A stretch of 64,000 nucleotides of DNA, taken from the NCBI GenBank assembly GCA_020631855.1, contig JACKGU010000001.1:295601-359600 (forward strand), written 5' to 3'. The translations under genes and the position numbers were made by a program. Origin of the DNA: Candidatus Nomurabacteria bacterium (GTDB taxonomy: Bacteria > Patescibacteriota > WWE3 > UBA101185 > UBA10185). This document shows positions 1 to 64,000 of this stretch, one piece after another; the first letter of the stretch is position 1, and each line of letters starts with the position of its first letter. Below the pieces are notes generated by a model. The model saw only the letters and a list, made by a program, of their open reading frames with translations. It ran no database searches and was not told the DNA's origin.

Positions 1-209
1 TTCTCACTTAAATCGAGATTGTGTCTGGCATTAGCAACTGCGGAATCAAGCACTTTTAGTATTAAAGTCGAAGCATTTGTTCGATTAAACATTAGTACTC
101 TTTTTGCCTCAGCTACGTTTTTGCCCCTTATCAGTGCTAAGACGGGATTCACCTTCTTAACAGATGACTTAGCGTATTTATGTTTTGCATAGACTATTGC
201 GTTACTCAT
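1..209 (-). CDS. rplV: 50S ribosomal protein L22, N-terminal part (gene runs off window start)
   Basis: Minus-strand translation from ATG (complement of 207-209): MSNAIVYAKHKYAKSSVKKVNPVLALIRGKNVAEAKRVLMFNRTNASTLILKVLDSAVANARHNLDLSE...; L22-like; immediately downstream of rpsS as in S10 operon. Confidence 0.75.
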   Translation of the reverse strand, partial: MSNAIVYAKHKYAKSSVKKVNPVLALIRGKNVAEAKRVLMFNRTNASTLILKVLDSAVANARHNLDLSE

Positions 210-211
210 TT

Positions 212-481
212 TTATTTCTTCTTCTTAGAGGAATGCCCTCTAAATGTCCTTGTAGGCGAAAATTCGCCCAACTTATGCCCCACCATTGCTTCCGAAATGG
301 ACACTTCAATGTGCTTTTTGCCATTGTGTACTGCTATAACCATGCCTACCATCTCAGGTGTTATAGTTGACGCTCGTGCCCATGTAATTATAGGGCCCTT
401 TTTACCGGCCGCTTTTATTTTAGCGACTTTTTCCATTAGTTTTTGGTCAACGTAAGGACCTTTTTTAAGCGATCTTGACAT
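212..481 (-). CDS. rpsS: 30S ribosomal protein S19
   Basis: 89 aa; [17 protein letters not shown]19 signature; operon position between L2 and L22. Confidence 0.95.
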
Positions 482-1314
482 TATTTACCCTTTCTCTTTC
501 TTGGTCGAGCTGTTACTACAAACTTATTAGTGTGTGTACGGCTACGTGTCTTAAACCCTCTTGTAGGTTTTCCCCAAGGAGTCTTTGGATGACCTGTACC
601 GTTATCTCTGTAAGAACCTGCATGTGGGTGGTCTTTTGGATTCGACATAGCGACACCTCGTACATGTGGTCTTCTACCCAAATGTCTCATTTTACCTGCT
701 TTTCCTAGTCTTGCAAGTCTATGGTCAGCATTCCCGAGGGTTCCTATTGTAGCATAGCATTTTGCAGCAACTTTTTTAACCTCTCCACTAGGGAGTTTAA
801 CGTTTACGAAATTTCCTTCTTTGGCCAAAACAACAGCGCTGTTACCTGCGCCCCTTACCATCTGTGCACCTTTTCCCGGGTTTAGCTCAATATTATGTAT
901 AGGCATACCTGCAGGAATGTTACTTAACGGTAAGCTATTTCCAACCTGAGCTTTTGCATCTTCCCCTACCTCAACGACCATCCCGACTTCTAAACCTTCG
1001 GGTGCCAAAATATAAGACTTCTCCCCATCTGCATAGTGTAAAAGGGCTAAATCGGGCCCTCGGTTCGGATCATATTCGATTGCGGCCACTTTTGCAGGAA
1101 TGCCGAATTTTATTCTTTTAAATTCTATTATTCTGTAATGCTTTTTTGCGCCTCTTTCTCTGAAGCGACTTGTAACAGTGCCTTTACTACGTCCAACATG
1201 GCCTTTTATTGATTTCGTTAATCTTTTTTCAGGCTTTGATTTAGTTATATTACTCTTTACGAGTGTTTTTCTTGTCCTAATTCCCGGACTTGTAGGCTTA
1301 TATTTTTTTAGCAT
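481..1314 (-). CDS. rplB: 50S ribosomal protein L2
   Basis: 277 aa; [19 protein letters not shown]... and basic C-terminus typical of L2. Confidence 0.95.
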
Positions 1315-1315
1315 T

Positions 1316-1609
1316 TTACTTCGTCTCCTCCGTCAGTTTTATCTTTTGCCCTTTTTTAATCTCGATTACCGCTTTCTTCCACTTTGGGGTTTTGGTAAAT
1401 CTTCTGGATTTCAGTATTCTTCTCTTTTTTCCGGGCATAATATATGTTTTTACATCCAAAACTTCAACACCAAACATTTTTGCCGCCACTTCAGCAATTG
1501 CACCTTTGGAGGCTTTCACACCCACTTCGAAAGTGTATTTGTTCTGCCCCTCGGCTTGTACAGACTTTTCGGTTATTATCGGTTTTTTAATTATTTCGTT
1601 TAACTTCAT
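1316..1609 (-). CDS. rplW: 50S ribosomal protein L23
   Basis: 97 aa, L23-like; operon position. Confidence 0.88.
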   Translation of the reverse strand: MKLNEIIKKPIITEKSVQAEGQNKYTFEVGVKASKGAIAEVAAKMFGVEVLDVKTYIMPGKKRRILKSRRFTKTPKWKKAVIEIKKGQKIKLTEETK

Positions 1610-2259
1610 TATTTAAATCTCCCTTTGTATTTTGTCTGTATTATATCAACGGCCTTTTTTGTAAAAATAACTTTGTGGGCATTCATAAGTTCATAAGCAT
1701 TAACATTTTGTACCAAAGCAGTATGAACCCAAGGAATATTGGCGACACTCTTTCTCACATTCATATCATTATCATCTAGTATTATTAAGGATCTTCTTGA
1801 GTCTAAACCGGCAGCCTTCATCATTGCTGCAAATTTAGAAGTACTTGGCTCTGCTGCCTTTAGCGTATCCACAACAAAAACGTTATCCTTAGACACCTTC
1901 AAAGATAGTGCGCTTAGAAGTGCTAAAGATTTCATCTTCTTTGTAAGTTTTAAGCTCCACGATTTTGGCTTAGGTCCGTGCACAATTCCACCTTTTCTCC
2001 ATAGAGGGCTTCTGATAGACCCGACTCTAGCGCGTCCCGTACCTTTTTGACGCCAAGGCTTTCGACCAGCCCCGGATACTTCAGCTCTGGTTTTAGTTGA
2101 TGAAGTTCCCTGTCGCATATTATGCAAAAAGACTCTTACATACTGTTTTAAAGTCTCTATACGAGGCTCAAGTTTAAACACAGAAGTATCAAGATCCATT
2201 TTCTCTAAAACTTCACCCTTTGTATTAATTACATTAATTTGCATTCTGTACCTCCTCAA
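1609..2259 (-). CDS. rplD: 50S ribosomal protein L4 (true start may be internal Met near 2244)
   Basis: 216 aa L4-like; operon order S10-L3-L4-L23-L2-S19-L22. Confidence 0.9.
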   Translation of the reverse strand: MRRYRMQINVINTKGEVLEKMDLDTSVFKLEPRIETLKQYVRVFLHNMRQGTSSTKTRAEVSGAGRKPWRQKGTGRARVGSIRSPLWRKGGIVHGPKPKSWSLKLTKKMKSLALLSALSLKVSKDNVFVVDTLKAAEPSTSKFAAMMKAAGLDSRRSLIILDDNDMNVRKSVANIPWVHTALVQNVNAYELMNAHKVIFTKKAVDIIQTKYKGRFK

Positions 2260-2671
2260 CGACTGTTCCTTGTTGCGGTAAATCTATGTAAATCGTTATA
2301 TCTGCGTTTCTCGCTCCCGGAACCGGGCCCGTTAAAGCTATGATTTTGGTTTCATTATTAATATCAACAATTCGCAGGCCTTTCAAAGTAACCTGCTTGT
2401 TGCCTTGGTTTCCGGCCATCTTCTTACCCTTAAAAACCTTGCTTGGTGTCTGAGCTCCAATAGAGCCGCCGGATCTTGCCTTGTCTGACTGACCTCGGGT
2501 AGCCTGGGCACCTTTAAAATTCCATTTTTTCATAACTCCTGTAAATCCTTTACCTTTGGAGATGCTGGAAATTACAACTTCATTATTTAAAACCGAGCTG
2601 TCTAAAGCAGACTCCAACGAAACATACGTAACGGGAATAACTTTACCTTCAGGTGTAAATACCTGACTCAT
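2234..2671 (-). CDS. rplC: 50S ribosomal protein L3 (short form, about 145 aa; ORF extends to 2719 but conserved N-terminus starts at MSQVFTPEG)
   Basis: FTPEGKVIPVT, KGKGFTGVMKKWNF, SKVFKGKKMAGNQGN match L3 motifs; middle segment (about 50 aa) present in E. coli L3 is absent. Confidence 0.85.
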   Translation of the reverse strand: MSQVFTPEGKVIPVTYVSLESALDSSVLNNEVVISSISKGKGFTGVMKKWNFKGAQATRGQSDKARSGGSIGAQTPSKVFKGKKMAGNQGNKQVTLKGLRIVDINNETKIIALTGPVPGARNADITIYIDLPQQGTVVEEVQNAN

Positions 2672-2831
2672 GTTAAGTTTCTTACCTTTTAATTTGTTCC
2701 AATTCTTATAGTCTTGCATTTTATCTCGCTAACTTCGCTTATTACTAAGCATTGGCTCTAAGCTCTATTTTAAACTTTTCAGTTTGTTTTTAGTAATAAA
2801 TGCCGAGCTAAAAGCATTTATATTATTTAAA

Positions 2832-2853
2832 TAAAAAAAGCCCTAAAGGGCTC
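2832..2853 (-). terminator. Rho-independent terminator on minus strand between rpsJ and rplC (stem AGCCCT/AGGGCT, loop TTA, then 7 U)
   Basis: Minus strand reads GAGCCCTTTAGGGCTTTTTTTATTT; canonical hairpin+U-tract. Confidence 0.5.
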
Positions 2854-2940
2854 CTAATACTTTATATTATTTGCCCTGTTATGTAAACCTTTTTATTAAA
2901 ATCAACATTTTTTATTTTGCGCAGTAGGCGCATTTGGCAG

Positions 2941-3264
2941 CTACATTTTAATAGAAATACCTACACCTGCCGGTAAGCTAAGGTTTGATAAGGTTTCTAT
3001 TGTTGCAGCTGTTGGATTGACTACATCCAACACTCTCTTGTGAGTTCTAAGTTCAAACTGCTCTCGAGACCTTTTATCTATGTGGGGGCCTCTTATTACA
3101 GTGTATCGTTCTGTTTTTGTTGGCAAAGGAACAGGTCCTACTATCGACGCTCCGGTTCGAACCGTTGCATCGGCAATTTTTTGGCAACTCAAATCAATGA
3201 TTCTGCTATCGTATGCCTTTAGTTTTATTCTAATTTTTATGTCTTTTTTTTCTGTTTTTGCCAT
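2941..3264 (-). CDS. rpsJ: 30S ribosomal protein S10
   Basis: 107 aa; [19 protein letters not shown]...[14 protein letters not shown] classic S10. Confidence 0.95.
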
Positions 3265-3274
3265 TTTTTCTGGG

Positions 3275-3299
3275 GAGGGGCGCCTGAATGGCGCCCCTC
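3275..3299 (-). promoter_or_regulatory. 10-bp all-GC perfect stem-loop (GAGGGGCGCC-UUCAG-GGCGCCCCUC on the mRNA (minus) strand) between tuf stop and rpsJ start, 10 nt upstream of rpsJ AUG; no U-tract
   Basis: Read directly; extremely GC-rich stem in AT-rich intergenic DNA; followed on the mRNA by CCCAGAAAAA-AUG. Confidence 0.5.
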
Positions 3300-3310
3300 A
3301 TTAAATAATC

Positions 3311-4489
3311 TTAAGCAAGCACCTTTGTAATAACTCCGGCTCCTACTGTGTGACCGCCTTCTCTAATTGCGAATTTTAGGCCTTCTTCTAATGCTACAGG
3401 TGTAATAAGCTTAACTTTTATGTTTGTGCTGTCACCCGGCATTATCATCTCAACACCTTCGGTTAAAGTGATTTCTCCGGTTACATCTGTTGTTCTAAGA
3501 TAAAATTGAGGCCTATATCCTGCAAAGAATGGCTTGTGTCTTCCGCCCTCTTCTTTTGACAGAACATATATTTCAGCTTCGAATTCGGTGTGAGGTGTAA
3601 CAGAACCTGCCTTGGCAAGTACTTGTCCTCTTTCTATATCTTCTCGACCAATACCTCTAAGAAGAATTCCGACGTTGTCTCCAGCCTGACCCTCCTGCAT
3701 TGATTTTTTGAACATTTCAACACCGGTTACTGTGGTCTTTCTAGTGTCTTTTATACCAACGATTTCGATTTCTTCTCCTACTTTAACGACACCTCTCTCG
3801 ATTCTTCCCGTTGAAACGGTACCTCTACCTGAAATAGAGAATACGTCTTCAACTGGCATCAAGAATGGCTTGTCAAGGTCTCTCTTAGGAGTTGGGATAT
3901 AACTGTCTACAGCGTCCATTAATTTAACAATTGACTCTGCGGCTTCAGCATCGCCTTCTAGAGCCTTTAATGCTGAACCTCTTATTACAGGGATCTCTTC
4001 TCCCGGGAAACCATACTTTGTTAGAAGCTCTCTAACTTCAAGTTCCACCAGATCTAAGAGCTCTGCGTCTTGAACCATGTCTGTTTTATTCATGAACACT
4101 ACTATTGCAGGAACGTTAACCTGTCTTGCAAGAAGTATGTGTTCTCTAGTTTGAGGCATCGGTCCATCAGGTGCAGAAACAACCAAAATAGCCCCGTCCA
4201 ACTGTGCAGCACCGGTAATCATGTTCTTGATGTAGTCGGCGTGACCCGGACAGTCAATATGAGCGTAGTGCCTTGCGGCGGTCTCGTACTCAACGTGGGT
4301 AATATTTATGGTAATACCTCTTGCTCTCTCTTCAGGAGCTTTGTCTATATCTTCAAATTTTTTAAAGTCTGCCATACCTTTGTCTGATAAGACTTTTGTA
4401 ATAGCAGCAGTAAGTGTTGTCTTTCCATGATCGACGTGACCGATGGTACCGACATTGGCATGTGGTTTATTTCTAATAAAATCTGCCAT
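3311..4489 (-). CDS. tuf: Elongation factor Tu
   Basis: 392 aa; [22 protein letters not shown] motifs. Confidence 0.97.
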
Positions 4490-4637
4490 TTTTGGCCTTT
4501 CTTTATATCTTCAACGGCTTGAACGTAATTTCAAACCCTAAAGACATAAACAATTCTATACTACTTGTTCTTAAAGCAACTAACAGTTAACCAAATAATC
4601 ACGAGAAAATCAAGCCTTTGGGCATAAAACAAAAAAC

Positions 4638-6728
4638 CTACCTATGACTTGAAATGTTTTCAGCAATGTTTGCGGGAACTTCTTCGTAGTGACTTGGCTC
4701 CATTGTAAAAGATGCTCGTCCTTGAGTCATGCCTCGAAGATCGGTCGCGTAACCAAACATTTCGGCAAGGGGAACCTTAGCTCTTACAACTGTTGCTTTT
4801 CCTCGTGTTTCAGTACCTTCTATCTTTCCTCGCTTTGAAGAAAGATTTCCTATGACATCGCCCATAAACTCATCGGGAGTGATTACTTCAACTTTCATGA
4901 TAGGCTCAAGAAGATAAGGCTTAGCCGCCCTCTGCGCCATTTTAAATGCTTCAGATGCCGCTATCTTGAAGGCTATTTCTGAAGAGTCAACTTCGTGGTA
5001 CGAACCATCAGTAAGTGTAACAGATACGTCTACAACCGGATAACCTGCAACTACCCCTGCCTCTGTAGCTTCTCTTATTCCCTTTTCTACAGCAGGAACG
5101 TATTCTTTGGGTATAGAACCTCCAACAATCTTATCGTGGAACTCTATGCCTTTTCCGGGTTCGAGAGGTGCCACAGTTATTACAACATGCCCGTACTGAC
5201 CGCGACCCCCTGACTGTCTTATATACTTGTTTTCTTTTTCAACTGTATCTTTAATAGATTCTCTGTATGCTACCTGTGGTCTGCCGGTGTTTACTTCAAC
5301 CTTAAATTCTCTTTTCATTCTATCTACAATAATTTCTAAATGAAGCTCGCCCATTCCATATAAAACTGTTTCACCGGTTTCAACGTCAGATTTCACCTTC
5401 AATGTAGGATCTTCTTCTAAGAATTTTTTAAGAGCTACGCCCATCTTATCTCGGTCGGTTTTTGTTTTTGGCTCTATCATGAGCCCTATAACAGGCTCTG
5501 CGAAATCAATTGATTCTAAAACAACAGGCCTGCCTTCGTCACAAAGAGTGTCTCCAGTGGTGGTCTCACTTAATCCCACTGCAGCTGCGATTTCTCCTGC
5601 AGAAATTTCTTTGATTTCTTCACGATGGTTTGCATGCATTAATAAAATTCGGCTTAATCTTTCTTTTTTGTCTTTTGTGGAGTTGTACAAATATGAGCCG
5701 GATGTTATTTTTCCAGAGTAAACTCTGAAGTAAGTGAGTCTTCCAACAAAAGGGTCGGTCTGAATCTTAAATGCAAGGGCTGTAAAAGGCTCATTCTCAT
5801 CTGTAAGTAATGTAACTTCTTGGTTATTTTTTGTGTTTACACAAACTATATCAGGAGTGTCTTGGGGAGAAGGTAAATATGCGGTTACACCATCTAAAAG
5901 CTTTTGAACCCCAACGTTTCCTAGCGCAGATCCGCAGAACACAGGATACAACTTAGCTTTTATTGTTAGTTTTCGAATGCCTGCCTTTATTTCTTCTGGT
6001 GTAAATTCATCTCCATTTAAGAACCTTTCAAGCATTGCATCGTCTGCCTCAGCAACCTTTTCAATTAACATGGCTCTAAACTCTTTTACTTTTTCTTTAT
6101 AATCTTCGGGAATCGGAATCTCAGAAACCTCTTCACCAAATTTTCCTGCAAAAGAATAGGCTTTCTGCTCTACTAAATCTATTACTGAGTGCATGTCATT
6201 TTCTATACCAATTGGAATCTGTACGGGAACTGCATCTTTTGACAAACGATCATGAATCGAGTTAAGAGACATGTAGAAATCGCCGCCAACTTTATCCAAT
6301 TTGTTAATGAAACATAAAAGAGGAACGTGATATTTTTCGGATTGTCGCCAAACTGTTTCACTTTGAGGTTCAACGCCCTGGGATCCGTCAAATACAACTA
6401 CTCCGCCATCCAAAACTCTTAATGATCTTTCAACTTCAGCAGTGAAATCTACGTGCCCCGGAGTATCAATAATATTAATTCTAAAATCACTCCAGAAACA
6501 AGTAGTAGCGGCAGATGTAATAGTTATGCCCCGCTCGCGCTCCTGCGCCATCCAGTCCATTTGTGCGGCGCCTTCGTGAACCTCGCCGATTTTGTGGGAT
6601 CTCCCTGTGTAGTAAAGAACACGCTCGGTTAGGGTTGTTTTACCGGCATCTACGTGGGCAATAATACCTATGTTTCTAATTTTATCTAGGGTATATTTTT
6701 TATCGGCATTTGCTTTGGACATAAACAA
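4638..6728 (-). CDS. fusA: Elongation factor G
   Basis: 696 aa; [17 protein letters not shown], full five-domain EF-G. Confidence 0.97.
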
Positions 6729-7193
6729 TTAGAACCTAAAATGCGCAAAAGCTCTATTTGCTTCAGCCATTTTATGAGTGTCATCTCTCTTTTTAACAGA
6801 ATCACCTATACCCTCGTAAGCGTTCTTAATTTCTACATATAATTTTTCTTCCATGGGCTTACCGTGCTTGGTTCTTGCAGATCTTACAATCCAGCGTAAA
6901 GCTAAAGCTTCAGCCCTTGTATGTTTAACGGGCATAGGAACCTGGTATGTCGCCCCACCTATTCTTCGAGATCTAACCTCTTGTTTTGGCATTACTACCT
7001 TAACGGCTTCTTCAAACATTGCGAGCCCTTCTTTTCGATCTTCAGCTAACTTTTCCAATGCTCCATAAACAACCTTTTCGGCGGTGGACTTTTCACCATC
7101 TAACATAACAATATTAATAAAACGTGCAACGACTCTTGATTTGTATAAAGGATCTGGGGTTGTTATTCTTTTTTTTGCTTTTTTAGATCTCAT
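6729..7193 (-). CDS. rpsG: 30S ribosomal protein S7
   Basis: 154 aa S7-like; str operon position. Confidence 0.95.
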   Translation of the reverse strand: MRSKKAKKRITTPDPLYKSRVVARFINIVMLDGEKSTAEKVVYGALEKLAEDRKEGLAMFEEAVKVVMPKQEVRSRRIGGATYQVPMPVKHTRAEALALRWIVRSARTKHGKPMEEKLYVEIKNAYEGIGDSVKKRDDTHKMAEANRAFAHFRF

Positions 7194-7207
7194 TAACTAT
7201 ATTCTCC

Positions 7208-7624
7208 TTAGTTAGCCTTTGGCTTTTTAGTACCGTAAATTGACCTTGATGATTTTCGCTTTTGAACTCCCTGTAAATCGTATTTTCCTCTCACAATTGT
7301 GTATTTAATACCGGGCAAGTCTTTAACTCTTCCGCCTCTAACTAACACAACAGAGTGTTCCTGCAAATTATGACCTTCTCCTGGAATATAAGCAGTTATT
7401 TCCTTTTTATTTGTGAGTCTTACCCTAGCAACTTTTCTCAAAGCCGAGTTTGGCTTTCTTGGTGTTTGCGTTTTAACTTGAATACAAACTCCTCGTTTAA
7501 AAGGGCCATTTAAATTTTTGAAGACTCTCTTTTTCGTGTTAAACATCAAAGACAAAGCAGGTGTACTGGCTTTTCTAACAGCCGTCTTTCTACCTTTTCT
7601 TACTAATTGATTAATTGTTGGCAT
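7208..7624 (-). CDS. rpsL: 30S ribosomal protein S12
   Basis: 138 aa; [12 protein letters not shown]... PNSALRKV S12 signature. Confidence 0.95.
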
Positions 7625-7660
7625 AACTTTCTTTCTTTATTCCATCTATCATAAACTCAA

Positions 7661-10600
7661 TTACTCTATCTCCGCCCGTTCGCCGGTTGGGATTAATCTA
7701 CCAATAATAACATTTTCTTTCAATCCCTGGAGCATATCGACTTTACCAGACGAGGCGGCATCGGTCAACACTTGGCTTGTCTGAATAAAAGCCGCGGCAG
7801 ATAAGAAACTGTCTGTATTGAGAGAGGCTTTTGTAATACCAAGAAGTGTGACTCTTGCAGTAGCAGGAGTTCCGCCCTCAGCTATAACCCTTTCGTTCTC
7901 CTCAATAAAGGTATCTTTTGTTGCTATATCGGTCGGCAAAAATGAAGTATCTCCCGCATCCTCAACCTTAACGTGGCCAAACATCTGCTTAACTATAACT
8001 TCAATATGCTTATCGTTCAAAGGCACTCCCTGACTTGCATAAACATTTTGAATTTCACTTAAGATATATTCTTTTGTCTTTGCTACACCCACAGTACTTA
8101 ACAAGTCCGCTAGATCAAGATGACCTTCGGTAAGCTTGTCGCCCTTGGCGACAAGCTGCCCATCCTCAACTATGATTGTTGCAATAGGATCGACAACATA
8201 CTCAACCATCTTTTGTTCCTCAGACGGATCACTTGCTTTAACAAGTATTTTTCTCTCATCTCCGGATTCAATAATAGTAACAGACCCTGTAATATCGCTC
8301 ATAACCGACAAGAATTTAGGAGCCCTGGCTTCAACTAATTCCTCTATTCTCGGCAAACCTTGAGTAATGTCTTTACCAACAACACCTCCGGTGTGGAATG
8401 TTCTCATTGTAAGCTGAGTTCCCGGCTCACCTATTGCTTGGGCTGCTGAAACTCCAACGGCCACGCCCATATCTACCAACGATTGGGTCATTATGTCGGC
8501 GCCATAACATTGTGCACAAATACCTCTGCGGGTTTCACAAGAAAGCGGCGATCTAATAACTACTGTATCTACTTTTTCGTCTTGCAATAAACGTAAATCC
8601 TCAGCTGTTAACATATGCCCACGCTCCAATAGCTTTTTATTGCCTTTCTTCACTTCTTCAGCTAAAATTCTTCCTTTAAATCTTTCCTCAAAGGAATTTA
8701 AGAGAGTCTTTTCTCCCACACGAATTGTTCTACCTGAGGTAGTTCCACAGTCATCTTGTCTAACAATAACCTCCTGGGCTACATCAACCAATTTTCTGGT
8801 CAAGTATCCTGCATCAGCAGTCTTAAGAGATTTATCAACTAGACCTTTACGAGCGCCTCTTGCACCTACGAAGTATTCCAAGGCTGACAATCCAAGCTTA
8901 TAGTTACCGAGCAAAGGCATGGTAACAATGTTTCCTGAAGCATCAAATACTAAACCTCTAATACCGGCCAATTGTGAAACTTGAGTTCTCGAAGCTCTTG
9001 TTGCTTTTGAGTTTATTAGTAATTTCAATGGGTTGCTGTCAGTCAAGTTGCCCCAGATTTTGTCATCTATCTCGGATCTTACGCCTTCCCATAAGTCTTC
9101 CGTATGTCTGTGTTTTTCACGTTCAGTAATGTATCCCATATTAAAGTTTTTATTTACCTCAAAAACTTTAGCTTTTCCTGCTTCAATTAAGGTTTCTCTT
9201 TCGGCTGGAATCGCGACATCGTCAAGTGAAACAGACTGGCCTGCCGATGTTCCGTATTTAAGACCAAAGTCTTTAAGATTGTCGATTAAATCTGCTATAT
9301 CTTGATTTGGGAGCTCATCAAAAACTTTTACTAAAATTTCTTCTACTTTACTCTTATCTACCGCCTCGTTCACAAATGCATAGTTTTCAGGCAAATACTC
9401 ATTAAATCTCAGTCTTCCCAGTGTAGTTTCAACTATTTTTCCGTTTATTCTTACCTTAATTAACTGTCTTTCGGAAATAATTGATAGAGCATCAAAGGCA
9501 TATCTTGCCTCTGCAGCAGAAGCGAATACTTTTTCGTAAAGCTCTGTACTATTATCAAGAGATGTAATGTAGTAAATACCAAACAAAACGATCTTTGCGG
9601 GAATTGAGAAAGGTTTACCGTCGGAAGGGCGTCTTAAATTAGCTATTGAAATCATCTTAGTTTTTGCTTCCTCAACTGATTGCTTTGATAAAGGAACCAA
9701 AACAGCCATTTGGTCTCCGTCAAAGTCAGCGTTATAGCCCGGGCATACGCACAAATGTAATCTAATAGCATTGCCTTCAATTAGCTTGGGATAAAATGCT
9801 TGAATACCTAACCTCCAAAGAGTTGGTTGTCTGTTCAGAAGCACTGGGTGATCTTTAACTACTTCCTCTAAGATGTCCCAGACTTCTGATACTCTTGATT
9901 CTAATACATACTTTGCACTTTTAACATTTGGGGCAATGCCTCGAGATAATAATTCTCTTAACACAAAAGGTTTAAAAAGTTCCAATGCCATTTCCTTTGG
10001 AATTCCACACTCATCCAATCTCAAAGTAGGGCCATTAACAATAACCCCTCTACCGGAGTAATCAACTCTCTTACCTAATAAGTTTTGTCTGAAACGACCC
10101 TGCTTACCTTTTAACTGGTCAGCTAAAGATTTTAAGGTCTTCTTTCCTCTTGAGGATCTCGCCTTATTTCGTTGCTTTGAAGAATCCAACAAAGCATCAA
10201 CCGATTCCTGAAGCATTCTTTTTTCATTTCTAATTATTACTTCCGGGGCTCCTAGATCCAACAATTTTTTCAATCGGTTATTTCTATTTATAACTCTTCT
10301 ATATAGATCGTTTGCGTCTGAAGTTGCGAAACGTCCGCCATCAAGCTGTACCATAGGTCTTAGTTCCGGCGGTATTACGGGCAAAACATCAATAACCATG
10401 CGCGCGGGCTGTATGCCGGCTCTTCTGAAACCCTCAACTACTTTTAATCTTTTCGATAGCTTTACTGCTTTTTGTCCCTTAGATCTCTCTAACTCAGACC
10501 TTAATGATTCGGAAAGATCGTTTAAATCAAGCTCTTCCAAAATATACTTTATGGCATCAGCTCCAATCGCAACTTCACAGAAAAGATCAATGTAATCTGC

Positions 10601-11332
10601 AAGATTAAGATATTCCATGTCTGAAAGAATTGAATGTAGCTGCAATCCTTCGATTTTCTTTTGAACTAGTGAAAAATGGCTTTCAAGATCTTTTATCGAA
10701 TCGTCGTGTTTTTCTTTAAGGACTTGCTGTTTTTGCTTAATCTTAAGTTCCGTTTCTTGTTTCGCCAAATCATTTCCCTTTTGGACACTCTTCAATTCGT
10801 CCTCAACGTCTTTTAGTGCCGAAGTTAGAGTCTTCTCTAAATAAGCTTTTTGCGCTTCTAAATCTTCTGAAATTTTTGAAATAGCCTCTGCTTTTTGATT
10901 CTTATCAATTTCAGTAATTATAAAAGATGAAAAATATATAACAGACTCAAGGCTTCTAGGAGATATATTCAACAATGTTGCCATTTTTGAAGGAATTCCC
11001 TTAAAGAACCAGACATGAACTACAGGGGAGGCCAAAGTAATATGCCCCATACGTTCTCGTCGAACTCTCGATAGAGTTACTTCTACTCCGCACTTATCGC
11101 AAATCACGCCTTTGTATCGGTAACCCTTATACTTACCGCAATAACAATGAAAATCTCGAACCGGTCCAAATATTCTTTCATCAAATAGGCCGTCGCGCTC
11201 AGGCCTAAAAGTTCTATAGTTTATAGTTTCCGGTTTGGTAATCTCGCCGTAAGACCATTCAAGAATATTTTCTTTTGATGCCAGCTCAATTTTTAATGCT
11301 TCAAAATCTTTAAGTTTGGTTAAATCTTTCAT
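7661..11332 (-). CDS. rpoC: DNA-directed RNA polymerase beta' subunit
   Basis: 1223 aa; NADFDGDQMAV catalytic motif, zinc-binding Cys cluster near N-terminus. Confidence 0.97.
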   Translation of the reverse strand: MKDLTKLKDFEALKIELASKENILEWSYGEITKPETINYRTFRPERDGLFDERIFGPVRDFHCYCGKYKGYRYKGVICDKCGVEVTLSRVRRERMGHITLASPVVHVWFFKGIPSKMATLLNISPRSLESVIYFSSFIITEIDKNQKAEAISKISEDLEAQKAYLEKTLTSALKDVEDELKSVQKGNDLAKQETELKIKQKQQVLKEKHDDSIKDLESHFSLVQKKIEGLQLHSILSDMEYLNLADYIDLFCEVAIGADAIKYILEELDLNDLSESLRSELERSKGQKAVKLSKRLKVVEGFRRAGIQPARMVIDVLPVIPPELRPMVQLDGGRFATSDANDLYRRVINRNNRLKKLLDLGAPEVIIRNEKRMLQESVDALLDSSKQRNKARSSRGKKTLKSLADQLKGKQGRFRQNLLGKRVDYSGRGVIVNGPTLRLDECGIPKEMALELFKPFVLRELLSRGIAPNVKSAKYVLESRVSEVWDILEEVVKDHPVLLNRQPTLWRLGIQAFYPKLIEGNAIRLHLCVCPGYNADFDGDQMAVLVPLSKQSVEEAKTKMISIANLRRPSDGKPFSIPAKIVLFGIYYITSLDNSTELYEKVFASAAEARYAFDALSIISERQLIKVRINGKIVETTLGRLRFNEYLPENYAFVNEAVDKSKVEEILVKVFDELPNQDIADLIDNLKDFGLKYGTSAGQSVSLDDVAIPAERETLIEAGKAKVFEVNKNFNMGYITEREKHRHTEDLWEGVRSEIDDKIWGNLTDSNPLKLLINSKATRASRTQVSQLAGIRGLVFDASGNIVTMPLLGNYKLGLSALEYFVGARGARKGLVDKSLKTADAGYLTRKLVDVAQEVIVRQDDCGTTSGRTIRVGEKTLLNSFEERFKGRILAEEVKKGNKKLLERGHMLTAEDLRLLQDEKVDTVVIRSPLSCETRRGICAQCYGADIMTQSLVDMGVAVGVSAAQAIGEPGTQLTMRTFHTGGVVGKDITQGLPRIEELVEARAPKFLSVMSDITGSVTIIESGDERKILVKASDPSEEQKMVEYVVDPIATIIVEDGQLVAKGDKLTEGHLDLADLLSTVGVAKTKEYILSEIQNVYASQGVPLNDKHIEVIVKQMFGHVKVEDAGDTSFLPTDIATKDTFIEENERVIAEGGTPATARVTLLGITKASLNTDSFLSAAAFIQTSQVLTDAASSGKVDMLQGLKENVIIGRLIPTGERAEIE

Positions 11333-11334
11333 AC

Positions 11335-14300
11335 TTACTCCTGATCTTCAGAAATTTCTACCTGTTCAATTTCGAGATCGTCCACAATCTCTTCATCTGA
11401 ATCAACAACAGTCATACCGTCATCCTCGTCCGAGTCATCGAGTAAAACTGCGTTCTTTAAATCGTCGGCGTCTATTGCGCTCTTTGCGGCATCAAATTTA
11501 TCTTGAATCTCGTCTTCTACCTCATCTTCCGAATCAGTACCAACCGATCCCGAAGGAGATATATTCAAGCACAATCCATTCAGCTCTCTTATTAAAAGCT
11601 TAAATGATTCAGGCACGTTAGATTCCGGAATTGGCTGGCCTTGTAATATAGCTTTATAAGCCTGCGTTCTTCCTAACCAGTCGTCCGACTTAATTGTGAG
11701 CATTTCTTTCAAAATATGGGCTGCCCCGTAAGCTTCAAGTGCCCACACTTCCATTTCTCCGAATCTTTGTCCGCCCATCTGAGACTTACCGCCCAAAGGT
11801 TGTTGGGTAATCAAGGAGTATGGTCCGGTAGATCTTGCGTGCATCTTGAGGCTACTCATGTGAACCAGCTTCAAAATGTATGTGCTTCCTACAACCACCT
11901 CGTTATCAAAATACTCTCCGGTTCTTCCGTCAATAAGCTTCATTTTTCCTGACAACGGAATGCCGGCTTCTTGAAGCTCTTTATCAATTTCTACGTGGGG
12001 AACCTCTTCAAAATTAGGCACAATATACTTTCGTCCTAATCTTTCTCCTGCCATGCTTAATGGGGTCTCTAAGAGCTGTCCCATATTCATTCTTTTAATG
12101 ATGGCCTCCGAAGAAAAAATAACGTCAATTATGGTTCCGTCTTCTAGATGAGGCATGTCCGATGCAGGCAAGATAGCTGAAATGACTCCTTTATTTCCGT
12201 GTCGACTTGAGAGCTTGTCTCCGACTTGTATTTTCTTTTGAGTTGCGACATAGACTGTAATTTCTTCAATAACTCCGGTCGGAAGATTGGAGTTTTCCTT
12301 CTTGCTCACTCTTTTAACCCCTATCACCACACCTTTTTTACCGTGAGGAAGTATAAGTGAGGTATCTCTAACTTCTTTTGCTTTCTCTCCGAATATAGCT
12401 CGTAGAAGCCTTTCCTCTGCAGAAAGCTCAACTTCACCTTTTGGAGCAACTTTACCTACCAAAATATCTCCTGCCTTCACTTTTGCGCCTATGGATATTA
12501 TTCCGTCTTCATTTAGATTCCTTAGAGCTTCTTCGGAAATATTAGGTATATCGAAGGTTAGCTCTTCAGGTCCAAGCTTTGTTTCGAGAACTGCAATCTT
12601 ATAATTTTCTATATGGACCGAGGTTAAAACATCTTCAGTAACAAGCCTATCTGACAAAATAATTCCGTCTTCAAACTCATAACCCTCAAAAATCATATAG
12701 CAAGCATTTAAATTTGCTCCTAAAGCAATCTCACCATCCTGCGAAGCCGGACCTTCTAATATAATGTCGCCTTTTTTAATTTTCTGGCCTGTAGATACCT
12801 TTACTCTCTGGTTTAAGGATGTGTCGGAGTTTGATTTAACAAACTTTTTAGCTAAATATTCGGCCGTACCTGCTTTTTCATATTTTACTTTTACTTTTGT
12901 GGAGTCTGCGTATAAAACCTCTCCTTTATCTTCTGCAACTATGACTATTCCCGAGTTACGGGCAATATCGCTCTCCAAACCTGTAGCTATAATCGGGGAT
13001 TCTACTTTCACTAAAGGTACTGCCTGAGACATTTGCTGAGTACCCATTAAAGCTCTGGAAATATCATCATTTGCCAAAAAAGGAATCTGGCTTGCCATAA
13101 TTCCAACCGCCTGTCCGGGAACAAGCTCCATATACTGAGCTTTTGCAGTAGATCCTAAAGTAAAGTCATTTCCTTTTCGCAAAGGAATTTGCTCCTGTGT
13201 TATAAAACCCTTTTCATCTATACTAACTGTGCTATCTGTTATGTAATAGAGCTCTTCGTCGTAGGCCGCCAAGTAAACCACCTCATCGGTTATTCTTACT
13301 TTGCCGTTCTTTTCTTCCAGCTTTACATATGGTGTCTCTAAAAAACCATACTCATTTACCCTAGCGTACGAAGCTATGTAGTTAATAAGACCGATGTTGG
13401 GGCCTTCGGGAGTTCTAACAGGACAGATCTTGCCGAATGAAGAATAATGAACGTCTCGTACAGACATGCTTGCTCTTTCTTTTGTAAGTCCTCCCGGACC
13501 GGTAACCGAAAGTCTGCGCAAATGATCCAGTGCCGTAACCGGATTTTGTTGGTCATGATGCTGTGAAAGCTGACCGGTAGCAAAAAAGCTGTGAATCGCT
13601 GAGGCTACTGTTCTGGAAGAAATGAGTAAAGATGGTTCAGGCATTTCTTCTCGAGGCTGCAAACTCATTCTTTCTTTTATGTTCCTCTCCATTCGAAGGA
13701 AACCGATTCTAATTTCATCTTGAAGTAATTCCCCCACAGAGCGCACTCTTCTGTTTGACAAGTGATCCAGGTCACTCTCCGATTCAATACCGTTGTTTAT
13801 ATTTATTACCTTTTTTAAAGCAGCTACAAGATCATCTTTGTGAAGTAAATAATGTTCCGGCTCATTAGGGAAATTTAAACCTAACACCTGATTCATTTTA
13901 AATCTACCGACTTTTCCTAGGCTATATCTTCTTCTATTAAAGAAGGTTCCTTGCACTAAAGAACGGGCATTCTCAAGCACTAAAGGCTCGCCCGGTCTCA
14001 TTTTTTTGTATATTTCAAGAATTGCTTCGTTATAGGAAGAGCTCGGATCCTTAGAAAGTGTGCTTTCAATAAAACTAATTTCGGGATTTGAATCAACATC
14101 TTCAAAGGCAGCTCTTATATCGTCATTGGTCTCCAGTCCAAAAATTCTAAGCAATACAGAAACAGGAATTTTTCGGCGTCTGTCTATTTTTACGCTCATC
14201 AAACCGGTCTTTGTTGTATCAACCTCTAACCAAGCCCCATTTTTCGGAAGAATCTTACATCCGCCTAAAATGGCCCCTGTGCTGGGGTGAATCTCTTTTG

Positions 14301-14709
14301 TGAAGAGCACACCTTCTGACCTTTTTAACTGACTAACAACTATTCTTTCAACACCATTAATAATAAAGGTCCCGGTAGGTGTCATTAACGGGATATCTCC
14401 CATATATATTTTTTGCTTCTTTTTCTTATTGTTTATCGGGTCTCGCATTTCAGCATTTAAATACCAAGGAGCGTCGTAGGTACGACCTTTGTATAAAGCT
14501 TCGTCCATTGATATGTTCGGCTTGTCAAAAGACGGATCTGAGAGTTCTAAAACCCATCCGCGACCTGAGAAGTCCTCAACGGGACCAATCTCATCTAAAA
14601 CCTCGGCTATGCCGTTTTTCAAGAGGTCGTTATAGGAGTTGATTTGAATTTCTATTAAATTTGGTACGATTTGGTTATTTTTTCTTTTTGAAAAATCGTG
14701 TCTTTTCAT
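11335..14709 (-). CDS. rpoB: DNA-directed RNA polymerase beta subunit, with about 70-aa acidic C-terminal tail
   Basis: 1124 aa; canonical beta-subunit blocks; C-terminus ...DSEDEVEDEIQD...DDSDEDDGMTVVDSDEEIVDDLEIEQVEISEDQE. Confidence 0.97.
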   Translation of the reverse strand: MKRHDFSKRKNNQIVPNLIEIQINSYNDLLKNGIAEVLDEIGPVEDFSGRGWVLELSDPSFDKPNISMDEALYKGRTYDAPWYLNAEMRDPINNKKKKQKIYMGDIPLMTPTGTFIINGVERIVVSQLKRSEGVLFTKEIHPSTGAILGGCKILPKNGAWLEVDTTKTGLMSVKIDRRRKIPVSVLLRIFGLETNDDIRAAFEDVDSNPEISFIESTLSKDPSSSYNEAILEIYKKMRPGEPLVLENARSLVQGTFFNRRRYSLGKVGRFKMNQVLGLNFPNEPEHYLLHKDDLVAALKKVININNGIESESDLDHLSNRRVRSVGELLQDEIRIGFLRMERNIKERMSLQPREEMPEPSLLISSRTVASAIHSFFATGQLSQHHDQQNPVTALDHLRRLSVTGPGGLTKERASMSVRDVHYSSFGKICPVRTPEGPNIGLINYIASYARVNEYGFLETPYVKLEEKNGKVRITDEVVYLAAYDEELYYITDSTVSIDEKGFITQEQIPLRKGNDFTLGSTAKAQYMELVPGQAVGIMASQIPFLANDDISRALMGTQQMSQAVPLVKVESPIIATGLESDIARNSGIVIVAEDKGEVLYADSTKVKVKYEKAGTAEYLAKKFVKSNSDTSLNQRVKVSTGQKIKKGDIILEGPASQDGEIALGANLNACYMIFEGYEFEDGIILSDRLVTEDVLTSVHIENYKIAVLETKLGPEELTFDIPNISEEALRNLNEDGIISIGAKVKAGDILVGKVAPKGEVELSAEERLLRAIFGEKAKEVRDTSLILPHGKKGVVIGVKRVSKKENSNLPTGVIEEITVYVATQKKIQVGDKLSSRHGNKGVISAILPASDMPHLEDGTIIDVIFSSEAIIKRMNMGQLLETPLSMAGERLGRKYIVPNFEEVPHVEIDKELQEAGIPLSGKMKLIDGRTGEYFDNEVVVGSTYILKLVHMSSLKMHARSTGPYSLITQQPLGGKSQMGGQRFGEMEVWALEAYGAAHILKEMLTIKSDDWLGRTQAYKAILQGQPIPESNVPESFKLLIRELNGLCLNISPSGSVGTDSEDEVEDEIQDKFDAAKSAIDADDLKNAVLLDDSDEDDGMTVVDSDEEIVDDLEIEQVEISEDQE

Positions 14710-14762
14710 TAAAAAATTCTACTTAAAATTTTGATAAACTAAGAAGCCAATAGACAAAGCGA

Positions 14763-14791
14763 AAGTTACCATTTTAACAGCATCCTGTCAA
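14763..14791 (-). promoter_or_regulatory. Candidate sigma70-type promoter for rpoB (minus strand TTGACA-N17-TAACTT)
   Basis: -35 complement of 14786-14791, -10 complement of 14763-14768, about 50 nt upstream of rpoB ATG; by-eye match only. Confidence 0.2.
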
Positions 14792-14801
14792 TAGTTTCGC
14801 A

Positions 14802-15404
14802 CTAAAAAAACATGATATCACTAATCGGCCAAAAACGAAACACAACTTTTCCAACAATGGCTTCTGATTGCACTATACCAAAAATCCTTGAATCTTGGGA
14901 AACATCTCGATTATCCCCCAATACAAAAAATTCATTTTCCTCAAGATGCAACGACCTTCCATCTCTAAATCTTGTACCTGAGGTTGTACACTGATCCGTA
15001 AATAAATACTTTTCCTCTAACTCAAACTTGCCATCGGAGTTAGATACATAGACCTTACAATTGAAAATTTTTATATCTTCTCCAGGTAAAGCTACGATTC
15101 TTTTTACATATTCTTTCTGCTCATGCCCCGGGGGATGCAACACAACTATGTCTCCGCGCCTATAAGGTTTAAAGTGCTTTGAAACTTTTTCGACTAAAAC
15201 CCTCTCTTTGTCGTATAAAGTAGGCTCCATGCTTGCCCCGTCAACTTTTTCTGGCACAGCAATAAGAGTAAAAATTAACAGCAGAACAATAAAAGACATG
15301 GAAACTGTTTCAATTATTTCCGCCAACAAGGCTTTGAAGGGTGTTTTTTTAAGCTCCTCATTCGAATCGCTCACTTGCTGTGAAGGCCTGCTGATTTTCT
15401 TCAT
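14802..15404 (-). CDS. lepB: Signal peptidase I
   Basis: N-terminal TM; GASMEPTL (box B), KRIVALPGEDI (box D), GDNRDVSQDSR (box E). Confidence 0.88.
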   Translation of the reverse strand: MKKISRPSQQVSDSNEELKKTPFKALLAEIIETVSMSFIVLLLIFTLIAVPEKVDGASMEPTLYDKERVLVEKVSKHFKPYRRGDIVVLHPPGHEQKEYVKRIVALPGEDIKIFNCKVYVSNSDGKFELEEKYLFTDQCTTSGTRFRDGRSLHLEENEFFVLGDNRDVSQDSRIFGIVQSEAIVGKVVFRFWPISDIMFF

Positions 15405-15408
15405 CTAA

Positions 15409-16041
15409 TTACCGTCCTTCCAAAATTACGTTCTTAAGTTGTTCCGGAGTATCAACAAGAAACTTGGGTGATTTTTTTGCTAAAGTTGCTGAGTCATTAA
15501 AGCCCCAAGTCACCGAGGCAATATCAATTCCTGCTTTTTCGCAAGCTACGATATCCCTAATCTCATCGCCAACATAGAGCGTTTCCTTTTTTCGTAAGTG
15601 CTTTTTTCGAAGCATTTTTTTTATTAATCTATGCTTTTTAAACAATTTACGCCCTGAATAAATGTCTAAAATGCCTGATATTTTGTGCATTTTAAGATAT
15701 GCCGTAACTATTCTCCTGTCATTGCTTGTAAGAATGTAAATTTTATAGCCATGCGACTGCAGCCCTGAAATTATCTCTGCCATTCCTTCAATGAGGGCTA
15801 AGTCGGAAAGATTATTTCGCATCTCTTCGCGAAGCATTTTTACAAAACGAGGTATTTTAAAAACATTTATATTAAATTCGCGGAAGATGTATCGCATAGA
15901 CAAACTCCTCAACTTAGGAATTTCGTTAGCATCAATACCGTCTATACCGTATTTTGAGGGATTAGAATTTACTACCTTTAATAAAAAGTTAAATGAATCG
16001 GCTATAGTACCGTCAAAATCAAAGATTATGTTTTTATACAC
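15409..16041 (-). CDS. HAD-superfamily hydrolase (phosphatase)
   Basis: IIFDFDGTIADS motif I, later DD motif. Confidence 0.7.
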   Translation of the reverse strand: MYKNIIFDFDGTIADSFNFLLKVVNSNPSKYGIDGIDANEIPKLRSLSMRYIFREFNINVFKIPRFVKMLREEMRNNLSDLALIEGMAEIISGLQSHGYKIYILTSNDRRIVTAYLKMHKISGILDIYSGRKLFKKHRLIKKMLRKKHLRKKETLYVGDEIRDIVACEKAGIDIASVTWGFNDSATLAKKSPKFLVDTPEQLKNVILEGR

Positions 16042-16078
16042 TTTAAAAATTCTCCAATAATATCATCAAAACTACCAA

Positions 16079-16195
16079 TCACCGCCAGCTTACGCAGGTG
16101 TTTTGCTGTAATTTCTTTTTGTTGCAAAGCCCAACATGCTGGGTAAGCTACCTCTACTAGCTTACGCAAGCAGCTATAAGTAACAAAATTATAAA
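16079..16195. repeat. Copy A of about 117-nt structured intergenic repeat family (copies at 30262-30380 and 32799-32919)
   Basis: About 85% identity by eye to the two other copies, same orientation; between secA stop and HAD gene start. Confidence 0.85.
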
Positions 16196-16196
16196 A

Positions 16197-18755
16197 TTAA
16201 GCGTCTTTGCCGTGGCATTTCTTGTATTTTTTACCGCTCCCGCAAGGACAAGGATCATTTCTACCAATCTTATCTACAGATTTAGTAGTTGGGGCTTTTG
16301 TACTTTTATTTTTTAACTTTGCTTCGTCTTCGACACCGCTATTTAGCTCTCCCTGCTCATAAACGGCCGACTGCAACTCACTCTTTAGTTTGCTTTCTAA
16401 TCTATTTTCTACGCTACGAACTTGCTCAGGAGCTCTTTTTATTTCTTTTAACCTCAGCAGTCTCTCGCTAATACCCGAGTATATACTATCAACCAGCATA
16501 TCAAATCTGGTGTGACCTTCTCGTTTATATTCAACAATAGGATCTTTTTGCGCGTAACCTCTGAGCCCAATTCCATCTCGTAAGTTGTCCATATCTACCA
16601 AATGCTCCATCCATAGCATATCAACAACTTCCACACTCAGCTGTGCAACAACCTGGGCCCATATTTCTTCACCTAGCTCTTTGCTATAATAATCCCAACG
16701 CTCCGAAACCTCAGAAGAAAGTTTTTCCAAAAACCAATCTTTGTGTGTCAAATCTTTGGACCCAATTTCAAGAATTCTACGCCTCAGTTTATACACTACT
16801 TCCCTATGCACATTCATAACATCGTCCATTTCAACGACCTGTTTTCGTCTGTCGAAGTTAAAGTTTTCAACTTTCTTTTGCGCGTTTTCGATAGCCTTAG
16901 ACACTATACCGGCTTCTAAAGGAACCGAATCATCTATGCCAAAGCGGTTCATCAACCTTTCTACCTGGGCGCCTCCGAAAACGCGCATCAGGTCATCCTG
17001 CAACGAAACATAAAACCTCGAAGAGCCGGGGTCGCCCTGTCGACCGGAGCGACCTCTCAACTGATTATCAATTCTTCTAGACTCATGTCTTTCGGTTCCA
17101 ATAACATGCAGGCCTCCAAGCTCCCTGATTTCAGCTTGTTCTTCTTCAGTCGACGGATCTCCACCTAATATAATGTCCACACCTCGGCCCGCCATATTAG
17201 TTGAAATAGTTACAGCACCTTTTTTACCCGCTTGAGCAACAATTAATGCCTCACGTTCGTGATTCTTTGCGTTTAATATCTCGTGTGGAATTTTTCTTCG
17301 TTGTAAGAAATTATGTAGAAGTTCGCTTTTTTCAACCGTTGTTGTACCAACAAGAACCGGCTGACCTTTTTCATGTAGTTTTGCTATTTCATCGGCCACG
17401 GCCTTAAATTTTCCTGCCTCTGTTTTGTACACCACATCGTTATAGTCAATTCTAGCTACAGGCATGTGGGTAGGAATTACAACTACTTCAAGTTTATAGA
17501 TTTTAAACAACTCCTCGGCCTCAGTCACCGCAGTACCGGTCATGCCGGCCAGCTTTGAATACATTCTAAAATAATTTTGATAAGAAATCTCAGCTACTGT
17601 TTTGCTTTCTTGCTGTATTTGAACATTTTCTTTAGCTTCAATTGCCTGATGCAATCCTTGAGAGAATCTATTCGAGGGCAAAAGTCTGCCGGTAAATTGA
17701 TCTACAATTACAACCTGGCCGTCTTTCACAACATAATCTCTGTCTTTCTCATACAAGGCGTGTGCGCTCAAAGACTGCTCTATCAAATGAACCATCTCGA
17801 AATCTTGTTCATAAAGATTATCTATTTTTAGTAAATTCTCAACTCTCCTTATACCAAAATCTGTTAGCGAGGCGTTTCTAAATTTTTCTTCTACTTCATA
17901 GTCAGTATTTTTTTCTAGCTGATCTATAATTCTGTTCGCCTGCATGTAACGTTCAGTGGGTTGAGCTGAAGAAGTGGAAATTATTAAAGGCGTTCTAGCT
18001 ACATCAATTAAAATTGAATCTACTTCATCAACAATAGCAAAATTATGGCTCCCCCAATCACCGTTTGGATTGGTCTGTACGGTTTGATCAAGTGTAAGTA
18101 CCATGTTATCTCTTAAGTAATCGAAGCCGAATTCGTGGTTAGTACCATAAGTTATATCTGCACGGTAGGCATCAGCCTTGCTGATCTCGCGCAGATGCTT
18201 TGTATACTCATCTTGAAACTCGGAACTAACAAACTCAGGATCGAAAATAAACGCTCGTTGCTGCATAATTACACCCGTCTTCAGTCCAAGATAATCGTAC
18301 ACTCCGCCCATCCATCCGGCCCCGTGTTTTGAAAGATAATCGTTAGGCGTTACGAGATGAGCACCCTTACCTGTTAGTGCATTAAGATACAAGGGTAAAA
18401 CGGCCGTAAGAGTCTTACCTTCGCCGGTCTTCTGTTCCGCTACCTTGCCTTGGTGCAAAGCAATGCCGGCCAACATTTGCACATCATGAATTCTGATTGT
18501 CTTATTCTCATCGCTCAAAACCCTTCTTGCCGCCTCTCTTACTAATGCGAAAGCTTCCGGCAAAATTGAATCCATATACCTTGAGGCTTCCTTGTCATCC
18601 ATTTTGGATAGAGCCTCTTTCCAAAAAGCCGTCTTTTGTAAAAAAGCAGGTCGGTCTAACCTCTCGAATTCAGGTTCAAAAGAACTGATCTTACTCAGTA
18701 TGGGGGCTTGCTTGGCAAGCAATTTTGAATTTGTATCGAAAAATTTTTTAAACAT
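16197..18755 (-). CDS. secA: Preprotein translocase ATPase SecA
   Basis: 852 aa; DEAD-like motor motifs; C-terminal zinc-finger [14 protein letters not shown]. Confidence 0.97.
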
Positions 18756-18818
18756 GCTGAATGATTATAGCACTATAGAAAAGTTGAAGTGTAAATTCTT
18801 TATTTATATAATTTTCTC

Positions 18819-19322
18819 ATGGGATATATACTCGACCTTGATACCGTTGTTTATATCTCACAAGACCTTAGAAGAAGAAAAAAGAAAATAATATACACCC
18901 ACGGAAGCTTCGATCTATTTCATTCCGGACACTCATACCTATTTAATAAAGCAAAAAAACTGGGCGACGTATTAATAGTAGGCGTAGATTCTGACGAAAA
19001 AGTAAGGAAATTTAAAGGGGAGAGAAGACCGGTAAATCAGCACTCGCTTAGAGCTGAGATGGTAAACAACCATAAAGATGTTGATATAGTCTTTTCAATA
19101 GAAGGGTTAGCAGAAAACGAGGAAGATTACTATGTTGGACTATATAAAAAGCTATCTCCGCACATCGTCGTTGTAGGAAACTCTTTTGGGTTTCGGAACA
19201 ATTTCAGAAAGAAACTTGCAAACACTGAGTTCGTTTTAATAGATCTTTTACCCGAACACCAGATCTCTACCACCGACATAATTCAAAAAGTATTAGATAC
19301 GCACGTAGAAAAGTCCGAGTAG
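18819..19322 (+). CDS. Cytidylyltransferase-family nucleotidyltransferase (TagD/RfaE-II-like); real start probably internal/non-ATG
   Basis: KKIIYTHGSFDLFHSGH (HxGH motif) typical of glycerol-3-P cytidylyltransferase-like fold. Confidence 0.55.
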   Translation: MGYILDLDTVVYISQDLRRRKKKIIYTHGSFDLFHSGHSYLFNKAKKLGDVLIVGVDSDEKVRKFKGERRPVNQHSLRAEMVNNHKDVDIVFSIEGLAENEEDYYVGLYKKLSPHIVVVGNSFGFRNNFRKKLANTEFVLIDLLPEHQISTTDIIQKVLDTHVEKSE

Positions 19323-20114
19323 AACCAAAACAATAAGAATCCTATAGACTATAAAGGTTGTTAAAGAATTGTTACGCAAAAATTTCATTAAAAAGCTTAT
19401 TGCTAAAATTCCGGTTATAAAGCTCGATAGAAAACCAACAACTACAAGCAGGCCGCCCAATTGCTGAAGACTTTCAAAAGAGGAATAGATTTTATACAAA
19501 GCGGCGCCGAGTATAGTGGGAATAGCCATAATAAAAGAGAATCTTGCCGCTTCTTTTCTGCTTAAACCAACGATCATGCCTCCGGAGATTGTGGATCCTG
19601 ATCTGGAGAAACCTGGCAACAAGGCGAGCATCTCAAAAAGTCCTATTGCGATTGATTTTTTTAAGGTAAGTTCTGACTTAGTTTCGATACGAGCAAATCT
19701 TTTTTCAGCCACGTACATTAAAATCGTGCCTAAAAGCAAAAAGAGCTCGACCCACAAAGCACTTCTAAAAACTTGTTCGAGAGTAGCATCTAATACAATA
19801 CCGGCGATACCTGCAGGAATAACTGCAACCAGAGCAAATAAGCCGTACTTTCCAGATCGGGAATATTCTTGCAACTTGTTTCTTTTTTGAGCAATGTTGA
19901 AAAATAAAGCCTTGGCAATATCCAAAAGATCGCGAAAAAAATACACTATAAGAGCAACCGAGGTTCCCACATGCAGGACCAAATCAAATGCCAAAGACTG
20001 CTCATTCCAGCGTAGAAGATAGGGTAAAAGAATGAGATGTCCTGAGGACGAAATAGGTAGAAACTCGCTAAGACCCTGAATAGTTCCTAAAACCAGTGCT
20101 TGAAAAATTGTCAT
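19293..20114 (-). CDS. uppP: Undecaprenyl-diphosphatase
   Basis: 273 aa, about 8 TM; LSEFLPISSSGHL signature. Confidence 0.9.
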   Translation of the reverse strand: MTIFQALVLGTIQGLSEFLPISSSGHLILLPYLLRWNEQSLAFDLVLHVGTSVALIVYFFRDLLDIAKALFFNIAQKRNKLQEYSRSGKYGLFALVAVIPAGIAGIVLDATLEQVFRSALWVELFLLLGTILMYVAEKRFARIETKSELTLKKSIAIGLFEMLALLPGFSRSGSTISGGMIVGLSRKEAARFSFIMAIPTILGAALYKIYSSFESLQQLGGLLVVVGFLSSFITGILAISFLMKFLRNNSLTTFIVYRILIVLVLLGLFYVRI

Positions 20115-20116
20115 AA

Positions 20117-20827
20117 CTAAGCTCGGCCAAAAATTAAAATATTATCGGCATTGCTTTTACCGGGAATGATTTCAGTCTCAACGTTTGTAAAAAAATCTTT
20201 TACATTATCCAAAAACATATGGGCCTCATCCTGGTGGTCATCGGTTTTATAGTATCTGTGAAACACAACTAAGCCCCCAGGGTGAGTCATGCTTTTTAAA
20301 AGTGAAAAAAAGTTTCCGGAATTCCCTAAATCTGGGTATACATCACCAATAAAAATATCAACAACAACAGCACTAAAAGATTGTTTACGCAGTCCGTACT
20401 TTTCAGGCGATACAACCACCGCACAAGCATCGGCAACTATAATCGAGTGGTTTGGAATCTCGTCCGCACGGAAATGTGTCCTTGCTATATCAACTACAAC
20501 CGGGTCAATTTCCACACTAACAATATGTACACCGGGATACGCTTTTGCAAGGAGATGCTGGAAAGTCGCGCCTCCCAGACCCATTACAAGAACACTCTGC
20601 AGTTCGGGCTCTTGCTCTTTAATGACCTGTACCATATTTCCCCACACCAATGCCTCAGCAGATTTGGAATCATGCGCTACAGAGTGAATCACACCATTAT
20701 TAATAAGTTTTTTTGTAGTTCCAACTTTTACGACCTTCAAAGATTTACTGAAATCCGATGATGTAGATAATATAACCTCAGGCTCCTTGATATTACTAAA
20801 TACGGAATACATATTTTGATAATACAA
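20117..20827 (-). CDS. Spermidine-synthase-like / class I SAM-MTase-fold protein
   Basis: VLVMGLGGATFQHLL...VHIVSVEIDPVVVDIAR...AVVVDIF pattern resembles PABS family. Confidence 0.4.
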   Translation of the reverse strand: MYYQNMYSVFSNIKEPEVILSTSSDFSKSLKVVKVGTTKKLINNGVIHSVAHDSKSAEALVWGNMVQVIKEQEPELQSVLVMGLGGATFQHLLAKAYPGVHIVSVEIDPVVVDIARTHFRADEIPNHSIIVADACAVVVSPEKYGLRKQSFSAVVVDIFIGDVYPDLGNSGNFFSLLKSMTHPGGLVVFHRYYKTDDHQDEAHMFLDNVKDFFTNVETEIIPGKSNADNILIFGRA

Positions 20828-20862
20828 TAAAATTTAATCTAAACATATACTGTACTCCATGC

Positions 20863-22164
20863 TCACTGAGGTCTGGGCTTATCTCTCAAAGAAATTGGTC
20901 TAATAACCTCCAAGCCATTCATGTAGGGCTTTAAAACTTCCGGTATTAAAACAGAGCCGTCTGCTTGCTGGTAATTTTCCAATATAGCGATAATTGTTCT
21001 TGACGTTGCAACTGCAGTTCCGTTTAACATGTGAACATACTCAGTGCCGCCTGTGTCTAATTTATACTTAATATTTAAATTTCTCGCTTGGTAATCTGTA
21101 CAATTTGAAGTGGATGTCACTTCCCCATAGTCTTTTCTACCAGGCATCCAAGCCTCTATATCATATTTTCTTGCTGCCATCGCACCTAAGTCTCCGGTGC
21201 ATTGCTTTAGAACCCTATAAGAAATGCCCAGGCCTTGGTAAATTGATTCTTCCATCTCCAGCAGATAATCATGCATCTGCATTGATTCTTCAGGCTTACA
21301 ATAAATAAACATTTCCACTTTTGTAAATTGGTGAACTCTATATAGCCCTTTTGAATACTTTCCATAAGCGCCGGCCTCTTTTCTAAAACAGTGAGAATAG
21401 CCAACATATTTTAAGGGTAAATTTTCCAGAAGTAGAACCTCGTCAGCATGCTTACCGGCAAGAGTTACTTCAGCAGTTGCAATTAAACCCAAATCCTCAC
21501 CTTCGATTGTATAAGTTTGGGCCTCATCTCCTCTAGGGGCATAGCCTGTTCCAAGATAATAACGGGACTTTGCTAAATCAGGCGTCAAGGTCGGAGTAAA
21601 ACCAGCTTTACTAAGCTTTTCAAACGCGTATTGCACAAGCGCAAGCTCCATTAAGACACCGGCACCATATAGAAAATAAAATTGAGAACCTGAAACTTTG
21701 GCACCGTCTTCAAAACTTATAATTCCGAGGGATTCTCCCAATTCAACGTGATCTTTTGGTTCAAAATCAAGCTTTGGAATGTCACCCACATGCTTTAATA
21801 TTTCATTTCCTGATTCATCTCTTCCTACAGGAACGTCTGCCGAAGGTATATTTGGAACAGCCATAACCATAGCGTCCAATTCGTTTTTTAAAACCAACAG
21901 TTTATCTTCCAACCCCTTTAGTTCCTCTTTCGTGTCACTAGCTTGTGTGATTAATTTTTCACGAGCATCGCCAGATACTTTTGAAATGTCTTGAGAGAGC
22001 TCGTTGCGAATTGCTCTAAGCTCTTCTACTTTCTTAAGTAAATTTCTATACTCAACGTCAACTTGTAGAAGCCTATCTATGTCCACAACGCCATTCATGT
22101 TTTTGTCTTCTATTGCTTTTTTTACAACCTCAGGGTTTTCTCTTATTATTTTTATGTCCAACAT
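20863..22164 (-). CDS. serS: Seryl-tRNA synthetase
   Basis: 433 aa; N-terminal coiled coil, class II motifs. Confidence 0.95.
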   Translation of the reverse strand: MLDIKIIRENPEVVKKAIEDKNMNGVVDIDRLLQVDVEYRNLLKKVEELRAIRNELSQDISKVSGDAREKLITQASDTKEELKGLEDKLLVLKNELDAMVMAVPNIPSADVPVGRDESGNEILKHVGDIPKLDFEPKDHVELGESLGIISFEDGAKVSGSQFYFLYGAGVLMELALVQYAFEKLSKAGFTPTLTPDLAKSRYYLGTGYAPRGDEAQTYTIEGEDLGLIATAEVTLAGKHADEVLLLENLPLKYVGYSHCFRKEAGAYGKYSKGLYRVHQFTKVEMFIYCKPEESMQMHDYLLEMEESIYQGLGISYRVLKQCTGDLGAMAARKYDIEAWMPGRKDYGEVTSTSNCTDYQARNLNIKYKLDTGGTEYVHMLNGTAVATSRTIIAILENYQQADGSVLIPEVLKPYMNGLEVIRPISLRDKPRPQ

Positions 22165-22578
22165 AATTTATTCCTAAAATATAAATAACTACTAACCGGG
22201 GATTGAGAATAAAAAACCCCCTGGTTTTACCCAAGAGGCTCAATACTAATGTATTGAAGGTGCCAGCCTTCTTCATACTTATTAACAGCTATAACGGGCA
22301 TTCCCGACTTGGCATTTCCTCCAAGCAGCTCCGTGATTGGAAAATTCACATCAAAGCTTTTTTAGTTTTTTTATACAAACAAACTCAATTATTTGTTAGT
22401 CTGTGTTCGTAAATATAACAATTAAGTGGTCGAGATTCAACCAGTAAATACTTTTTTTAGCAACGATTGATTGCTTTACAGGTCTGCAATCAACACTAAG
22501 AAATGATCCGGACGAAAAACCTGTTCAAACGGTAAGAGCTGGGGAAGAAGCGCAGAAACTTAAATGTTTAATCCCTAT
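22165..22578 (-). promoter_or_regulatory. Long (about 410 nt) structured 5' leader of serS; possible T-box-like attenuator, or an independent ncRNA
   Basis: Non-coding; intrinsic terminator at 22211-22237 (minus) about 47 nt before serS AUG, followed by UAGGA SD; minus-strand motif GAAGG-CUGGCACC-UUC (22271->22256) resembles T-box bulge UGGNACC with N=C matching tRNA-Ser G73. Confidence 0.3.
22211..22237 (-). terminator. Intrinsic terminator/attenuator hairpin upstream of serS (CUCUUGG-guaaaa-CCAGGGGG + UUUUUU, two G-U pairs)
   Basis: Read on minus strand: GAGCCTCTTGGGTAAAACCAGGGGGTTTTTTATTC. Confidence 0.45.
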
Positions 22579-24696
22579 CTATTTGGCTTGATTTTTGTAA
22601 ACATTGATCAAAAACTCTACATGTGCATCAAAACCCTCACCTAGTTGTTCAACACCATATAAAATCTCTTCACGATCAATTTTAGCCGCAAAAGCCCTAT
22701 CTTTAAATTTCTTCTTTACTGACGATACTTTCATGCCGTCGTAACCTTCGGGGCGCATCAATGCGTACGCATATAGAAATCCGGCCATCTCATCCACGGC
22801 AATAAGCGCAGAGGCCAGCCTGGTCTGAGGTTTTACATTGGTTCTCATGTGAGCATGAGCTGCAACTGCATGAATTAAACTCTCAGGATAGTTTCTCTCT
22901 TTAAACCATTCTAATGATTTTGCAGGATGCTCATCAGGGTATTCAAAATAATCAAGGTCATGTAATAAACCTGTGATATACCAGAGTTCGCGATCTTCAT
23001 TGAATTTTTCAGCATATGCTTCAAGACCGCGGGCGATCATAAGAGCATGCTGTATTTGATAGCTGTCCTTGACATGGTCCCGTAAAAGCGCCTCCGCCTC
23101 CTTTCTAGAAGGTAGAAATCCCTCGGAGCTAATGTATAAACTCTCGTTTAAATCAGTTTTACTTAGAGAGTCTTCTACTAGAGGATCGCTCTTGGATAAC
23201 CCGTAGATTTCAGCGTTTGCATCGTCGTAAACATGCTTCAATTGAGGAAATGGAACTCCTTCCCTTGCTGTAACATCCTCTAAAAACCAAAAAACTCTTT
23301 CTGAATGACCATAACCAAATGTCGGCGGCATGCCGTATTCAAGCATTTCAACATAATCAATATCGAGCCACTGCGCTTCCGAATCACCGGAATCTCTCAT
23401 TGACTGCTGTTCCGAAAATCGTTCAAACTGATCCAAGCCACTATTTATTTCCGACCAGCCATTTCCGAGTTCGGAGCCGGCAATAATTGGCTGGAAACGC
23501 TCTGTTATTCTGGTATCTTTTGGGTTCGCCTTTGCTAACGGCGACAAATACTTAGGGTGATTAATTAAAAAGGCAGGCCCCCCAATAGTTCTACGTATTT
23601 CTTTCCAAAGAGCGTCCACTAATCGTGGCCGATTCTCTGTCTCTGCCTTTATTCCGGCTTTTTCGCAAGCTAGCTTTAAATCTTCAATACTTGAATTGTG
23701 TACGTCTACTCCATATCTCTGCTTCATGATGTCAGAGAAATCAATCCTTTCCCACTCTTTTTTGGAGAAATCAACTTCAAAACCCCTAATACTGAACTTC
23801 TTCTTATCTCCGTAAAGAGATTCAATCACGTAATTAAAAAGGTCTTGAATAAAATCCATACCTGATTGCCAATCAGCGTAAGCCCAATAAACCTCCATCG
23901 CCATGTGTTCGGGAAGATGCTCGTCGGATAAACCCTCATTTCTGAATCTTGGGCCTATTTCATAAACTTTTTCATAGCCCCCTCCAATTAATCTTTTCAA
24001 AAAAAGTTCATGGGAAATTCTAAGATAAAGAGTCTCATCGATGGAGTCCATATGAGTCACAAAAGGATTCGCGTCTGCCCCTCCGGGCACTGCTTCTAAA
24101 ACAGGAATATTAATCTCATAGAAACCCCTTTTTTCAAAAAACTCGCGATGAGCAGCCCAAAACTTAGAACGTCTAATGTATCTATCACGAACATCATCAT
24201 TTATCCTTGTATCTAGATATCTTTTACGCATTCTGGTCTCTCTGTCTTTAAGCCCATCGTGCTTGTCGGGCAATGGTCTAAGGGATTTGGCCAATATTCT
24301 TATGCTGTGGGGCTCTATAGACTGCTCGCCGCTATTTGTTATTACTAAAGCTCCCTTGCACTCTATATAATCTCCAATATCTAATAAATCCAGCTCAGAG
24401 TAGGATATTTCACTATTTTTGTGTTCAACTTTTTCAAGATTTTGTTCCTTAATATATACCTGAATTGTGCCTGAAAAATCTTTTATATCAAAAAATGTCA
24501 GCTTTCCATGTCTTCTCAACGACATGATCCAACCGGCTAAAATTACTTCCTTTCCCCCAAGTTTGCCAAAGCTGCTTATAACTTCAGAGATTAGGTGGGT
24601 CCTAAAAGACGTTGCCGGATAAGGATCAACGCCTAGATCTTGAAGATTTTTAAGTTTTTGTAATCTTACATCCCTTAGCTCTTTTAAAGTGGCCAT
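22579..24696 (-). CDS. lysS: Lysyl-tRNA synthetase (class II) fused to a C-terminal HD-domain (YqeK-like) phosphohydrolase, about 705 aa from MATLKEL
   Basis: Core LysRS (FRNEGLSDEHLPEHMAMEVYWAYADW; ...PPTFGYGHSERVFWFL...VPFPQLKH) ends about residue 510; extra about 215 aa has H...HD...H..H..D pattern (IQHALMIARG...GLLHDLDY...AVAAHAH...AVDEMAGF). Confidence 0.9.
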   Translation of the reverse strand: MATLKELRDVRLQKLKNLQDLGVDPYPATSFRTHLISEVISSFGKLGGKEVILAGWIMSLRRHGKLTFFDIKDFSGTIQVYIKEQNLEKVEHKNSEISYSELDLLDIGDYIECKGALVITNSGEQSIEPHSIRILAKSLRPLPDKHDGLKDRETRMRKRYLDTRINDDVRDRYIRRSKFWAAHREFFEKRGFYEINIPVLEAVPGGADANPFVTHMDSIDETLYLRISHELFLKRLIGGGYEKVYEIGPRFRNEGLSDEHLPEHMAMEVYWAYADWQSGMDFIQDLFNYVIESLYGDKKKFSIRGFEVDFSKKEWERIDFSDIMKQRYGVDVHNSSIEDLKLACEKAGIKAETENRPRLVDALWKEIRRTIGGPAFLINHPKYLSPLAKANPKDTRITERFQPIIAGSELGNGWSEINSGLDQFERFSEQQSMRDSGDSEAQWLDIDYVEMLEYGMPPTFGYGHSERVFWFLEDVTAREGVPFPQLKHVYDDANAEIYGLSKSDPLVEDSLSKTDLNESLYISSEGFLPSRKEAEALLRDHVKDSYQIQHALMIARGLEAYAEKFNEDRELWYITGLLHDLDYFEYPDEHPAKSLEWFKERNYPESLIHAVAAHAHMRTNVKPQTRLASALIAVDEMAGFLYAYALMRPEGYDGMKVSSVKKKFKDRAFAAKIDREEILYGVEQLGEGFDAHVEFLINVYKNQAK

Positions 24697-24907
24697 TATT
24701 TTATTTCCTAAACTGAATACGTACTTCGCAATTATAACAGAAAAGGGGCAGGTACAAAGCACCCAAAAATAGTGCTAAAACATTTTTACGGCCTAAATTT
24801 TTTTATTTGCTTTTATATTGCTAACCCGAACAAAATTCTTTTAGTACATGGCCTAACCTGCTTATACTAGCCACAAACAACAAAGAACTGTAAAATATCT
24901 GCAGAGT

Positions 24908-25873
24908 ATGAAAAAAATAACTGAAGCTACGATCGCTCAAGGCACTAGGGTTTTTGTGAGTACAGATATAGATGTACCTATAGATAATGGGCATATTAGA
25001 AATACTTTTAGACTCGACCGTGGCTTAGAAACTCTTAAGTACATAGTAGATAAAGGAGCAATCCCAGTAATTGGGGGCCATATAAAAAATCCTCAAGGAA
25101 AATACGATCCCCAGCTTAGTACAGCACCTCTTAAAAAGTATTATAATGAAAAATTAGGGGAGGGTTCTTACGAACTATTAGAAAATCTGCGTTTTGACAT
25201 TAGAGAAGATCAGAATGAGGATACCTACGCACAGGAACTGGCAAATAAAACAGAGGTCTTTGTAAACGAGAATTTTGCAACCTCACATCGAACAAATGCT
25301 TCTTTAGTTGCTATTACTAAATACTTACCTTCATTCGCGGGACTTAATTTGAGCAGAGAAATCGAAGCTTTGGATAAAATACTTATCGACTACAAAAAGC
25401 CTTTTACTGCAGTTATTGGCGGAGCGAAAGTTGAAAGCAAGGCACCTGTTATTGATTCGCTTTGCAACATAGCTGACAATATCCTGCTTGGTGGGAAAAT
25501 AGGCTTAAACTATTCTACGGATAATGCTAGGGTGAGCTCTCCGGCCGACTACGCAGACGGTAATCAAGATATCGGCCCGAAAACAATCCTAAACTATACA
25601 GGATACATACTGTCAGCCCAAACACTTTTATGGGCCGGGCCTATGGGAGCTTATGAAAAAGACGAATTCTGTATTGGTACAAATCTAATCGCAGATGCGA
25701 TAGTGGAAGCAACAAAAGGCGGCGCTTATAGCATAATAGGAGGCGGAGATACGATTACAGCTTATAGCAAGAACCACGCATTGGGAGAAGTAAGTTTTGT
25801 TTCAACAGGAGGAGGGGCCATGCTGACATATCTGGCGCATAAGAATATGCCCGGCATTGAGGCTTTAGGATAA
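24908..25873 (+). CDS. pgk: Phosphoglycerate kinase (short, 321 aa)
   Basis: LENLRF, NENFATSHRTNASL, GGGAMLTYL motifs. Confidence 0.88.
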   Translation: MKKITEATIAQGTRVFVSTDIDVPIDNGHIRNTFRLDRGLETLKYIVDKGAIPVIGGHIKNPQGKYDPQLSTAPLKKYYNEKLGEGSYELLENLRFDIREDQNEDTYAQELANKTEVFVNENFATSHRTNASLVAITKYLPSFAGLNLSREIEALDKILIDYKKPFTAVIGGAKVESKAPVIDSLCNIADNILLGGKIGLNYSTDNARVSSPADYADGNQDIGPKTILNYTGYILSAQTLLWAGPMGAYEKDEFCIGTNLIADAIVEATKGGAYSIIGGGDTITAYSKNHALGEVSFVSTGGGAMLTYLAHKNMPGIEALG

Positions 25874-25876
25874 ATT

Positions 25877-26179
25877 ATGGCAAAAAGTTTAAAAGTTCAG
25901 TTTCCGGAACGTTGCATAGGCTGCGAACTGTGCATCATGGAAATACAAAGACAGCTTAAAAAACACGGCCTCGAAGGTTCTCTGATTAGAGTTTTTAAAA
26001 GTGCCAAAGAAGGAAAAGAAATATGCGAGACTCTGGAATACTCAATAGATCTAGACCCGAGCATAAATTCATACGACATTGAACAAATTAGGAAAATTTG
26101 CCCAAAAAGTGTTTTTGTTGTGGCCGACATGACAGAAGAAGAGAACTACGAAGACGCTCTGCTGGAACAGAAAGATTAA
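25877..26179 (+). CDS. Small ferredoxin-like protein (CxxCxxC ... CP)
   Basis: ERCIGCELC then distal ICPKS; 100 aa; tightly packed between pgk and AOR-like gene. Confidence 0.5.
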   Translation: MAKSLKVQFPERCIGCELCIMEIQRQLKKHGLEGSLIRVFKSAKEGKEICETLEYSIDLDPSINSYDIEQIRKICPKSVFVVADMTEEENYEDALLEQKD

Positions 26180-26181
26180 AT

Positions 26182-27015
26182 ATGCATAAATCAGTCTTAT
26201 TTGTTAATTTAAAAAATAAAACATACGAGGTTAAAAAATTTGACGAACTCGCAAAATACATAGGAGGAGTTGCTGTTGGATTTAAACTTCTTCTTGATAA
26301 TATAGAGCACGATCCAATTATATTTTCTATCGGACCTTTGAACGGCGTGTTTCCTTTCGCATCAAAAACTTCTATCGTTCTGCATAACAATGGCGTAGTC
26401 GAAGACTTATATATCGGGGGTTCCCTAAGCTCCAGAATGGCCTTTTCCGGGGTTGACTCCATAGTATTTATAGAATCCGCAGAAGAGCCCACATACGTTG
26501 AAATAACGAATGAGGAAGTGTTCTTTAAACCAATAACAACTGATATAGATTCTTTAGGATTACCGGGGAAAAGATCAGTTTTAAAACCAATTAAAAATAA
26601 ATACTTTTTAGATGATTATTTTTTAACTCCGGAGTTATTTTTTGAAGAAAAGCTTGCAAAGAAAAATGTAGGAGGAATAGTGTTAACAGGAACAAAAACA
26701 CGTGAAATAAAAAATCCTGAAAAATATAAGGAACTTTTACACGAAATATTAGGTAAAAAGTCTTTAATGGAAATAGATGAGGGAGATAGCCCCTCTTGCA
26801 CATTTTGTCCAATGGGGTGCTCAAAGTCTCGTACCGGAGAAATTGGAGGAAACATATTGGTACACAGCATGGTGGGATGCAAGCTTAGCCAAAAAATATA
26901 CAGCGACGTGGGAACAATTTTTTCTTGCTTGAGTGTGTTGGGCTATTCCTACACACACGAAGATATTGAAGACCTGCCTCTTCTGGTAAAAGAGGTACTG
27001 GAAAAATTAAATTAA
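26182..27015 (+). CDS. Aldehyde:ferredoxin oxidoreductase (AOR)-family protein, truncated: N-terminal domain + [4Fe-4S] CxxCxxxC motif only (about 277 aa)
   Basis: MHKSVLFVNLKNKTYEVKKFDELAKYIGGVAVGFKLLL...IFSIGPLNG...ASKTSIV...FSGVDSIVFIESAEEPTYVEI aligns with P. furiosus AOR N-domain; CTFCPMGC matches AOR cluster motif CxxCPxGC; ends at tpiA start. Confidence 0.65.
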   Translation: MHKSVLFVNLKNKTYEVKKFDELAKYIGGVAVGFKLLLDNIEHDPIIFSIGPLNGVFPFASKTSIVLHNNGVVEDLYIGGSLSSRMAFSGVDSIVFIESAEEPTYVEITNEEVFFKPITTDIDSLGLPGKRSVLKPIKNKYFLDDYFLTPELFFEEKLAKKNVGGIVLTGTKTREIKNPEKYKELLHEILGKKSLMEIDEGDSPSCTFCPMGCSKSRTGEIGGNILVHSMVGCKLSQKIYSDVGTIFSCLSVLGYSYTHEDIEDLPLLVKEVLEKLN

Positions 27016-27671
27016 TGAAATATTTAGTAGCAAACTGGAAATCTAATATGACAGTCTCCGAGGTTATTGTCTGGCTAAAAGCTTGGGATAAACTAATAAA
27101 AAGCGCAGAGAGTAATGATGCGGTAAGAGTTTTAGTAGCCCCTTGTTTTATACATCTTCCATTATTTACCGGTCTGGAAAATATTTATTCTTGCGGGCAG
27201 GATGTCTCGGAGAACAGCGTAGGGCCTTATACCGGATACGTGAATGCTACACAGCTAAGGGAATTCGCTGATTACAGCATAGTCGGGCACAGCGAAAGAA
27301 ATGAAGACTCTGAAACAGTTGTCAAAAAGATTAATCAGTGTAGAAATAACGGAATTGAGGCCATTGCTTGTTTCACTCACACTGAAAATGCAACAGAGTA
27401 TTCAAAATTCACAAAGATCTTAGCTTGGGAGGACCCTGAAAATATATCAAAACAAGGAAAGTATGCAGAATTAAGGTATGGTGAAATAAATCACTCTATT
27501 GAAAAAATTTACTCTAATATTGAACCCGATACTGTGTTATTATACGGAGGCTCTGTTAACTCGAATAATATTAGCGAATTAACTAGAATTAAGAGTATAT
27601 CGGGGTTTTTAGTAGGAAACGCAAGTCTGGACGTGGCTCACTTTTATAAGCTATACTGCTCCATGATCTAG
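27015..27671 (+). CDS. tpiA: Triosephosphate isomerase
   Basis: VANWKSN, IVGHSERN motifs; 218 aa. Confidence 0.9.
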   Translation: MKYLVANWKSNMTVSEVIVWLKAWDKLIKSAESNDAVRVLVAPCFIHLPLFTGLENIYSCGQDVSENSVGPYTGYVNATQLREFADYSIVGHSERNEDSETVVKKINQCRNNGIEAIACFTHTENATEYSKFTKILAWEDPENISKQGKYAELRYGEINHSIEKIYSNIEPDTVLLYGGSVNSNNISELTRIKSISGFLVGNASLDVAHFYKLYCSMI

Positions 27672-27750
27672 TACAATAAAGTGTAAGAAGTTAAAATTAA
27701 CTTTCTAAAGAAGTCTTTTTAATAGTAGAGAGCTAAGAGAAAAATTTAAA

Positions 27751-28815
27751 ATGAAATACATTGATGCGCATAAAAAAATAAATACAATTACTAAACCTGT
27801 AGCTAAAAAAAACTCAAAAGGAAGCTTCAAGGGTATTGCTACACTGGCACTTATACTTCTAATCTTCGTTGCCGTCGGGGGAACAGTTTTACTTTTTAAA
27901 AGCAAGCTGAACCCCGTTTCAATTGTTGCAAGCGCAACAAAGGCAAATATCAAAGAAACTGACGGGAGAACAAACATTCTAGTTCTCGGAAGCGACAAGA
28001 GAGATAACGGCAATGCTGTCACGTCAGTATTGACCGACACCATACTGCTAGTCTCAATAGGAAGGGTCGAGCACGACGTACTACTACTTTCCATGCCCAG
28101 AGATCTGTATGTTGAAAATTCAAAGGGATACAGTACAAAAATTAACGCTGTGTATACTTTAGAGGGGCCGGAGGAACTCCAGTCTGTAGTTGAAGACGTT
28201 CTTGGTGTTCCAATTCATTACTATGCCGTAGTTGACTTTAATTTGTTTGTAAATGCCATAAACGTACTTGGCGGCATTGATGTTAATGTTCAAAATGCGT
28301 TCACAGACTACCAGTATCCTATTGAGGGTAAGGAGAACGCGCCTATTGAGGAAAGATACGAAACAATATCTTTTGCGGCCGGAAAACAACACATGGACGG
28401 AGAGACAGCATTGAAATTCGCGAGATCAAGAAAAGGCGACAATAACGAAGGTACTGATTTCGCAAGAGCAGCAAGACAACAGTTGGTGATTGAGGCAATT
28501 AAGGAAAAGGCCCTATCCTTAAAAACAGTTACAAACGCTTCAAAGATTAAAGAGTTATACGACCTATACGCAGAAGGAATAGATACAAACCTGGGGTTTG
28601 CTGACGTCCAGGGCTTCTACCTATTGTCACAACAAATCAACTTTGACAGCATCAGATCTATTGTTCTCGACGACAGGAGCGAGGCAGATAAAGGTGGTCT
28701 ACTTTATGCTCCAATCGATACGGCCCTTTACGGCAATCAATATGTTCTCATTCCGCAGTCCGGAGACTATAGCCAAATACATGCATATGTTCAAAGATAT
28801 CTCTTTGGAGAATAA
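27751..28815 (+). CDS. LytR-CpsA-Psr (LCP) family cell-wall polymer transferase
   Basis: N-terminal TM; LVLGSDKRD...TDTILLVSI; GETALKFARSRKGDN...ARQQLVIEAIKEK typical LCP. Confidence 0.85.
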   Translation: MKYIDAHKKINTITKPVAKKNSKGSFKGIATLALILLIFVAVGGTVLLFKSKLNPVSIVASATKANIKETDGRTNILVLGSDKRDNGNAVTSVLTDTILLVSIGRVEHDVLLLSMPRDLYVENSKGYSTKINAVYTLEGPEELQSVVEDVLGVPIHYYAVVDFNLFVNAINVLGGIDVNVQNAFTDYQYPIEGKENAPIEERYETISFAAGKQHMDGETALKFARSRKGDNNEGTDFARAARQQLVIEAIKEKALSLKTVTNASKIKELYDLYAEGIDTNLGFADVQGFYLLSQQINFDSIRSIVLDDRSEADKGGLLYAPIDTALYGNQYVLIPQSGDYSQIHAYVQRYLFGE

Positions 28816-28817
28816 AA

Positions 28818-29456
28818 ATGATCGTTTTAGTTCACGGTAATAACTCTGTAAACAAAGCCGATGTAGTTTTTAAACTTAGTGAAAAAATCTCAACCCCAAG
28901 AAAATATCTTTCAATTGACGAGAATTCACCAACAGATGTTCTAACTGCAACAGCGACTAATAATATGTTTACCGGTGCACCAATTGTAATTCTGGATCTG
29001 GGTTCAAATACAAAAAGCGATGCAAAGAGTTTCCTAGATATTTTCCCGCGAGTACCTGCAAAAAGTTTGCTAATTTTATTGGCACAAAAAGAACTTCCTA
29101 AGTCAAATCAATTCCTTCAGCACGCACAGCAACAAGGCTATAAAATAATACTTAGCAACACTACTCCCACAGCAAACATTTTTTCTTTTGTCAGCTCCCT
29201 ATACTCAAAAAATAGAAAGAAAACATATAGAGAATACGAGACTTTAATAGCAGAAGGTGCTGATCCTTTTTACATTCTTTCTATGGTAATGTTCGGCGCG
29301 AGAAAGCAAGCAAAAGCTGTGAATGGGGATAAAATAGATGAAAAAACACTATCTTTATATAAATATATCTTCGAGACCGACCTAAAAACAAAAACCGGCA
29401 AAATTCCTGTTGACGTTGCTCTTCCTTTGATCATAGAAAAAGTGCTAACATCTTAG
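28818..29456 (+). CDS. Hypothetical; possible short DNA polymerase III delta subunit (HolA-like)
   Basis: MIVLVHGNNSVNKADVV ... MFTGAPIVILDL resembles HolA N-terminal pattern (YLLYGED...LF..rlvvv); weak. Confidence 0.3.
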   Translation: MIVLVHGNNSVNKADVVFKLSEKISTPRKYLSIDENSPTDVLTATATNNMFTGAPIVILDLGSNTKSDAKSFLDIFPRVPAKSLLILLAQKELPKSNQFLQHAQQQGYKIILSNTTPTANIFSFVSSLYSKNRKKTYREYETLIAEGADPFYILSMVMFGARKQAKAVNGDKIDEKTLSLYKYIFETDLKTKTGKIPVDVALPLIIEKVLTS

Positions 29457-29459
29457 TGC

Positions 29460-30215
29460 ATGGGAAAATTTAAAAAGAAGGTTTACCACAAAAAATATAC
29501 TAATGATCAGATCTATAACAACGTAAATCTGGGATTTACCTTAAAAAGCTCTGCGGTCCCACTTGTACTTACAGTTACGGCATGCGCCATATTTGCAACC
29601 CAAGTACTTTACCCGCTTATAAATTTTACGACCCAAGATCTTACGTCCGTCGCCGCTCAACACACAGCTTTAGCAAAAATATCAGGTTTTCGCGAGTTTC
29701 AATACTCAGAGTTACAAAGAAATGTACTAGGCTCAACAAATAATAGCGAACAGGTACAGGAGAAGTTTTATATTTCGATTCCAAAACTTAATATTGAAAA
29801 CGCTGAGGTAGAGACAAACTCTTCGAACCTAAATCCTGAAACCGCTCTTGGCCATTATCTGGGCTCAGCCTTACCGGGGCAAAATGGCACAGCGTTTGTG
29901 TACGGACACTCTGTGCTGCCTTTCTTTTACAACCCAAAAAACTATAAAACTATATTTTCAACCCTGGGAGATCTAGAAAAAGGAGATTTGATATATGTCA
30001 TATACGGCAATAGATCTTATACATACGAGGTAGAAGGGCAGAGAGAGCTTAAACCGGAAGAGGTTAATCCTATTGAGAACATAAAACCTGAATATCTACG
30101 AAAATCGTCCTTAGTTCTTATGACCTGCTCACCGCCGGGAACAAAGCTTAAAAGGCTACTTATAGACTCTGTTCTAATAAACACATCGATAATACAACAG
30201 AATTCAATAGAATAG
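29460..30215 (+). CDS. Sortase family transpeptidase
   Basis: N-terminal TM anchor; VYGHSV (His), LVLMTCSPPGT (TLxTC Cys motif). Confidence 0.78.
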   Translation: MGKFKKKVYHKKYTNDQIYNNVNLGFTLKSSAVPLVLTVTACAIFATQVLYPLINFTTQDLTSVAAQHTALAKISGFREFQYSELQRNVLGSTNNSEQVQEKFYISIPKLNIENAEVETNSSNLNPETALGHYLGSALPGQNGTAFVYGHSVLPFFYNPKNYKTIFSTLGDLEKGDLIYVIYGNRSYTYEVEGQRELKPEEVNPIENIKPEYLRKSSLVLMTCSPPGTKLKRLLIDSVLINTSIIQQNSIE

Positions 30216-30261
30216 TGTTATTTACTGACAATAGCAGATTTAATGAGCCAGGTCTTAAAAT

Positions 30262-30380
30262 CATCCGCCACCAGCTTACGCGGGTGGTTTGCTGTAATTT
30301 CTTTGCGTTGCAAACCCAACATGTTGGGTAAACTATACCTACTAGCTTAAGCAAGTAGTTTTAAGTAATGAGATTATAAA
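30262..30380. repeat. Copy B of about 117-nt structured intergenic repeat
   Basis: Aligned by eye to copies A and C (about 85-87% identity). Confidence 0.85.
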
Positions 30381-30392
30381 CAAGAATACAGA

Positions 30393-30413
30393 AATACGCC
30401 TCATGGGCGTATT
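30393..30413 (-). terminator. Candidate terminator for minus-strand gene 30460-31074 (AATACGCC-tcatg-GGCGTATT then U-rich)
   Basis: 8-bp stem read directly; followed on minus strand by TCTGTATTCTTGTTTATAAT. Confidence 0.35.
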
Positions 30414-30459
30414 CCTAAAATGTTCTATAATTATAGTGCTCTGGGCTCAACGCAGATAC

Positions 30460-31074
30460 CTAATCTCTTAGAATCTTCTTTTCAAATCTAGTTTTAATAT
30501 AGCTCTTTGGGTTCATGAAGAAGTTGTAAAAGACAAACGTAAACAATGTTAACGAAATTAGCAAACCCAAAGTTACGCTAGTAGAGCCAGTTACAGGAAC
30601 TGGTGCGGTAGTTTGAGTTGTTTGAATTACTCCCCCGCCACCTCCTGCTGCAGCAGCTAAGACTGCAGGTGTATTTACTCCTCCTACCGACTCGGAATCA
30701 CCAGCACCGGTTACTAAAGATGCAAAAACACTTGGCTCTTCCATTGCCCCATCGGTTGCCTGAGTCACGGAAGTTGTTGTAGGTTCAGCAGAACCTGTTT
30801 CTTTTATTGAATAAATTCCCATAACGGCCTCATTGTCGCCTGGAGTCTTTTTCTGAGCATTTTTAGAGGAAATTGAAGAATCGGAAATTGAAACCGAATC
30901 AACGGAAGTCTCAGAAACCATAAAATACAGCGCACTGAAAACCAAAACTGATATCGAAAAAGTTATTATAAATGTTTTTAAGCCATTCTTAGCTTGACTG
31001 TTAGTATTCATAGGCAGGAATCCTAATACTATCAATATACTGAATGTCGAGATCTCCCTTAAACGGCACAGCAT
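30460..31074 (-). CDS. Ser/Thr/Gly-rich secreted surface protein with C-terminal VPVTG + hydrophobic segment + basic tail (candidate sortase substrate); start possibly at internal Met (about 31011)
   Basis: N-terminal signal/TM; low-complexity S/T/G/A region; C-terminus ...APVPVTGSTSVTLGLLISLTLFTFVFYNFFMNPKSYIKTRFEKKILRD. Confidence 0.5.
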   Translation of the reverse strand: MLCRLREISTFSILIVLGFLPMNTNSQAKNGLKTFIITFSISVLVFSALYFMVSETSVDSVSISDSSISSKNAQKKTPGDNEAVMGIYSIKETGSAEPTTTSVTQATDGAMEEPSVFASLVTGAGDSESVGGVNTPAVLAAAAGGGGGVIQTTQTTAPVPVTGSTSVTLGLLISLTLFTFVFYNFFMNPKSYIKTRFEKKILRD

Positions 31075-31246
31075 TTATTCTAGCTTGTTCCGAAATTTCA
31101 AAGGATCTTGAGATCTCTTCTCTTCCTTTTGAAAGTACTATAAAAAGTATAAAGATACTTGAGCAAAAAATCAACAAGAACCATTTCATATTATTATTTT
31201 ATATCTTTCTACAAACAAATACTTCATAAAAATGCAAAGCTTAGTA

Positions 31247-31828
31247 TCAATTAATATAGTAAATAGCAAATGTAACTATAAGAGTATCCTTTCCGGAATT
31301 GGGATTGGAATCTACATCCGCCCGTGCACTAACCACTGCGTATACTCTTTTTGAGACACTCAGGTCCTGCAGAAATTTAGGCAAAGCAGAAATATCTCCT
31401 GTTAACTTAGCAGAATAGAGCTCAGAGTATTCAACATAATCCGACTTCGTCACACTGGAATCATTGGAGGATGTCCCCTTGACTTCATCAAGCGACAGTC
31501 CGTTAATCCTTGCTATCTGTGATAGTTCAAAAATCATACCATCGTAGTCCTTTTCAACGGGAACTCCATTCATAATAATTTCAGTTTTTAAATTTCTTAC
31601 TAAATAAGGCTCGAGCAGAGCTACACGATTTATATTGTTTTTTATAATAGTTCCTTGCTCCGAAAACTCTTTAACGAGATCTTTCTTATATTTATAGGCG
31701 GAATAACCCCTAACGGCACCGAAATATCCCACAACAACTACATTAAAAGCTAAAAAGCACAGAAACAAAACAAAATTTCTGTAAGGTCGGCTTTGTATTT
31801 CTCGATCATAATAATTATTCAACTTCAT
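31247..31828 (-). CDS. Bitopic membrane protein (PilO-like or FtsB/FtsL-like)
   Basis: Short cytoplasmic N-term, single TM (FVLFLCFLAFNVVVVGYFGAV), predicted coiled-coil/periplasmic domain; no specific motif. Confidence 0.3.
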   Translation of the reverse strand: MKLNNYYDREIQSRPYRNFVLFLCFLAFNVVVVGYFGAVRGYSAYKYKKDLVKEFSEQGTIIKNNINRVALLEPYLVRNLKTEIIMNGVPVEKDYDGMIFELSQIARINGLSLDEVKGTSSNDSSVTKSDYVEYSELYSAKLTGDISALPKFLQDLSVSKRVYAVVSARADVDSNPNSGKDTLIVTFAIYYIN

Positions 31829-32466
31829 TTGTATGTAACCTCTATCGAAATATCATACGAGCCCCCGCGATTTAAGCCTGCGTACAATAAACTGATTGAT
31901 TCTATATCTTTGTTTGAAAAAAGATTAGACATATAGATAGAAGCGTTTATCGGCTCGGAAACAACAATGTTTAGGTTTGCTTTATCAGTATCAAATGACG
32001 TGCTAGAGTAAAAACCCTTCGGCACATCCGTATTCATTACTTCTGCGTGTCTGCTGATCAGACTTCTTTTTGACTCTATAGATTTGTAAGTAGCTATACG
32101 ATCATTTACTTTAGTAACATCGGCAATAATATCTTTTCTGCTGCTGAAAGTATCTGACAAGTCTTCGACTTCTATTACAAGCTGCTCAAGCTGTCGGTTA
32201 ACTGAAAAGTTAAGCAGAAGGATAATCAAATATATTACCTGAATAAAAATGATTAAATAAACTATTATCCTCGGGGTAGAGTCGGGAATACTAATACTTT
32301 TTTCTTGAAATAAGTTTGGGGTATAAATAGGCTCAGTTGCCTCTAGCGGCTCATTTAGTGGCTGGTTTAGTCTTTGCTTTAGATTTTGAAGCTTTTTCTT
32401 TGCTGGCAGTAGAAACTTTAGTTTCTTTTTCAGCTGTATTTTTTTCTTTTTCTGGACCTTGGGCAT
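31825..32466 (-). CDS. Bitopic membrane protein (PilN-like); annotated Lys-rich N-terminus overlaps rpsT 3' end and is probably not real
   Basis: TM (IIVYLIIFIQVIYLIILLLNF) followed by coiled-coil-like region; ATGA overlap with downstream gene. Confidence 0.3.
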   Translation of the reverse strand: MPKVQKKKKIQLKKKLKFLLPAKKKLQNLKQRLNQPLNEPLEATEPIYTPNLFQEKSISIPDSTPRIIVYLIIFIQVIYLIILLLNFSVNRQLEQLVIEVEDLSDTFSSRKDIIADVTKVNDRIATYKSIESKRSLISRHAEVMNTDVPKGFYSSTSFDTDKANLNIVVSEPINASIYMSNLFSNKDIESISLLYAGLNRGGSYDISIEVTYK

Positions 32467-32728
32467 TGGCAGATACTTTCTTTGAAATCTTTGATTTTAT
32501 TCTGGCAGCCTTGTTCTTATGAATAACGTTATTTTTTGCAGCTTTATCTACTACTTTATACAATACTCTTTCCTGCTCTTTGATTATATCAAGTTCTTTT
32601 GTATTTGTAGAAAGCAATTTTTCTATTGCCTTCACAGAAGCCTTAATCTTGGTTTTCCAGAATATGTTATGAAGTCTTTTCTTCGCAGAAGATCTGACGG
32701 CTTTTTTTGCTGACTGTGTATTTGCCAT
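32351..32728 (-). CDS. rpsT: 30S ribosomal protein S20 with Lys-rich C-terminal extension
   Basis: MANTQSAKKAVRSSAKKRLHN...GLIHKNKAARIKSKISKK = S20; extra about 40 aa K/E/A-rich tail. Confidence 0.85.
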   Translation of the reverse strand: MANTQSAKKAVRSSAKKRLHNIFWKTKIKASVKAIEKLLSTNTKELDIIKEQERVLYKVVDKAAKNNVIHKNKAARIKSKISKKVSANAQGPEKEKNTAEKETKVSTASKEKASKSKAKTKPATK

Positions 32729-32798
32729 ACTGCGGTAGTATGATAACACAGTAGCACAATTTGACAATACTTTGTTATACTAGGACCCCATAACTGAT

Positions 32799-32919
32799 CA
32801 ACCACCACCAGCTGACGCAGGTGATTTGCTGTAATTTCTTTGCGCTGTAAAGCCCAACATGTTGGGCAAACTACATTTACTAGCTTACGCAAGTAGTTTT
32901 AAGTAACGAAATTATATAA
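32799..32919. repeat. Copy C of about 117-nt structured intergenic repeat
   Basis: Aligned by eye; lies in divergent region between rpsT and murJ. Confidence 0.85.
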
Positions 32920-32976
32920 GATAGCAAAAATTAAGACGGTGCTTAAATAATCGGCTGTGTACACAGGCCGTAATTT

Positions 32977-34671
32977 TTGCTAAAAAGAAACATACATAGA
33001 TACAAAAAAATGAAAAAGTTTTACAAAAACATAACCAATAAAATAAAAATTCGCGGAAGATGGAGCTTTATAGCCAAGGCGCAAAAAACTATACTTTCGG
33101 CAGCATTCGTGATCGCACTCTTTGCAGGCCTTTCTTCCATACTGGGCTTTGTCAAAGGGAGAATGCTAATTAACTTTTTCGGAGTTAGCGACGAGCTGGG
33201 TATCTTTTACGCCGCAGACAGAGTGCCCAACATGGTGTACTCAATAATAGTTGCCGGAGCTATATCCACTATATTCATTCCTGTATTCACCGATTTATTA
33301 AAAAAAGACAAAAAGGAGGCGTGGAAAACAGCCTCGAACGTCATTAACATTACACTGATTTCTTTCCTTTTTTTAGGGGGATTTCTGGTAATTTTTGCTT
33401 ATCCTGTCATGAATCTTTTATCCCTGGGCGAATTAACGCCGGAACAACTTAAGCTAGGGGCGGGCTTAATGAGAATAATGGTAGGATCACAGTTAATTTT
33501 AATTTTGAGCAGCCTGCTCTCAAGTATTCTCCAATCACATAAGTTCTTTTTAGTCCCAGCTGCAGCTCCAGTACTTTACAATGTGGGCATGATCGTCGGC
33601 TTGATTGCTCTATCCGGAAAATATGGGATATATGCTCCGGCGCTGGGCACAGTAGTTGGAGCCGCACTCCATTTGCTAATTCAGATACCTTTATTAAAAA
33701 AGACAAGCTTCTCCTATGTTGTAAGTAAAACATTGCTAAACAAAGAGACACGAAAAATTTTTTCACTTGTACCGCCTAGAATTGCGAGTGTGGTTCTAAC
33801 ACAGCTCTCCATTGTGGTCAACAACTCTCTTGCCATACTTATATCTCCTGCCTCGGTAGTTATCTTAAAATCCGCAAGCCAAGTTCAGTTTTTACCTGTA
33901 AACATTTTTGGGGCTTCTATGGCTTTAGCCTCGCTCCCCGTTCTTGCGGAACATGCGGATACAAGCGAGCACGACAAGTTTAAACGAATTTTTATAACCA
34001 CCTTACACCAAACCGCATACCTAGTACTTCCTTTTAGCGCCCTGATGCTTGTTCTAAGAGTTCCCATAGTGAGGATTGTTTATGGGGTTGCCAACTTTCC
34101 GTGGGAGGCCACGATAGAGACAGCCTTAACGCTTGGATTTTTCAGCTTATCAATATTTTCTCAAAGCGTAGTGTACCTGTTTACCAGAGCTTTTTATGCT
34201 CTAAAAGACACTACCACTCCTGTCACAGTGAGTTTGCTCACCATTATTATAAATACAACTCTTTCAGTATTTTTTGTACATTTTTTAAGATTGGGGGTGT
34301 GGTCTCTCGCAATGTCTTACACAATTACCAGCCTTCTGGACTCTATCTTACTTTTCTACAAACTGGATAGAAAATTAAACGGATTTATATTATCCGAGGT
34401 TTTAGTTCCTTTAATAAAGATATCGACCGCCTCCGCTATGATGGGTGTTTTCGTTTACGTGCCAATGAAAATACTTGATCTGTACGTTCTTGATACGTCC
34501 AGAACAATTCAACTTATCATAACCACAGGCACGTCTGCAGCGTCAGGGCTAGGGATCTACCTACTTCTTACTAAACTACTAAAAGTAGAGGAAGTGAATC
34601 TATTCTATAAACTGATACTCAAAATTAAACCGAAAAAAACTTTTCAAGAAGTAGTTTCAGAAGAACAGTAA
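32977..34671 (+). CDS. murJ: Lipid II flippase MurJ (MviN); start may be Met at 33010
   Basis: 564 aa polytopic; LGFVKGRMLINFFGVSDELGIFYAADRVPNMVYSIIVAGAIS matches MurJ N-terminal signature. Confidence 0.85.
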   Translation: MLKRNIHRYKKMKKFYKNITNKIKIRGRWSFIAKAQKTILSAAFVIALFAGLSSILGFVKGRMLINFFGVSDELGIFYAADRVPNMVYSIIVAGAISTIFIPVFTDLLKKDKKEAWKTASNVINITLISFLFLGGFLVIFAYPVMNLLSLGELTPEQLKLGAGLMRIMVGSQLILILSSLLSSILQSHKFFLVPAAAPVLYNVGMIVGLIALSGKYGIYAPALGTVVGAALHLLIQIPLLKKTSFSYVVSKTLLNKETRKIFSLVPPRIASVVLTQLSIVVNNSLAILISPASVVILKSASQVQFLPVNIFGASMALASLPVLAEHADTSEHDKFKRIFITTLHQTAYLVLPFSALMLVLRVPIVRIVYGVANFPWEATIETALTLGFFSLSIFSQSVVYLFTRAFYALKDTTTPVTVSLLTIIINTTLSVFFVHFLRLGVWSLAMSYTITSLLDSILLFYKLDRKLNGFILSEVLVPLIKISTASAMMGVFVYVPMKILDLYVLDTSRTIQLIITTGTSAASGLGIYLLLTKLLKVEEVNLFYKLILKIKPKKTFQEVVSEEQ

Positions 34672-34730
34672 TTATCTTTTCAATACAGAGAGGGGTTGTA
34701 GTTTTAGATCAAGAATTATAAAGTACTTTT

Positions 34731-36542
34731 GTGAACCATACAGCCAATATTAGAAATTTTAGTATTATTGCCCACATTGATCACGGCAAGTCTACCTTGG
34801 CGGATCGCTTGCTGGATATAACCGGCACTATAGAAAAAAGACAACTCAAAGATCAAACGTTAGACAGCATGGAGCTTGAAAGAGAAAAGGGTATAACAAT
34901 AAAGCTAAAGGCCGTTCGCATGAACTATACCCTCGATTCAATTGAATATCAGCTTAATCTCATTGATACGCCCGGACATGTGGACTTTTCCTATGAAGTT
35001 TCACGCTCTCTGGCTGCTTGTGAGGGCGCTGTTTTAGTTGTAGATGCTACACAAGGAATTCAGGCACAAACCGTTTCAAATGTTTATAAAGCTATAGATG
35101 CTAACCTAACAATCATTCCGGTCATAAATAAGGTAGATTTGGCAGGAAGTAATGTGGAAAAAACGGCCCAAGATTTAGTGGATACTTTTGGTTTTAAACA
35201 CGATGAAATTTTGCAAATCTCGGCAAAAACCGGCCTCGGGATTGAACGGCTACTTTCCGAAATTATTAAGAGAGTTCCTGCACCAAAAGATACCTATGAC
35301 AAGAATTTTCGAGGATTAATATTTGATACATATTACGATGAGTTCTTGGGCGTCATCGCGCTTATTAAGGTCGAGGACGGAAAAATTGAACTCCAGGATG
35401 TGAAAAACCATAGAAAAATATACTTAATGGCAACCAAAGCAGAGTCTGATCCTGAAAGTATAGGAATAATGGTTCCCCACCGCAAAGAAGTGGGATCTTT
35501 ATCTGCGGGGGAGGTTGGCTTCATCTCGACAGGCGTCAAAGATATAAAAACGGTCCGAGTAGGCGACACGGTTACTTTTAAAGATATCGCCTCCGCAACA
35601 CAGCAACTGGAGGGATACAAAGAAGTTAAACCCTTCGTATTCATGTCCATCTACCCAATTGAAAACGATAAATACCCTGAATTAAAAGACGCTTTAGAGA
35701 AGCTGTCTTTATCAGATTCTGCCCTTCAATACACCGCCGAAAGTAACTCCGCTCTAGGATTCGGATATCGTTGCGGTTTTTTAGGACTTCTTCACGCTGA
35801 CATAGTGCAGGAAAGGCTTGAAAGAGAATACAATCTGGAACTGATATCGACTACCCCTAGCGTAGAATATACCGCAACACTAACCACAGGGGAAACCGTA
35901 AAAGTGAAAAACCCATCAGAAATGCCCGAGCCCACTAGAATACAGAGTGTGCAAGAGCCGTGGATTATTTTACATATTTTTTCGCCGGCAACATACACAG
36001 GAGGGATAATTACCCTATGTGAAAGTCGGAGGGGCATTATGAGAAAAATGGAATACCCTACACAAGACACGATTATGTTTGAATACGAACTGCCTCTATC
36101 TGAACTTGTAAATAATTTTTTCGATGAACTCAAAACAATATCTTCCGGATATGCATCAATTGATTACGACTTTCTGGAATACAGAAATGTAAAAGTAATA
36201 AAAATGGACATTCTGGTACACGGAGCTGAGGTTGAGCCTTTGGCACAAATAGTTCTAAAAGATAACGCCCAAGCAATCGGCAAAAAAATAATAAACAGAC
36301 TAAAAGATGTAATACCACGACAACAGTTTGCAGTCGCTGTTCAAGCCGCCATAGGCGGAAAAATCATAGCTCGCGAGACCATACCGGCCATGAGAAAAGA
36401 TGTTCTATCGGGCATATATGGAGGCCACAGAGAAAGAAAAGATAAGTTATTAGAAAGACAAAAAAAAGGTAAAAAAAGAATGAAGAGACTAGGAAAAGTT
36501 GATATTCCGCAAGAAGCCTTTAGACAAGTTCTAAGTAATTGA
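34731..36542 (+). CDS. lepA: Elongation factor 4 (LepA), GTG start
   Basis: IRNFSIIAHIDHGKSTLADRLL; DTPGHVDF; LepA C-terminal domain. Confidence 0.95.
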   Translation: MNHTANIRNFSIIAHIDHGKSTLADRLLDITGTIEKRQLKDQTLDSMELEREKGITIKLKAVRMNYTLDSIEYQLNLIDTPGHVDFSYEVSRSLAACEGAVLVVDATQGIQAQTVSNVYKAIDANLTIIPVINKVDLAGSNVEKTAQDLVDTFGFKHDEILQISAKTGLGIERLLSEIIKRVPAPKDTYDKNFRGLIFDTYYDEFLGVIALIKVEDGKIELQDVKNHRKIYLMATKAESDPESIGIMVPHRKEVGSLSAGEVGFISTGVKDIKTVRVGDTVTFKDIASATQQLEGYKEVKPFVFMSIYPIENDKYPELKDALEKLSLSDSALQYTAESNSALGFGYRCGFLGLLHADIVQERLEREYNLELISTTPSVEYTATLTTGETVKVKNPSEMPEPTRIQSVQEPWIILHIFSPATYTGGIITLCESRRGIMRKMEYPTQDTIMFEYELPLSELVNNFFDELKTISSGYASIDYDFLEYRNVKVIKMDILVHGAEVEPLAQIVLKDNAQAIGKKIINRLKDVIPRQQFAVAVQAAIGGKIIARETIPAMRKDVLSGIYGGHRERKDKLLERQKKGKKRMKRLGKVDIPQEAFRQVLSN

Positions 36543-37445
36543 CGAGATATAGGACTTCAATTTTTTCAGCTTAATTACATCTTCTAGCCTTCTGGTGCCG
36601 GCCTTTATCTCCATATAATATTCAAAAATATTAGTCACATCGTTGAGAAACTTCTTTGTTGAAACAACATACCCGGCTATTAGAACGAGCTCGGAGATTT
36701 GTTTAGTACCCATAAATACATCGCGCACAACAAGTAGCAAAATACTAAGTTTAAAAAAAGACACTAATGATTGAAGGCTGAACCAGGAAATAAAACGAAA
36801 AGACTGAACATCACCATACTTACCCCAAACTTTCTCAGCATAACTTTTTACGCGATCATTAACCAAAAGCCGTGAGTAATATTTCTCTCTAACCTGATCG
36901 AATTTTTCGTATAAAACCTCATAGTGTCTTGAAAGAAAATAAGAAGAGATAATATAGAAAGATATCGCAGAAACCTCTAAATAAAAGACTCGTACATCAA
37001 TCAACAATAAGATGAAAGGGATTAAAATAAACTCAACAATTCCCTGAAAACCATCGTCAATCATATGAGTTACAAACCGTCTAATGGCATGAGTTAAATT
37101 ACGAACTGCCTGCACTACCTCCATACGGTCTTTTTCTTTCGGAGAAAACGTTATTAAAAAGTCTGTTTGAACTTCAACAAGCTTTTTTTCTGTCGTAAAA
37201 GAAATCAAAGATTTTGATCCGACACGAACAAGGTGCTCAATAATTTCTGTAACTAGAATAAGGGCAAGGGGCAAAACGATTTCGCTAAGGGACATTCTTT
37301 GCTCTATACGATAAATGCCTAATGAAAATAGAAAAGTTACTAAAAGAGGCCCTAAGGTGCAAATAAGACGCAACAAAATATACAGGTTATACTCTCGCGT
37401 GAAAAAAAATTTAATTAAGTAGTTTCTTATAAGACGGGCAGTCAT
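36531..37445 (-). CDS. Polytopic membrane protein resembling an ABC-exporter transmembrane domain without ATPase domain
   Basis: About 6 hydrophobic helices; ends where an NBD would begin; 12-nt convergent overlap with lepA. Confidence 0.3.
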   Translation of the reverse strand: MTARLIRNYLIKFFFTREYNLYILLRLICTLGPLLVTFLFSLGIYRIEQRMSLSEIVLPLALILVTEIIEHLVRVGSKSLISFTTEKKLVEVQTDFLITFSPKEKDRMEVVQAVRNLTHAIRRFVTHMIDDGFQGIVEFILIPFILLLIDVRVFYLEVSAISFYIISSYFLSRHYEVLYEKFDQVREKYYSRLLVNDRVKSYAEKVWGKYGDVQSFRFISWFSLQSLVSFFKLSILLLVVRDVFMGTKQISELVLIAGYVVSTKKFLNDVTNIFEYYMEIKAGTRRLEDVIKLKKLKSYISSIT

Positions 37446-37540
37446 GAATCAATTATACACAGCTAGACACTAGTTTAAACAAATTTTGCATTATAGGTTT
37501 TGTAAGAATTTCAAAGATTAATACAAGCAAACCATACTGC

Positions 37541-37576
37541 TTGACACTCTTAGCACTCATGATAATATAGTGACAA
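37541..37576 (+). promoter_or_regulatory. hrcA promoter (TTGACA-N16/17-TAATAT) overlapping a half-degenerate CIRCE-like operator (TTAGCACTC-N9-TAGTGACAA)
   Basis: -35 at 37541-37546, -10 about 37562-37568; left CIRCE arm perfect (37550-37558), right arm 6/9 (37568-37576); hrcA ATG at 37578. Confidence 0.45.
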
Positions 37577-37577
37577 T

Positions 37578-38309
37578 ATGTTGTTAACAGAAAGACAGAT
37601 AAACCTACTAAAAGCTATCATAGAAGAGTATTTAGATACTGCTCAACCTGTTGGGTCCTCTCTTATTGTCGAGAAATACAACGTTAAATGCTCCCCTGCC
37701 ACAGTTAGAAACGAAATGGCAAGATTGCTCAGCGAAGGTTTTTTGCAGATGGAGCATACATCTTCGGGAAGAATTCCAACTTCTTCGGCTTATAAGTTCT
37801 TTTTGGAGGAATTGATGGAAGAAGAAGAGCTGGATGTCCTGCAGGAAGTTGCGATGAAACAGAAACTTTGGGCTAACAGATATGAATTTGAAAAACTTCT
37901 AAGACAAGCGGTACTCGCGTTATCTGAAATAACGCAAGAATTGGCCCTAGCTACAACCGATGACGGATACGTAATTCATGCAGGATCGGTTAACCTTTTG
38001 GATCACAAGGAGTTCACTGATGAAAATACAATAAAAAGCATACTACATATGCTGGACAGACACGAGGCGCTAGCAAAAATATTTGAAAAAATAAGCTTAG
38101 TAGATGACGGAGAAGTAAAATGTCTGATAGGCGCAGATTTGGAGCACCCGAACTTAGAAGGTTGCAGCGCAATTGTCGCAAAATACAGCGTGGGGAAAAG
38201 AAAAGGTTATATAGCGGTATTAGGTCCCTCAAGACTTCAGTATCAAAGAATAATCCCTTCACTTAGGTACACTAAAAATTTAGTAGAAGAACTTGGCGGT
38301 TCTTGGTAA
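37578..38309 (+). CDS. hrcA: Heat-inducible transcription repressor HrcA (short)
   Basis: MLLTERQINLLKAIIEEYLDTAQPVGS winged-helix N-terminus typical of HrcA; followed by grpE-dnaK-dnaJ. Confidence 0.85.
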   Translation: MLLTERQINLLKAIIEEYLDTAQPVGSSLIVEKYNVKCSPATVRNEMARLLSEGFLQMEHTSSGRIPTSSAYKFFLEELMEEEELDVLQEVAMKQKLWANRYEFEKLLRQAVLALSEITQELALATTDDGYVIHAGSVNLLDHKEFTDENTIKSILHMLDRHEALAKIFEKISLVDDGEVKCLIGADLEHPNLEGCSAIVAKYSVGKRKGYIAVLGPSRLQYQRIIPSLRYTKNLVEELGGSW

Positions 38310-38776
38310 TCAAAATGACAAGTAAAAAAAGCACAACAAAAGTAGTCGAAGAACTACAGAAAAAAATTGAAGAATACGAAGAAAATTGGAAACGAGCTCT
38401 AGCGGACTATAAAAATCTTCAAAAAAGGGTTGAGGAAGAAAGGGCTGAGATATTCGGGTACGCAAATAAAAACCTAATTCAAAGATTTATACCTGTTCTG
38501 GACAACCTGGAAACTATGGCAAAGCACTTTGAAGACCAAGGAATAAAATTAATTTTAAAACAATTGATACAAATTCTTGAAGAAGAGGGTGTAGCAGAGA
38601 TAGAGTCCGATAAGAAAACGTTTGATCCACATGAAATGGAAGCAGTTGAGCATGTAGAAACCGGAGGCGATCTAGACAACAAAGTTATTGAGACTACTCA
38701 AAAAGGATACAAGATGGGAAACAAAGTTATCAGGCCTGCTAGAGTAAAAGTAGGCAAAACAAAAGGAGAAAAATAG
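38303..38776 (+). CDS. grpE: Nucleotide exchange factor GrpE
   Basis: [17 protein letters not shown]; GrpE C-terminal beta domain. Confidence 0.9.
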
Positions 38777-38777
38777 T

Positions 38778-40658
38778 ATGGGTAAAATAATAGGCATAGA
38801 CCTAGGTACAACAAACAGTGCGATGGCCGTAATGGAAAGTGGCCAACCAAAAATAATTCCAAACTCTGAGGGTATGAATACAACTCCCTCGATAGTAAAC
38901 CCTACTGCAAACTTGGTAGGCGTAGCTGCAAAGAGACAGCAGGTGGTAAATCCAAAAAACACCATTTTCAGCATCAAAAGGCTGATAGGTATGAAGTTCA
39001 ACGATCCTGAGATTGACACACTCAAAAAAAACTATCCCTACACTATAGTGGAAGGTAAAAATGGAATGGCTGCAGTAGAGGTAGACGGGAAAACCTTCAC
39101 GCCACAAGAAATATCAGCCATGATTTTAAGAAAACTTAAAGCTGATGCTGAAAAATATTTGGGGCAAGAAGTAACAGAGGCGGTAATTACCGTCCCTGCC
39201 TACTTTAATGACGCGCAAAGATCAGCAACTAAAGAAGCCGGACAAATAGCAGGCTTAGAGGTTAAAAGAATAATTAACGAGCCTACTGCAGCTTCTCTAG
39301 CCTATGGCTTGGATAAGAAATCAAATGAAAAGATAGTGGTTTATGACTTAGGTGGAGGAACCTTTGATGTTTCTGTACTTGAGGTGGGAGACGGAGTTTT
39401 TGAGGTTAAATCAACGAACGGAGATACACATTTAGGGGGAGATGACTTTGACGTATGTTTAATAAATTGGCTGCTTGAGGAGTTTAAGAAAGAAACAGGC
39501 ATAGAACTAACTCAAGACAAGCAAGCAATGCAAAGACTAAAAGATGCAGCGGAAAAAGCCAAAATAGAGCTATCAAGTACTCTTGAAACAGAAGTAAATA
39601 TACCTTTCATCACTGCAGATGCAAATGGCCCAAAACACATGAATATTAAACTCACTCGATCTAAATACGAACAACTAGTCGAGGAGTTGATTAATAAAAC
39701 ACTCAAGCCAATAGAAAACGCACTAAAAGATGCGTCCTTAGATAAAGGGCAGATAGACGAAATTGTGATGGTCGGAGGTATGACTAGAACTCCAAAAGTG
39801 AACGAGGTTGTTAAAAAATCTTTCGGAAAAGAGCCGCATAAAGGAGTTAACCCCGATGAAGTTGTTGCAATTGGGGCCGCTATACAAGGGGGCGTACTAG
39901 GTGGGGACGTAAAAGATGTTCTACTACTCGATGTCACACCCCTAACCTTGGGGATCGAAACACTAGGCGGAATTATGACTCCTTTAATTAAACGGAACAC
40001 AACAGTGCCGACTGCAGCAAATCAAATATTCAGCACTGCTGCCGATAGCCAAACTAGCGTGGAAATAAACATTCTTCAAGGAGAACGCGAAATGGCAATA
40101 GATAACAAGAGTCTTGGCCGCTTTATATTAGACGGAATACCGCCGGCCCCAAGAGGCGTTCCTCAGATAGAAGTTACATTTGACTTAGATGCCAGCGGCA
40201 TAATACACGTTAGCGCCAAAGACAAGACCTCAGGCAAAGAACAAAAAATAAAGATTGAAGGTGGAACAGGCCTTAGTCAAGAAGAAATAGATAAAATGGT
40301 AAAAGACGCCCAACTTCATGCTGAAGAAGATAAAAAGAAAAAAGAACAAATAGAGGCCAGGAATATAGCTGATAACATGTGCCATGCCGCAGAGAAAGCC
40401 TTAAAGGATTCCGAAGGTAAGCTGACAGAGGAAATTGTTTCTGATATTACAGCTAAGGTGAAGGGTGTCAGAGATGTTCTGTCCACAGCTTCCACAGAAG
40501 AACTCAAGCAAAAAACCGAAGAGTTAAGTAGCGCTATGCAGAAAATAGGAGAGCACCTTGCAAAGCAATCACAAACCGGCACGGAAGAGCAAGGAAATGA
40601 CCCTAAAAGAGAAGGTCCGGAGGATGAAGTAACAGAAGGGGAAGTGGTGCAAGAGTAG
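38778..40658 (+). CDS. dnaK: Chaperone DnaK (Hsp70)
   Basis: [18 protein letters not shown], full NBD+SBD, C-terminal acidic tail. Confidence 0.97.
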
Positions 40659-40689
40659 AGTTTACGGACAGATTCTGAGTGTCTTTTGG

Positions 40690-40715
40690 TGTGCGGGCCG
40701 TAAGGCCCGCACACT
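40690..40715 (+). promoter_or_regulatory. 11-bp perfect GC-rich hairpin with GNRA loop (GTGTGCGGGCC-GTAA-GGCCCGCACAC) between dnaK and dnaJ; no U-tract
   Basis: Read directly. Confidence 0.5.
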
Positions 40716-40746
40716 ACGTTAAAACTAAGAGAAAGAAAAGAACAAT

Positions 40747-41661
40747 ATGGAAAAAAGAGATTACTATGAAATACTAGGCATTTCTAAAAGCGCCTCTCCG
40801 GAAGAAATAAAAAGCGCTTACAGAAAACTTGCCAGAGAGCACCATCCGGATATGGTAAAAGATGGGGACAAGGCAGCTGCTGAGAAAAGATTTAAAGAAA
40901 TAAATGAAGCTTATCAAATATTAAGCGAGCCCGATAAAAGAAAAATGTACGATCAATTCGGCCACGAAGGCGCTAAATATCGAAATACCGGACAAGGTTT
41001 TAGCGGGGGAGGCGCCGGAGGTCCTTTCAGCTATACCTACACAACGGGAGGCGCGGGCTTTGACGGAATAGATCCTTTTGATATATTCGAACAATTTTTC
41101 GGGTTTCGCGGCTTCGGGGGAAGAAGGCAAAACAAAGGAAAGAATCTTTACTACGAACTACATGTTGCATTTGAAGACGCAGTGCATGGTGCAAAAAAAG
41201 ATATAACCACAGAAGCCGGCAAAATAACAATAAAAATCCCGCAAGGAGCCAGAGACGGTATAGAGCTAAGATTCGCGGGCAAGGGAATGCCGGGTCCGGC
41301 AAAAGACATACCTAACGGAGATTTATTTATAACATTAAGGATCGCAACACCGAAGATTTTTCAAAGAGCCGGAGATAATCTTGGGACACTACTAAAAATT
41401 GACTTCATTCAGGCTATATTGGGTGACGAGGTGCCTGTAGATGTAATAGATACATCAGAGAAAACAGGCATGGGCCACGTGAAACTTAAAATACCAGCGG
41501 GTACTCAAAACGGGGCCCAATTCAGGCTTAAAAACCGAGGTATGCCGAAACTTCAAGGAACAGGACAAGGAGATTTAATAGTTCAAGTTGAGGTAATAAC
41601 ACCAAAAAAAGTTTCAAAGAAACAGAAACAGCTACTTGAAGAATACCGTAAAAACTCATAA
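40747..41661 (+). CDS. dnaJ: DnaJ-family co-chaperone lacking the Cys-rich zinc-finger (CbpA/type II-like)
   Basis: J domain with HPD (REHHPDM), G/F-rich linker, C-terminal substrate-binding domains; no CxxCxGxG repeats. Confidence 0.85.
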
Positions 41662-41797
41662 AACAGGCATGGTAAGGGGGCGACTTTAGTACAACGCCGG
41701 TCTTAAAATAACATAATCATCAATGCACTATTTTAAGTTGCTAGATTTTCCTGTACACTTTCATACACACAAACTTAACATGGGAAGTTAAAGAATC

Positions 41798-42469
41798 ATG
41801 ACAACTATTTATCTAGTTAGACACGGAGAAAACCTAGCAAACATTACCAGAGAACTTTCTTATAAACACATAGACTATGAGCTGACGAACAAAGGACATT
41901 TTCAAGCAGCTCAAACTGCTACAGCCTTTGATAATATAACCATAGATGCAATCTACTCTTCTCCTCTTAAAAGAGCGATGCAAACGGCAGAATATATAGC
42001 TAAAAGAAAGAAACTAATACCAAAAATTTTAGAAAACTTCAGAGAAATAAATATGGGAAAGGTCGAAGGGATGAAGCCAAATGAAGAAAGTTGGAAACAA
42101 TATTTTTTAATCACACATAAATGGTATATGGGCGAAGAAGACATAAGCTTTCCTGAAGGAGAAAACTACTCTCAGCTAGTTAACCGCTTTGCAACGGGCC
42201 TACTAGAAGCAATCAAAAAAACTCTGCACGGTAATATTGCAGTTATTGGGCATGCAGGCATCTTTGCAGCCGGAGTGATCCATCTTTGTAAAATAGAAAA
42301 TAAAAAAGAGTTTTCTGCTATACAAAACCATAACTGCTCAATAAGCGAGCTGTCGGTCACACAAAACAATCAAAACCTATCTTACTCCTTAGTCAAGTGG
42401 GCCGACAGCTCGCACTTAACGGGCAGCGCCGCGAAACTAGTTAAAGGCATGCCCGAATCGTCATCCTGA
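41798..42469 (+). CDS. Histidine phosphatase (phosphoglycerate mutase-like) family protein
   Basis: IYLVRHGEN (RHG motif), later GH. Confidence 0.7.
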   Translation: MTTIYLVRHGENLANITRELSYKHIDYELTNKGHFQAAQTATAFDNITIDAIYSSPLKRAMQTAEYIAKRKKLIPKILENFREINMGKVEGMKPNEESWKQYFLITHKWYMGEEDISFPEGENYSQLVNRFATGLLEAIKKTLHGNIAVIGHAGIFAAGVIHLCKIENKKEFSAIQNHNCSISELSVTQNNQNLSYSLVKWADSSHLTGSAAKLVKGMPESSS

Positions 42470-42609
42470 GGCCAAGCTTGACCAACACACTTAATGTGTG
42501 GTAATTTACCTAGTGGACTTAAAAGGTGCTTAAAAACACCTATTAGCAAAAAACCATTATTCTTAGCCCAAGCTTAGGCTTGGAAAGATTAACTATAAAA
42601 ACAAAATGA

Positions 42610-42632
42610 GGTGGGAAGTTCCCGCCTTTTTT
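42610..42632 (+). terminator. Intrinsic terminator/attenuator about 46 nt upstream of nusA (GGUGGG-aaguu-CCCGCC + UUUUUU)
   Basis: Read directly; preceded by three further small hairpins in 42470-42600. Confidence 0.45.
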
Positions 42633-42678
42633 GATAGAATTATACTGTTAGTAAAGGTTAATTGCTAAAGTAATAAAT

Positions 42679-43815
42679 TTGGATAAAAAAATGGCAACAA
42701 CAGAATTTAAAGCAGCATTAATACAGGTGGCAACTGAAAGAGGAATATCGGCCGAAGATGTTATAGAGTCTATTAAAAGTGCGCTGATTTCGGCATACAA
42801 AAAAGATTATGGGGCTGATCTCACTGAAGAGCAAATAGAGGAAATTACTGTAATTGTTGATCCTGACACCGGAGAAGCTAAAATAATTAAAGACAAGAAA
42901 GACGTTACGCCTCCGGGATTTGGCCGCATTGCAGCTCAGACGGCAAAACAGGTTATTTTGCAAAAAATACGCGAAAGCGAGAAAAAGGTCTTATTCGACG
43001 AATTTAAAGATAAGATAGGAATCTTAATTACAGGACAAATTTTTAGAATTGAGAACGGTCTTATTATATTGGACATCGGAAAAGCACAGGGCGTACTACC
43101 TCAGTCGGAACAAGTTGAGAATGAGCATTACAGAATTAATCAAAGACTAAAAGTTTACGTAAAAGACGTTAGAACAGGCCCTAGAGGCACAGAAGTAATT
43201 TTAAGCAGGAGCGACGCTGAATTAGTAAGAAGGCTTTTTGAACAGGAAGTTCCTGAAGTGTCCTCCGGGGTCGTAGAAATAAAAGCTATAGCTAGAGAAG
43301 CCGGCTCACGAACAAAAATAGCGGTTTCATCAAACGACGCAAAAATAGATCCGGTGGGCAGCTGTGTGGGCCAAAAGGGTGTAAGAGTACAGGCTATAAT
43401 CTCAGAGCTATTCGGGGAAAAAATAGATATAATCCCCTTTTCTGCTAGTATTGAAAAGTACATAGCAGCAGCGCTATCGCCAGCTAGAGTTACGGGAGTA
43501 GAAATAATCGAAGATGAAAATAGGGCCGTAGTATCGGTTCCGGAAGATCAGCAGAGCCTTGCTATAGGACGCGAAGGACAAAACGCCCGCCTAGCAAATA
43601 AACTAACTAAATGGAAAATAGATATAAAGGGCACAAAAGGGGTATTCGACACAACCGAAGACACATCTTCACAGTCAACTGAAAATAGGGATGTGGTAGG
43701 AGTATGGGACGCTGCTATTGAAAAAGTAAACAAGCAGTTAGAGGACTCTGCCAAAACAACAGAAGAAAAAATACAAGAAAACACTGAGAGCGAAAAAACA
43801 GAATCTACCCAATAG
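42679..43815 (+). CDS. nusA: Transcription termination/antitermination factor NusA
   Basis: 378 aa; S1 + two KH domains. Confidence 0.95.
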   Translation: MDKKMATTEFKAALIQVATERGISAEDVIESIKSALISAYKKDYGADLTEEQIEEITVIVDPDTGEAKIIKDKKDVTPPGFGRIAAQTAKQVILQKIRESEKKVLFDEFKDKIGILITGQIFRIENGLIILDIGKAQGVLPQSEQVENEHYRINQRLKVYVKDVRTGPRGTEVILSRSDAELVRRLFEQEVPEVSSGVVEIKAIAREAGSRTKIAVSSNDAKIDPVGSCVGQKGVRVQAIISELFGEKIDIIPFSASIEKYIAAALSPARVTGVEIIEDENRAVVSVPEDQQSLAIGREGQNARLANKLTKWKIDIKGTKGVFDTTEDTSSQSTENRDVVGVWDAAIEKVNKQLEDSAKTTEEKIQENTESEKTESTQ

Positions 43816-43937
43816 TAAGACCTAAACAAGAAGCATTAGAGTGTGAGGAAAAAAATAAAAGGGCTTTTTAAATCCTTCCCGTGCTAAAATATTGCGTTAG
43901 ATTTACACATAATTAAAAGATCGGTGTATAGTAAAAG

Positions 43938-45440
43938 GTGAACATGAGTACAACAAATAAAACAAATACTAAATCAAATAAAGCTGTGAGACCTCCTATT
44001 GTAACAATAATGGGACATGTGGACCACGGTAAAACGAGCATACTGGATTACATTAGAAAAACAAAAATCCAAGAACGAGAGTACGGCGGAATAACTCAGC
44101 ACATAGGCGCATACCAAATAAGTCATAAATCTAAATTGATAACATTTATCGATACACCGGGGCACGCAGCCTTTTCTCAAATGCGTTCCAGAGGGGGCAA
44201 AGCTGCCGATTTGGTGGTTTTAGTTGTAGCCGCTGAAGAAGGCGTAAAGCCGCAAACAAAAGAAGCGATTCTACACGCTAAAGCGGCTGGGGTACCAATT
44301 ATTGTTGCAATAAACAAAATAGATAAACCCGGCGCGGATTCTCAAAAAGTAAAACAAGAGCTTGCCCAAGCCAATATAATGGTCGAGGATTGGGGCGGAG
44401 ACATAGTATGTGTAGAAACCTCAGCAATCTCCGGAAAAGGCATATCTGAGCTTTTAGACGCCATTTTAGCTGTAGCCGAGATGGAGAATTTAGTAGCAGA
44501 CAGCAATGCGGAACTTGAAGCAATAATCATTGAATCAAAACTTGACCCTAAAAGAGGTGTGGTTGTAAGTTGCATAGTTAAAAGCGGCTCCTTGAAAGTC
44601 GGCTCTGAAGTTACGGGCAGCGGCATAGAGGCAAAAGTAAAATCAATGGTAAATCCTTATGGTATAAGCATTGATATCGCAGGCCCTTCTACCCCTGTTG
44701 AAATACTGGGTTTTAAAACCACGCCGCACATAGGCGATTTGATTGTCGAAAAAGGAAGCGAACTTGCTGAGTTAAGCATTGTTGATGATCACAACGAAGT
44801 TATAGGGGCTAACACAAAACGTACTGTAGGAATTATTATTAGAGCCGACACGCAAGGCACACTCGAAGCAGTTAAACAGAGCCTAGCCAACCTCATTACC
44901 GAATCGGTGGGCTTAGACTTTTCTATAAAATTTGTACACACTGCAACGGGAGATATTACAGACTCAGACGTACTTCTGGCTTCAACAACCGACAGCGTTA
45001 TCGTGGGCTTTAATGTTAAAGAGGGAAAATCGGTTACTGAGCTCGCATCAGAACTAAAAGTAACAGCAAAAACATATAAAACTATATACGACCTCATAGA
45101 TGAAATAAAGGATCTTTTAGAAGGTACTGCGATTAAAGAGGAGCAAAAAATAAAAGGTCGTGCTCAGGTTATAAAAAAGTTTAAACTTCCATCCGGAGAC
45201 GTAATTTTGGGCAGTAAAATTTTGGCAGGAAAAGTAAAAGAAAACGACAGGGTCGGCATATTTCTAATCAATCCATCAGAGGCCACCGAGCAAGATACGC
45301 CTCTATATTACTCTAAAATTAAGAAAATCAAGGTTCAAAAAAACGAAGTAAAAGAAATAAAAAAAGGTCTTGAATGCGGCCTACTGTTAAAACCTCAAAT
45401 AGACGAAATCGAGCCCGGCATGTACATAGAAGTTCTTTAG
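43938..45440 (+). CDS. infB: Translation initiation factor IF-2 (short, lacks N-terminal extension)
   Basis: [19 protein letters not shown]; DTPGHAAF; NKID. Confidence 0.95.
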
Positions 45441-45507
45441 AAACTGCAGTTCGCAAGCAAATAAGGCCAATACATTGACACTATAGGACATTTATTGTAT
45501 ACTCTAC

Positions 45508-46191
45508 GTGTTCCAGCCCATACAGATTAATATGCAGATAGAAAACTACGACAATAATCAAATAGCCGAGCTTTTGCGTGATGCAAAAAGCGTTGGCATA
45601 ATAGCCTCAAGACTAAATCAACCGGATACTTTCTGTGCCGCTTCTGGACTCTACTTGATGCTCAAAAATACGTTCGAAGACAAAGAAATTAAACTTATTT
45701 ACAAAGGCGACATCCCCACAGAATGCAGCAATTTAATAAATAGCGAAGACGTTCACGCCAATGTCGATGAGAGAGACTTGGTAGTGACTGTGAACTACAA
45801 AGGGACAAGCGCATCAAAGGTACAATATAGCACTGAAGACGGAGTATTTCAGTTCAGGCTCGGCCCTGTGCCGAAATATTTTGATTTGGGCAACATTCAA
45901 AGCGTACTTTCAGGATTCGACTTCGATGTTGTGGTTACCATAGGTATTCCTGACCTCGAGGTAACAGGGAGTCTATACAGTAGCCTGAAGCACGAACTTA
46001 GCAGCGCAAAAATTGTAAACATAGACAATACAGGACTAAATAAAAGGTTTGGGAGCGTCAATGTAATTGATACGCAAGCAAGCTCACTTAGTACACTGGT
46101 CTTTAATTTAGCGGCAGAATGGAAACTCAAACCAACTGCAAAATCTGCAAAAATGCTGTTAGTAGGGGTTTCATCTACAAGCATAGACTAG
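45508..46191 (+). CDS. Degenerate DHH-family (NrnA/CnpB-like) protein lacking DHH catalytic triad and DHHA1 domain
   Basis: SVGIIASRLNQPDTFCAASGLYLML (motif I/II-like), IVNIDNTG where DHH expected; position downstream of infB matches known infB-rbfA-nrnA synteny in other phyla. Confidence 0.4.
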   Translation: MFQPIQINMQIENYDNNQIAELLRDAKSVGIIASRLNQPDTFCAASGLYLMLKNTFEDKEIKLIYKGDIPTECSNLINSEDVHANVDERDLVVTVNYKGTSASKVQYSTEDGVFQFRLGPVPKYFDLGNIQSVLSGFDFDVVVTIGIPDLEVTGSLYSSLKHELSSAKIVNIDNTGLNKRFGSVNVIDTQASSLSTLVFNLAAEWKLKPTAKSAKMLLVGVSSTSID

Positions 46192-46230
46192 TTGAAATAA
46201 GTATTTAATATTGTTACAATGTTTTAGCAT

Positions 46231-46491
46231 ATGGCATTAGATAAAAAGAATAAAACACAATTAATACAAGGTAGCAGACTTCACGATACCGACACAGGTT
46301 CCCCAGAGGTTCAAATAACTATATTGTCAAAAAGAATAGCCGAACTTTCTGAACACCTAAAAAAACACAAAAAAGACAACCACTCACGAAGAGGTCTTTT
46401 GCAAATGGTAAATAAACGAAGAAGGCTCCTTGCATTTTTGAAGAAAAAAGATCCTGAAAGATTCGAGAAATACGTAGAAAAACACGAGTAA
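46231..46491 (+). CDS. rpsO: 30S ribosomal protein S15
   Basis: 86 aa; [20 protein letters not shown] typical S15. Confidence 0.95.
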
Positions 46492-46506
46492 TGGCTTTTC
46501 CATATA

Positions 46507-46540
46507 TCGGGGTATAGCGCCCGAAACTTTTTCAGTTTTT
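46507..46540 (+). terminator. rpsO terminator (TCGGG-gtatagcg-CCCGA followed by CUUUUUCAGUUUUU)
   Basis: Read directly, 15 nt after rpsO stop. Confidence 0.45.
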
Positions 46541-46764
46541 CCATATTTATAGAGTATCTTGAGGCCAAGCCTGGGATCCATGTGCTTCAAAGCACTTAGG
46601 CAGATTTGCCAAATATACGCACAGCGTATAAAGTATATAGTTGAAAGTATAAAAATTAAGGCGGAAGCTTTGTGATTAGGGTCAGACATAATGTACATAA
46701 TGTTTTAAATATTATGGATAGTATCTCTCATCTTAGTCACACAACAGCACTCCGAATAAAATAA

Positions 46765-48999
46765 ATGAAACAAGTCAAAAAAGAAATAGACTTTAACGGT
46801 AAAAAAATTACGCTTGAAACAGGCAAATTAGCCCCTCAAGCAAATGTATCAATCAAGGCCACATACGGCGAAACGGTCATCTTGGTGACCGCAGTGTCAG
46901 GCGGGCAGAATCCAGACCTGGATTACTTCCCTCTTCAGATGTCTTACGAAGAGAAACTTTATGCAAGCGGAACAATAAAAACTTCCAGATTTGTAAAAAG
47001 AGACGGAAGACCCACTGACGATGCAACAGTCACACGAAGACTCATAGATAGAGCTATTAGACCTCTTTTTCCGGATGACTTTTCGGATGAAATACAAATA
47101 ATCATGACAGTATTATCCTTGGACGAAGATTCCGATCCTGCATTTCTAGCGGGCTTGGCGGCTTCTGCTGCGCTGCAAGCCTCAAATATTCCATTTGAAG
47201 GCCCCATGATTCCTGTAAAAGTAGGCTATGCGGATCAAAAATATATTCTCATACCGACCAGAAAACAAACCGAAGAAGATTCCGATCTTAATATGATGGT
47301 CTCTTTTTCAGGAACAGATAGAAAATTTTTATCAATTGATGCCAGCGCCAATATCTTGCCAGAAAAAGTAATTTTAGGAGCAATAGAATTTGCAAGAGAT
47401 AACGCGGAACCATTGTTAAACCTAGTTATGGATTTCGCTAAGGAATATAATCCAGATGGTACGAAATATACTTATATTTCATCAAAACCTTCGGATGAAG
47501 TCATTAACTCCGTAAAAGCAATTGTAAAAGACGAGCTCGCAACGTTAATAAAGGGAAACTACAAGTACAACGAAGCTTTAAATAATCAAAAGAGCATGCT
47601 TGTAGAAAAAGTCTTTACAGAACTTGAAGGCAAGTTTAAGAAATCCGAAATGGTTAAAGCGCTGGAGAAAATAGAGAAAAACATAGCTCGAGCTCTCATA
47701 ATGGAATCAGGAAAAAGAATTGACGGTCGTTCAGAGAGCGACCTTAGACCGATTTCAGGAGAAGTCGGGCTATTGCCACGAACACACGGCAGCGGATTAT
47801 TTAACAGAGGGCTGACTCAAGCTCTAACAGTTGCTACATTAGGAAATCCTTCTTTAGAGCTGCTTATTCAAGACATGTATGGAGAAAAAACAAAACGATA
47901 CCTCCATTACTATAACTTCCCTCCTTTTGCTACAGGCGAAGTAGGACGAATAGGCGGAGCCAATCCAAGAGAAATTGGCCATGGGATGTTAGCTGAAAAA
48001 GCACTTGTCCCTGTAATACCAAGCAAAGAAGAGTTTCCATATACAATTTTACTTATGACCGAAACTTTATCTTCAAACGGCTCCAGCTCGATGGCCGCGA
48101 CATGTGGCTCTACCCTGGCTCTGATGGATGCTGGCGTACCAATTAAAGGCGCTGTAGGAGGAGTTGCAATGGGACTTATGGCAAACGAAGATCAATCAGA
48201 ATTTATGATTCTTAACGATCTTAGCGGCTATGAAGACTCTGTTGGCTACATGGACTTTAAAATGACAGGAACAAAAGAAGGAATAACCGCTATACAAGTC
48301 GACATCAAACTAAAAGGCTTACCAATGGACTTGATTCCGAGAATAATTGAGAAATCGAGAGAAGCTCGACTGGAAATTATTGAAAAAATAGAAGAGATTA
48401 TCTCCTCACCAAGAGATAGTTTGAGTAAATACGCGCCGAAAATGTGTGTAGTCAAGATTGATCCTACAAAAATCGGAATGGTTATAGGCAGCGGAGGCAA
48501 AACCATCAAGGAAATTCAGGAGCAGACTAATACTGAGCTTGGCATCGATGATGATGGGACAGTATTTATCTCAGGAGAATCCGAAGAAGATGTTGCACGC
48601 GCTCAAGGAATGGTTGAGGGCCTGACCAAGGATATTGAGGTTGGAGAAGTGTACGAAGGAACTGTAAAAGAAATAGTAGACTTTGGTGCTTTCGTAGAAA
48701 TTCTTCCTAATAAACAAGGGTTACTTCATATAAGCGAGATTACAGATGATTACGTAGAAAAGGCTTCAGATCACCTAAAAGAAGGTCAAGTGGTTACCGT
48801 AAAGGTAATAGAAACAGGCCCTAATGGAAAAGTCTCTCTATCGATGAGAGCCATGAATCCCGGGTATGAGCCCAAACCAAGGCACAGCGACAGAGGAGGA
48901 AGATCTTCAAGTGGCGGACACAGCGGGCGCGATAGAAACTCACACAATTCCGGAGGCGGAAGAGATAGAGGCGGAAGGAACTTCAGAGATAGAAGATAG
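46765..48999 (+). CDS. pnp: Polynucleotide phosphorylase with Arg/Gly-rich C-terminal tail
   Basis: Two RNase PH domains, KH, S1; tail ...SDRGGRSSSGGHSGRDRNSHNSGGGRDRGGRNFRDRR. Confidence 0.97.
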   Translation: MKQVKKEIDFNGKKITLETGKLAPQANVSIKATYGETVILVTAVSGGQNPDLDYFPLQMSYEEKLYASGTIKTSRFVKRDGRPTDDATVTRRLIDRAIRPLFPDDFSDEIQIIMTVLSLDEDSDPAFLAGLAASAALQASNIPFEGPMIPVKVGYADQKYILIPTRKQTEEDSDLNMMVSFSGTDRKFLSIDASANILPEKVILGAIEFARDNAEPLLNLVMDFAKEYNPDGTKYTYISSKPSDEVINSVKAIVKDELATLIKGNYKYNEALNNQKSMLVEKVFTELEGKFKKSEMVKALEKIEKNIARALIMESGKRIDGRSESDLRPISGEVGLLPRTHGSGLFNRGLTQALTVATLGNPSLELLIQDMYGEKTKRYLHYYNFPPFATGEVGRIGGANPREIGHGMLAEKALVPVIPSKEEFPYTILLMTETLSSNGSSSMAATCGSTLALMDAGVPIKGAVGGVAMGLMANEDQSEFMILNDLSGYEDSVGYMDFKMTGTKEGITAIQVDIKLKGLPMDLIPRIIEKSREARLEIIEKIEEIISSPRDSLSKYAPKMCVVKIDPTKIGMVIGSGGKTIKEIQEQTNTELGIDDDGTVFISGESEEDVARAQGMVEGLTKDIEVGEVYEGTVKEIVDFGAFVEILPNKQGLLHISEITDDYVEKASDHLKEGQVVTVKVIETGPNGKVSLSMRAMNPGYEPKPRHSDRGGRSSSGGHSGRDRNSHNSGGGRDRGGRNFRDRR

Positions 49000-49011
49000 C
49001 TTGAATTTTGT

Positions 49012-49038
49012 ATGCGGCACATTACCAATGTGCCGCAT
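49012..49038 (+). promoter_or_regulatory. 11-12 bp perfect hairpin (ATGCGGCACAT-tacca-ATGTGCCGCAT) immediately after pnp; no U-tract
   Basis: Read directly. Confidence 0.5.
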
Positions 49039-49056
49039 ATCTGATAGAATTTAAAC

Positions 49057-50157
49057 ATGCCCGACAAAAACTTTAGCATTGCAGACACCCCCAATCTTTC
49101 AGCCGCAGACTACGCATTTGCGGAACTCAGAACACTTTCGTCACTGGTTAATGACACCAGAGATATTCCTGAAGACCTTAAAGATAGGCTGAACCAGATG
49201 CTCGATCGTCTTGATAGAATGGCTAAGCTTGGTCACTATGCCCAAGAGTTCGATACCCTTTCCAGATATATCGAGACTATTGCAGAAATACCTTGGGGAG
49301 AAAAAACAAAAGACAATCTTGATCTAACAGAAACAAAAAATATTTTGGATAAGAATCACTATGGAATGGAGTGGGTCAAAGAGAGAATACTTGAATACCT
49401 AGCAACTATAAAACTTTTAAAAGACAGACAAAAAGAAGGGGTTGGAAAATCTCCGGTTTTGTTATTAGTGGGCTTACAGGGCATTGGAAAAACCACACTT
49501 GCAATGTCAGTAGCTGAAGCCTTGGGCAGAAAATTTATTAGAATATCCATGGGAGGTATAGGGAGTACTCTAGAATTAAGAGGAAGAAGCAAAGCCTACC
49601 CTGAAGCTGAGCCCGGGCAAATAATTAAAGCGTTGATCAAAACTGGCGTTAAAAACCCGGTAATCTTACTTGATGAAATTGAAAAAGCAAGCGGAGAGTC
49701 GGGGCTTAGATCGGATATCATGGCGATACTTCTGGAAATACTTGATCCGAGCCAAAATAACAGCTTTAGAGACCATTATATTGACTATCCGATAGATTTA
49801 TCCGACGTATTGTTCATTTGCTCAGCAAACAACACCGGCACAATAACAACTGCACTTATGGATAGGTTGGAAATAATCAAAATGCCTTCCTACACGGATG
49901 CGGAAAAAGCTACTATAGCCAAAGACTACTTATTACCTAAAGTTATCGAACTAAGTGGACTAAAGCCGGAAGAATTAGAAATTGATCCGGCTCTTTGGCC
50001 TAGCATTGTGCGTCCTTTTGGTTTTGATAGTGGTATTAGAAGCCTAAGTAGAACTTTAGAGGCTATTTGCAGAAAAGTAGCCAAAGAAATAGTTGAAGGA
50101 AAAACTAAAAAAGTAAGGGTAGACGAATCAAATTTAAAATACTACCTTCCCAGCTAA
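49057..50157 (+). CDS. Lon-like AAA+ ATPase module without N-terminal LON domain and without S16 protease domain
   Basis: NHYGMEWVKERILEYLA...LLLVGLQGIGKTTLAMSVAEALGRKFIRISMGG...ILLDEIEKA...ILDPSQNNSFRDHYIDYPIDLSDVLFICSANN...LMDRLEIIKM = Lon AAA+ core; ends at ...NLKYYLPS, the junction where the protease domain begins in Lon. Confidence 0.8.
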   Translation: MPDKNFSIADTPNLSAADYAFAELRTLSSLVNDTRDIPEDLKDRLNQMLDRLDRMAKLGHYAQEFDTLSRYIETIAEIPWGEKTKDNLDLTETKNILDKNHYGMEWVKERILEYLATIKLLKDRQKEGVGKSPVLLLVGLQGIGKTTLAMSVAEALGRKFIRISMGGIGSTLELRGRSKAYPEAEPGQIIKALIKTGVKNPVILLDEIEKASGESGLRSDIMAILLEILDPSQNNSFRDHYIDYPIDLSDVLFICSANNTGTITTALMDRLEIIKMPSYTDAEKATIAKDYLLPKVIELSGLKPEELEIDPALWPSIVRPFGFDSGIRSLSRTLEAICRKVAKEIVEGKTKKVRVDESNLKYYLPS

Positions 50158-50192
50158 CACGAACGGGATAAACAGGTGTAAGCAAGAAAAAA

Positions 50193-50804
50193 ATGAGCCA
50201 AAATACAGAAAAACTACAAATTATAGAAAGAGAAATACGCAAGTGCGAAAAGTGTTCTCTGTGCAAAACTGCCCTACAGGCAGTACCCGGAGAAGGTTCA
50301 AGCACGGCAAAAGTAGTTTTTATCGGCGAAGCTCCGGGAGCAACAGAAGATAAAACAGGCCGACCATTTGTAGGAAGAGCCGGAAATCTACTGGAAAAGC
50401 TTCTTGAAAAAATAAACCTGTCGAGGGAGGAAGTTTGGATAGGAAATATTATCAAACACAGGCCCCCTAAGAACCGCGACCCTCTGCCTGAAGAAATTAA
50501 AGCTTGCAGAGGGTATCTTGAAAACCAATTGGCAGTAATAAAGCCATCCCTGATAGTGACTTTGGGGAGATTCGCAATGAACCACTTCTATCCCGAAGGA
50601 AAAATTACAAAAGATCACGGCAAACTAATCAAACTGCACAATTTCAATGTTTTTCCTGTTTATCATCCTGCCGCGGCTTTAAGAAACAGATCATTTGCTG
50701 AAGCTTTAGCAAAAGATTTTTTAAATATTCCGAACGTACTTACGGAACTTAGTAAAAATGAGAAGAGTACAAATAACACAATGATGGCGAAGCCGTTATT
50801 GTAA
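50193..50804 (+). CDS. Uracil-DNA glycosylase, family 4
   Basis: GEAPGATEDKTGRPFVGRAGNLL motif; Cys cluster near N-terminus. Confidence 0.85.
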   Translation: MSQNTEKLQIIEREIRKCEKCSLCKTALQAVPGEGSSTAKVVFIGEAPGATEDKTGRPFVGRAGNLLEKLLEKINLSREEVWIGNIIKHRPPKNRDPLPEEIKACRGYLENQLAVIKPSLIVTLGRFAMNHFYPEGKITKDHGKLIKLHNFNVFPVYHPAAALRNRSFAEALAKDFLNIPNVLTELSKNEKSTNNTMMAKPLL

Positions 50805-50841
50805 ATAACTAATTCACAATAGAAAGGATTTTTAGTTAATA

Positions 50842-52551
50842 ATGAATACAAATAATTTTAATAGCGTCAATTCAATTCAACCTGAATTACGAATAATAGG
50901 TTTTAGCGGCGCCGAAGGCGCCACAAAAAACATGACAGTATATGAGTCCGGAACCGATATCATAATCGTAGACTGTGGTATAGGCTTTCCCGACGACGAA
51001 CTAAGAGGGGTCGACGTAGTAATACCTGATTTCACGTATATTCTGGAAAATATCGAGAAAGTAAGAGGGCTCTTTGTAACACACGGGCACGAGGACCATC
51101 TTGGTGCCATACCATATCTCCTGAAAGAAGCGAATATCAAGATCTTCACAACCCCGATTGTTCAAGGATTTATAAGGTCTAGGCTTTTAGACAGAGGGTC
51201 TCAGAAAATACACGATGATGTGAGTTTTTATACAATGGTGCCCGGAGGAGAAGCAGTAACATTAGGAAATTTCTCTGTTTCAGCTTTTCATGTTAATCAT
51301 TCCGTACCCGATTCAGTAGGGCTTGCAATAAAAACTCCGCAAGGCACAGTATTGCATATGGCGGACTATAAAATTGACCTTGCACCGGTAATTGATAAGC
51401 CCATGGATTTTGCAGCAATATCAAACTTCGGTAAAGAGGGAGTGCTGTGCCTGCTTTCGGACTGTCTAGGAGCCAATAAAGAAGGCCATTCTAAATACGA
51501 GCAATCGATGAAGGGCGTTTTTACAGATCTCTACGAAAAGGGCGAAGGTAAGCAAATAATCATTACTACGATATCTTCAAATATATCCAGAATGTATCAG
51601 ATAATGGACGCCGCTACTAAATCAGGGAGAAAGGTTGTTTTATTAGGCAGATCAATAAATAACAGTGTTGAGATTGCAAGAGGTTTAGATATGTTGCCTT
51701 TTTCAGATGAACTTTTTGTCAGCCATAGAGACTCCATGAAACATAGTCAGTCGGAGCTGGTTTACATTGCGGCCGGATGTTTCGGCCAGCAAGGTTCCGC
51801 TCTCGATAGAATAAGTAGAGGAGAACACAGAGATGTTACGCTTGAAGAAGATGCGTTAGTGATTTTCTCGGCAGATCCTGCACCTCCGGGAACAAGAATA
51901 CCTGTCGAAAGATTAATGGACCAACTAACCTTAAAAGGTGCTGAGGTTATATACACAAAGATTCAGGACAATCTGCACGTCTCGGGGCACGGCCCAAAGG
52001 GAGATCTCGAACTTGTAGCCTCAATGGTAAATCCAAAATATTTCATACCGATTGGCGGAAGCGTAACTCAAATGAGAGCTTACACGAGCATGGTAAAAGG
52101 TTTGGGATATTCAACAGATCAGGTTTTTGAAATGCTTGAGGGGGAAATATTGGAATTTACTGAAAATGGAGCTTTGATGTTGGACGAGAAAATAGACGTA
52201 AAACAGGTCTATGTTGACGGCACAGATGTAGGAGAAATAGGCGAAGTAGTAATAAAAGACAGAGAAATCCTCGCAAATGAAGGTGTCTTTGTAGTTGTAG
52301 TTCCTTACTCAAAAACAGACAAACAGGTGAAGGGCAATTCTGACGTCATAACCAGGGGCTTTGTATATGTTAAAAACTCAAAACAACTCATGGGGACTGC
52401 TAAAGACTTAGTAAACAAAATTATCGATAAGTCATCAACGGACGAGCCTTGGACAAAGCTACAAGCTAAAATTGAACAAGAAGTCTCAAAACTACTGAAA
52501 AAAGAGACCGGAAGAGATCCGATGGTAATAGTCCATGCATTATACGTGTAA
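50842..52551 (+). CDS. rnj: Ribonuclease J (beta-lactamase/beta-CASP)
   Basis: HGHEDHLGAIPYL; beta-CASP and C-terminal domain; 569 aa. Confidence 0.9.
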   Translation: MNTNNFNSVNSIQPELRIIGFSGAEGATKNMTVYESGTDIIIVDCGIGFPDDELRGVDVVIPDFTYILENIEKVRGLFVTHGHEDHLGAIPYLLKEANIKIFTTPIVQGFIRSRLLDRGSQKIHDDVSFYTMVPGGEAVTLGNFSVSAFHVNHSVPDSVGLAIKTPQGTVLHMADYKIDLAPVIDKPMDFAAISNFGKEGVLCLLSDCLGANKEGHSKYEQSMKGVFTDLYEKGEGKQIIITTISSNISRMYQIMDAATKSGRKVVLLGRSINNSVEIARGLDMLPFSDELFVSHRDSMKHSQSELVYIAAGCFGQQGSALDRISRGEHRDVTLEEDALVIFSADPAPPGTRIPVERLMDQLTLKGAEVIYTKIQDNLHVSGHGPKGDLELVASMVNPKYFIPIGGSVTQMRAYTSMVKGLGYSTDQVFEMLEGEILEFTENGALMLDEKIDVKQVYVDGTDVGEIGEVVIKDREILANEGVFVVVVPYSKTDKQVKGNSDVITRGFVYVKNSKQLMGTAKDLVNKIIDKSSTDEPWTKLQAKIEQEVSKLLKKETGRDPMVIVHALYV

Positions 52552-52570
52552 TTTTGTTATTATCTAAGCA

Positions 52571-54832
52571 ATGTCCGCAAGAAGAGGCCGTAAAAAAAAG
52601 TTTAAGCTGAAGTTTAATATACGTGGGGAAACTGTACGATCAATTGCAGCGTTATTACTAATATTGCTGGCTGGGGTCGTGCTAGTGTCCTTTGCTGCAG
52701 GAGTAGTCTCAGTTGACTCATCTATTCAAAGAGTTCTAAAAATTCTATTTGGATACGCGCACCTTGCTCTAGTGCCGATTTTCCTTATCACCGGACTACT
52801 CTTAATAGACAGTATTGATTGGAGATTTGTAGAGGGCCGGGTCTTAGCCGGCTTCAGTATACTACTTTTCGGAGCATCGGGATTACTTCACGCATTCTAT
52901 CTCGGAGACGGCTACGAGGCAGCAAAAGCAGGAAAAGGCGGGGGAATAGTAGGATACAAGATTTTTTCTGTACTAAGTTCTAATACCAGCTCTCTTGGGG
53001 CAATTCTTGTTCTGCTTACCCTGGTTATAATCTCTATCCTTCTTATCTGGGATAAGCCTATCGAAGAACTTGCAGCAAAACTTTCTGCATTAGGTCTACC
53101 CTTCTCTAAACTCAAGGCGGCGGGACTTGAAAGAAAATCAAAGAACGCTAGCACACACCAGAAAGAGGATATTCACATTACTTCAGGACTCAATCTAAAC
53201 TTCAGCGATAACACAGGTTACAACGAAAGCATAGAGAGTTCTCCGGAAGAAGATGCAACAAATTATCACGACGAAGATTCTGCAGCCGAGGAGATAGAAA
53301 TAATTCCTTCTCTAGCCGAGCCTAAATCTAAGAATTCTCACGAATTCAAAACAAATCCAAAAGTAACAGATACTTTGGCCCCGGCACCCCTTCCCTATTC
53401 GGATAGGGTGTGGGAAAATCCCCCCTTGGATATCTTAAACGATCCTCCGAATACTCCCGTAGATCGAGGAGACATCAATCAGAGATCGGCAATTATTGTT
53501 AACGCCTTAGCTTCTTTCGGCATAAATGTTGTGGTTAAAGACGTGCGTTTTGGTCCCTCTGTAACCCAGTATGCGCTAGAAACGGAGCCGGGAACCAAAA
53601 TTACTAAAATTTTAAGCCACCAATACGACTTAGCCCTAGCTTTGGCTTCGCCCACAGGTTCGGTTAGAATAGAAGCTCCAATCCCCGGAAAAAGTTTAAT
53701 CGGTGTGGAAGTACCAAATAACACGAGGGTCGTAGTTCATTTCAAAGAACTCTTACTGTCTGAGCAGATGAAAAACATGAAATCAAAAATCGGCATGGTT
53801 CTGGGGCTTGATGTTGGGGGGCAGCCGAAAGTTTATAATATCGCAAAAATGCCACACTTACTTATCGCAGGAGCTACAAACTCAGGTAAATCGGTACTCA
53901 TTCACAACATAATGTTCTCAATACTTTTTAGGGCAAGTCCGGAAGAAGTAAAGTTCATACTCATAGATCCCAAGCGCGTTGAACTAATGTACTACAACGA
54001 CATACCGCACTTGCTAACCCCTGTAATCACAGAGACAGAAAAAGCTCCTGCAGCTTTTAAATGGTTGGTGGGCGAAATGACCAGGAGATACAACCTTCTG
54101 GAATCGGCGCACGTAAGAAATATAGAATCTTACAACGAAAAGTCGGGCTTTCAAGCAATGCCATACATAGTAATGATAGTCGACGAGCTGGGGGAAATAA
54201 TGGTAACCGATCCTGCAGCAGTAGAAAAAAGTATTATAAGACTAGCTCAATTAGCAAGGGCTACCGGAATACACTTGGTGTTAGCGCTGCAAAGGCCTTC
54301 CGCAAATGTAGTTACAGGACTTATTAAAGCCAACGTGCCTTGTAGGATCGCGTTTAATGTTACCAGCCAGGTAGATTCCAGGGTAATTATCGACCAGCCG
54401 GGGGCGGAAAAATTGCTAGGAAAAGGAGACATGCTTTTTATTCCTCCAGACGACTCCAAACCCACCAGAATTCAAGGCTCTTATATTGCCGATAACGAAA
54501 TCAATGCCCTGGTATCATATCTTAAAAGCACAGGCGTAAAACCCGACTATAAAGAAGAGATTCTCTCCACACACGAGCCGGAAAAAAGCGTCTCTCTAGG
54601 AGGAGATAATGTCGATGAATATTATGACGAAGCTATGCGAACTGTAATTTCGGAAGGCAGGGCTTCCGCATCCTTATTGCAGAGACGACTGCAGATAGGT
54701 TATTCACGAGCAGCAAGAATTCTGGACGAGCTTGAGGCAAACGGTGTTATAGGTCCGGCGAGAGGTGCAAAACCCAGAGAAATTCTAAACAACTCCATTG
54801 CCGATCTTGAAGACGAAGAAGATGTGATATAA
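52571..54832 (+). CDS. ftsK: DNA translocase FtsK/SpoIIIE
   Basis: N-terminal TMs; LIAGATNSGKS; IVDELGEIM; LALQRPSANVVTGLIKAN; C-terminal gamma winged-helix. Confidence 0.95.
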   Translation: MSARRGRKKKFKLKFNIRGETVRSIAALLLILLAGVVLVSFAAGVVSVDSSIQRVLKILFGYAHLALVPIFLITGLLLIDSIDWRFVEGRVLAGFSILLFGASGLLHAFYLGDGYEAAKAGKGGGIVGYKIFSVLSSNTSSLGAILVLLTLVIISILLIWDKPIEELAAKLSALGLPFSKLKAAGLERKSKNASTHQKEDIHITSGLNLNFSDNTGYNESIESSPEEDATNYHDEDSAAEEIEIIPSLAEPKSKNSHEFKTNPKVTDTLAPAPLPYSDRVWENPPLDILNDPPNTPVDRGDINQRSAIIVNALASFGINVVVKDVRFGPSVTQYALETEPGTKITKILSHQYDLALALASPTGSVRIEAPIPGKSLIGVEVPNNTRVVVHFKELLLSEQMKNMKSKIGMVLGLDVGGQPKVYNIAKMPHLLIAGATNSGKSVLIHNIMFSILFRASPEEVKFILIDPKRVELMYYNDIPHLLTPVITETEKAPAAFKWLVGEMTRRYNLLESAHVRNIESYNEKSGFQAMPYIVMIVDELGEIMVTDPAAVEKSIIRLAQLARATGIHLVLALQRPSANVVTGLIKANVPCRIAFNVTSQVDSRVIIDQPGAEKLLGKGDMLFIPPDDSKPTRIQGSYIADNEINALVSYLKSTGVKPDYKEEILSTHEPEKSVSLGGDNVDEYYDEAMRTVISEGRASASLLQRRLQIGYSRAARILDELEANGVIGPARGAKPREILNNSIADLEDEEDVI

Positions 54833-54878
54833 TTTTTTCATATACTGCATGTATCAGTAATCTAAAAATAAACTGCCT

Positions 54879-55166
54879 ATGGAATTACAAACATTTTTAA
54901 TAATTACCTTAATATTCATCACTTTAAGTATAGTTGCAGTTTCTGTTTACATAATACTAATACTTAGAGAGTTTAAATCCACGGTACAAAAAGTTAATGG
55001 TGTCCTCTCTGTTACCGAGACACTATCGACTAAGCTCGCTAATACGAGCATAACCTTTGGAAATATTGTAAATGCCGTAATGGGTGCTGTGAAAACTGTC
55101 AAAACAATAAGATCCATAGCTGATTTTGGAGATGAGGAGAATAAAGATGCCAAAAGCAAAAGGTAA
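54879..55166 (+). CDS. DUF948-like small membrane protein
   Basis: Single N-terminal TM then helical region; typical partner of YtxH. Confidence 0.5.
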   Translation: MELQTFLIITLIFITLSIVAVSVYIILILREFKSTVQKVNGVLSVTETLSTKLANTSITFGNIVNAVMGAVKTVKTIRSIADFGDEENKDAKSKR

Positions 55167-55446
55167 ATTCATAAAAGGTTTGTTTCTTGGTGCTGCTATT
55201 GGAACCGTGCTCGGGCTTCTTAACGCACCGGCAAAAGGCTCTGAAACAAAAAAAAGCCTTAAAAGCAAGTCAGAAAACTTTAAAAAGAAAATCAATGCTT
55301 TAGAACAAGAAGATATTGAGCAGCTCAAAAAAAGAGTAAATAAAGATGTGAAAAGCTCTATAAGCAAAAGTCTTAAAATACTAGCTTCAAAAATAGAAAA
55401 AGAAAACGAAAAATCTAACAAGGATAAAACAGATCGTATTGCATAG
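55147..55446 (+). CDS. YtxH-like protein (start taken at MPKAKG)
   Basis: KGLFLGAAIGTVLGLLNAPAKGSETKK = YtxH glycine-zipper signature. Confidence 0.55.
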   Translation: MPKAKGKFIKGLFLGAAIGTVLGLLNAPAKGSETKKSLKSKSENFKKKINALEQEDIEQLKKRVNKDVKSSISKSLKILASKIEKENEKSNKDKTDRIA

Positions 55447-55475
55447 TACTCCCGGAATAATGATACAATTACAGT

Positions 55476-56285
55476 ATGGACCTTAATGCTGCTCAAAACA
55501 CCAATAATCAACAGCTAAACTCGCACCCAGACGATGCTCAGAAAAATAAGCTCAATACGATTTTACCGGGCACCAATTCTCAAAGCTTGGGAGGGAATTC
55601 TCCGATTACAAGCATTGCAGGGGTGTCGGACGACGATCTTCAAAACAAAAGCATAAATCTAGACACGCAAGATACCCTAAGTACAGAAAATAAGACCAAC
55701 ACAAACAAAGAAATAGAAAAAGCAAAAGGCTACAAAGATGACATAAGTAAAATTGTATATGACTTTCTAGAAAAAAACGGAGAGAGCCTAGACAGTATGG
55801 AAGAGGTTCCATCAGACATAGGACCCTCAATAAATAACCATCCCGCAACACTTGGCCCCGGAAAAGGAAGAAGGGAGATTTTTACAAGCCCTGTAATAGG
55901 AACTATTAGTGAAAATGCGCCTATAAGCCATCGCGAAACCTTCCAAACTGAAATAGACCCGGCTTCTCAAACAGAGCAGATTTCTGTAGCTAAGGCAGAA
56001 ACATCCGCTCAAGAAGAAAAAAATTCTTCGGAAATTCAAAGTATACAGGAAGTATTACAAAACCCACAACCAGATTCCGAGAATTACGATAAAATATCAA
56101 CATTGATTCCAGAAACCGAACCTATACCGCAGCCGGATAGTGATTTGAACGTTGTTGACCTGAGAACAGGCCATGAAAATTTGCAACAAATTGCCGATCC
56201 AATAGATAAATTAACTGAAGAAGCAGATGAGAAAGAGGCAGACTTTATAACAAAAGTGGAGGATACACATGCTGTCGCTAACTGA
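55476..56285 (+). CDS. Acidic, Q/N/S/T-rich low-complexity (intrinsically disordered) protein
   Basis: 269 aa, no TM, no motif; 17-nt overlap with downstream ATPase gene. Confidence 0.4.
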   Translation: MDLNAAQNTNNQQLNSHPDDAQKNKLNTILPGTNSQSLGGNSPITSIAGVSDDDLQNKSINLDTQDTLSTENKTNTNKEIEKAKGYKDDISKIVYDFLEKNGESLDSMEEVPSDIGPSINNHPATLGPGKGRREIFTSPVIGTISENAPISHRETFQTEIDPASQTEQISVAKAETSAQEEKNSSEIQSIQEVLQNPQPDSENYDKISTLIPETEPIPQPDSDLNVVDLRTGHENLQQIADPIDKLTEEADEKEADFITKVEDTHAVAN

Positions 56286-58677
56286 TATAGCCTACAACAT
56301 CTTCTGGATACTCTTTTACATTATTTTCTTGGCGAGCACTATATTAGGAATATTTTATATGCTTGCCAAAACCAAAAGACAAAGATTTCTAAAAAACAAA
56401 CAATATAATTTGACCTTCTTCCATGTTAAAGTACCACAACAAAACGAATTCGAAATAGATGCGGCAGAACAACTTTTTGCAGGCGTGGCAGGTTTGAGAA
56501 GATCAACTCTGGAAGGACTTTTGAAAGGCCAATACCAAGTCTCATTTGAGATCTTGGCCAAACACGGGCAAATAGGCTTCTATATAGTAATGCCTGACGA
56601 ATTGGTGGAATTTATGGAAAAGCAGATTAACGGGGCCTATCCTACTGCCGAAATAGACATTATTGATCCAAACGAAGTTTGGGACAGAGGGCACTTCACA
56701 GCTATCGCAGAGCTAAAACTTAAAGGACCGGCATTCTACCCTATTAGAACGATAAAAGAGAAAGAAGGTGACCCGCTAAGCACTCTCACCTCGGTACTAA
56801 CAAAGCTGAAAAAAGACGAGGTTATAGCTATTCAGCTTGTAACCTCACCTGCCAGTAACTGGTGGAGGGCTGCAGGAAATGCTTTTATCGGACATGTCAA
56901 ACACGGCGGAAATCCCGAAAAGAAAAGTGCCCCAGACAACTCCATGCTGGAAGGTGTTGAGAAAAAAATAGGAAAAAGCGGGCTTGATGTCGTTGTGAGA
57001 GTTGTCTCAATAGCTGAAACCAAACACATAGCGGAAAGCCACATAATGAACGTTGTAACCGCCTTCGAGCAGTATACTGATGTTAAATACAATAAATTCA
57101 AAAAAAGCAGAGTTTTATTTAAAACAAAATTTGTAAATGATTTCATTTACAGAAACATAACGCCTCTAAATATATACATCCCGATTTTATATAACACACT
57201 TTATAGCAGAACCTCGGTACTGAATATTACTGAGATGGCAAACATCTTCCACATGCCTAACAAAAACATACAAACTCCAAACATTCTGTGGCTAATTGCA
57301 AGAAAGGCGTCAGCCCCGTCAAACATACCTCACGAAGGCCTGTATTTAGGAATCAATCAGTTTAGAGGCTCACAGAGAGGTATCTATATGAAAGAGAAAG
57401 ATCGTACACGACATATGTATATTATAGGGCAAACGGGCACAGGTAAATCCGAGTTTATGAAGACACTGGTACTACAAGATATTGCCGCGGGAAAAGGTTT
57501 GGCTCTAATTGATCCTCACGGAAGCGATATAGACGATATCTTAGAAAAAATCCCGGAAAGCAGAATAGACGACGTAATACTTTTTGATGTTTCAGATATA
57601 GAACGCCCGATGGGATTAAACATGCTTGAAGCTGAAACCGAGGAAGAGAAACACATGATTATTAACTCATTTATTGCCTTGTTATATAAGCTATACGACC
57701 CAAACAGACAAGGTATCATGGGCCCTCAACTTGAAAGGGCTATAAGAAACGTTATGCTAACCGCAATGGTAGATAAAGAATCAACCATGGTAGATGTTCT
57801 AAGGCTATTGATCGACAACAAATATGTAGAAACTTTTATACCAAGAATTCAAGATCCACTAGTTAAACGGTACTGGACTGATGAAATGGCCAACACAAGC
57901 GACTACCATAAAGGCGAGAAAATGGGCTATTTTGTATCAAAATTTGATAGGTTCGTAACAGAGAGGACCATGAGAAATATACTAGGGCAACCAAAAAGTG
58001 CATTTAATTTTAACAAGATTATGGCAGAAAAAAAGATACTGCTCGTAGACCTGTCTAAAGGTAAGATTGGAGAAGAGAATTCAAACTTTATCGGCCTGCT
58101 TCTGGTTCCACGAATACTTGCTGCAGCTCTATCCAGAGCTTCCCTTTTAGGTAAAGAGGATTTCCCTGATTTTTATCTTTATGTAGATGAGTTTCAAAAC
58201 TTTGCCACACCTGACTTTGCTACTATACTGTCGGAAGCCAGAAAATATAAACTAAATTTGGTTGTCGCGCACCAATTTGTGGCACAGTTAACCGACGACA
58301 TTAAAGAAGCCGTGTTTGGTAACGTAGGAACAACTTGTGTTTACAGGGTTGGTCCGGACGATGCCGAATATCTTGAAAAACAGTTTGACCCTTATTTCAC
58401 AAAGTCAGATTTATTAAACTTGCCAATTGGAAACGCTTACATGAGGCTGCTTGTCGACGGCCACCCAACAACGCCTTTTTCCCTTGCTGTAGATTGGGAC
58501 ATGGTTAATAAAACTAAAAAAGATCCTTCTGTGGCAAAGAGAATAAGAGAAAACTCAAGCATGAAATACGGAACACCAGTAAATGAGGTTGAGGAATACA
58601 TAAATAAAAGGGCAGGGCTGAATAAACAAGGCGAGGATAGCCAACTACTTGAAAAAAGAAGTTTAATACCTTTTTAA
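56269..58677 (+). CDS. Membrane-anchored FtsK/HerA-superfamily ATPase with VirD4/TraG/TraD-like (type IV coupling protein) C-terminal signature
   Basis: N-terminal TM hairpin; about 340-aa insert domain; Walker A IIGQTGTGKS; Walker B LYVDEFQNF; ARKYKLNLVVAHQFVAQL...VGTTCVYRVGPDDAEYLEKQF resembles TraG-D_C consensus (Rs.gi.l.l..Qs..QL ... eTaeylS). Confidence 0.6.
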   Translation: MLSLTDIAYNIFWILFYIIFLASTILGIFYMLAKTKRQRFLKNKQYNLTFFHVKVPQQNEFEIDAAEQLFAGVAGLRRSTLEGLLKGQYQVSFEILAKHGQIGFYIVMPDELVEFMEKQINGAYPTAEIDIIDPNEVWDRGHFTAIAELKLKGPAFYPIRTIKEKEGDPLSTLTSVLTKLKKDEVIAIQLVTSPASNWWRAAGNAFIGHVKHGGNPEKKSAPDNSMLEGVEKKIGKSGLDVVVRVVSIAETKHIAESHIMNVVTAFEQYTDVKYNKFKKSRVLFKTKFVNDFIYRNITPLNIYIPILYNTLYSRTSVLNITEMANIFHMPNKNIQTPNILWLIARKASAPSNIPHEGLYLGINQFRGSQRGIYMKEKDRTRHMYIIGQTGTGKSEFMKTLVLQDIAAGKGLALIDPHGSDIDDILEKIPESRIDDVILFDVSDIERPMGLNMLEAETEEEKHMIINSFIALLYKLYDPNRQGIMGPQLERAIRNVMLTAMVDKESTMVDVLRLLIDNKYVETFIPRIQDPLVKRYWTDEMANTSDYHKGEKMGYFVSKFDRFVTERTMRNILGQPKSAFNFNKIMAEKKILLVDLSKGKIGEENSNFIGLLLVPRILAAALSRASLLGKEDFPDFYLYVDEFQNFATPDFATILSEARKYKLNLVVAHQFVAQLTDDIKEAVFGNVGTTCVYRVGPDDAEYLEKQFDPYFTKSDLLNLPIGNAYMRLLVDGHPTTPFSLAVDWDMVNKTKKDPSVAKRIRENSSMKYGTPVNEVEEYINKRAGLNKQGEDSQLLEKRSLIPF

Positions 58678-58687
58678 GAAAGACGCT

Positions 58688-60565
58688 ATGGTAGAAACAG
58701 CAACCGCCGCAAATGACGCTTTAACAGCATTAAAGGGAAGGAGCGAAACAAAAGTTTCGCCTCTTGAAGAATTTTGGACAAATATAAATGCGCTTACTGC
58801 GGCTTCGCGACAACTGCTGACTAAAATAGAAACCAGCCCCCAGAGCGGACTGAATCAACGCAGAGCCGCACAGCTAGCTAGACAGGCTTTGGCTAGCTAT
58901 GAGATGACGACTAGCCTGACAGAAAATCCCACTAATAGAGAGGAAATTAATGCCCTTTCCAGGTTAGGCGCTGCGACAAACATCGACCCAACAAATCTAT
59001 ACAGAGAGACAATATTACTACAGCCGGAAGTACACTCGTATGAATATTCGGTCAAGCTGTTATTCTCCCACATAGTGTCTATGACCACTGAGGACAGAAG
59101 CAACACCACAAAAAACTTAGCATTGGTTTTAGCCGGGAATTGCTTAGACGGGAGTAAGGTTGATGTAAGAAAAATTCAAAACGAGCTCAGAGAATTAAAT
59201 TTTCCGAACCACCACTTATCAGAAGCAGCAGAGGCCATCGCTGCTATAATCCGGCATACGCCTTACAATCTAACAGATCATCAAGAAAAATTGGGGGTAA
59301 CAGGATACCCGGAAGTCTTGGCTAAAGCTTATAAGAGACTCTACGATCTAGCAACCAAACTTGATCCGGATACACCGCCTACAAAAGCGGAAGAAAGGTC
59401 ACAGCACCAACCCTATGCCAATTGGGAAGCCAGGGCCAAAGAAAGAGAATCGATACACTACAACAGTAATCCTAGAGAACACAAAATATTTTCACGTAAA
59501 GGAGAGATTTTGACTGCCAAGGGTTCGGAGAATAAAACAGCCCAAGTCTTAATTCCAACTGCCATACTTACCAGAACCGTACCTTTGGCGGACTTTGCAG
59601 GCAATGACAGGGCTTTCAATAAAGGATACGTAAAACTACAGCAGGTATTTACCTGCACAACATTTCAAGAAGTCGAAGCTACCCTTGAAATGCTAAACGC
59701 AGCATCTATTGCAGAAGAAGAAAAAACAGCACAGGTACCCATATATGTTCCTAAAACCGTGGTTCAAAATGGAAAAACAACAATTGAATATGAGATAACC
59801 TACATGGAGATGCCGATTGGAACCTATAATAGCTGGCGTAAAGCTTTAATGGAGGCTCGCAAATCCTACCTTAGAGCAGGATTTTCTATTCAAAACCAAG
59901 ATATAACTGCTGGAGTACGCTTAGCAACAGAGCAAGAGAATGCCTATGCAGAACAGACAATGTTGAATAGATATCAAGAGCTTTTGTCTGGACCTAGCCA
60001 TATCAAAGATTCTCTAGACGCATGGATGAGTCAAAGTCATTCAAGGGACAGATTTTACATTAAAGAATTGATGCAAAATACAATGGAACTAGTAAATGAG
60101 TTGACTGAAGAGCTTAATTTGACCCGAAACCCTCGCAATATAACATTAGAGGCTATGAAAACTCTTTATGAAGAAGGGCATGAGCAGCACCCACTGACGA
60201 TGGAAAAAGAAATAACACAGATGTTCGACAACAGAATGGCCGAGCGCTCTAACTATTATGTTGCAATGAAGGTAGCTTTGACAACTCTTGAAAATGTAAA
60301 TGCTTTACCGCCGCCAAGAGATCGCAAAGAAGCAAAAGAACAGATTAGAATGATTATAAATGTTCAAACACAAATAAAACAAATAATGCTTTTCTTGGCA
60401 CTTCAAGAAAAGGGCGTCTCCGAGAGCCGTGCCTCACAAGTCGCGCTGGAAAACTTCCCGGAACACTCAGTGATTAAAGCTCAAGTACCTTATAGGGCTA
60501 GAAATAGTCAAGCCAGAAGGGTTGCAGGAAAGAGACAAGCTGTTAGCAACCAAGGCTCTAGTTGA
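58688..60565 (+). CDS. Large (625 aa) soluble hypothetical protein adjacent to coupling-protein-like ATPase
   Basis: Long ORF, no TM, no recognisable motif. Confidence 0.5.
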   Translation: MVETATAANDALTALKGRSETKVSPLEEFWTNINALTAASRQLLTKIETSPQSGLNQRRAAQLARQALASYEMTTSLTENPTNREEINALSRLGAATNIDPTNLYRETILLQPEVHSYEYSVKLLFSHIVSMTTEDRSNTTKNLALVLAGNCLDGSKVDVRKIQNELRELNFPNHHLSEAAEAIAAIIRHTPYNLTDHQEKLGVTGYPEVLAKAYKRLYDLATKLDPDTPPTKAEERSQHQPYANWEARAKERESIHYNSNPREHKIFSRKGEILTAKGSENKTAQVLIPTAILTRTVPLADFAGNDRAFNKGYVKLQQVFTCTTFQEVEATLEMLNAASIAEEEKTAQVPIYVPKTVVQNGKTTIEYEITYMEMPIGTYNSWRKALMEARKSYLRAGFSIQNQDITAGVRLATEQENAYAEQTMLNRYQELLSGPSHIKDSLDAWMSQSHSRDRFYIKELMQNTMELVNELTEELNLTRNPRNITLEAMKTLYEEGHEQHPLTMEKEITQMFDNRMAERSNYYVAMKVALTTLENVNALPPPRDRKEAKEQIRMIINVQTQIKQIMLFLALQEKGVSESRASQVALENFPEHSVIKAQVPYRARNSQARRVAGKRQAVSNQGSS

Positions 60566-60628
60566 AAAATATCGAGGGCCTGTTTTTCAAATATACTACA
60601 AAAGCCCATTTATAGTATAATCAAGTAA

Positions 60629-61834
60629 ATGTTTAAACTGCCATTTAAAATAAATTTCAATAAAAAATCAAAAACGGATACTTTTTTAACAATAGACATA
60701 GGATCAAGCACAGTCAAAACACTAGCTTTTTATAATGACAGCGAAAGCAGATTAAAAGTAATCGGGCTGGGGAAGGAATTTTTACCCGAGGGTGCGGTAC
60801 GAGCCGGATATATAACTGATTTAAAAAGTGTCATAGAAGCAGTGGACGAAACAATTTATCAGGCCCTTGCTAATACGGAACACAGAATTACAGATGCGAT
60901 AATAGGAATATCCGAAAACCTGTGCTATTCGCAAGTTACAACCGGCCGGCTAAACAGAACTACGCCGGGAGAACTGGTTACAGAGAAAGAGCTGGATAAT
61001 TTGAAATACAAAATAATTGATGCTGCGTACAACACGGCCCTAGATGATTTTGTCTATAAAACCGGCGATCTTTCAACAGAGCTTATTCATATAAGCTCTA
61101 TTCCGGCCCATACAAAACTTGATTCAAAGATTGTTGACGACCCAACCGACTTGCCGGGAGCAAAAGTTGAGCTGGCAATTTACAATGCCTATTCCCCCGA
61201 ATATCATACAAAGCAACTGCAAAAAATTGCTGACACGCTAAAACTTTCAGTTTTAGCTATGGTTCCCAACATGTTCTCGTTAGGGGAAGCCCTAAAAAAA
61301 CTCACAAAGGACAATGAGTTGGATTGTATCATTTTAGATATCGGGGGAGAAACAACAGATGTAGGAATTATGTTTGGAGGGGGCCTTATAACTACAAAAA
61401 GCTTACCTATAGGAGGAAGGCACTATACAGAACAGCTATCTTTACAGAGCGGCCTTACTTGGGCAGAATCTGAAAAAAAGAAGAATCAGTACTATTTCGG
61501 ACAAACAGCAGATACAGAAACATCTTTCATCGAAACAGTAATGACTGAAACAACCGACCTGTGGCTCAGCGGGCTGGAAACCCTGTTTAATGAATTTAAT
61601 GGGGTCAGGACCTTTGCATCTGATATATTTGTAGTTGGGGGAGGAAGCTTGCTACCCGATATAATGGCAGCTCTAGAGTCCAGGCCATGGACAAAATCCA
61701 TACCTTTTAGAGAGCCGCCAAGAATAAAACGGGTCAGCATTTCTGAGCTGGATTTTGCTAGAGATACAACCGGCAAACTAAATGAATTGGATTATATTCA
61801 AGCCCTGTCTTTAGGTTTGATGGGAGAATATTAA
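60629..61834 (+). CDS. FtsA/PilM-family actin-like ATPase
   Basis: FLTIDIGSSTVKTLAF...LKVIGLG...GYITDLKSVIEAV phosphate-1 region; ILDIGGETTDVGIM phosphate-2; 401 aa. Confidence 0.7.
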   Translation: MFKLPFKINFNKKSKTDTFLTIDIGSSTVKTLAFYNDSESRLKVIGLGKEFLPEGAVRAGYITDLKSVIEAVDETIYQALANTEHRITDAIIGISENLCYSQVTTGRLNRTTPGELVTEKELDNLKYKIIDAAYNTALDDFVYKTGDLSTELIHISSIPAHTKLDSKIVDDPTDLPGAKVELAIYNAYSPEYHTKQLQKIADTLKLSVLAMVPNMFSLGEALKKLTKDNELDCIILDIGGETTDVGIMFGGGLITTKSLPIGGRHYTEQLSLQSGLTWAESEKKKNQYYFGQTADTETSFIETVMTETTDLWLSGLETLFNEFNGVRTFASDIFVVGGGSLLPDIMAALESRPWTKSIPFREPPRIKRVSISELDFARDTTGKLNELDYIQALSLGLMGEY

Positions 61835-63364
61835 ATGACAAAATTTGAAATTGAAATACACGACGATTTAATAAATGTGCTTGGAAAACTACAAACAATA
61901 AATGACGACGGAATTGAGCTCATTATTCCTGAAGGTTCAGTAATTTTTGAAAACATTTTAAATCTTAGAATTATTCAAAAAGAACTTGAAAAATCTGGAA
62001 AAACAATACATTTCGAGACGTCGGATGAAAACGGAAAAAGACTTATAGAAAATCTTGAAAATGACTCCTCCGGCCTTTCTTCCGAGCTGGATTTTACAGA
62101 AGCTGAAGCAACTGAAATAAACCCAAAAACACACAGAAAAAAACAACGCACGGTCTCGCTTGCATTACCTAAATTTAAATTTTCAGGGGGTACAAAATTT
62201 AAAATAGCAGGTTTAATAGGAGTTGTGACCGCCGTAATCATAGGAAGTTTATACCTATTGATTTGGAAACAGCATAAGGCAATCGTAAATTTAGTCGTGG
62301 AGGCACAGCCTCTGGTTAAGAGCGTACAGATTAGAGTGGCAACAAACAGCGAAACAAATACCGAACAAAAAACTCTAAAAGGCTCACAAGTAAGTACAAG
62401 CACCGTCCAGACCGCGAGCGTGCCAACAACAGGGGAAAAACTGGTAGGTAACCAAGCCTCAGGAACTGTAAAAATTTACAACAAAACAACAAATGGTAAA
62501 ACCTTTAAAAAAGGTACGGTTCTTGTCTATAAAAAAGACGATAAAACCCTAAAATATACACTTGACGAAGAAGTAGAAGTACCTGAAAGAACGGAAGATA
62601 TCTTGCAGGATCCGCCATTAATAACTTGGGGTGAAAAAGAAGTTGATGTTACAGCAGAGGAAATAGGAAATTCTTATAATATTGACTCGGGCGAAAGTTT
62701 GGATTTTGATGATTTCGACAAGGACGATTACACTGCAAAGAGCACGACAAAAATCAACGGGGGCAGCAGCGAGACACTTAAAATTGTGGCCCAAGAAGAT
62801 ATAGACAACCTACTTATCGAGCTGGAAAAAAGTGACGATAAAACTAAAACCGAGCTACAGCAAAAAACTTCGACAGGACGAAAATTAATTCCCGGGTCAA
62901 TCAGCCTTCAGACAACAAAAGATTCCTTTAGCGCCGAACTAGGAGACGAGGCGGAAAATCTAGAGCTTGTCAGAGAAGCGACGGCCACAGGGCTAACTTA
63001 TTCCGAAAATGAACTGGAAGTTCTACTAGACAGACTCGTAGATGATTTCGTCCCGGAAGGCTTTGAGCTATCGACAAAAGACAAGGAGATAAAAGCAGAG
63101 GTCTTAGGTGCAACGGAAACTACGACACTTTCAAGCGAACAGGCCGATTTACAGGTAACCATTAAGGCTTACGTGATACCAAAAATTGATGAGATCGAGC
63201 TAAGGGAGAATTTGGCAGGGGCCCCGTTGTCGAAAGCAGAAGAAATATTAAATGCTATTTCTAATGTTGCAACCTATTCTTTAGATGTAAAACCAAATAT
63301 TCCGCTGCTTAATTCCCTTCCCCATAATCCGGAAAATATAGAGATAACAGTAACTAAAAGGTAA
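61835..63364 (+). CDS. Bitopic membrane protein, about 120-aa cytoplasmic N-term, one TM, about 360-aa extracytoplasmic domain; translationally coupled to FtsA-like gene
   Basis: TM AGLIGVVTAVIIGSLYLLIW; TAAATG overlap with upstream gene. Confidence 0.5.
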   Translation: MTKFEIEIHDDLINVLGKLQTINDDGIELIIPEGSVIFENILNLRIIQKELEKSGKTIHFETSDENGKRLIENLENDSSGLSSELDFTEAEATEINPKTHRKKQRTVSLALPKFKFSGGTKFKIAGLIGVVTAVIIGSLYLLIWKQHKAIVNLVVEAQPLVKSVQIRVATNSETNTEQKTLKGSQVSTSTVQTASVPTTGEKLVGNQASGTVKIYNKTTNGKTFKKGTVLVYKKDDKTLKYTLDEEVEVPERTEDILQDPPLITWGEKEVDVTAEEIGNSYNIDSGESLDFDDFDKDDYTAKSTTKINGGSSETLKIVAQEDIDNLLIELEKSDDKTKTELQQKTSTGRKLIPGSISLQTTKDSFSAELGDEAENLELVREATATGLTYSENELEVLLDRLVDDFVPEGFELSTKDKEIKAEVLGATETTTLSSEQADLQVTIKAYVIPKIDEIELRENLAGAPLSKAEEILNAISNVATYSLDVKPNIPLLNSLPHNPENIEITVTKR

Positions 63365-63366
63365 AA

Positions 63367-63804
63367 ATGAAAAATAAAAATACTCCCTCAAAAAACACTA
63401 CCTATCTTGGGGTAGATTATGGAAAAAAGAGAACCGGCCTTGCGTTAGGAAGAAACGGACTCACTGCAATACTCACAGCAATAGACTCAAAAGACACGAT
63501 TTATGCATTAAATGAGTTGGCAAAGATTATTGCCCTAAATAAAGTGGATGTCATAGTTTTTGGACTTCCGCTCGATGCCGAGGGTAAAGACACTGCAATG
63601 TCTATAGAAGTTCGAACATTTGCAAACAGCCTAAAAAGAAAAATTAAAAAGAATATTCAATATGTAAACGAATTCCAGTCATCGGTGGAAGCAACAGAAG
63701 ATGCAATAAGCTCGGGTTTATCAAAAAAAGGTCGAAAATCTGTTGACAGTATATCTGCCGGAATTATTTTGAAAAGGTATTTCGAAAATCTTGATACAGA
63801 GTAA
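63367..63804 (+). CDS. ruvX: Holliday-junction resolvase-like YqgF/RuvX
   Basis: YLGVDYGKKRTGLALG N-terminus; RNase H-like fold length (145 aa). Confidence 0.85.
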   Translation: MKNKNTPSKNTTYLGVDYGKKRTGLALGRNGLTAILTAIDSKDTIYALNELAKIIALNKVDVIVFGLPLDAEGKDTAMSIEVRTFANSLKRKIKKNIQYVNEFQSSVEATEDAISSGLSKKGRKSVDSISAGIILKRYFENLDTE

Positions 63805-63832
63805 AGGCAGGGATCCCGTAGCGAATATGAGC

Positions 63833-64000
63833 TACCTCTTTTCCTCCATTACAACATCCTTTGAGCCGCACTTCATACATTCGAAATTTTCACCCGGCTT
63901 CAAACAAGCAGGGCAAATGTATAAACCGTCCTTATATATTAACTCGGACCTTTCGCATCTATTACATAAAAAAATAACATCGTCCTGTGAAACATCTCCA
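63833..64000 (-). CDS. Partial zinc-ribbon protein (3' end only; gene begins beyond window)
   Basis: Minus-strand frame ...FLCNRCERSELIYKDGLYICPACLKPGENFECMKCGSKDVVMEEKR* with three CxxC pairs. Confidence 0.3.

Follow-up and report, generated by a model that had tools for sequence, protein, structure and literature searches.

ERIC/IRU, BOX, RUP, Correia/NEMIS and the Rickettsia RPEs are interspersed repeats of 100–150 nt. RUP and Correia elements are bounded by terminal inverted repeats and flanked by target duplications, and RPEs are inserted in frame within genes. REPs are single palindromes of only ~20–40 nt with a conserved 5′ tetranucleotide, which usually occur as inverted pairs and reach hundreds of copies. 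PATEs of Haloquadratum, which are also short and non-coding, are mobilised in trans.

How single-strand transposition recognises its ends has been described for IS608 of Helicobacter pylori, the reference IS200/IS605 element. On the left, cleavage takes place 3′ of a TTAC in the flank, which precedes the left hairpin by 19 nt; on the right, it takes place 3′ of TCAA, the last bases of the element, which follow the right hairpin at 10 nt (PMC3201880, PMC5934647). The guides AAAG and GAAT, located just 5′ of the hairpin feet, read these cleavage motifs: motif base -3 pairs with guide base 1, -4 with base 2 and -1 with base 4 (PMC3201880, PMC5934647). The third guide base is an A that enters the protein, the A at -2 is bonded to T-4, and base triplets are completed by the two bases next to each hairpin on its 3′ side (PMC3201880, PMC5934647). 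The end spacing is reported to be flexible (PMC10055086). In Geobacillus stearothermophilus, ISGst2 has an experimentally defined transposon-adjacent motif (TAM), TTTAT, and an RE motif, TTCAC, that differs from the TAM at positions 3 and 5; gene-less PATE-like copies of ISGst2 are mobilised in trans (PMC10055086). During IS200/IS605 insertion, the active strand lies in the lagging-strand template (PMC5027513).

Here, we describe a 117-nt intergenic repeat of a Patescibacteria (CPR) bacterium, a host whose SecA protein is listed by NCBI under 'Candidatus Nomurabacteria bacterium' and for which the closest other SecA proteins are only 69% identical. Judged from the sequences of its copies, the repeat probably represents a new, lineage-restricted and largely fossil family of IS200/IS605-type non-autonomous (PATE-like) elements.

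Three copies of the repeat in the window

The window, i.e., the whole 64-kb stretch of DNA that we analysed, had been described in the initial annotation as carrying three repeats in one orientation. Alignment and repeat finding recovered all three, with refined limits, and the contexts proposed for them (secA/HAD, convergent sortase/hypothetical gene and divergent rpsT/murJ) match the gene annotation. The copies and their neighbours are:

15409-16041, minus strand: HAD hydrolase gene, downstream neighbour of copy A
16074-16190 (refined; plus-strand limits), top strand is the window minus strand: copy A, 117-nt element, by alignment and profile search
16197-18755, minus strand: secA, upstream neighbour of copy A
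29460-30215, plus strand: sortase gene, flanks copy B
30260-30375, minus strand: copy B, 116 nt owing to a single-base deletion, in the spacer between the convergent sortase and hypothetical genes
30460-31074, minus strand: hypothetical gene, flanks copy B, convergent with the sortase gene
32797-32913, minus strand: copy C, in the spacer of divergent rpsT and murJ

Copy A lies 6 nt 3′ of the secA stop codon, and leaves undamaged the GGAG and GTG start of the HAD gene, which follow ~30 nt further. Copy C, the copy nearest to the family consensus, is found upstream of a good rpsT promoter-like site at 32767-32740. All three insertion sites appear harmless, and present effects of the copies, if any, would be incidental to their position (past terminators or stop codons, or upstream of the rpsT promoter). 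The identity of ~85–87% claimed for the three copies holds for A–C (85%) and B–C (87%) but not for A–B, which reaches only 81%. No fourth copy was detected by an nhmmer profile search of the 64-kb window and 10 kb beyond each end. Between copy B and the convergent hypothetical gene, we also noted a strong terminator-like hairpin at 30389-30417, with 12 pairs and the core AATACGCC...GGCGTATT.

Are these repeats genuine? Copies A and B each recur unchanged, at the corresponding loci, in assemblies of many samples held by ENA, NCBI (GCA_020427845.1), JGI and Logan, and so are not an assembly artefact. Many short-read contigs of the host species terminate within the repeat, as expected of multicopy DNA. 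Contigs L012, L005-L007, L037, L038, L042 and L044 end in the repeat or switch to another copy of it (chimeric joins). The element fragments short-read assemblies of the host MAG and explains the contig breaks observed there.

Elsewhere in the window, the gene at 22579-24762 (minus strand) encodes an aspartyl-tRNA synthetase-like protein of 727 aa with an extra HD-domain match, an unusual fusion. Between pgk and tpiA, in a glycolytic cluster, 26098-27015 (plus strand) encodes a 305-aa protein with only the N-terminal domain of aldehyde:ferredoxin oxidoreductase. The large, scarcely annotated genes at 55476-63364 (plus strand) may form a DNA-translocation or pilus-related module; among their products are an 802-aa DUF87/HerA-TraG-like ATPase, an FtsA/PilM-like protein and two hypothetical proteins (625 and 509 aa). 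No tRNA genes and no Rfam families at gathering threshold were found in these 64 kb of otherwise dense housekeeping genes.

Further copies in the host species

We recovered 12 additional copies or part-copies from other contigs of the same species, which brings the total to 15 when the chimeric contig L012 is counted. When metagenomes were scanned with a 23-mer of the element, copies turned up on four contigs of assembly ERZ795048, whose RuvX and sortase proteins match those of the window exactly and show that it contains the host species. Gene callers occasionally annotate a spurious open frame on the element; used as a second query, this frame yielded six more copies on two JGI contigs of the host species. 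This frame of ~35 codons is found on the top strand of several copies and is disrupted by indels in three; we thus rejected a coding reading and treated the element as non-coding.

Three head-to-tail pairs were found, the second unit being truncated in one of them, and one part-copy retains the left half only. All copies are intergenic, and insertions in frame within genes, which an RPE-like reading would call for, are absent. Their sites include the spacer between gyrB and holB, positions just 3′ of tRNA-Val, of polA and of an ABC transporter gene, and one beside the tmRNA. On contig L015 (453-1648), smpB and the tmRNA (tag peptide AEDNSIAYAGVGAYAPAMALV) are followed by a copy that keeps the left end, the left hairpin and the central palindrome, with an unrelated and longer right half. 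On another contig of the same species, L022, a Mrr-type restriction enzyme gene adjoins a large serine recombinase gene whose 3′ end overlaps a tRNA-Lys call (1019-3528); this region is probably an integrated mobile element.

Outside the host species, the 23-mer scan of the GTDB species genomes gave two chance matches only, both inside coding sequence; that genome set lacks the host species or, at any rate, its repeat. Nothing similar was found in viral contigs scanned with two patterns, or by BLAST against phages and plasmids. The relative at 69% SecA identity has a different gene order and lacks the element.

Asymmetric ends next to a conserved flank

Read on the window minus strand, the consensus of the family is as follows (slashes, element ends; parentheses, hairpins):

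TTTAT / AATTTCGTTACTT AAAA (CTACT T GC GTAA GC T AGTAG) ATGTAGTTT (GCCCAA CATG TTGGGC) (TTTGC AAC GCAAA) GAAATTACAG CAAA (CCACC T GC GTAA GC T GGTGG) TGG TTGAT /

The two outer hairpins are subterminal and imperfect. As paralogous direct sub-repeats, they agree at ~21 of 29 positions and have a common loop and T.T mismatch, with stems set apart by two fully compensated pairs (U-A to C-G). Just 5′ of the hairpins stand two 4-nt sequences, AAAA on the left and CAAA on the right, which we refer to as guides. The proposed left cut lies 17 nt from its hairpin, and the right hairpin lies 8 nt from the element end. In the window copies, these features are:

16082-16101, minus strand: copy A right hairpin, ACACC-TGCGTAAGCT-GGCGG, followed by the tail TGATTGGT
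16102-16105, minus strand: copy A right guide CAAA, preceding the right hairpin
16154-16173, minus strand: copy A left hairpin, CTGCT-TGCGTAAGCT-AGTAG
16191-16195, minus strand: TTTAT by the left end of copy A, proposed target or transposon-adjacent motif
30268-30287, minus strand: copy B right hairpin, CCACC-CGCGTAAGCT-GGTGG, with guide CAAA at 30288-30291 and tail CGGATGAT
30339-30358, minus strand: copy B left hairpin, CTACT-TGCTTAAGCT-AGTAG, with guide AAAA at 30359-30362
30376-30380, minus strand: TTTAT by the left end of copy B, part of the T-tract that follows the terminator-like hairpin 30389-30417
32797-32801, minus strand: copy C terminal TTGAT, proposed right cleavage or transposon-encoded motif (TEM)
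32805-32824, minus strand: copy C right hairpin, TCACC-T-GC-GTCA-GC-T-GGTGG
32825-32828, minus strand: copy C right guide CAAA, directly 5′ of the right hairpin foot (IS608 rule)
32839-32851, minus strand: copy C small local hairpin TTTAC-AGC-GCAAA, alternative to hairpin 2 of the initial annotation
32852-32867, minus strand: copy C central palindrome GCCCAACATGTTGGGC, hairpin 3 of the initial annotation
32877-32896, minus strand: copy C left hairpin, CTACT-T-GC-GTAA-GC-T-AGTAA, imperfect palindrome with T.T mismatch
32897-32900, minus strand: copy C left guide AAAA, directly 5′ of the left hairpin foot (IS608 rule, PMC3201880)
32914-32918, minus strand: TATAT by the left end of copy C, single-base variant of TTTAT

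End alignments revealed no terminal inverted repeats: the left end AATTTCGTTACTT is unrelated to the reverse complement of the right end ATCAACCACCACC, and the same is true when the first 25 nt are compared with the reverse complement of the last 25 nt. Nor did the copies carry target-site duplications, as the flanks of 13 sites contain no copy-specific direct repeat.

The left flank is conserved. Over 13 independent sites, its five bases are T (13 sites), T (12), T (13), A (12) and T (12), with TTTAT exact at 10/13, and information content is ~0.25 bit at -6 versus 1.35–1.74 bit at -5 to -1. All ten positions past the other end are unconserved at the 13 sites. TTTAT could simply belong to the element. 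The last five bases of the element are TTGAT; TTTAT and TTGAT differ consistently at the third base and therefore do not constitute a target duplication. In all three head-to-tail pairs, the junction is exactly TTGAT/AATTTCG. An attC-like reading was rejected, the RYYYAAC/GTTRRRY cores being absent.

Guides and motifs follow the IS608 rule

When the IS608 rule is applied to the left end, TTAT and AAAA form three T:A pairs, and both guide position 3 and motif position -2 are occupied by A. At the right end, TGAT and CAAA form a G:C pair followed by two T:A pairs, and the same two positions are again A. The T of the left motif and the G of the right motif are thus mirrored by A versus C in the guides, and mirrored again, as T versus G, by the second base 3′ of the hairpins, i.e., the triplet position. 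Because the complementarity of AAAA and TTAT comes cheaply in AT-rich DNA, the discriminating signal of this match amounts to about one G:C pair and one triplet base.

Membership in IS200/IS605 would rest on six end features, each of which we looked for and found in the sequence. Several observations favour this assignment: (i) a TTTAT flank faces a TTGAT terminus with neither inverted repeats nor a duplication; (ii) the tandem junction is the sequence that a circle junction would have; and (iii) the flank logo is sharp-edged while the opposite flank is unconserved. Since its ends show a single-strand IS200/IS605 architecture, the repeat is most likely a mini-transposon and not an RNA gene.

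How would such an element move? From its ends, we infer a transposase, an act of transposition and the strand used. A Y1 HUH transposase (TnpA), provided in trans, would have bound both subterminal hairpins on single-stranded DNA. Pairing of the flanking TTAT with guide AAAA would have located the left cleavage site, and pairing of the terminal TGAT with guide CAAA the right one. The top strand would have been excised as a circle with the junction TTGAT/AATTTCG, and this circle pasted 3′ of another TTTAT, preferentially on the lagging-strand template and with no target duplication.

The orientation of the copies bears on the last step. Of 12 positions, 10 have the top strand on the strand that is locally richer in G (sign test ~0.04), four of the values being near zero. 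Copies A and B lie on the left side of the cumulative GC-skew minimum, for which the lagging-strand template would be the minus strand. This lagging-strand bias is a trend, not a proof; its weakness at four positions and the two loci at which copies and genes are not co-oriented (L045 pair, L046c) count against the IS200/IS605 reading.

Neither Y1_Tnp (TnpA) nor TnpB (OrfB) was detected in the window or in ~80 kb of other loci of the species when gene tables were inspected and Pfam models were run on 40 window proteins and 18 from the other loci; the ~145 kb surveyed represent at most a quarter of a genome of at least 630 kb. No full-length parent element is known for the 117-nt family. The motifs provide a search handle for the Y1 transposase/TnpB system of this lineage, with TTTAT as target, TTGAT as end and AAAA and CAAA as guides. 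We found no empty site or presence-absence polymorphism among the assemblies, all of which are essentially one strain, with no relative between 100% and 69% SecA identity; every assembly with the flanking genes carries the copies.

A repeat retained by the host?

A different origin would be a REP/BIME-like or other host-retained repeat, spread by a RAYT-type enzyme or by recombination and kept for a role in transcripts, for example as a 3′ stabiliser or an insulator. The exclusively intergenic location of the copies, often just 3′ of a gene or tRNA (secA stop, tRNA-Val, polA, ABC transporter gene), would suit such a role; the hairpins are similar to those that Y1 enzymes bind, copy number is moderate, and short-read contigs break in the repeat. 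However, a 117-nt unit with two direct hairpins is not a 20–40-nt palindrome in inverted pairs, and the tandem copies run head-to-tail, their units lacking inverted pairing. The orientation to flanking genes is also variable: co-orientation holds at four tandem-gene sites and fails at two, the L045 pair and L046c being antisense, which argues against a sense-strand RNA function as well. Moreover, no RAYT gene was seen, and structural constraint is gone after dispersal, as detailed below. We consider retention of this kind unlikely.

Structure without covariation

What, then, is the status of the hairpins? The consensus is much more stably folded than its shuffles: for DNA, z is -4.15 when the minus strand is folded and -3.49 for the plus strand, and for RNA z is ~ -2.9 with either strand. 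Individual copies fold more weakly than the consensus (z = -1.6 to -2.7, and +0.4 for one copy). Four consecutive hairpins had been proposed. Hairpins 1, 3 and 4 hold in the consensus, whereas hairpin 2, which has a 17-nt loop, is rivalled by a tighter CTTTGC-AAC-GCAAAG that the folding program favours. The loop AGCTTACGCA, described as common to hairpins 1 and 4, is indeed shared in the consensus but shows single substitutions in individual copies.

The initial annotation had further reported covariation in the stems and deduced from it selection on RNA or DNA structure. Neither point survived the larger alignments. Double-sided changes were found in 0 of 223 cells with nine copies and in 1 of 348 with 14 copies, and the covariation score was below that of almost every shuffle. 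The closing pair of hairpin 3, thought to be compensatory, is G-C in 7 and unpaired in 6 of the 14 copies. Instead, substitutions break the stems randomly, and ~17% of all cells are non-Watson-Crick. With 15 G.T against 11 A.C mismatches, the two kinds occur equally often; neither strand is therefore protected, and this test of wobble asymmetry does not discriminate which strand folds. In the absence of covariation and with random stem decay, the structure is a property of the ancestral sequence that has decayed neutrally since dispersal. The lack of covariation and the equal mismatches fit a structure needed only for movement, and thus the IS200/IS605 reading, which is also favoured by a consensus more structured than the individual copies.

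These data bear directly on a lineage-specific small RNA or cis-regulatory RNA family whose functional product would be the four hairpins. Such a family might account for an RNA consensus that beats its shuffles on both strands and for the identical loop on two hairpins. Yet covariation is absent among 14 copies, stem mismatches accumulate with wobble pairs showing no strand preference, and single copies fold, at best, within the modest range given above. No Rfam family matches the repeat: the whole window was searched at gathering threshold, and copies A and C and the L045 tandem pair at E up to 10, with chance-level matches only. In addition, the copies are without a promoter or terminator of their own, and tandem pairs and a truncated unit occur. 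A functional RNA family is thus very improbable, and the false lead of a new RNA family with a structure kept by selection is removed.

A more speculative thought, to which we give little weight, is that top-strand transcripts serve as omega-RNA-like scaffolds, with a guide just past TTGAT, for a TnpB/IscB-type nuclease encoded elsewhere in the reduced CPR genome, or that copies have been domesticated as single-strand DNA/RNA signals near the strand-switch region of the window.

That region spans 24000-36000 and combines the cumulative GC-skew minimum with a switch in gene strand, genes lying mostly on the minus strand left of ~24.8 kb and on the plus strand right of ~32.9 kb. This suggests a replication origin-like switch in the window. 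A dnaA gene is absent there and DnaA boxes are not enriched. All three window copies lie within 17 kb of the skew minimum, and the consensus contains palindromes (CACC-N10-GGTG, CTACT-N10-AGTAG and CCCAACATGTTGGG) that could form a double-stranded array of binding sites for a dimeric protein, maybe tied to this origin-like region. Besides the lack of DnaA box enrichment, the copies on unrelated contigs beside unrelated genes speak against such an array, as do half-sites that decay independently and a conserved loop and asymmetric ends that are not expected of a binding site; its chances seem slim. Finally, a classical MITE from a DDE-transposase insertion sequence would also be small, non-coding, intergenic and multicopy, but the terminal inverted repeats that define it and the target-site duplication are both absent, and the end sequences, which already contradict it, leave it next to no credibility.

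Four candidates had been put forward at the outset. Those that invoke a mobile element are supported, more specifically as IS200/IS605, while the small RNA, with no Rfam match, promoter or terminator, is not.

A probable old burst of dispersal

When did the copies disperse? Identity between loci is 69–88%, with a mean of 81% over all pairs and a star-like pattern around copy C. The units of the two complete tandem pairs, on the other hand, are 93% and 99% identical. Low identity between loci and high identity within pairs imply that dispersal is old and only local duplication recent. Together with random stem decay, the identity range suggests that the family is probably an old burst that is now largely inert. 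As IS200/IS605-type elements, the copies would record relics of single-strand (peel-and-paste type) transposons in a streamlined CPR genome.

Comparison with known systems

The repeat resembles ERIC/IRU, BOX, RUP, Correia/NEMIS and RPE in size, intergenic location, predicted structure and lineage restriction. To our knowledge, none of these families shows its TAM-TEM-guide arrangement. REP/BIME sequences with RAYT (TnpA-REP) share with it intergenic hairpins, often just downstream of genes, and probably handling by a Y1 HUH enzyme on single-stranded DNA. The repeat differs from REPs in its 117-nt unit, its two direct hairpins and its defined asymmetric ends.

Compared with ISGst2 and PATEs, the repeat belongs to another phylum (Patescibacteria), shows no detected sequence similarity and has no TnpB/omega-RNA partner known here. 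Its copies at different loci are also old, 69–88% identical with no near-identical pairs, unlike those of ISGst2 and PATE-like elements. The ISGst2 TAM, TTTAT, is nevertheless identical to the left motif of the repeat, and in both cases TAM and TEM disagree at one or two positions.

With IS608, the differences lie in the motifs (TTTAT/TTGAT in the repeat versus TTAC/TCAA), in hairpin sequences that are unrelated, in a unit of 117 nt without tnpA or tnpB, and in spacings of 17/8 nt versus 19/10 nt, i.e., 2 nt shorter with the same long-left/short-right asymmetry. The architecture is the same: (i) there are no inverted repeats and no target duplication, and the subterminal imperfect palindromes lie on the same strand; (ii) the left end is flanked by a target motif and the right end closes with a similar one; (iii) guides pair with motifs by one and the same rule of positions, in which guide position 3 is a flipped A and motif position -2 is also A; and (iv) the second base 3′ of the hairpins is T and G, respectively, with AT following the left hairpin in both elements.

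Follow-up and report, generated by a model that had tools for sequence, protein, structure and literature searches.

Analysis of a 64-kb stretch of DNA (the window, whose positions are used throughout) indicated that the minus-strand region 22363->22211, located upstream of serS, is very probably a T-box riboswitch specific for serine. It would regulate serS through transcription attenuation, with tRNA-Ser-dependent transcription antitermination as its most likely mode of action. We regard it as a T-box riboswitch of new architecture: it appears to lack Stem III and the platform of Stem I, and keeps the features that define tRNA sensing. Judged from sequence, this reduced design recurs in other ultra-small Patescibacteria (CPR). 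In a preliminary description of this DNA, serS had been suggested to lie under the control of a T-box-like attenuator, which agrees with what we observed when the parts of the element were identified and compared, namely a full-length match to the Rfam T-box model RF00230, the codon UCC followed by A in a gene-matched position, a UGGC bulge, overlapping alternative folds and a covarying family.

The non-coding interval between lysS and serS (22165-22578) is exactly 414 nt long, and the ORF coordinates bear out the minus-strand gap from the lysS stop to the serS start reported previously. The entire gap was found to be 100% identical in three further public assemblies of the same organism, and an assembly artefact is therefore excluded. 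A coding role for the gap was rejected, as the stop-free stretches are short on both strands and are broken or frame-shifted among relatives. The interval had been described as a structured leader of about 410 nt; structure was indeed found, but its extent was overstated, the structured element being limited to the 153 nt of 22363->22211. Folding of 22578->22400 showed no excess structure in comparison with shuffled sequences (z = 0.04). The spacer that follows lysS was searched for a lysS terminator and none was convincing; transcripts reading through from lysS may therefore also enter the switch. No synthetase genes other than lysS and serS were found in the 64-kb window, and examination of the region upstream of lysS revealed no T-box features. 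The features of the locus are listed in Table 1.

Table 1. Features of the lysS-serS locus, in the direction of transcription (positions in the window)
Feature	Position	Strand	Basis and remarks
lysS	22579-24762	minus	ORF; LysRS fused to C-terminal HD/HDIG domain
Spacer after lysS, outside riboswitch	22441-22578	minus	Non-significant fold; absent from relatives with other genes upstream of serS
Promoter-like site TTGAAT-17-TATATT with upstream TG	22412-22440	minus	Consensus scan; 9/12 matches, extended -10
Stem I, ultrashort	22327-22358	minus	Base helix AGC/GCU, K-turn, helix UGUGA/UCACG, 9-nt loop AUUUUCCAA
Stem I terminal loop AUUUUCCAA	22345-22337	minus	Loop above 5-bp helix
Specifier Ser codon UCC and conserved A	22341-22339, A at 22338	minus	Matches serS; family comparison
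Stem II GCUUGG-AGGAAAUG-CCAAGU	22307-22326	minus	Purine-rich loop; aligned to RF00230 Stem II
Stem IIA CGGG-AAUG-CCCG and F-box tail (CCCGUUA)	22292-22306	minus	Aligned to RF00230 IIA/F-box
Linker: AAGUA (22280-22276), then UG, AA, GA	22270-22291	minus	RF00230 Stem III positions are gaps
Antiterminator, A1 AGGC/GCCU, bulge, A2; AGGC[UGGCACCU]...GCCU	22236-22269	minus	RF00230 alignment; covariation
Antiterminator bulge UGGCACCU	22265-22258	minus	UGGCACC at 22265-22259
Helix A2 UCAAUAC-AUUA-GUAUUGA	22257-22240	minus	RF00230 alignment
Intrinsic terminator GAGCCUCUUGG-GUAAAA-CCAGGGGGUU and U6	22241-22211	minus	Scan and MFE fold; U6 is 22216-22211
Shine-Dalgarno-like UAGGA	22172-22176	minus	Sequence; 7 nt 5′ of serS AUG
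serS, regulated gene	20863-22164	minus	Pfam Seryl_tRNA_N and tRNA-synt_2b; TIGR00414 497 bits

When 22100-22650 was searched with RF00230 in E-value mode, a full-length match (model positions 1-219) was obtained to 22363->22233 on the minus strand, with E = 8e-7. The K-turn, Stem II, IIA/F-box, the AAGUA segment, the UGGCACC bulge and helix A2 are all retained in the alignment; 8 nt stand in place of the 75 distal Stem I positions, and Stem III is wholly deleted. The covariance-model hit that had been suggested as a check was thus found, but its score of 37.5 bits compares with an Rfam gathering score of 93 bits, and no Rfam family matched at gathering thresholds anywhere in the 64-kb window. 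Three T-boxes with a long Stem I (L097, L109 and L151) were likewise below the RF00230 threshold, at 64-84 bits, and other short leaders scored 38-48 bits or were unreported at E <= 0.01. The E-value of the T-box match, together with conservation and covariation in other genomes, indicates more than a chance resemblance. The remaining matches were attributed to chance: MicF over the whole window in E-value mode had E = 1, and the non-T-box matches in the gap, among them folP, mir-7616 and SAM-II, all had E = 0.1-5.

The K-turn at the base of Stem I consists of a UUU bulge and tandem GA/GA (read GC-UUU-GA...GA-GC); at the same position, relatives have GA/UA, AA/AA, a plain 3-nt bulge or a three-way junction. 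Stem I then closes in its 9-nt loop after 5 bp, and the distal platform formed by the AG bulge and the distal loop is absent. A search for Stem I hallmarks, as had been advised, therefore recovered the K-turn and the Ser codon, but neither the AG bulge nor a specifier internal loop. Since class II T-boxes also lack the distal platform, it does not define the T-box family as a whole. The Stem II hairpin also occurs in canonical T-boxes with a long Stem I. The putative pairing of the IIB pseudoknot was seen in 71.7% of cells, only marginally more than the 61.8% in shuffles, with a register that varies between subgroups. Where Stem III would be expected, the purine flanks AAGUA and AA are kept in the window, with 2 nt (UG) in place of the hairpin; in a hand alignment of 15 leaders the Stem III hairpin is missing from most members. 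An AU hairpin in the linker, formed by UUAUAGCU with AGUAUGA, was considered and rejected, as the U-to-C change in relatives with UUACAGC is uncompensated.

In the antiterminator, the segment GAAGG-CUGGCACC-UUC pointed out earlier is present at about 22271->22255 and includes the UGGCACC motif. It had also been cautioned that the AGGG/GCG helices of the canonical T-box were not obvious; this is explained by the use of AGGC/GCCU (A1) and UCAAUAC/GUAUUGA (A2) instead. The canonical G-U wobble that closes the base of helix A2 shows no conservation: the window has U-A (perhaps U-G) here, and other leaders have G-C. The UGGN bulge has C or U as N in all 15 leaders, with the variants UGGCAAC in L084, L086 and L088 and UGGUAUC in L136. 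Bacterial tRNA-Ser, tRNA-Asp and tRNA-Trp carry G73, which suits C or U at this position. No tRNA genes were found in the window, nor were cognate tRNA genes found across all the related loci, where only tRNA-Met and tRNA-Ile were detected, both in L098.

The family set comprised 15 distinct leaders, all on AT-rich contigs; those that can be placed are from Patescibacteria, and the placement of several metagenome contigs relied on AT content, gene order and protein similarity only. The SerS of the window is 100% identical to a protein that NCBI assigns to 'Candidatus Nomurabacteria bacterium' (Patescibacteria/CPR). Protein look-up with SerS identified relatives of 67-78% identity that have the leader, which is located directly 5′ of serS in L081, L082, L083 and L088. 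No leader was found at L001, or at L087 within the DNA examined. A DNA pattern made from Stem II, IIA and F-box only, GGAAATGCN{4,6}CGGGN{3,5}GCCCGTTA, was used to scan metagenome contigs and matched 66 loci, most of which are T-box leaders; the segment is thereby shown to be a true component of T-boxes. The majority of these loci are GC-rich, with a canonical, long Stem I; the short-Stem-I type accounts for eight, which are AT-rich. By NCBIfam, the gene downstream is serS in L102, L110 and L114 (loop codon UCC + A), the Asp-tRNA ligase gene in L111, L136, L137 and L144 (GAC + A), and trpS in L098 (UGG + A).

Over the whole set, the loop codon is UCC + A in front of serS (10 leaders), GAC + A in front of aspS (4) and UGG + A in front of trpS (1), and in all 15 leaders the sole loop frame that always precedes the A encodes the amino acid of the downstream gene. 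The aspS version was also found beyond these 15, in two contigs with an AspRS named by NCBI as candidate division WWE3 (L158 and L159). The nearest named relatives of the L137 AspRS are from candidate division WWE3, Patescibacteria group and Parcubacteria, and the sources name the SerS and AspRS hosts as Patescibacteria, Nomurabacteria or WWE3. The gene order of L102 (serS, a methyltransferase-like gene, bacA) is the same as that of the window, with SerS only 48% identical. The genes that precede the leader in the relatives bear no relation to lysS, and the element therefore belongs to serS. A scan of genome contigs based on SerS returned mostly distant phyla; among the matches listed, the Patescibacteria loci had no T-box upstream of serS, and a canonical T-box was located 5′ of serS in Chloroflexi loci only.

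The 15 leaders were aligned by hand and fitted to the proposed structure. In the 5′ domain, 99.6% of cells were paired and 17 of the 19 pairs were changed on both sides; the covariation score was 0.744 against a shuffled mean of 0.21, was reached by none of 500 shuffles, and fell to 0.10 or less when the partners were slid. The antiterminator gave similar figures, with 97.1% of cells paired, double changes at 10/14 pairs and a score of 0.556 (shuffled mean 0.134; 0/500 shuffles reaching it; partners slid, <= 0.084). The percentages of paired cells are inflated, because the hand alignment was fitted to the structure. The number of distinct Watson-Crick types per position (up to five) is independent of this fitting. 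Among the 15 leaders, double changes were seen at 6/6 helix pairs of Stem I, at 6/6 pairs of Stem II (100% paired) and at three of the four pairs of Stem IIA, for example CGUA/UACG in L086. The Stem I helix alone occurs as UGUGA/UCACG, UGCAAA/UUUGCG, GGUGAG/CUCACU, CCAAGC/GCUUGG and GGAAG/CUUCC.

A covariance model of our own (R1) was built from five of the leaders. With R1 the window scored 146 bits and the metagenome-derived short leaders 67-131 bits; L083, L084/L085, L086 and L088 scored 31-64 bits and canonical T-boxes up to 53 bits, so that the two groups overlap at the low end. A search of the window with R1, filters off, revealed no second T-box copy, the next match having only 9.6 bits.

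The start of the leader is probably near 22405, as predicted from the promoter-like site at 22440-22412; in most family members, a TTGACA-type promoter is located 10-20 nt 5′ of the T-box. The element would thus have a promoter of its own and not depend on lysS read-through alone, a point that, like the ultrashort Stem I and the missing Stem III, went unseen in the preliminary description. At the other end, the intrinsic terminator with U6 noticed previously was recovered as the hairpin GAGCCUCUUGG-GUAAAA-CCAGGGGGUUU (22241->22214) in the MFE fold of the full leader, which is the terminator form and contains Stem I, Stem II and IIA as given in Table 1. The 5′ arm of this hairpin (22241-22231) takes in the A1 3′ strand GCCU (22239-22236) as well as the final 2 nt of helix A2. 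The fold energy is -9.0 kcal/mol for the antiterminator and -21.2 kcal/mol for the distal region with the terminator and the A2 hairpin. A terminator by itself proves little, as five terminator-like sites were observed by the scan in 5 kb against 3.8 expected. A GC-rich hairpin with a run of 5-8 U that overlaps the A1 3′ strand is found in 14 of the 15 leaders, the sole exception being L083, which has no clear terminator. The distance from the end of the U run to the serS AUG (22164) is 46 nt, in accord with the approximately 47 nt estimated before, and the UAGGA Shine-Dalgarno sequence mentioned there is present as well; it lies about 35 nt past the hairpin and takes part in neither of the alternative folds. 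The hairpin with its U run, and the position of UAGGA outside both folds, point to transcription attenuation and not to sequestration of the Shine-Dalgarno sequence.

These same observations bear on the alternative that the T-box acts on translation, or on both levels, with the hairpin as a sequestrator or RNA-stability element as in actinobacterial ileS. The T-boxes with an ultrashort Stem I that have been described are all translational (10.1101/2023.02.28.530422; PMC7583486), and the lack of an obvious terminator in L083 would fit this alternative. However, a Shine-Dalgarno sequence that pairs with neither fold could hardly be the target, and the GC-rich hairpins with U runs in nearly all leaders would not be needed by a sequestrator. 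We therefore consider translational control improbable.

Under the preferred reading of a transcriptional switch, the following course of events is predicted; that the RNA binds tRNA and senses its charging, where the transcript starts, and that it terminates in vivo are all inferred here from the structure and its relatives. Transcription would begin at the promoter-like site (probable), and the nascent RNA would form a decoding module consisting of the K-turn, the 5-bp Stem I that displays UCC + A, Stem II, and Stem IIA with the F-box. The anticodon of tRNA-Ser(GGA), presumably GGA, would pair with UCC. An uncharged tRNA would pair through its 3′ end G73-CCA, G73 again being presumed, with UGGC in the antiterminator bulge and hold A1 (AGGC/GCCU) and A2 together, so that the terminator would be blocked and the polymerase could enter serS. 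With a charged tRNA, or with none, GAGCCUCUUGG would pair with CCAGGGGGUU and transcription would stop at U6, ahead of the AUG. Because there is no distal Stem I, no contact with the tRNA elbow would be possible. By analogy with actinobacterial ileS T-boxes, affinity may come from Stem II and Stem IIA/B docked via the K-turn (PMC7583486; PMC11297988).

The element could also be a decaying T-box remnant that no longer responds to tRNA and serves as a constitutive partial terminator only. The loss of two parts reported to be essential (PMC7583486) and the low Rfam score would be consistent with decay. In a relic, however, one would not expect compensatory changes in every helix and a codon that still matches the gene, and the reduced design has been kept among SerS proteins of 44-78% identity and across three gene families; such a remnant is thus even less probable than translational control. 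Least probable of all, and in our view very unlikely, is that there is no cis-regulator and that the region represents an independent sRNA of about 190 nt (22440 to 22211), or a lysS terminator with a UGGCACC that occurs by chance: the region is indeed flanked by a promoter-like site and a terminator and gives weak matches to the Rfam families Ref1C (26 bits) and trpB motif (24 bits), but these matches align mainly to the terminator hairpin with E 0.1-0.5 and are regarded as chance, the element tracks serS, aspS or trpS whatever the gene upstream and never lysS alone, and the codon-gene matching and full T-box architecture would be left unexplained. An independent sRNA or other riboregulator had been kept as a fallback in the preliminary description, and the comparative data contradict it.

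As a T-box, the element shares much with canonical class I members (RF00230; tyrS of B. subtilis; serS of Firmicutes and Chloroflexi): the K-turn, a purine after the specifier, Stem II together with IIA and the F-box, with a segment GGAAAUGC...CGGG...GCCCGUUA common to long-Stem-I T-boxes, the AAGUA..AA purines, the UGGN bulge, an antiterminator that competes with a terminator carrying a U run so that only one of them can form, and a synthetase gene downstream. It differs from them in a 5-bp Stem I without specifier internal loop, AG bulge or distal loop, in the lack of Stem III, in AGGC/GCCU in place of AGGG/CCCU, in having no conserved G-U at the base of A2, and in its length of only about 153 nt including the terminator.

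The short Stem I, the specifier in its loop, the K-turn and the retention of Stem II and Stem IIA, with a putative IIB, resemble the class II ileS T-boxes of M. tuberculosis, M. smegmatis and Nocardia farcinica, in which Stem II and Stem IIA/B offset the missing elbow contact. However, class II T-boxes sequester the Shine-Dalgarno sequence, whereas an intrinsic terminator is present here; they have been reported for ileS only (10.1101/2023.02.28.530422), in contrast to serS, aspS and trpS for the leaders described here; they keep Stem III, which most of the present leaders lack; and their hosts are Actinobacteria, not Patescibacteria. For TBDB, class II members were sought in Actinobacteria only, and among those class-I hits whose Stem I is truncated (PMC7778990). 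Among well-studied transcriptional T-boxes the smallest is glyQS, also a natural minimal design in which a whole domain has been dropped and control is by termination. The reduction went the opposite way, as glyQS is without Stem II and IIA/B but has retained Stem III and a long Stem I with its elbow platform.

Whether the leaders on serS, aspS and trpS constitute an undescribed 'mini' T-box class across Patescibacteria (CPR), acting co-transcriptionally and free of both platform and Stem III, we judge to be evenly balanced. The literature was searched for work linking T-boxes to Patescibacteria, to CPR or to individual CPR phyla by name, and none was found, although coverage was incomplete and an earlier description is possible. 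Transcriptional T-boxes are said to need the Stem I distal platform, and Stem III, which reads the tRNA 3′ end, has been called 'indispensable for function' (PMC7583486). A class that has a terminator and lacks both would be a direct test of these two rules; if the proposal is true, the elbow contact and Stem III would be dispensable for transcriptional tRNA sensing, and these leaders would be the first native RNA switches known in Patescibacteria. The presence of such leaders on synthetase genes suggests that tRNA charging is monitored even in the tiny genomes of Patescibacteria. The sensor of about 130 nt could offer structural studies and engineering a compact transcription switch that responds to tRNA. 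Riboswitches were named as candidate expression-control tools for Patescibacteria in a 2024 perspective (PMC11665869), and the mini T-box may serve as one. For annotation, it is relevant that standard Rfam thresholds overlook these leaders.

The leader is not always adjacent to the synthetase gene. In L084/L085 and L086, which were found via the SerS protein, it heads a three-gene operon with serS as the last gene, and the first gene of this operon encodes a histidine-phosphatase-family protein closest to the phosphoserine phosphatase PspA.

The T-box bulge and the Stem I base both varied within the short class, the group of leaders with an ultrashort Stem I. The 'ACC' portion of the bulge is described as structurally conserved; in several members it was replaced by AAC, as in the serS-linked leaders of loci L084, L086 and L088 (UGGCAAC), or by AUC, as in the aspS-linked leader of L136 (UGGUAUC). 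In the aspS leader of L111, the 3′ strand of the K-turn was replaced by an extra hairpin, UACC-GAAA-GGUA, so that the base of Stem I becomes a three-way junction, and in other members the tandem GA pairs were changed to AA/AA, GA/UA or a plain 3-nt bulge. Stem III can also be absent outside this class: the T-box in L119, which is GC-rich and carries a long Stem I of the normal kind, has none (GAGUG-AA-ACAUC-AGGG-UGGGACC).

Three ordinary long-Stem-I T-boxes from metagenomes (L097, L109 and L151) scored 64-84 bits and thus missed the T-box gathering score of 93 bits in Rfam 15. Threshold-based annotation probably under-reports T-boxes of uncultured lineages.

Rfam RF02978 (folP RNA) aligned weakly to part of the window element (19.4 bits, E = 0.16). 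In the consensus of this orphan motif, the 5′ hairpin, CauGGAGGAAAUGCCauG, is followed by a GC hairpin, and the 5′ hairpin is nearly identical to Stem II plus IIA of the window T-box. A T-box decoding domain might be a source or relative of the folP motif.

The Ser T-box of L084 and L086 does not lead serS by itself; it lies ahead of an operon in which a histidine-phosphatase-family gene comes first, a SET-domain gene or small ORF second and serS last. In NCBIfam, the phosphatase matched phosphoserine phosphatase PspA best, with a score of 159 bits that did not reach the cut-off for that family. The LysRS-HD/HDIG fusion encoded by lysS of the window was also present in L081 and L155-L157, and an HD-domain gene was found close to serS in L087 and L001, immediately upstream of it in the latter.

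Coordinates of the features described in the window and in comparison loci
Feature	Location	Strand
Ser T-box ahead of operon	L084 142-300	
Ser T-box ahead of operon	L086 234-400	
aspS leader with extra hairpin	L111 4652-4805	-
Long-Stem-I T-box without Stem III	L119 416-545	
folP RNA (RF02978) alignment	window 22307-22327	-
lysS, LysRS with C-terminal HD/HDIG phosphohydrolase domain, 727 aa	window 22579-24762	-
Phosphoglycerate kinase ORF	window 24908-25873	+

The phosphoglycerate kinase ORF of the window is listed at only 321 aa, with its Pfam match split into three pieces, and may represent a miscalled start or an unusually short gene.

Follow-up and report, generated by a model that had tools for sequence, protein, structure and literature searches.

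In the window analysed here, a 64,000-nt stretch of Candidatus Nomurabacteria DNA, a single polypeptide comprises an intact class II lysyl-tRNA synthetase (LysRS), a flexible linker of ~27 aa and an HD phosphohydrolase domain which, judged by its dinuclear-type ligand set, looks catalytically competent. In LysRS-HD, the synthetase thus bears an additional catalytic domain, drawn from an HDIG hydrolase family related to YqeK. We regard the fusion architecture and its evolutionary origin as close to certain, and infer that the substrate of the HD domain is related to LysRS chemistry. A literature search yielded no paper on a LysRS-HD fusion or on this HD family, a passing mention in the original YqeK paper being possible, and nothing relevant on COG2316 or DUF2000; the impression of the earlier note, made from the sequence of the window, that this architecture had not been described is in line with the literature we found. 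LysRS-HD is nonetheless visible in sequence databases, labelled only 'lysine--tRNA ligase' or 'HD domain-containing protein', which leaves its putative bifunctionality hidden.

Domain layout and integrity of the fused gene

The fusion is encoded by a minus-strand open reading frame (22579..24762) that would yield 727 aa if started at GTG. Translation very probably begins instead at the ATG at 24696, giving a protein of 705 aa: an AGGAAA Shine-Dalgarno-like motif lies 8 nt upstream of this codon, with a TATAAT box further upstream, homologues start with MATLKELR, and the NCBI entry is likewise the 705-aa form. LysRS homology stops at ...VPFPQLKH, after which the frame runs on for ~217 residues; both this in-frame extension and its bounds (22579-23230, minus strand) had been read correctly in the earlier note. 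The coordinates of the individual parts and the six ligand codons were checked by translation (Table 1).

In the 727-aa numbering, Pfam models place tRNA_anti-codon at residues 73-157, tRNA-synt_2 at 174-507 and HD at 570-651, and all three domains (OB, class II core and HD) exceed their gathering scores. The HD match (PF01966) reaches 34.4 bits against a cut-off of 22, and the NCBIfam HDIG model TIGR00277 also scores above its cut-off, bearing out the assignment of the extension to HD-domain proteins. Alignment of the LysRS half with Geobacillus LysRS 3A74 extends over the full length (E = 3e-99). The NCBIfam lysS scores of this half fall fractionally under the cut-offs (427.1 versus 427.6 for TIGR00499; 464 versus 468 for PRK00484), a shortfall that divergent CPR sequences would be expected to show; the 64-kb window contains only this one lysS. 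In the full-length AF2 model, pLDDT is ~90 for LysRS and 85-95 for the HD domain, and drops below 50 for residues 503-521. Modelled alone, the HD domain attains a pLDDT of 95.6 and a pTM of 0.91, so that the extension is predicted to be well folded and is not of low complexity. Separate translation of the HD domain from an internal start was considered and rejected: an AAGGAGG sequence within the KEAEA codons is followed by no in-frame start.

Table 1. Features of the lysS-HD gene in the window (residue numbers of the HD patch in domain numbering)
Feature	Coordinates	Strand	Evidence
Whole lysS-HD fusion gene, 705 aa plus TAG stop	22579..24696	-	ORF listing, start context, translation check
Alternative upstream GTG of the lysS-HD gene	24762	-	would yield 727 aa
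LysRS N-terminal OB-fold anticodon-binding domain	24292..24546	-	Pfam PF01336, 52.5 bits; alignable to Geobacillus LysRS 3A74
Class II aminoacyl-tRNA synthetase catalytic core (LysRS)	23242..24243	-	Pfam PF00152, 201 bits; AF2 pLDDT ~90
Usual C-terminal tail of clade LysRS, LKHVYDDANAEIYGL	23197..23241	-	unfused relatives stop a few residues past ...EIYGL
27-aa interdomain linker, SKSDPLVEDSLSKTDLNESLYISSEGF	23116..23196	-	junction comparison; AF2
HD (HDIG-type) phosphohydrolase domain, 178 aa, predicted dinuclear metal site	22582..23115	-	
Candidate polyphosphate- or nucleic-acid-binding patch	22672..22722	-	near-invariant K140, K143, F147, A148, R153

We assign virtually no weight to the possibility that the fusion is an artefact of this assembly, two genes having been joined through a frameshift, the loss of a stop codon or a misassembly. 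Close relatives do carry two separate genes, and a homopolymer indel is plainly visible in the lysS of one metagenome contig (L001). However, the identical 705-aa protein (P0390) was found on 11 contigs of up to 630 kb from ENA, Logan and NCBI, which derive from independent samples and assemblers and always show the same neighbours; these sources include four GenBank records from WWE3/Patescibacteria MAGs. Furthermore, a full-length search recovered >100 distinct clusters (90% identity level) of LysRS-HD proteins of ~700 aa, with 48-66% identity and the same open junction, stemming from Dojkabacteria, WWE3 and 'Patescibacteria group' MAGs and carrying the name 'lysine--tRNA ligase' where any name is given; 12 fused loci were also present among the best 80 HD loci in GTDB species representatives. 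Misassembly is rejected on the strength of the 11 contigs with the identical protein and the >100 diverged orthologues, which confirm that the junction is open and that the fusion described in the earlier note recurs in relatives (WWE3, Dojkabacteria and other Patescibacteria).

The HD family and its relation to YqeK

The H..HD..H..H..D spacing noticed earlier in the segments IQHALMIARG, GLLHDLDY, AVAAHAH and AVDEMAGF is indeed there, and the corresponding ligands H28, H57-D58, H68, H92 and D113 in domain numbering (H550, H579-D580, H590, H614 and D635 in the 705-aa numbering) are invariant in alignments of 21, 53 and 32 sequences. Fused and free forms alike have these ligands invariant or at least 90% conserved, indicating strong purifying selection on the predicted catalytic set in both. 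Also conserved in the family are D60, E114 and a basic motif, KKKxKDKxFAAxxxR, with K140, K143, F147, A148 and R153 invariant or nearly so in all three alignments. The pattern H..HD..D is that of mononuclear HD proteins, whereas two extra His residues characterise dinuclear enzymes such as YqeK (PMC8177086), and the HD domain is predicted to be of the dinuclear type.

The nearest relatives of the extension are stand-alone HD proteins of ~180 aa from WWE3 and Dojkabacteria, with 60-70% identity, but the domain belongs to a large uncharacterised HDIG family reaching well past CPR. A search of 1.84 billion representatives returned 2,682 clusters (counted at 50% identity) at E < 1e-3, of which 937 pass E < 1e-10; most are 180-200 aa long. 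Members without lysS linkage were encountered in Opitutaceae (including the cultured Oleiharenicola lentus), Solirubrobacterales, Caldilineaceae, Rhodothermales, Bacteroidota and other Patescibacteria. The neighbours of the HD genes outside CPR are lineage-specific (hisZ/hisG, murA and an IDH-like gene in Solirubrobacterales) and give no pointer to function, as far as the noisy ORF calls in high-GC loci allow. Among ten family representatives with an N-terminal extension but no detected LysRS match, eight yielded no partner domain, one proved to have a short LysRS remnant and one a MazG domain.

The earlier note had considered the extension to resemble YqeK-type domains most, a claim that stands with respect to proximity and falls with respect to membership: by sequence, YqeK is the nearest characterised relative, and the HD domain is a separate family, a distant cousin. 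When PDB sequences were searched with a 53-sequence profile, the top five matches all belonged to the YqeK family (8jja, E = 4e-6; 2ogi, 2e-5; 8wmy, 1e-4; 2o08, 5e-4; 3ccg, 6e-4), followed by HDOD, 2pq7 and PgpH; the single sequence and a narrow 21-sequence profile gave no significant match to PDB sequences, YqeK being reached only by the 53-sequence profile. At the level of structure, Foldseek against PDB produced weak generic HD matches (best E of at least 2e-3, TM about 0.5). Comparison by hhalign with a YqeK N-terminal profile resulted in a probability of 91.5% (E = 8.8e-7) over 78 columns, and covers the N-terminal half of YqeK only (fragments of up to 100 aa; 58-aa BH1327 seed). The ligands map to YqeK as H28=H21, H57-D58=H50-D51, H92=H109 and D113=D127, with HMMER domain 2 supplying only H92 to H109 and D113 to D127; R133, F135 and F163, through which YqeK contacts the distal nucleotide and phosphate, lie in the half outside the hhalign alignment. 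YqeK (COG1713/TIGR00488), which in Firmicutes cleaves Ap4A/Np4N symmetrically and removes Np4 caps, resembles the HD domain in being all-helical, in its size of ~180-190 aa and in the six-residue H..HD..H..H..D dinuclear pattern; it is also tied to LysRS chemistry, Ap4A being a LysRS by-product.

The leading position of YqeK structures among the PDB matches, the hhalign result and the shared ligand pattern and size could also be taken to signify a bona fide YqeK orthologue that has diverged through the fast evolution of CPR, but we judge this highly improbable. The TIGR00488 YqeK equivalog does not match the fusion protein at E <= 1, and matches only 12 of 53 relatives, all below threshold, the best (E = 2e-4) falling far short of an equivalog score. 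Indeed, in family-model scans of the 53 members, generic HDIG alone exceeded its threshold, and the other sub-threshold matches went to RNase Y (29 members), TIGR00295 (26), Trm56-HD PRK12703 (24) and NadD-HD PRK07152 (24). Whereas yqeK is associated with nadD in the yqeJ-yqeK operon, the HD domain is fused or adjacent to lysS, and only one cytidylyltransferase-like gene occurs in the window (18819..19322), on the opposite strand at a distance of 3.3 kb. The phosphate-binding residues of YqeK, R18 and K54 of the HDxxK motif (PMC13627108), align in hhalign with conserved Y24 and Y61 of the HD family, which has HDLDY in place of HDxxK. The third ligand His is at +10 from the HD dyad rather than at +32, identity to YqeK is only 13-17%, and the basic motif has no YqeK equivalent in the alignable part. 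Finally, the HD family exists in non-CPR bacteria as a conserved lineage of its own.

Origin and recurrence of the lysS-HD linkage

A syntenic WWE3 genome (L002) contains the gene order greA - lysS (505 aa) - HD (183 aa) - serS - speE-like - uppP - secA, which is that of the window except that lysS and HD are separate in L002. At the L002 junction, LysRS ends with ...EIYGLSEDVK and a stop codon, and 85 nt of AT-rich spacer separate it from the start of the HD protein, MAKLPTREEA..., whereas the window reads ...EIYGLSKSDPLVEDSLSKTDLNESLYISSEGFLPSRKEAE... with no interruption; other unfused LysRS (P0224, P0226, P0234 and P0239) finish at ...EIYG(L/I). From the comparison of the two junctions it follows that the 27-aa linker sits where unfused relatives have the stop codon, the spacer and the start codon. 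The linkers in 32 fusions measure 15-34 aa and are hydrophilic and unconserved. The fusion arose through loss of the stop codon and the short spacer between lysS and a stand-alone HD gene located directly downstream.

Among the best 80 HD loci in GTDB species representatives, lysS lies immediately upstream of the HD gene in 16, comprising the 12 loci with one ORF and 4 with separate genes. A reversed architecture, HD-LysRS, with the HD domain at the N-terminus, is represented by a cluster of 8 members (P0386, 715 aa), and further variants include LysRS-tRNA_bind-HD (P0201/L010), LysRS-HD-DUF2000 (P0179 and P0240) and LysRS-DUF2000-HD (P0241). The DUF2000 domain matches Atu0240/2GAX, which we take to have a PTH2-like fold. 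LysRS parts only 31-59% identical to that of the window are borne by 11 of the 150 family representatives (50% identity), and in a neighbour-joining tree of LysRS domains, computed with no bootstrap and indicative only, unfused proteins are nested among fused ones at no fewer than four places. Both observations suggest that the lysS-HD association is old or recurrent and has been kept through fusion and fission. The pair is kept in WWE3, Dojkabacteria and related Patescibacteria, where it has been fused, fused in the opposite order and, apparently, split again several times. Such repeated fusion, fission and reversal argues for selection holding both activities together, and the recurrent joining of LysRS with a YqeK-related HD domain in both orders provides a Rosetta-stone argument for their being linked.

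Candidate activities and comparison with known systems

LysRS has been recognised as the main source of Ap4A since 1966, and the role of Ap4A, as a regulated signal or a by-product of damage, is still debated. The status of LysRS as the classic Ap4A source, on which the earlier note relied, agrees with the literature (PMC13627108; PMC13010140). In the mechanism we propose, lysyl-adenylate on LysRS would react with ATP or another NTP, in place of tRNA, to give Ap4A/Np4N, and the tethered HD domain would cleave such dinucleoside polyphosphates, and perhaps RNA-borne Np4 caps as well, near where they are formed, thereby serving in these reduced-genome bacteria as a built-in clean-up or limiter of a synthetase side-product. 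We give hydrolysis of LysRS-made Ap4A/Np4N by the HD domain a little under an even chance. Np4N appears to be the best candidate because LysRS is a classic Np4N producer, because the nearest characterised homologue, YqeK, is an Np4N hydrolase, and because the dinuclear ligand set is as in YqeK. The MazG-HD fusion and the acidic character of the domain (pI 5.8), not typical of an RNA-binding module, would also fit a small-nucleotide substrate. On the other side, the YqeK substrate contacts R18 and K54 are not conserved, and most members of the HD family are unlinked to lysS. No ApaH, YqeK or Nudix gene was detected within the 64-kb window, a core housekeeping region encoding ribosomal proteins, EF-Tu/EF-G, RpoBC, SecA, SerRS, PGK/TIM, the DnaK operon, NusA/IF2, PNPase, RNase J and FtsK.

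An extension of the proposal, which we advance more tentatively, is that the HD family may constitute an unrecognised bacterial class of Np4N hydrolases and Np4-decapping enzymes beside ApaH, YqeK and Nudix, tethered to LysRS in many Patescibacteria. If true, LysRS would be a self-limiting alarmone synthase, and in Verrucomicrobiota, Actinomycetota, Chloroflexota and Bacteroidota the missing Ap4A hydrolases would turn out to be several hundred stand-alone family members.

A tRNA-directed alternative is suggested by the insertions of tRNA_bind and DUF2000 and by the top structural match, the HD domain of GlyRS beta. The HD domain of bacterial CCA-adding enzymes heals 2',3'-cyclic-phosphate or 3'-phosphate tRNA ends, and the domain described here might heal such ends of tRNA(Lys) or aid in handling the acceptor arm. 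We consider action on tRNA or RNA unlikely, given that the GlyRS-beta domain lacks the HD dyad, whereas all six ligands are invariant here, and that the scores of the structure comparison form a plateau common to many nucleotide hydrolases, with no specific match. The overall acidity of the domain, the predominance of stand-alone members with no linkage to tRNA genes or enzymes outside CPR, and the MazG-HD fusion, which points toward small nucleotides, also speak against it. Were the substrate nevertheless tRNA or RNA, the HD domain would be a novel type of catalytic module attached to a synthetase.

Alternatively, the HD domain could cleave another nucleotide, such as (p)ppGpp/(p)ppApp, a cyclic dinucleotide, dNTPs or non-canonical NTPs, with the fusion to LysRS serving only co-expression or translational sensing. 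This, too, seems improbable to us: co-expression alone would hardly account for a linkage to lysS that is repeated and bidirectional, through C-terminal fusion, N-terminal fusion and adjacency, across LysRS lineages only 31-38% identical; the domain has no HD-GYP signature, and profile matches favour YqeK over PgpH, HD-GYP and SAH. LysRS-HD offers a one-protein system for asking whether cells actively police synthetase-made Np4N, and our preferred reading, cleavage of LysRS-made Np4N, provides a testable function for the uncharacterised HD family as a whole, whose roughly 2,700 clusters (50% identity) extend well beyond CPR.

Among known systems, the bacterial and plastid GlyRS beta subunit includes an HD domain in which the HD dyad is gone, Ser-Lys standing in its place in E. 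coli, and which works in binding the acceptor arm within a five-domain subunit (PMC8464048). Unlike that domain, which sits between the B3 and anticodon-binding domains of GlyS, in a wholly different context, the one described here keeps all metal ligands, is attached through a disordered tether and also occurs as a free protein. The dinuclear and trinuclear HD phosphodiesterases PgpH and HD-GYP differ in possessing a GYP motif or a 7TM receptor module, neither of which is present here, and their profile matches, like that of 2pq7, an uncharacterised Thermotogales HD hydrolase, are weaker (E = 0.017-0.043) than those of YqeK. In LysX, the MprF-LysRS lysyl-phosphatidylglycerol synthase of mycobacteria, a class II LysRS is joined to a second enzyme that handles a LysRS product, an arrangement that LysRS-HD would share, and the NCBIfam LysX model scores 382 bits against the LysRS part of our protein. 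The partner in LysX, however, is a membrane lysyl-transferase located at the N-terminus, whereas in LysRS-HD it is a soluble, usually C-terminal HD phosphohydrolase.

Fusion partners and neighbours of the HD family

The HD domain found C-terminal to LysRS in lysS-HD also occurs in the opposite arrangement. In P0386, a predicted protein of 715 aa, an HD domain of the same family lies N-terminal to class II LysRS, and this reversed domain order indicates that the HD-LysRS protein is the product of an independent fusion event. The P0386 cluster comprises eight members, on contigs of no more than 85 kb, and the genes upstream of this type of fusion yielded no Pfam matches. Some of the Patescibacteria LysRS-HD fusions (P0179, P0240, P0241 and P0201, the last at locus L010) contain a third domain, for a total length of 860-890 aa; this is either DUF2000 (PF09391, Atu0240/2GAX-like), lying C-terminal or N-terminal to HD, or tRNA_bind (PF01588), inserted between LysRS and HD. 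The family representative P0316 (310 aa) combines an N-terminal MazG nucleotide pyrophosphohydrolase domain with the HD domain, a domain composition that further hints at a nucleotide house-cleaning role for the family.

Upstream of the free HD gene in Solirubrobacterales (L054-L083), crude ORF calls in high-GC DNA recurrently place hisZ, hisG, murA and an isocitrate/isopropylmalate-dehydrogenase-like gene nearby, a neighbourhood that appears to be lineage-specific; hisZ encodes a HisRS paralogue. On one JGI metagenome contig, L001, a 1-nt indel (see the table) breaks the lysS-HD orthologue into ORFs of 347 and 337 aa; an error in sequencing or assembly is the probable cause, and not a genuine split of the gene.

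Other genes of the window

The glycolytic cluster encodes a phosphoglycerate kinase (pgk) of only 321 aa, followed by a 100-aa ferredoxin-like ORF with a CxxCxxC motif and a 277/305-aa protein whose sole domain is AFOR_N, the N-terminal domain of aldehyde:ferredoxin oxidoreductase. The position of this AFOR-like gene, in the usual place of gap, points to a GAPOR-like step that is unusual or truncated. The only nucleotidyltransferase gene near the HD domain, that of the cytidylyltransferase-like protein, does not adjoin it; it is convergent with uppP, overlapping the uppP 3' end by ~30 nt. The ORF following infB, whose only match is a DHH-family hit of 25 bits (cut-off 28), may encode a short NrnA-like phosphoesterase.

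Coordinates of features in the window and at related loci
Feature	Location	Strand	Remarks
Cytidylyltransferase-like gene	window 18819..19322	+	167 aa; PF01467; NadD/CoaD/NMNAT type
uppP	window 19293..20114	-	
Terminator-like hairpin and T-run	window 22241..22214	-	directly 5' of serS start
T-box leader match (RF00230)	window 22233..22363	-	sub-threshold; 37.5 bits vs gathering score 93; E 7e-7, computed for a 501-nt search
pgk, ferredoxin-like ORF, AFOR_N gene, tpi	window 24908..27671	+	in this order
ORF directly 3' of infB	window 45508..46191	+	227 aa; weak sub-threshold DHH-family match
HD-LysRS gene (P0386)	L005 5001..7148; L006 4327..6474		
Three-domain LysRS-HD gene (P0201)	L010 1910..4564		
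1-nt indel in AAAAA run, lysS-HD orthologue	L001 5900..6010		

A candidate T-box upstream of serS

The intergenic gap between lysS-HD and serS spans 414 nt and contains the RF00230 match, which includes the conserved T-box sequence GGCUGGCACC. Stem I is mostly absent from the match (8 nt versus 75 in the model), and the element may be a T-box riboswitch in reduced form, through which this CPR bacterium would regulate serS.

Follow-up and report, generated by a model that had tools for sequence, protein, structure and literature searches.

The interval between pgk and tpiA in the genome of the uncultured Candidatus Nomurabacteria bacterium (WWE3) encodes a ferredoxin-like protein (Fdx) and a reduced homolog of aldehyde:ferredoxin oxidoreductase (mini-AOR), and the pair is fixed in the Patescibacteria lineage WWE3 (Katanobacteria) under strong purifying selection. 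As judged from sequence and predicted structure, mini-AOR is an AOR with internal deletions that have taken away most of domains 2 and 3, where the pterin is bound, and the two proteins together probably represent a reduced two-subunit AOR, consisting of an Fe-S subunit and the former catalytic subunit. On balance, the pair most likely functions as an electron-transfer or redox module with two [4Fe-4S] clusters that lacks aldehyde-oxidizing chemistry, a reading that we favor modestly. The AOR family itself is known; the pterin-less reduced form is a new variant. The window on which this analysis is based is a 64-kb stretch of assembly GCA_020631855.1 (contig JACKGU010000001.1, positions 295,601–359,600, forward strand), and its relevant features are listed in the table.

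Features of the pgk–tpiA interval and its downstream neighborhood, in window coordinates
Feature	Position	Strand	Description
pgk, phosphoglycerate kinase	24908-25873	+	321 aa; PF00162, E 7e-77; opens the co-oriented block
Ferredoxin-like gene (fdx)	25877-26179	+	100 aa; single predicted [4Fe-4S] motif, C13-x2-C16-x2-C19 ... C75-P76
mini-AOR	26182-27015	+	277 aa; AOR domain 1 plus a minimal predicted [4Fe-4S] module
mini-AOR residues 1-190	26182-26751	+	AOR domain 1 (AFOR_N), somewhat shortened
CTFCPMGC (C206-x2-C209-x3-C213)	26797-26820	+	First three putative [4Fe-4S] ligands
mini-AOR residues 224-277	26851-27012	+	Derived from AOR domain 3; C233, C249, YTHEDIE helix
C233 codon	26878-26880	+	Putative fourth cluster ligand
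tpiA, triosephosphate isomerase	27015-27671	+	218 aa; PF00121, E 4e-37
lytR	27751-28815	+	Downstream conserved syntenic block; context, outside the module
holA	28818-29456	+	Downstream conserved syntenic block; context, outside the module
sortase	29460-30215	+	Downstream conserved syntenic block; context, outside the module

The coordinates and open reading frames bear out the first-pass annotation in that two closely packed genes split the pgk–tpiA pair, while correcting it in detail: one of the gaps is 3 nt, as had been claimed for both, but the other is 2 nt, and the supposed ATGA-type junction with tpiA reads directly as a 1-nt overlap of the mini-AOR stop codon with the tpiA ATG (TAATG). 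The mini-AOR reading frame is intact, and start and stop codons are coupled. A promoter-like site lies before pgk (24868–24896), although the evidence for it is weak, and a scan for promoters and terminators returned no more sites than in shuffled sequence. A gap gene was not found within the 64-kb window. The PGK and TIM of WWE3 are unusually short (~320 and ~218 aa, respectively); the PGK from the window aligned to that of T. maritima (1vpe) in three pieces, with ~70 aa of the C-domain missing.

The 277-aa protein matches the Pfam model AFOR_N (PF02730) with 72 bits (cutoff 29.8; E 6.6e-20). The resemblance to the AOR N-terminal domain had been placed over about 200 aa; the Pfam alignment spans only residues 4–118, and it is the AlphaFold2 model that backs the remainder of domain 1 to residue ~190. 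This model has a pTM of 0.79 and a pLDDT mostly of 80–97 across residues 1–190, falling below 50 in the Cys-loop region (residues 196–241). Foldseek searches with it retrieved AOR-family chains only (1aor, 9mqx, 9g7j, 4z3w, 6x1o, 1b25, and 8c0z; E 3e-13 to 2e-10, TM ~0.63), and domain 1 superposes on 1aor_A, 9mqx_D, and 9g7j_A over ~240 columns. The fold of domain 1 is common to mini-AOR and the AOR (1AOR) and FOR (1B25) of P. furiosus (Foldseek E 3e-13 and 1e-11, respectively). In a hand-counted alignment K62 corresponds to R76 of P. furiosus AOR and G79–G80 to G95–G96.

The motif CTFCPMGC, correctly recognized at first pass as the AOR [4Fe-4S] motif, aligns to PCYACPIGC of P. furiosus AOR (1aor), so that C206, C209, and C213 correspond to C288, C291, and C295. 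The putative fourth ligand is found in the last 64 aa, which are homologous to the segment of AOR domain 3 that bears the fourth cluster cysteine. In a MAFFT alignment HSxVxC of mini-AOR falls on an SLxxC block of its full-length relatives, a block that is D489–C494 in P. furiosus AOR and is followed there by LGWDFTTED (513–521). C233 is therefore equivalent to C494, an equivalence that depends on the intermediate relatives: when the 82-aa C-terminal module was searched as a profile against the PDB, it gave no direct AOR match, while the same module matches the full-length relatives as two pieces 170–200 aa apart. Mini-AOR shares with P. furiosus AOR and FOR both CxxCxxxC plus a distal fourth Cys and the ensuing LG(W/Y)D(F/Y)T(T/H)ED helix. 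All four cysteines are kept in 85/85 reduced AORs, as is H259; C249 is conserved in 82 of the 85.

No match to AFOR_C (PF01314) was obtained in mini-AOR even at E<=1, in agreement with the early description of an AOR derivative without pterin-binding domains. That description had, however, assumed a simple C-terminal truncation, whereas the architecture is that of an internal deletion with all four cluster cysteines retained. Against its full-length relatives mini-AOR shows gaps of ~50 and ~190 columns and a missing C-terminus (MAFFT). Relative to P. furiosus AOR and FOR it is ~330 residues shorter: domains 2 and 3 are largely gone, and with them the pterin-binding DxxGL[CD], as are the C-terminal ~60 aa, and small deletions affect domain 1 and the beginning of domain 2. 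The DxxGLD block of domain 2 falls in the deleted region, the FxRxGLGxxxGxKxLK block of the full-length relatives has no counterpart in the alignment, and the position of D489 in P. furiosus AOR is His in most members of the mini-AOR family. The pterin- and Mg-binding blocks (DxxGL[CD], the D489 Asp, and the GR/GxG around R182–A183) are absent from mini-AOR.

The upstream 100-aa protein had been described as ferredoxin-like with a CxxCxxC...CP motif, and it is: C13, C16, C19, and C75 are kept in 82/82 orthologs and P76 in 81/82. It scores 16 bits on Pfam Fer4, below the cutoff of 21.1 (E 0.011). The protein can be aligned, at 22–25% identity, with the 153–164-aa polyferredoxins encoded upstream of canonical AOR relatives, its motif falling on their N-terminal CxxCxxC and a CP. 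Profile searches of the PDB gave non-significant matches only, among them the Fe-S subunit of WOR5 (E 0.8–0.9, residues 9–40 against 7–39). The AlphaFold2 model is poor (pLDDT 57), with a beta-alpha-beta-beta-alpha-beta topology, and its Foldseek matches are non-significant, generic (PII, CutA), and uninformative.

A database search recovered 312 mini-AOR homologs, nearly all 276–290 aa long; 46 clusters (50% identity) were obtained at E<=1e-30, and the ~280-aa form was found in 91 species-level genomes of WWE3/Patescibacteria. The assemblies behind these proteins are independent, and a closed genome (CP006914.1) is among them. Nearly all loci have the order (gap)-pgk-fdx-miniAOR-tpi-lytR-holA-sortase; gap and pgk both occur within the cluster in most relatives, and tpi is 3' of the ~277-aa mini-AOR in every locus long enough to tell. 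The placement within the pgk/tpi cluster noticed in the window is therefore no one-off but is conserved throughout the WWE3 lineage. Within-family identity of mini-AOR ranges from 30% to 61%, and median identity to the window proteins is 51% for mini-AOR, 48% for pgk, and 39% for tpi. The dN/dS values of mini-AOR (0.064) and fdx (0.065) resemble that of pgk (0.067), with tpi at 0.111.

For the WWE3 genome of Kantor et al. [quoted passage not shown] This genome bears the same pgk/fdx/mini-AOR/tpi cluster (L013). A literature search on AOR with CPR, WWE3, or Patescibacteria returned no description of the mini-AOR family.

The closest full-length relatives are AOR-like proteins of 538–554 aa from sister Patescibacteria (P0172, P0174, P0175, P0177, P0180, P0188, and P0193), which the family profile matches with E 1e-33 to 1e-18. 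These genes encode both AFOR_N and AFOR_C. They occupy the same genomic site as mini-AOR, with pgk and/or the small fdx upstream (the fdx usually, pgk often) and lytR-holA-sortase downstream, but have no tpi after them. Genomes with AORs of this length include GCA_964592525.1 and GCA_034659915.1. The order is pgk-fdx79-AOR538-lytR in L084, pgk-AOR548-lytR-holA-sortase in L094 and L095, and gap...fdx-AOR550-lytR-holA-sortase in L085 and L087. Canonical relatives of 590–604 aa (L088, L090) have a polyferredoxin gene immediately upstream. Because the sister AORs share the site and the fdx, and the canonical relatives have the upstream polyferredoxin, the pair is best described as a probable reduced two-subunit AOR. 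Adjacency to pgk also extends to the full-length and 215-aa forms, and the pgk-adjacent placement predates the reduction. An Fe-S subunit gene just upstream is likewise found for WOR5 (6X1O chains A and B) and AorAB of Aromatoleum aromaticum (8C0Z). Compared with those enzymes, however, the small subunit has one cluster motif rather than four and the large subunit lacks the pterin domains. Fdx does align with the polyferredoxin N-termini at their CxxCxxC, although the homology is not significant against the PDB.

In P0174, P0177, and P0180, all 538–554-aa AORs that retain AFOR_C, it is the cluster cysteines that were lost, and P0187 and P0191 have lost them as well, so that among both reduced and 550-aa relatives the gene can persist without them. 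In the cysteine-less lineages, domain 1 and not the cluster may therefore carry the conserved function.

In archaea, the AOR-family enzyme GAPOR stands in for GAPDH and PGK in glycolysis, and the glycolytic setting had suggested a relic of a GAPOR-type module. The search for a specific GAPOR affinity was negative. All 39 family members tested match the generic AOR model, whereas matches to the archaeal GAPOR model were obtained for only 4/39, and these at E>=0.023; the window mini-AOR has no match to the GAPOR equivalog NF040818 (cutoff 1300 bits) at E<=1, and the full-length syntenic relatives score only ~30 bits on it. Nor is there a replacement of GAPDH and PGK: pgk adjoins the pair in the window, and conventional gap and pgk genes lie in the cluster of most relatives. 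GAPOR resembles the pair in being AOR-related, linked to glycolysis, and coupled to ferredoxin, but it is ~650 aa long and has the pterin domains. What survives of the relic idea is descent from a larger, ferredoxin-coupled AOR, to which the syntenic genes with AFOR_N and AFOR_C attest; the GAPOR-type part does not.

In the large subunit, internal deletions have removed those portions of domains 2 and 3 by which the tungsto-/molybdo-bis-pyranopterin is clamped, leaving domain 1 and the four putative cluster ligands; the small subunit, once a polyferredoxin, has probably been pared down to ~90 aa and a single CxxCxxC...CP site. Aldehyde oxidation at the pterin site would no longer be possible for such a pair, and it most likely works as a heterodimer of the predicted two-[4Fe-4S] type, the electron wire that is left of the ancestral enzyme, presumably co-translated with pgk and tpiA. 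Candidate redox partners are the ferredoxin-dependent fermentation enzymes of WWE3 (PFOR, hydrogenase) or a triose-phosphate enzyme. Of the ideas raised at first pass, a novel mini-AOR redox partner fits best, with the function attributed to it still a prediction. An electron-transfer role does not explain the strong retention of the ~190-aa domain 1, nor does it account for the pair remaining beside gap/pgk, and in the ~277-aa form also beside tpi, despite rearrangements.

A rival reading makes the pair a redox- or oxygen-sensing accessory that binds PGK, TIM, or GAPDH and modulates or stabilizes it, with the Fe-S clusters as sensors rather than a wire. We consider this rather unlikely. In its favor, the pair always adjoins gap or pgk (and tpi too in the ~277-aa form), as the full-length and 215-aa forms adjoin pgk; tight translational coupling is maintained even where the upstream gene switches from pgk to gap; the putative targets PGK and TIM are short; and domain 1 is kept even in relatives without the cluster cysteines. 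However, neither pgk nor tpi was seen fused to the pair, the interaction is hypothetical, and tpi is missing at the site of the 550-aa relatives. Moreover, lytR, holA, and sortase share the block, so the adjacency may be inherited synteny in a compact genome. A more specific proposal, which we regard as speculative and quite doubtful, is that in WWE3 the two proteins serve the triose-phosphate part of glycolysis as its dedicated Fe-S accessory, possibly in a complex with the short PGK, TIM, or GAPDH that gates or couples carbon flux by the redox state of ferredoxin, domain 1 being re-used as a docking or ligand-binding platform. If so, the series from 600 to 550, 280, and 215 aa would record the passage from a cofactor enzyme to a non-catalytic Fe-S protein after loss of the cofactor supply.

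It is far less probable that the pair still oxidizes aldehydes, in a GAPOR-like or other reaction, through a pterin-binding partner encoded elsewhere, as in a split AOR, or by some new chemistry that the cluster performs without the cofactor. The glycolytic setting, the pgk-adjacent full-length relatives, and the retention in domain 1 of basic and acidic residues whose AOR counterparts point toward the pterin (e.g., K62, equivalent to R76) are consistent with this reading. The family models nevertheless point to generic AOR rather than GAPOR, in the PDB the syntenic full-length forms are most closely related to FOR and AOR, and GAPDH and PGK genes lie alongside. A split AOR was sought by tblastn, the queries being the central parts of five full-length relatives, and no AFOR_C-like segment was present in the 64-kb window or in 83 mini-AOR loci. 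With four putative Cys ligands to the cluster, there is no sign of an open iron site. To our knowledge, Patescibacteria generally lack cofactor biosynthesis, which also counts against this reading. To the idea that mini-AOR is a sequencing or assembly artifact, or the decaying pseudogene of an ordinary full-length AOR, we give almost no credence. Its one attraction is the short length relative to AORs of ~600 aa; the frameshift or missing segment first suspected is ruled out by the same length and architecture in >300 proteins from independent assemblies, by invariant cysteines despite the sequence divergence within the family, by a dN/dS at the level of pgk, and by the intact, coupled reading frame.

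For tungsten and molybdenum enzymology, mini-AOR would be a natural "pterin-less" AOR with just domain 1 and a predicted [4Fe-4S] site, and the graded forms of ~600, 550, 280, and 215 aa make it possible to test what becomes of an enzyme that depends on a cofactor where the host presumably cannot make that cofactor. For Patescibacteria, the pair adds two strongly conserved predicted Fe-S proteins to a lineage with very few electron carriers. Being as constrained as PGK and located inside a core glycolytic operon, Fdx and mini-AOR are promising candidates for the link at the ferredoxin level that is missing among sugar fermentation, PFOR, and hydrogenase. Mini-AOR genes are sometimes named "aldehyde:ferredoxin oxidoreductase" (JGI), by which aldehyde oxidation would be wrongly added to metabolic reconstructions.

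The 277-aa protein encoded between pgk and tpiA (mini-AOR) belongs to the tungsten aldehyde:ferredoxin oxidoreductase (AOR) family, as the first-pass annotation had proposed. Its sole Pfam match is AFOR_N (E 6.6e-20, residues 4-118), with no AFOR_C match at E<=1, and its CTFCPMGC motif aligns with C288-x2-C291-x3-C295 of P. furiosus AOR. An AlphaFold2 model built from 39 family members (pTM 0.79; confidence high at residues 1-190, poor at the cysteine loops 196-241) matched AOR-family chains in a Foldseek search of the PDB (AOR, FOR, WOR5, BamB, and AorB; E 3e-13 to 2e-10, TM ~0.63), and no other fold fell below E 5e-3. The four genes from pgk to tpiA are co-oriented, with gaps of 3 nt (pgk/fdx) and 2 nt (fdx/mini-AOR) and a 1-base overlap of the mini-AOR TAA with the tpiA ATG (TAATG, not the ATGA junction described earlier). 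On the opposite strand upstream lie lysS and serS; lytR, holA, and a sortase gene follow tpiA. The lysyl-tRNA synthetase carries a ~200-aa C-terminal extension with an HD-domain signature, and an orthologue (locus L003) has a weak PF01966 HD match after tRNA-synt_2.

Features of the window and of relatives' loci, in the coordinates of each
Feature	Position	Strand	Product
lysS	22579-24762	-	727 aa
pgk	24908-25873	+	321 aa; PF00162 E 7e-77
fdx	25877-26179	+	small Cys-rich protein, 100 aa
mini-AOR	26182-27015	+	277 aa
tpiA	27015-27671	+	218 aa; PF00121 E 4e-37
ORF	36531-37445	-	no Pfam match
ORF	41798-42469		histidine-phosphatase superfamily, 223 aa; His_Phos_1 E 9e-41
ORF	55476-56285		no Pfam match
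ORF	56269-58677		HerA/DUF87-like ATPase
ORF	58688-60565		no Pfam match
ORF	60629-61834		PilM/FtsA-like
ORF	61835-63364		no Pfam match
P0174	L085 6001-7653		550 aa
P0177	L087 6001-7653		550 aa
P0197	L091 5001-5648		215-217-aa form

The protein had been read as truncated at its C terminus. Against the nearest longer relatives, its last ~55 residues instead align with the far C-terminal block of full-length AORs ('SLxxCxFARKIY...LGxxxTxEEL'; mini-AOR consensus 'HSxVxC..KIYSD..FSCL.VLGY.YTHEDIE'). When the C-terminal 82 residues were made into a profile, it matched ~20 full-length relatives at two places separated by 170-200 residues: the CxxCPxGC motif and a later Cys block (i-Evalues down to 2e-7). 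Through the relative P0182, this block corresponds to D489-S-A-G-L-C494 of P. furiosus AOR, followed by LGWDFTTED at 513-521, so that C233 corresponds to C494, the fourth cluster ligand; this equivalence is transitive, as a direct profile-to-PDB search with the C-terminal module was negative. Judged from these alignments, the mini-AOR is an AOR that has lost four parts by internal deletion rather than C-terminal truncation: a short stretch within domain 1, ~50 residues where domain 2 begins, ~190 residues with the pterin-binding core, and the last ~60 residues.

Nor is the short form an assembly artefact, another concern raised earlier. A word-indexed protein search returned 312 homologues from WWE3/Patescibacteria assemblies, nearly all 276-290 aa and 49-61% identical over their full length; an exhaustive search with a profile yielded, at E<=1e-30, 46 clusters (50% identity) whose full-length members have ~280-300 aa; and a one-genome-per-species scan found 91 relatives, all WWE3-like, including closed genome CP006914.1. 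C206, C209, C213, C233, and H259 are present in 85/85 sequences and C249 in 82/85, while C13, C16, C19, and C75 of the small protein occur in all 82 examined. Across 54 genome pairs, dN/dS (NG86) was 0.064 for the mini-AOR, 0.065 for the small protein, 0.067 for pgk, 0.063 for lytR, and 0.111 for tpi, where, with dS close to saturation, the comparison between genes counts more than the absolute values. The pair is under strong purifying selection, and its operon position is conserved. Database names for the family are generic or misleading, some homologues being called 'AOR N-terminal domain-containing protein'. One database protein, P0176 (283 aa), joins the middle of a mini-AOR to non-AOR-like sequence and is probably a chimeric contig or miscalled gene rather than a true fusion.

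The small protein contains one classical CxxCxxC...CP motif, scores below the Pfam Fer4 cutoff, and gave a poor structure model. It aligns at 22-32% identity with 78-100-aa ORFs upstream of 538-554-aa AOR-like genes, and, through their N-terminal motif and a CP, with the 153-164-aa polyferredoxins whose genes precede canonical 590-604-aa AOR relatives. A weak match to the Fe-S subunit of WOR5, not statistically significant, is in line with these alignments.

All 83 mini-AOR loci have fdx followed by mini-AOR and then, wherever the contig reaches that far, tpi-lytR-holA-sortase. In most, the gene order just before fdx is (gap)-pgk; in about a dozen, gap takes the place of pgk there; and the most divergent (30-33% identity) retain gap-fdx-mini-tpi. 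The nearest relatives of full length are encoded at this genomic site too: pgk-fdx79-AOR538-lytR (L084; numbers are lengths in aa), pgk-AOR548-lytR-holA-sortase (L094, L095), and gap...fdx-AOR550-lytR-holA-sortase (L085, L087). L091 has pgk-fdx79-micro, the last a 215-aa form smaller than the mini-AOR, with no tpi after it. These gene orders indicate that an fdx+AOR pair beside pgk is ancestral, that the WWE3 form descends from it by reduction, and that only in the reduced lineage is the pair adjacent to tpi. Since tpi is absent from the site in lineages with 538-554-aa AORs, its acquisition may roughly coincide with the reduction of the AOR. The 215-217-aa forms (P0197, P0202) keep about half of domain 1 and the Cys module. 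Some relatives have instead lost the cluster cysteines (P0174, P0177, P0180, P0187, P0191). The 550-aa proteins P0174, P0177, and P0180, at the syntenic site, lack the CxxCxxxC motif and fourth Cys and keep AFOR_C and a small CxxCxxC...CP partner gene, a reduction route opposite to that of the mini-AOR; P0187 and P0191 (220-260 aa) lack the CxxCxxxC motif and keep a C-terminal 'FACL..L.Y.Y.HE[DE]LE' helix.

The suggestion of a relic holds for a generic two-subunit AOR, the origin supported here, and not for the archaeal glyceraldehyde-3-phosphate oxidoreductase GAPOR. The generic AOR model NF007354 was matched by 39/39 members tested and GAPOR_Arch by only 4/39 (E>=0.023); the closest solved structures to P0174 are FOR and AOR; GAPDH and PGK genes stand beside the pair; and neither the window nor the mini-AOR loci contain an AFOR_C-like segment. 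The GAPOR idea is therefore unsupported.

Domain 1 and the four-Cys site persist, together with a one-cluster partner; the pterin domains are gone. Each protein would bind one [4Fe-4S] cluster, and together they probably form a short electron-transfer or redox module that does not oxidize aldehydes. For a WWE3 genome with this cluster, Kantor et al. 2013 (PMC3812714) listed PFOR, a type 3b hydrogenase, an ADP-forming acetyl-CoA synthetase, and 'a ferredoxin oxidoreductase-like protein', in view of which the pair could plausibly act in fermentation at the level of ferredoxin. Alternatively, the pair could be a sensor or scaffold for triose-phosphate enzymes, which would better account for the persistent gap/pgk/tpi linkage and for the conservation of domain 1. 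Within the literature searched, we found nothing linking AOR-family proteins with WWE3 or CPR.

The neighboring PGK is also short, aligning in three pieces with T. maritima PGK (1vpe, 398 aa) and lacking counterparts of 1vpe residues ~222-292 (~70 residues, in the nucleotide-binding C-domain) and of ~12 around 86-96. WWE3 orthologues examined have 319-325 aa, and PGKs of lineages with 548-aa AORs 344-404 aa. The short TIM matched several models for the enzyme, among them that of the PRK04302 subfamily. According to Jaffe et al. 2020 (PMC7304191), some TIMs from Katanobacteria group with archaeal ones. The gene for the histidine-phosphatase superfamily protein is 15 kb away from the pgk/tpi cluster, and its product is a candidate cofactor-dependent phosphoglycerate mutase. 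Four ORFs (269-625 aa) had no Pfam match at E<=1e-5; given their HerA/DUF87-like and PilM/FtsA-like neighbors, they could be part of a pilus or secretion cluster.
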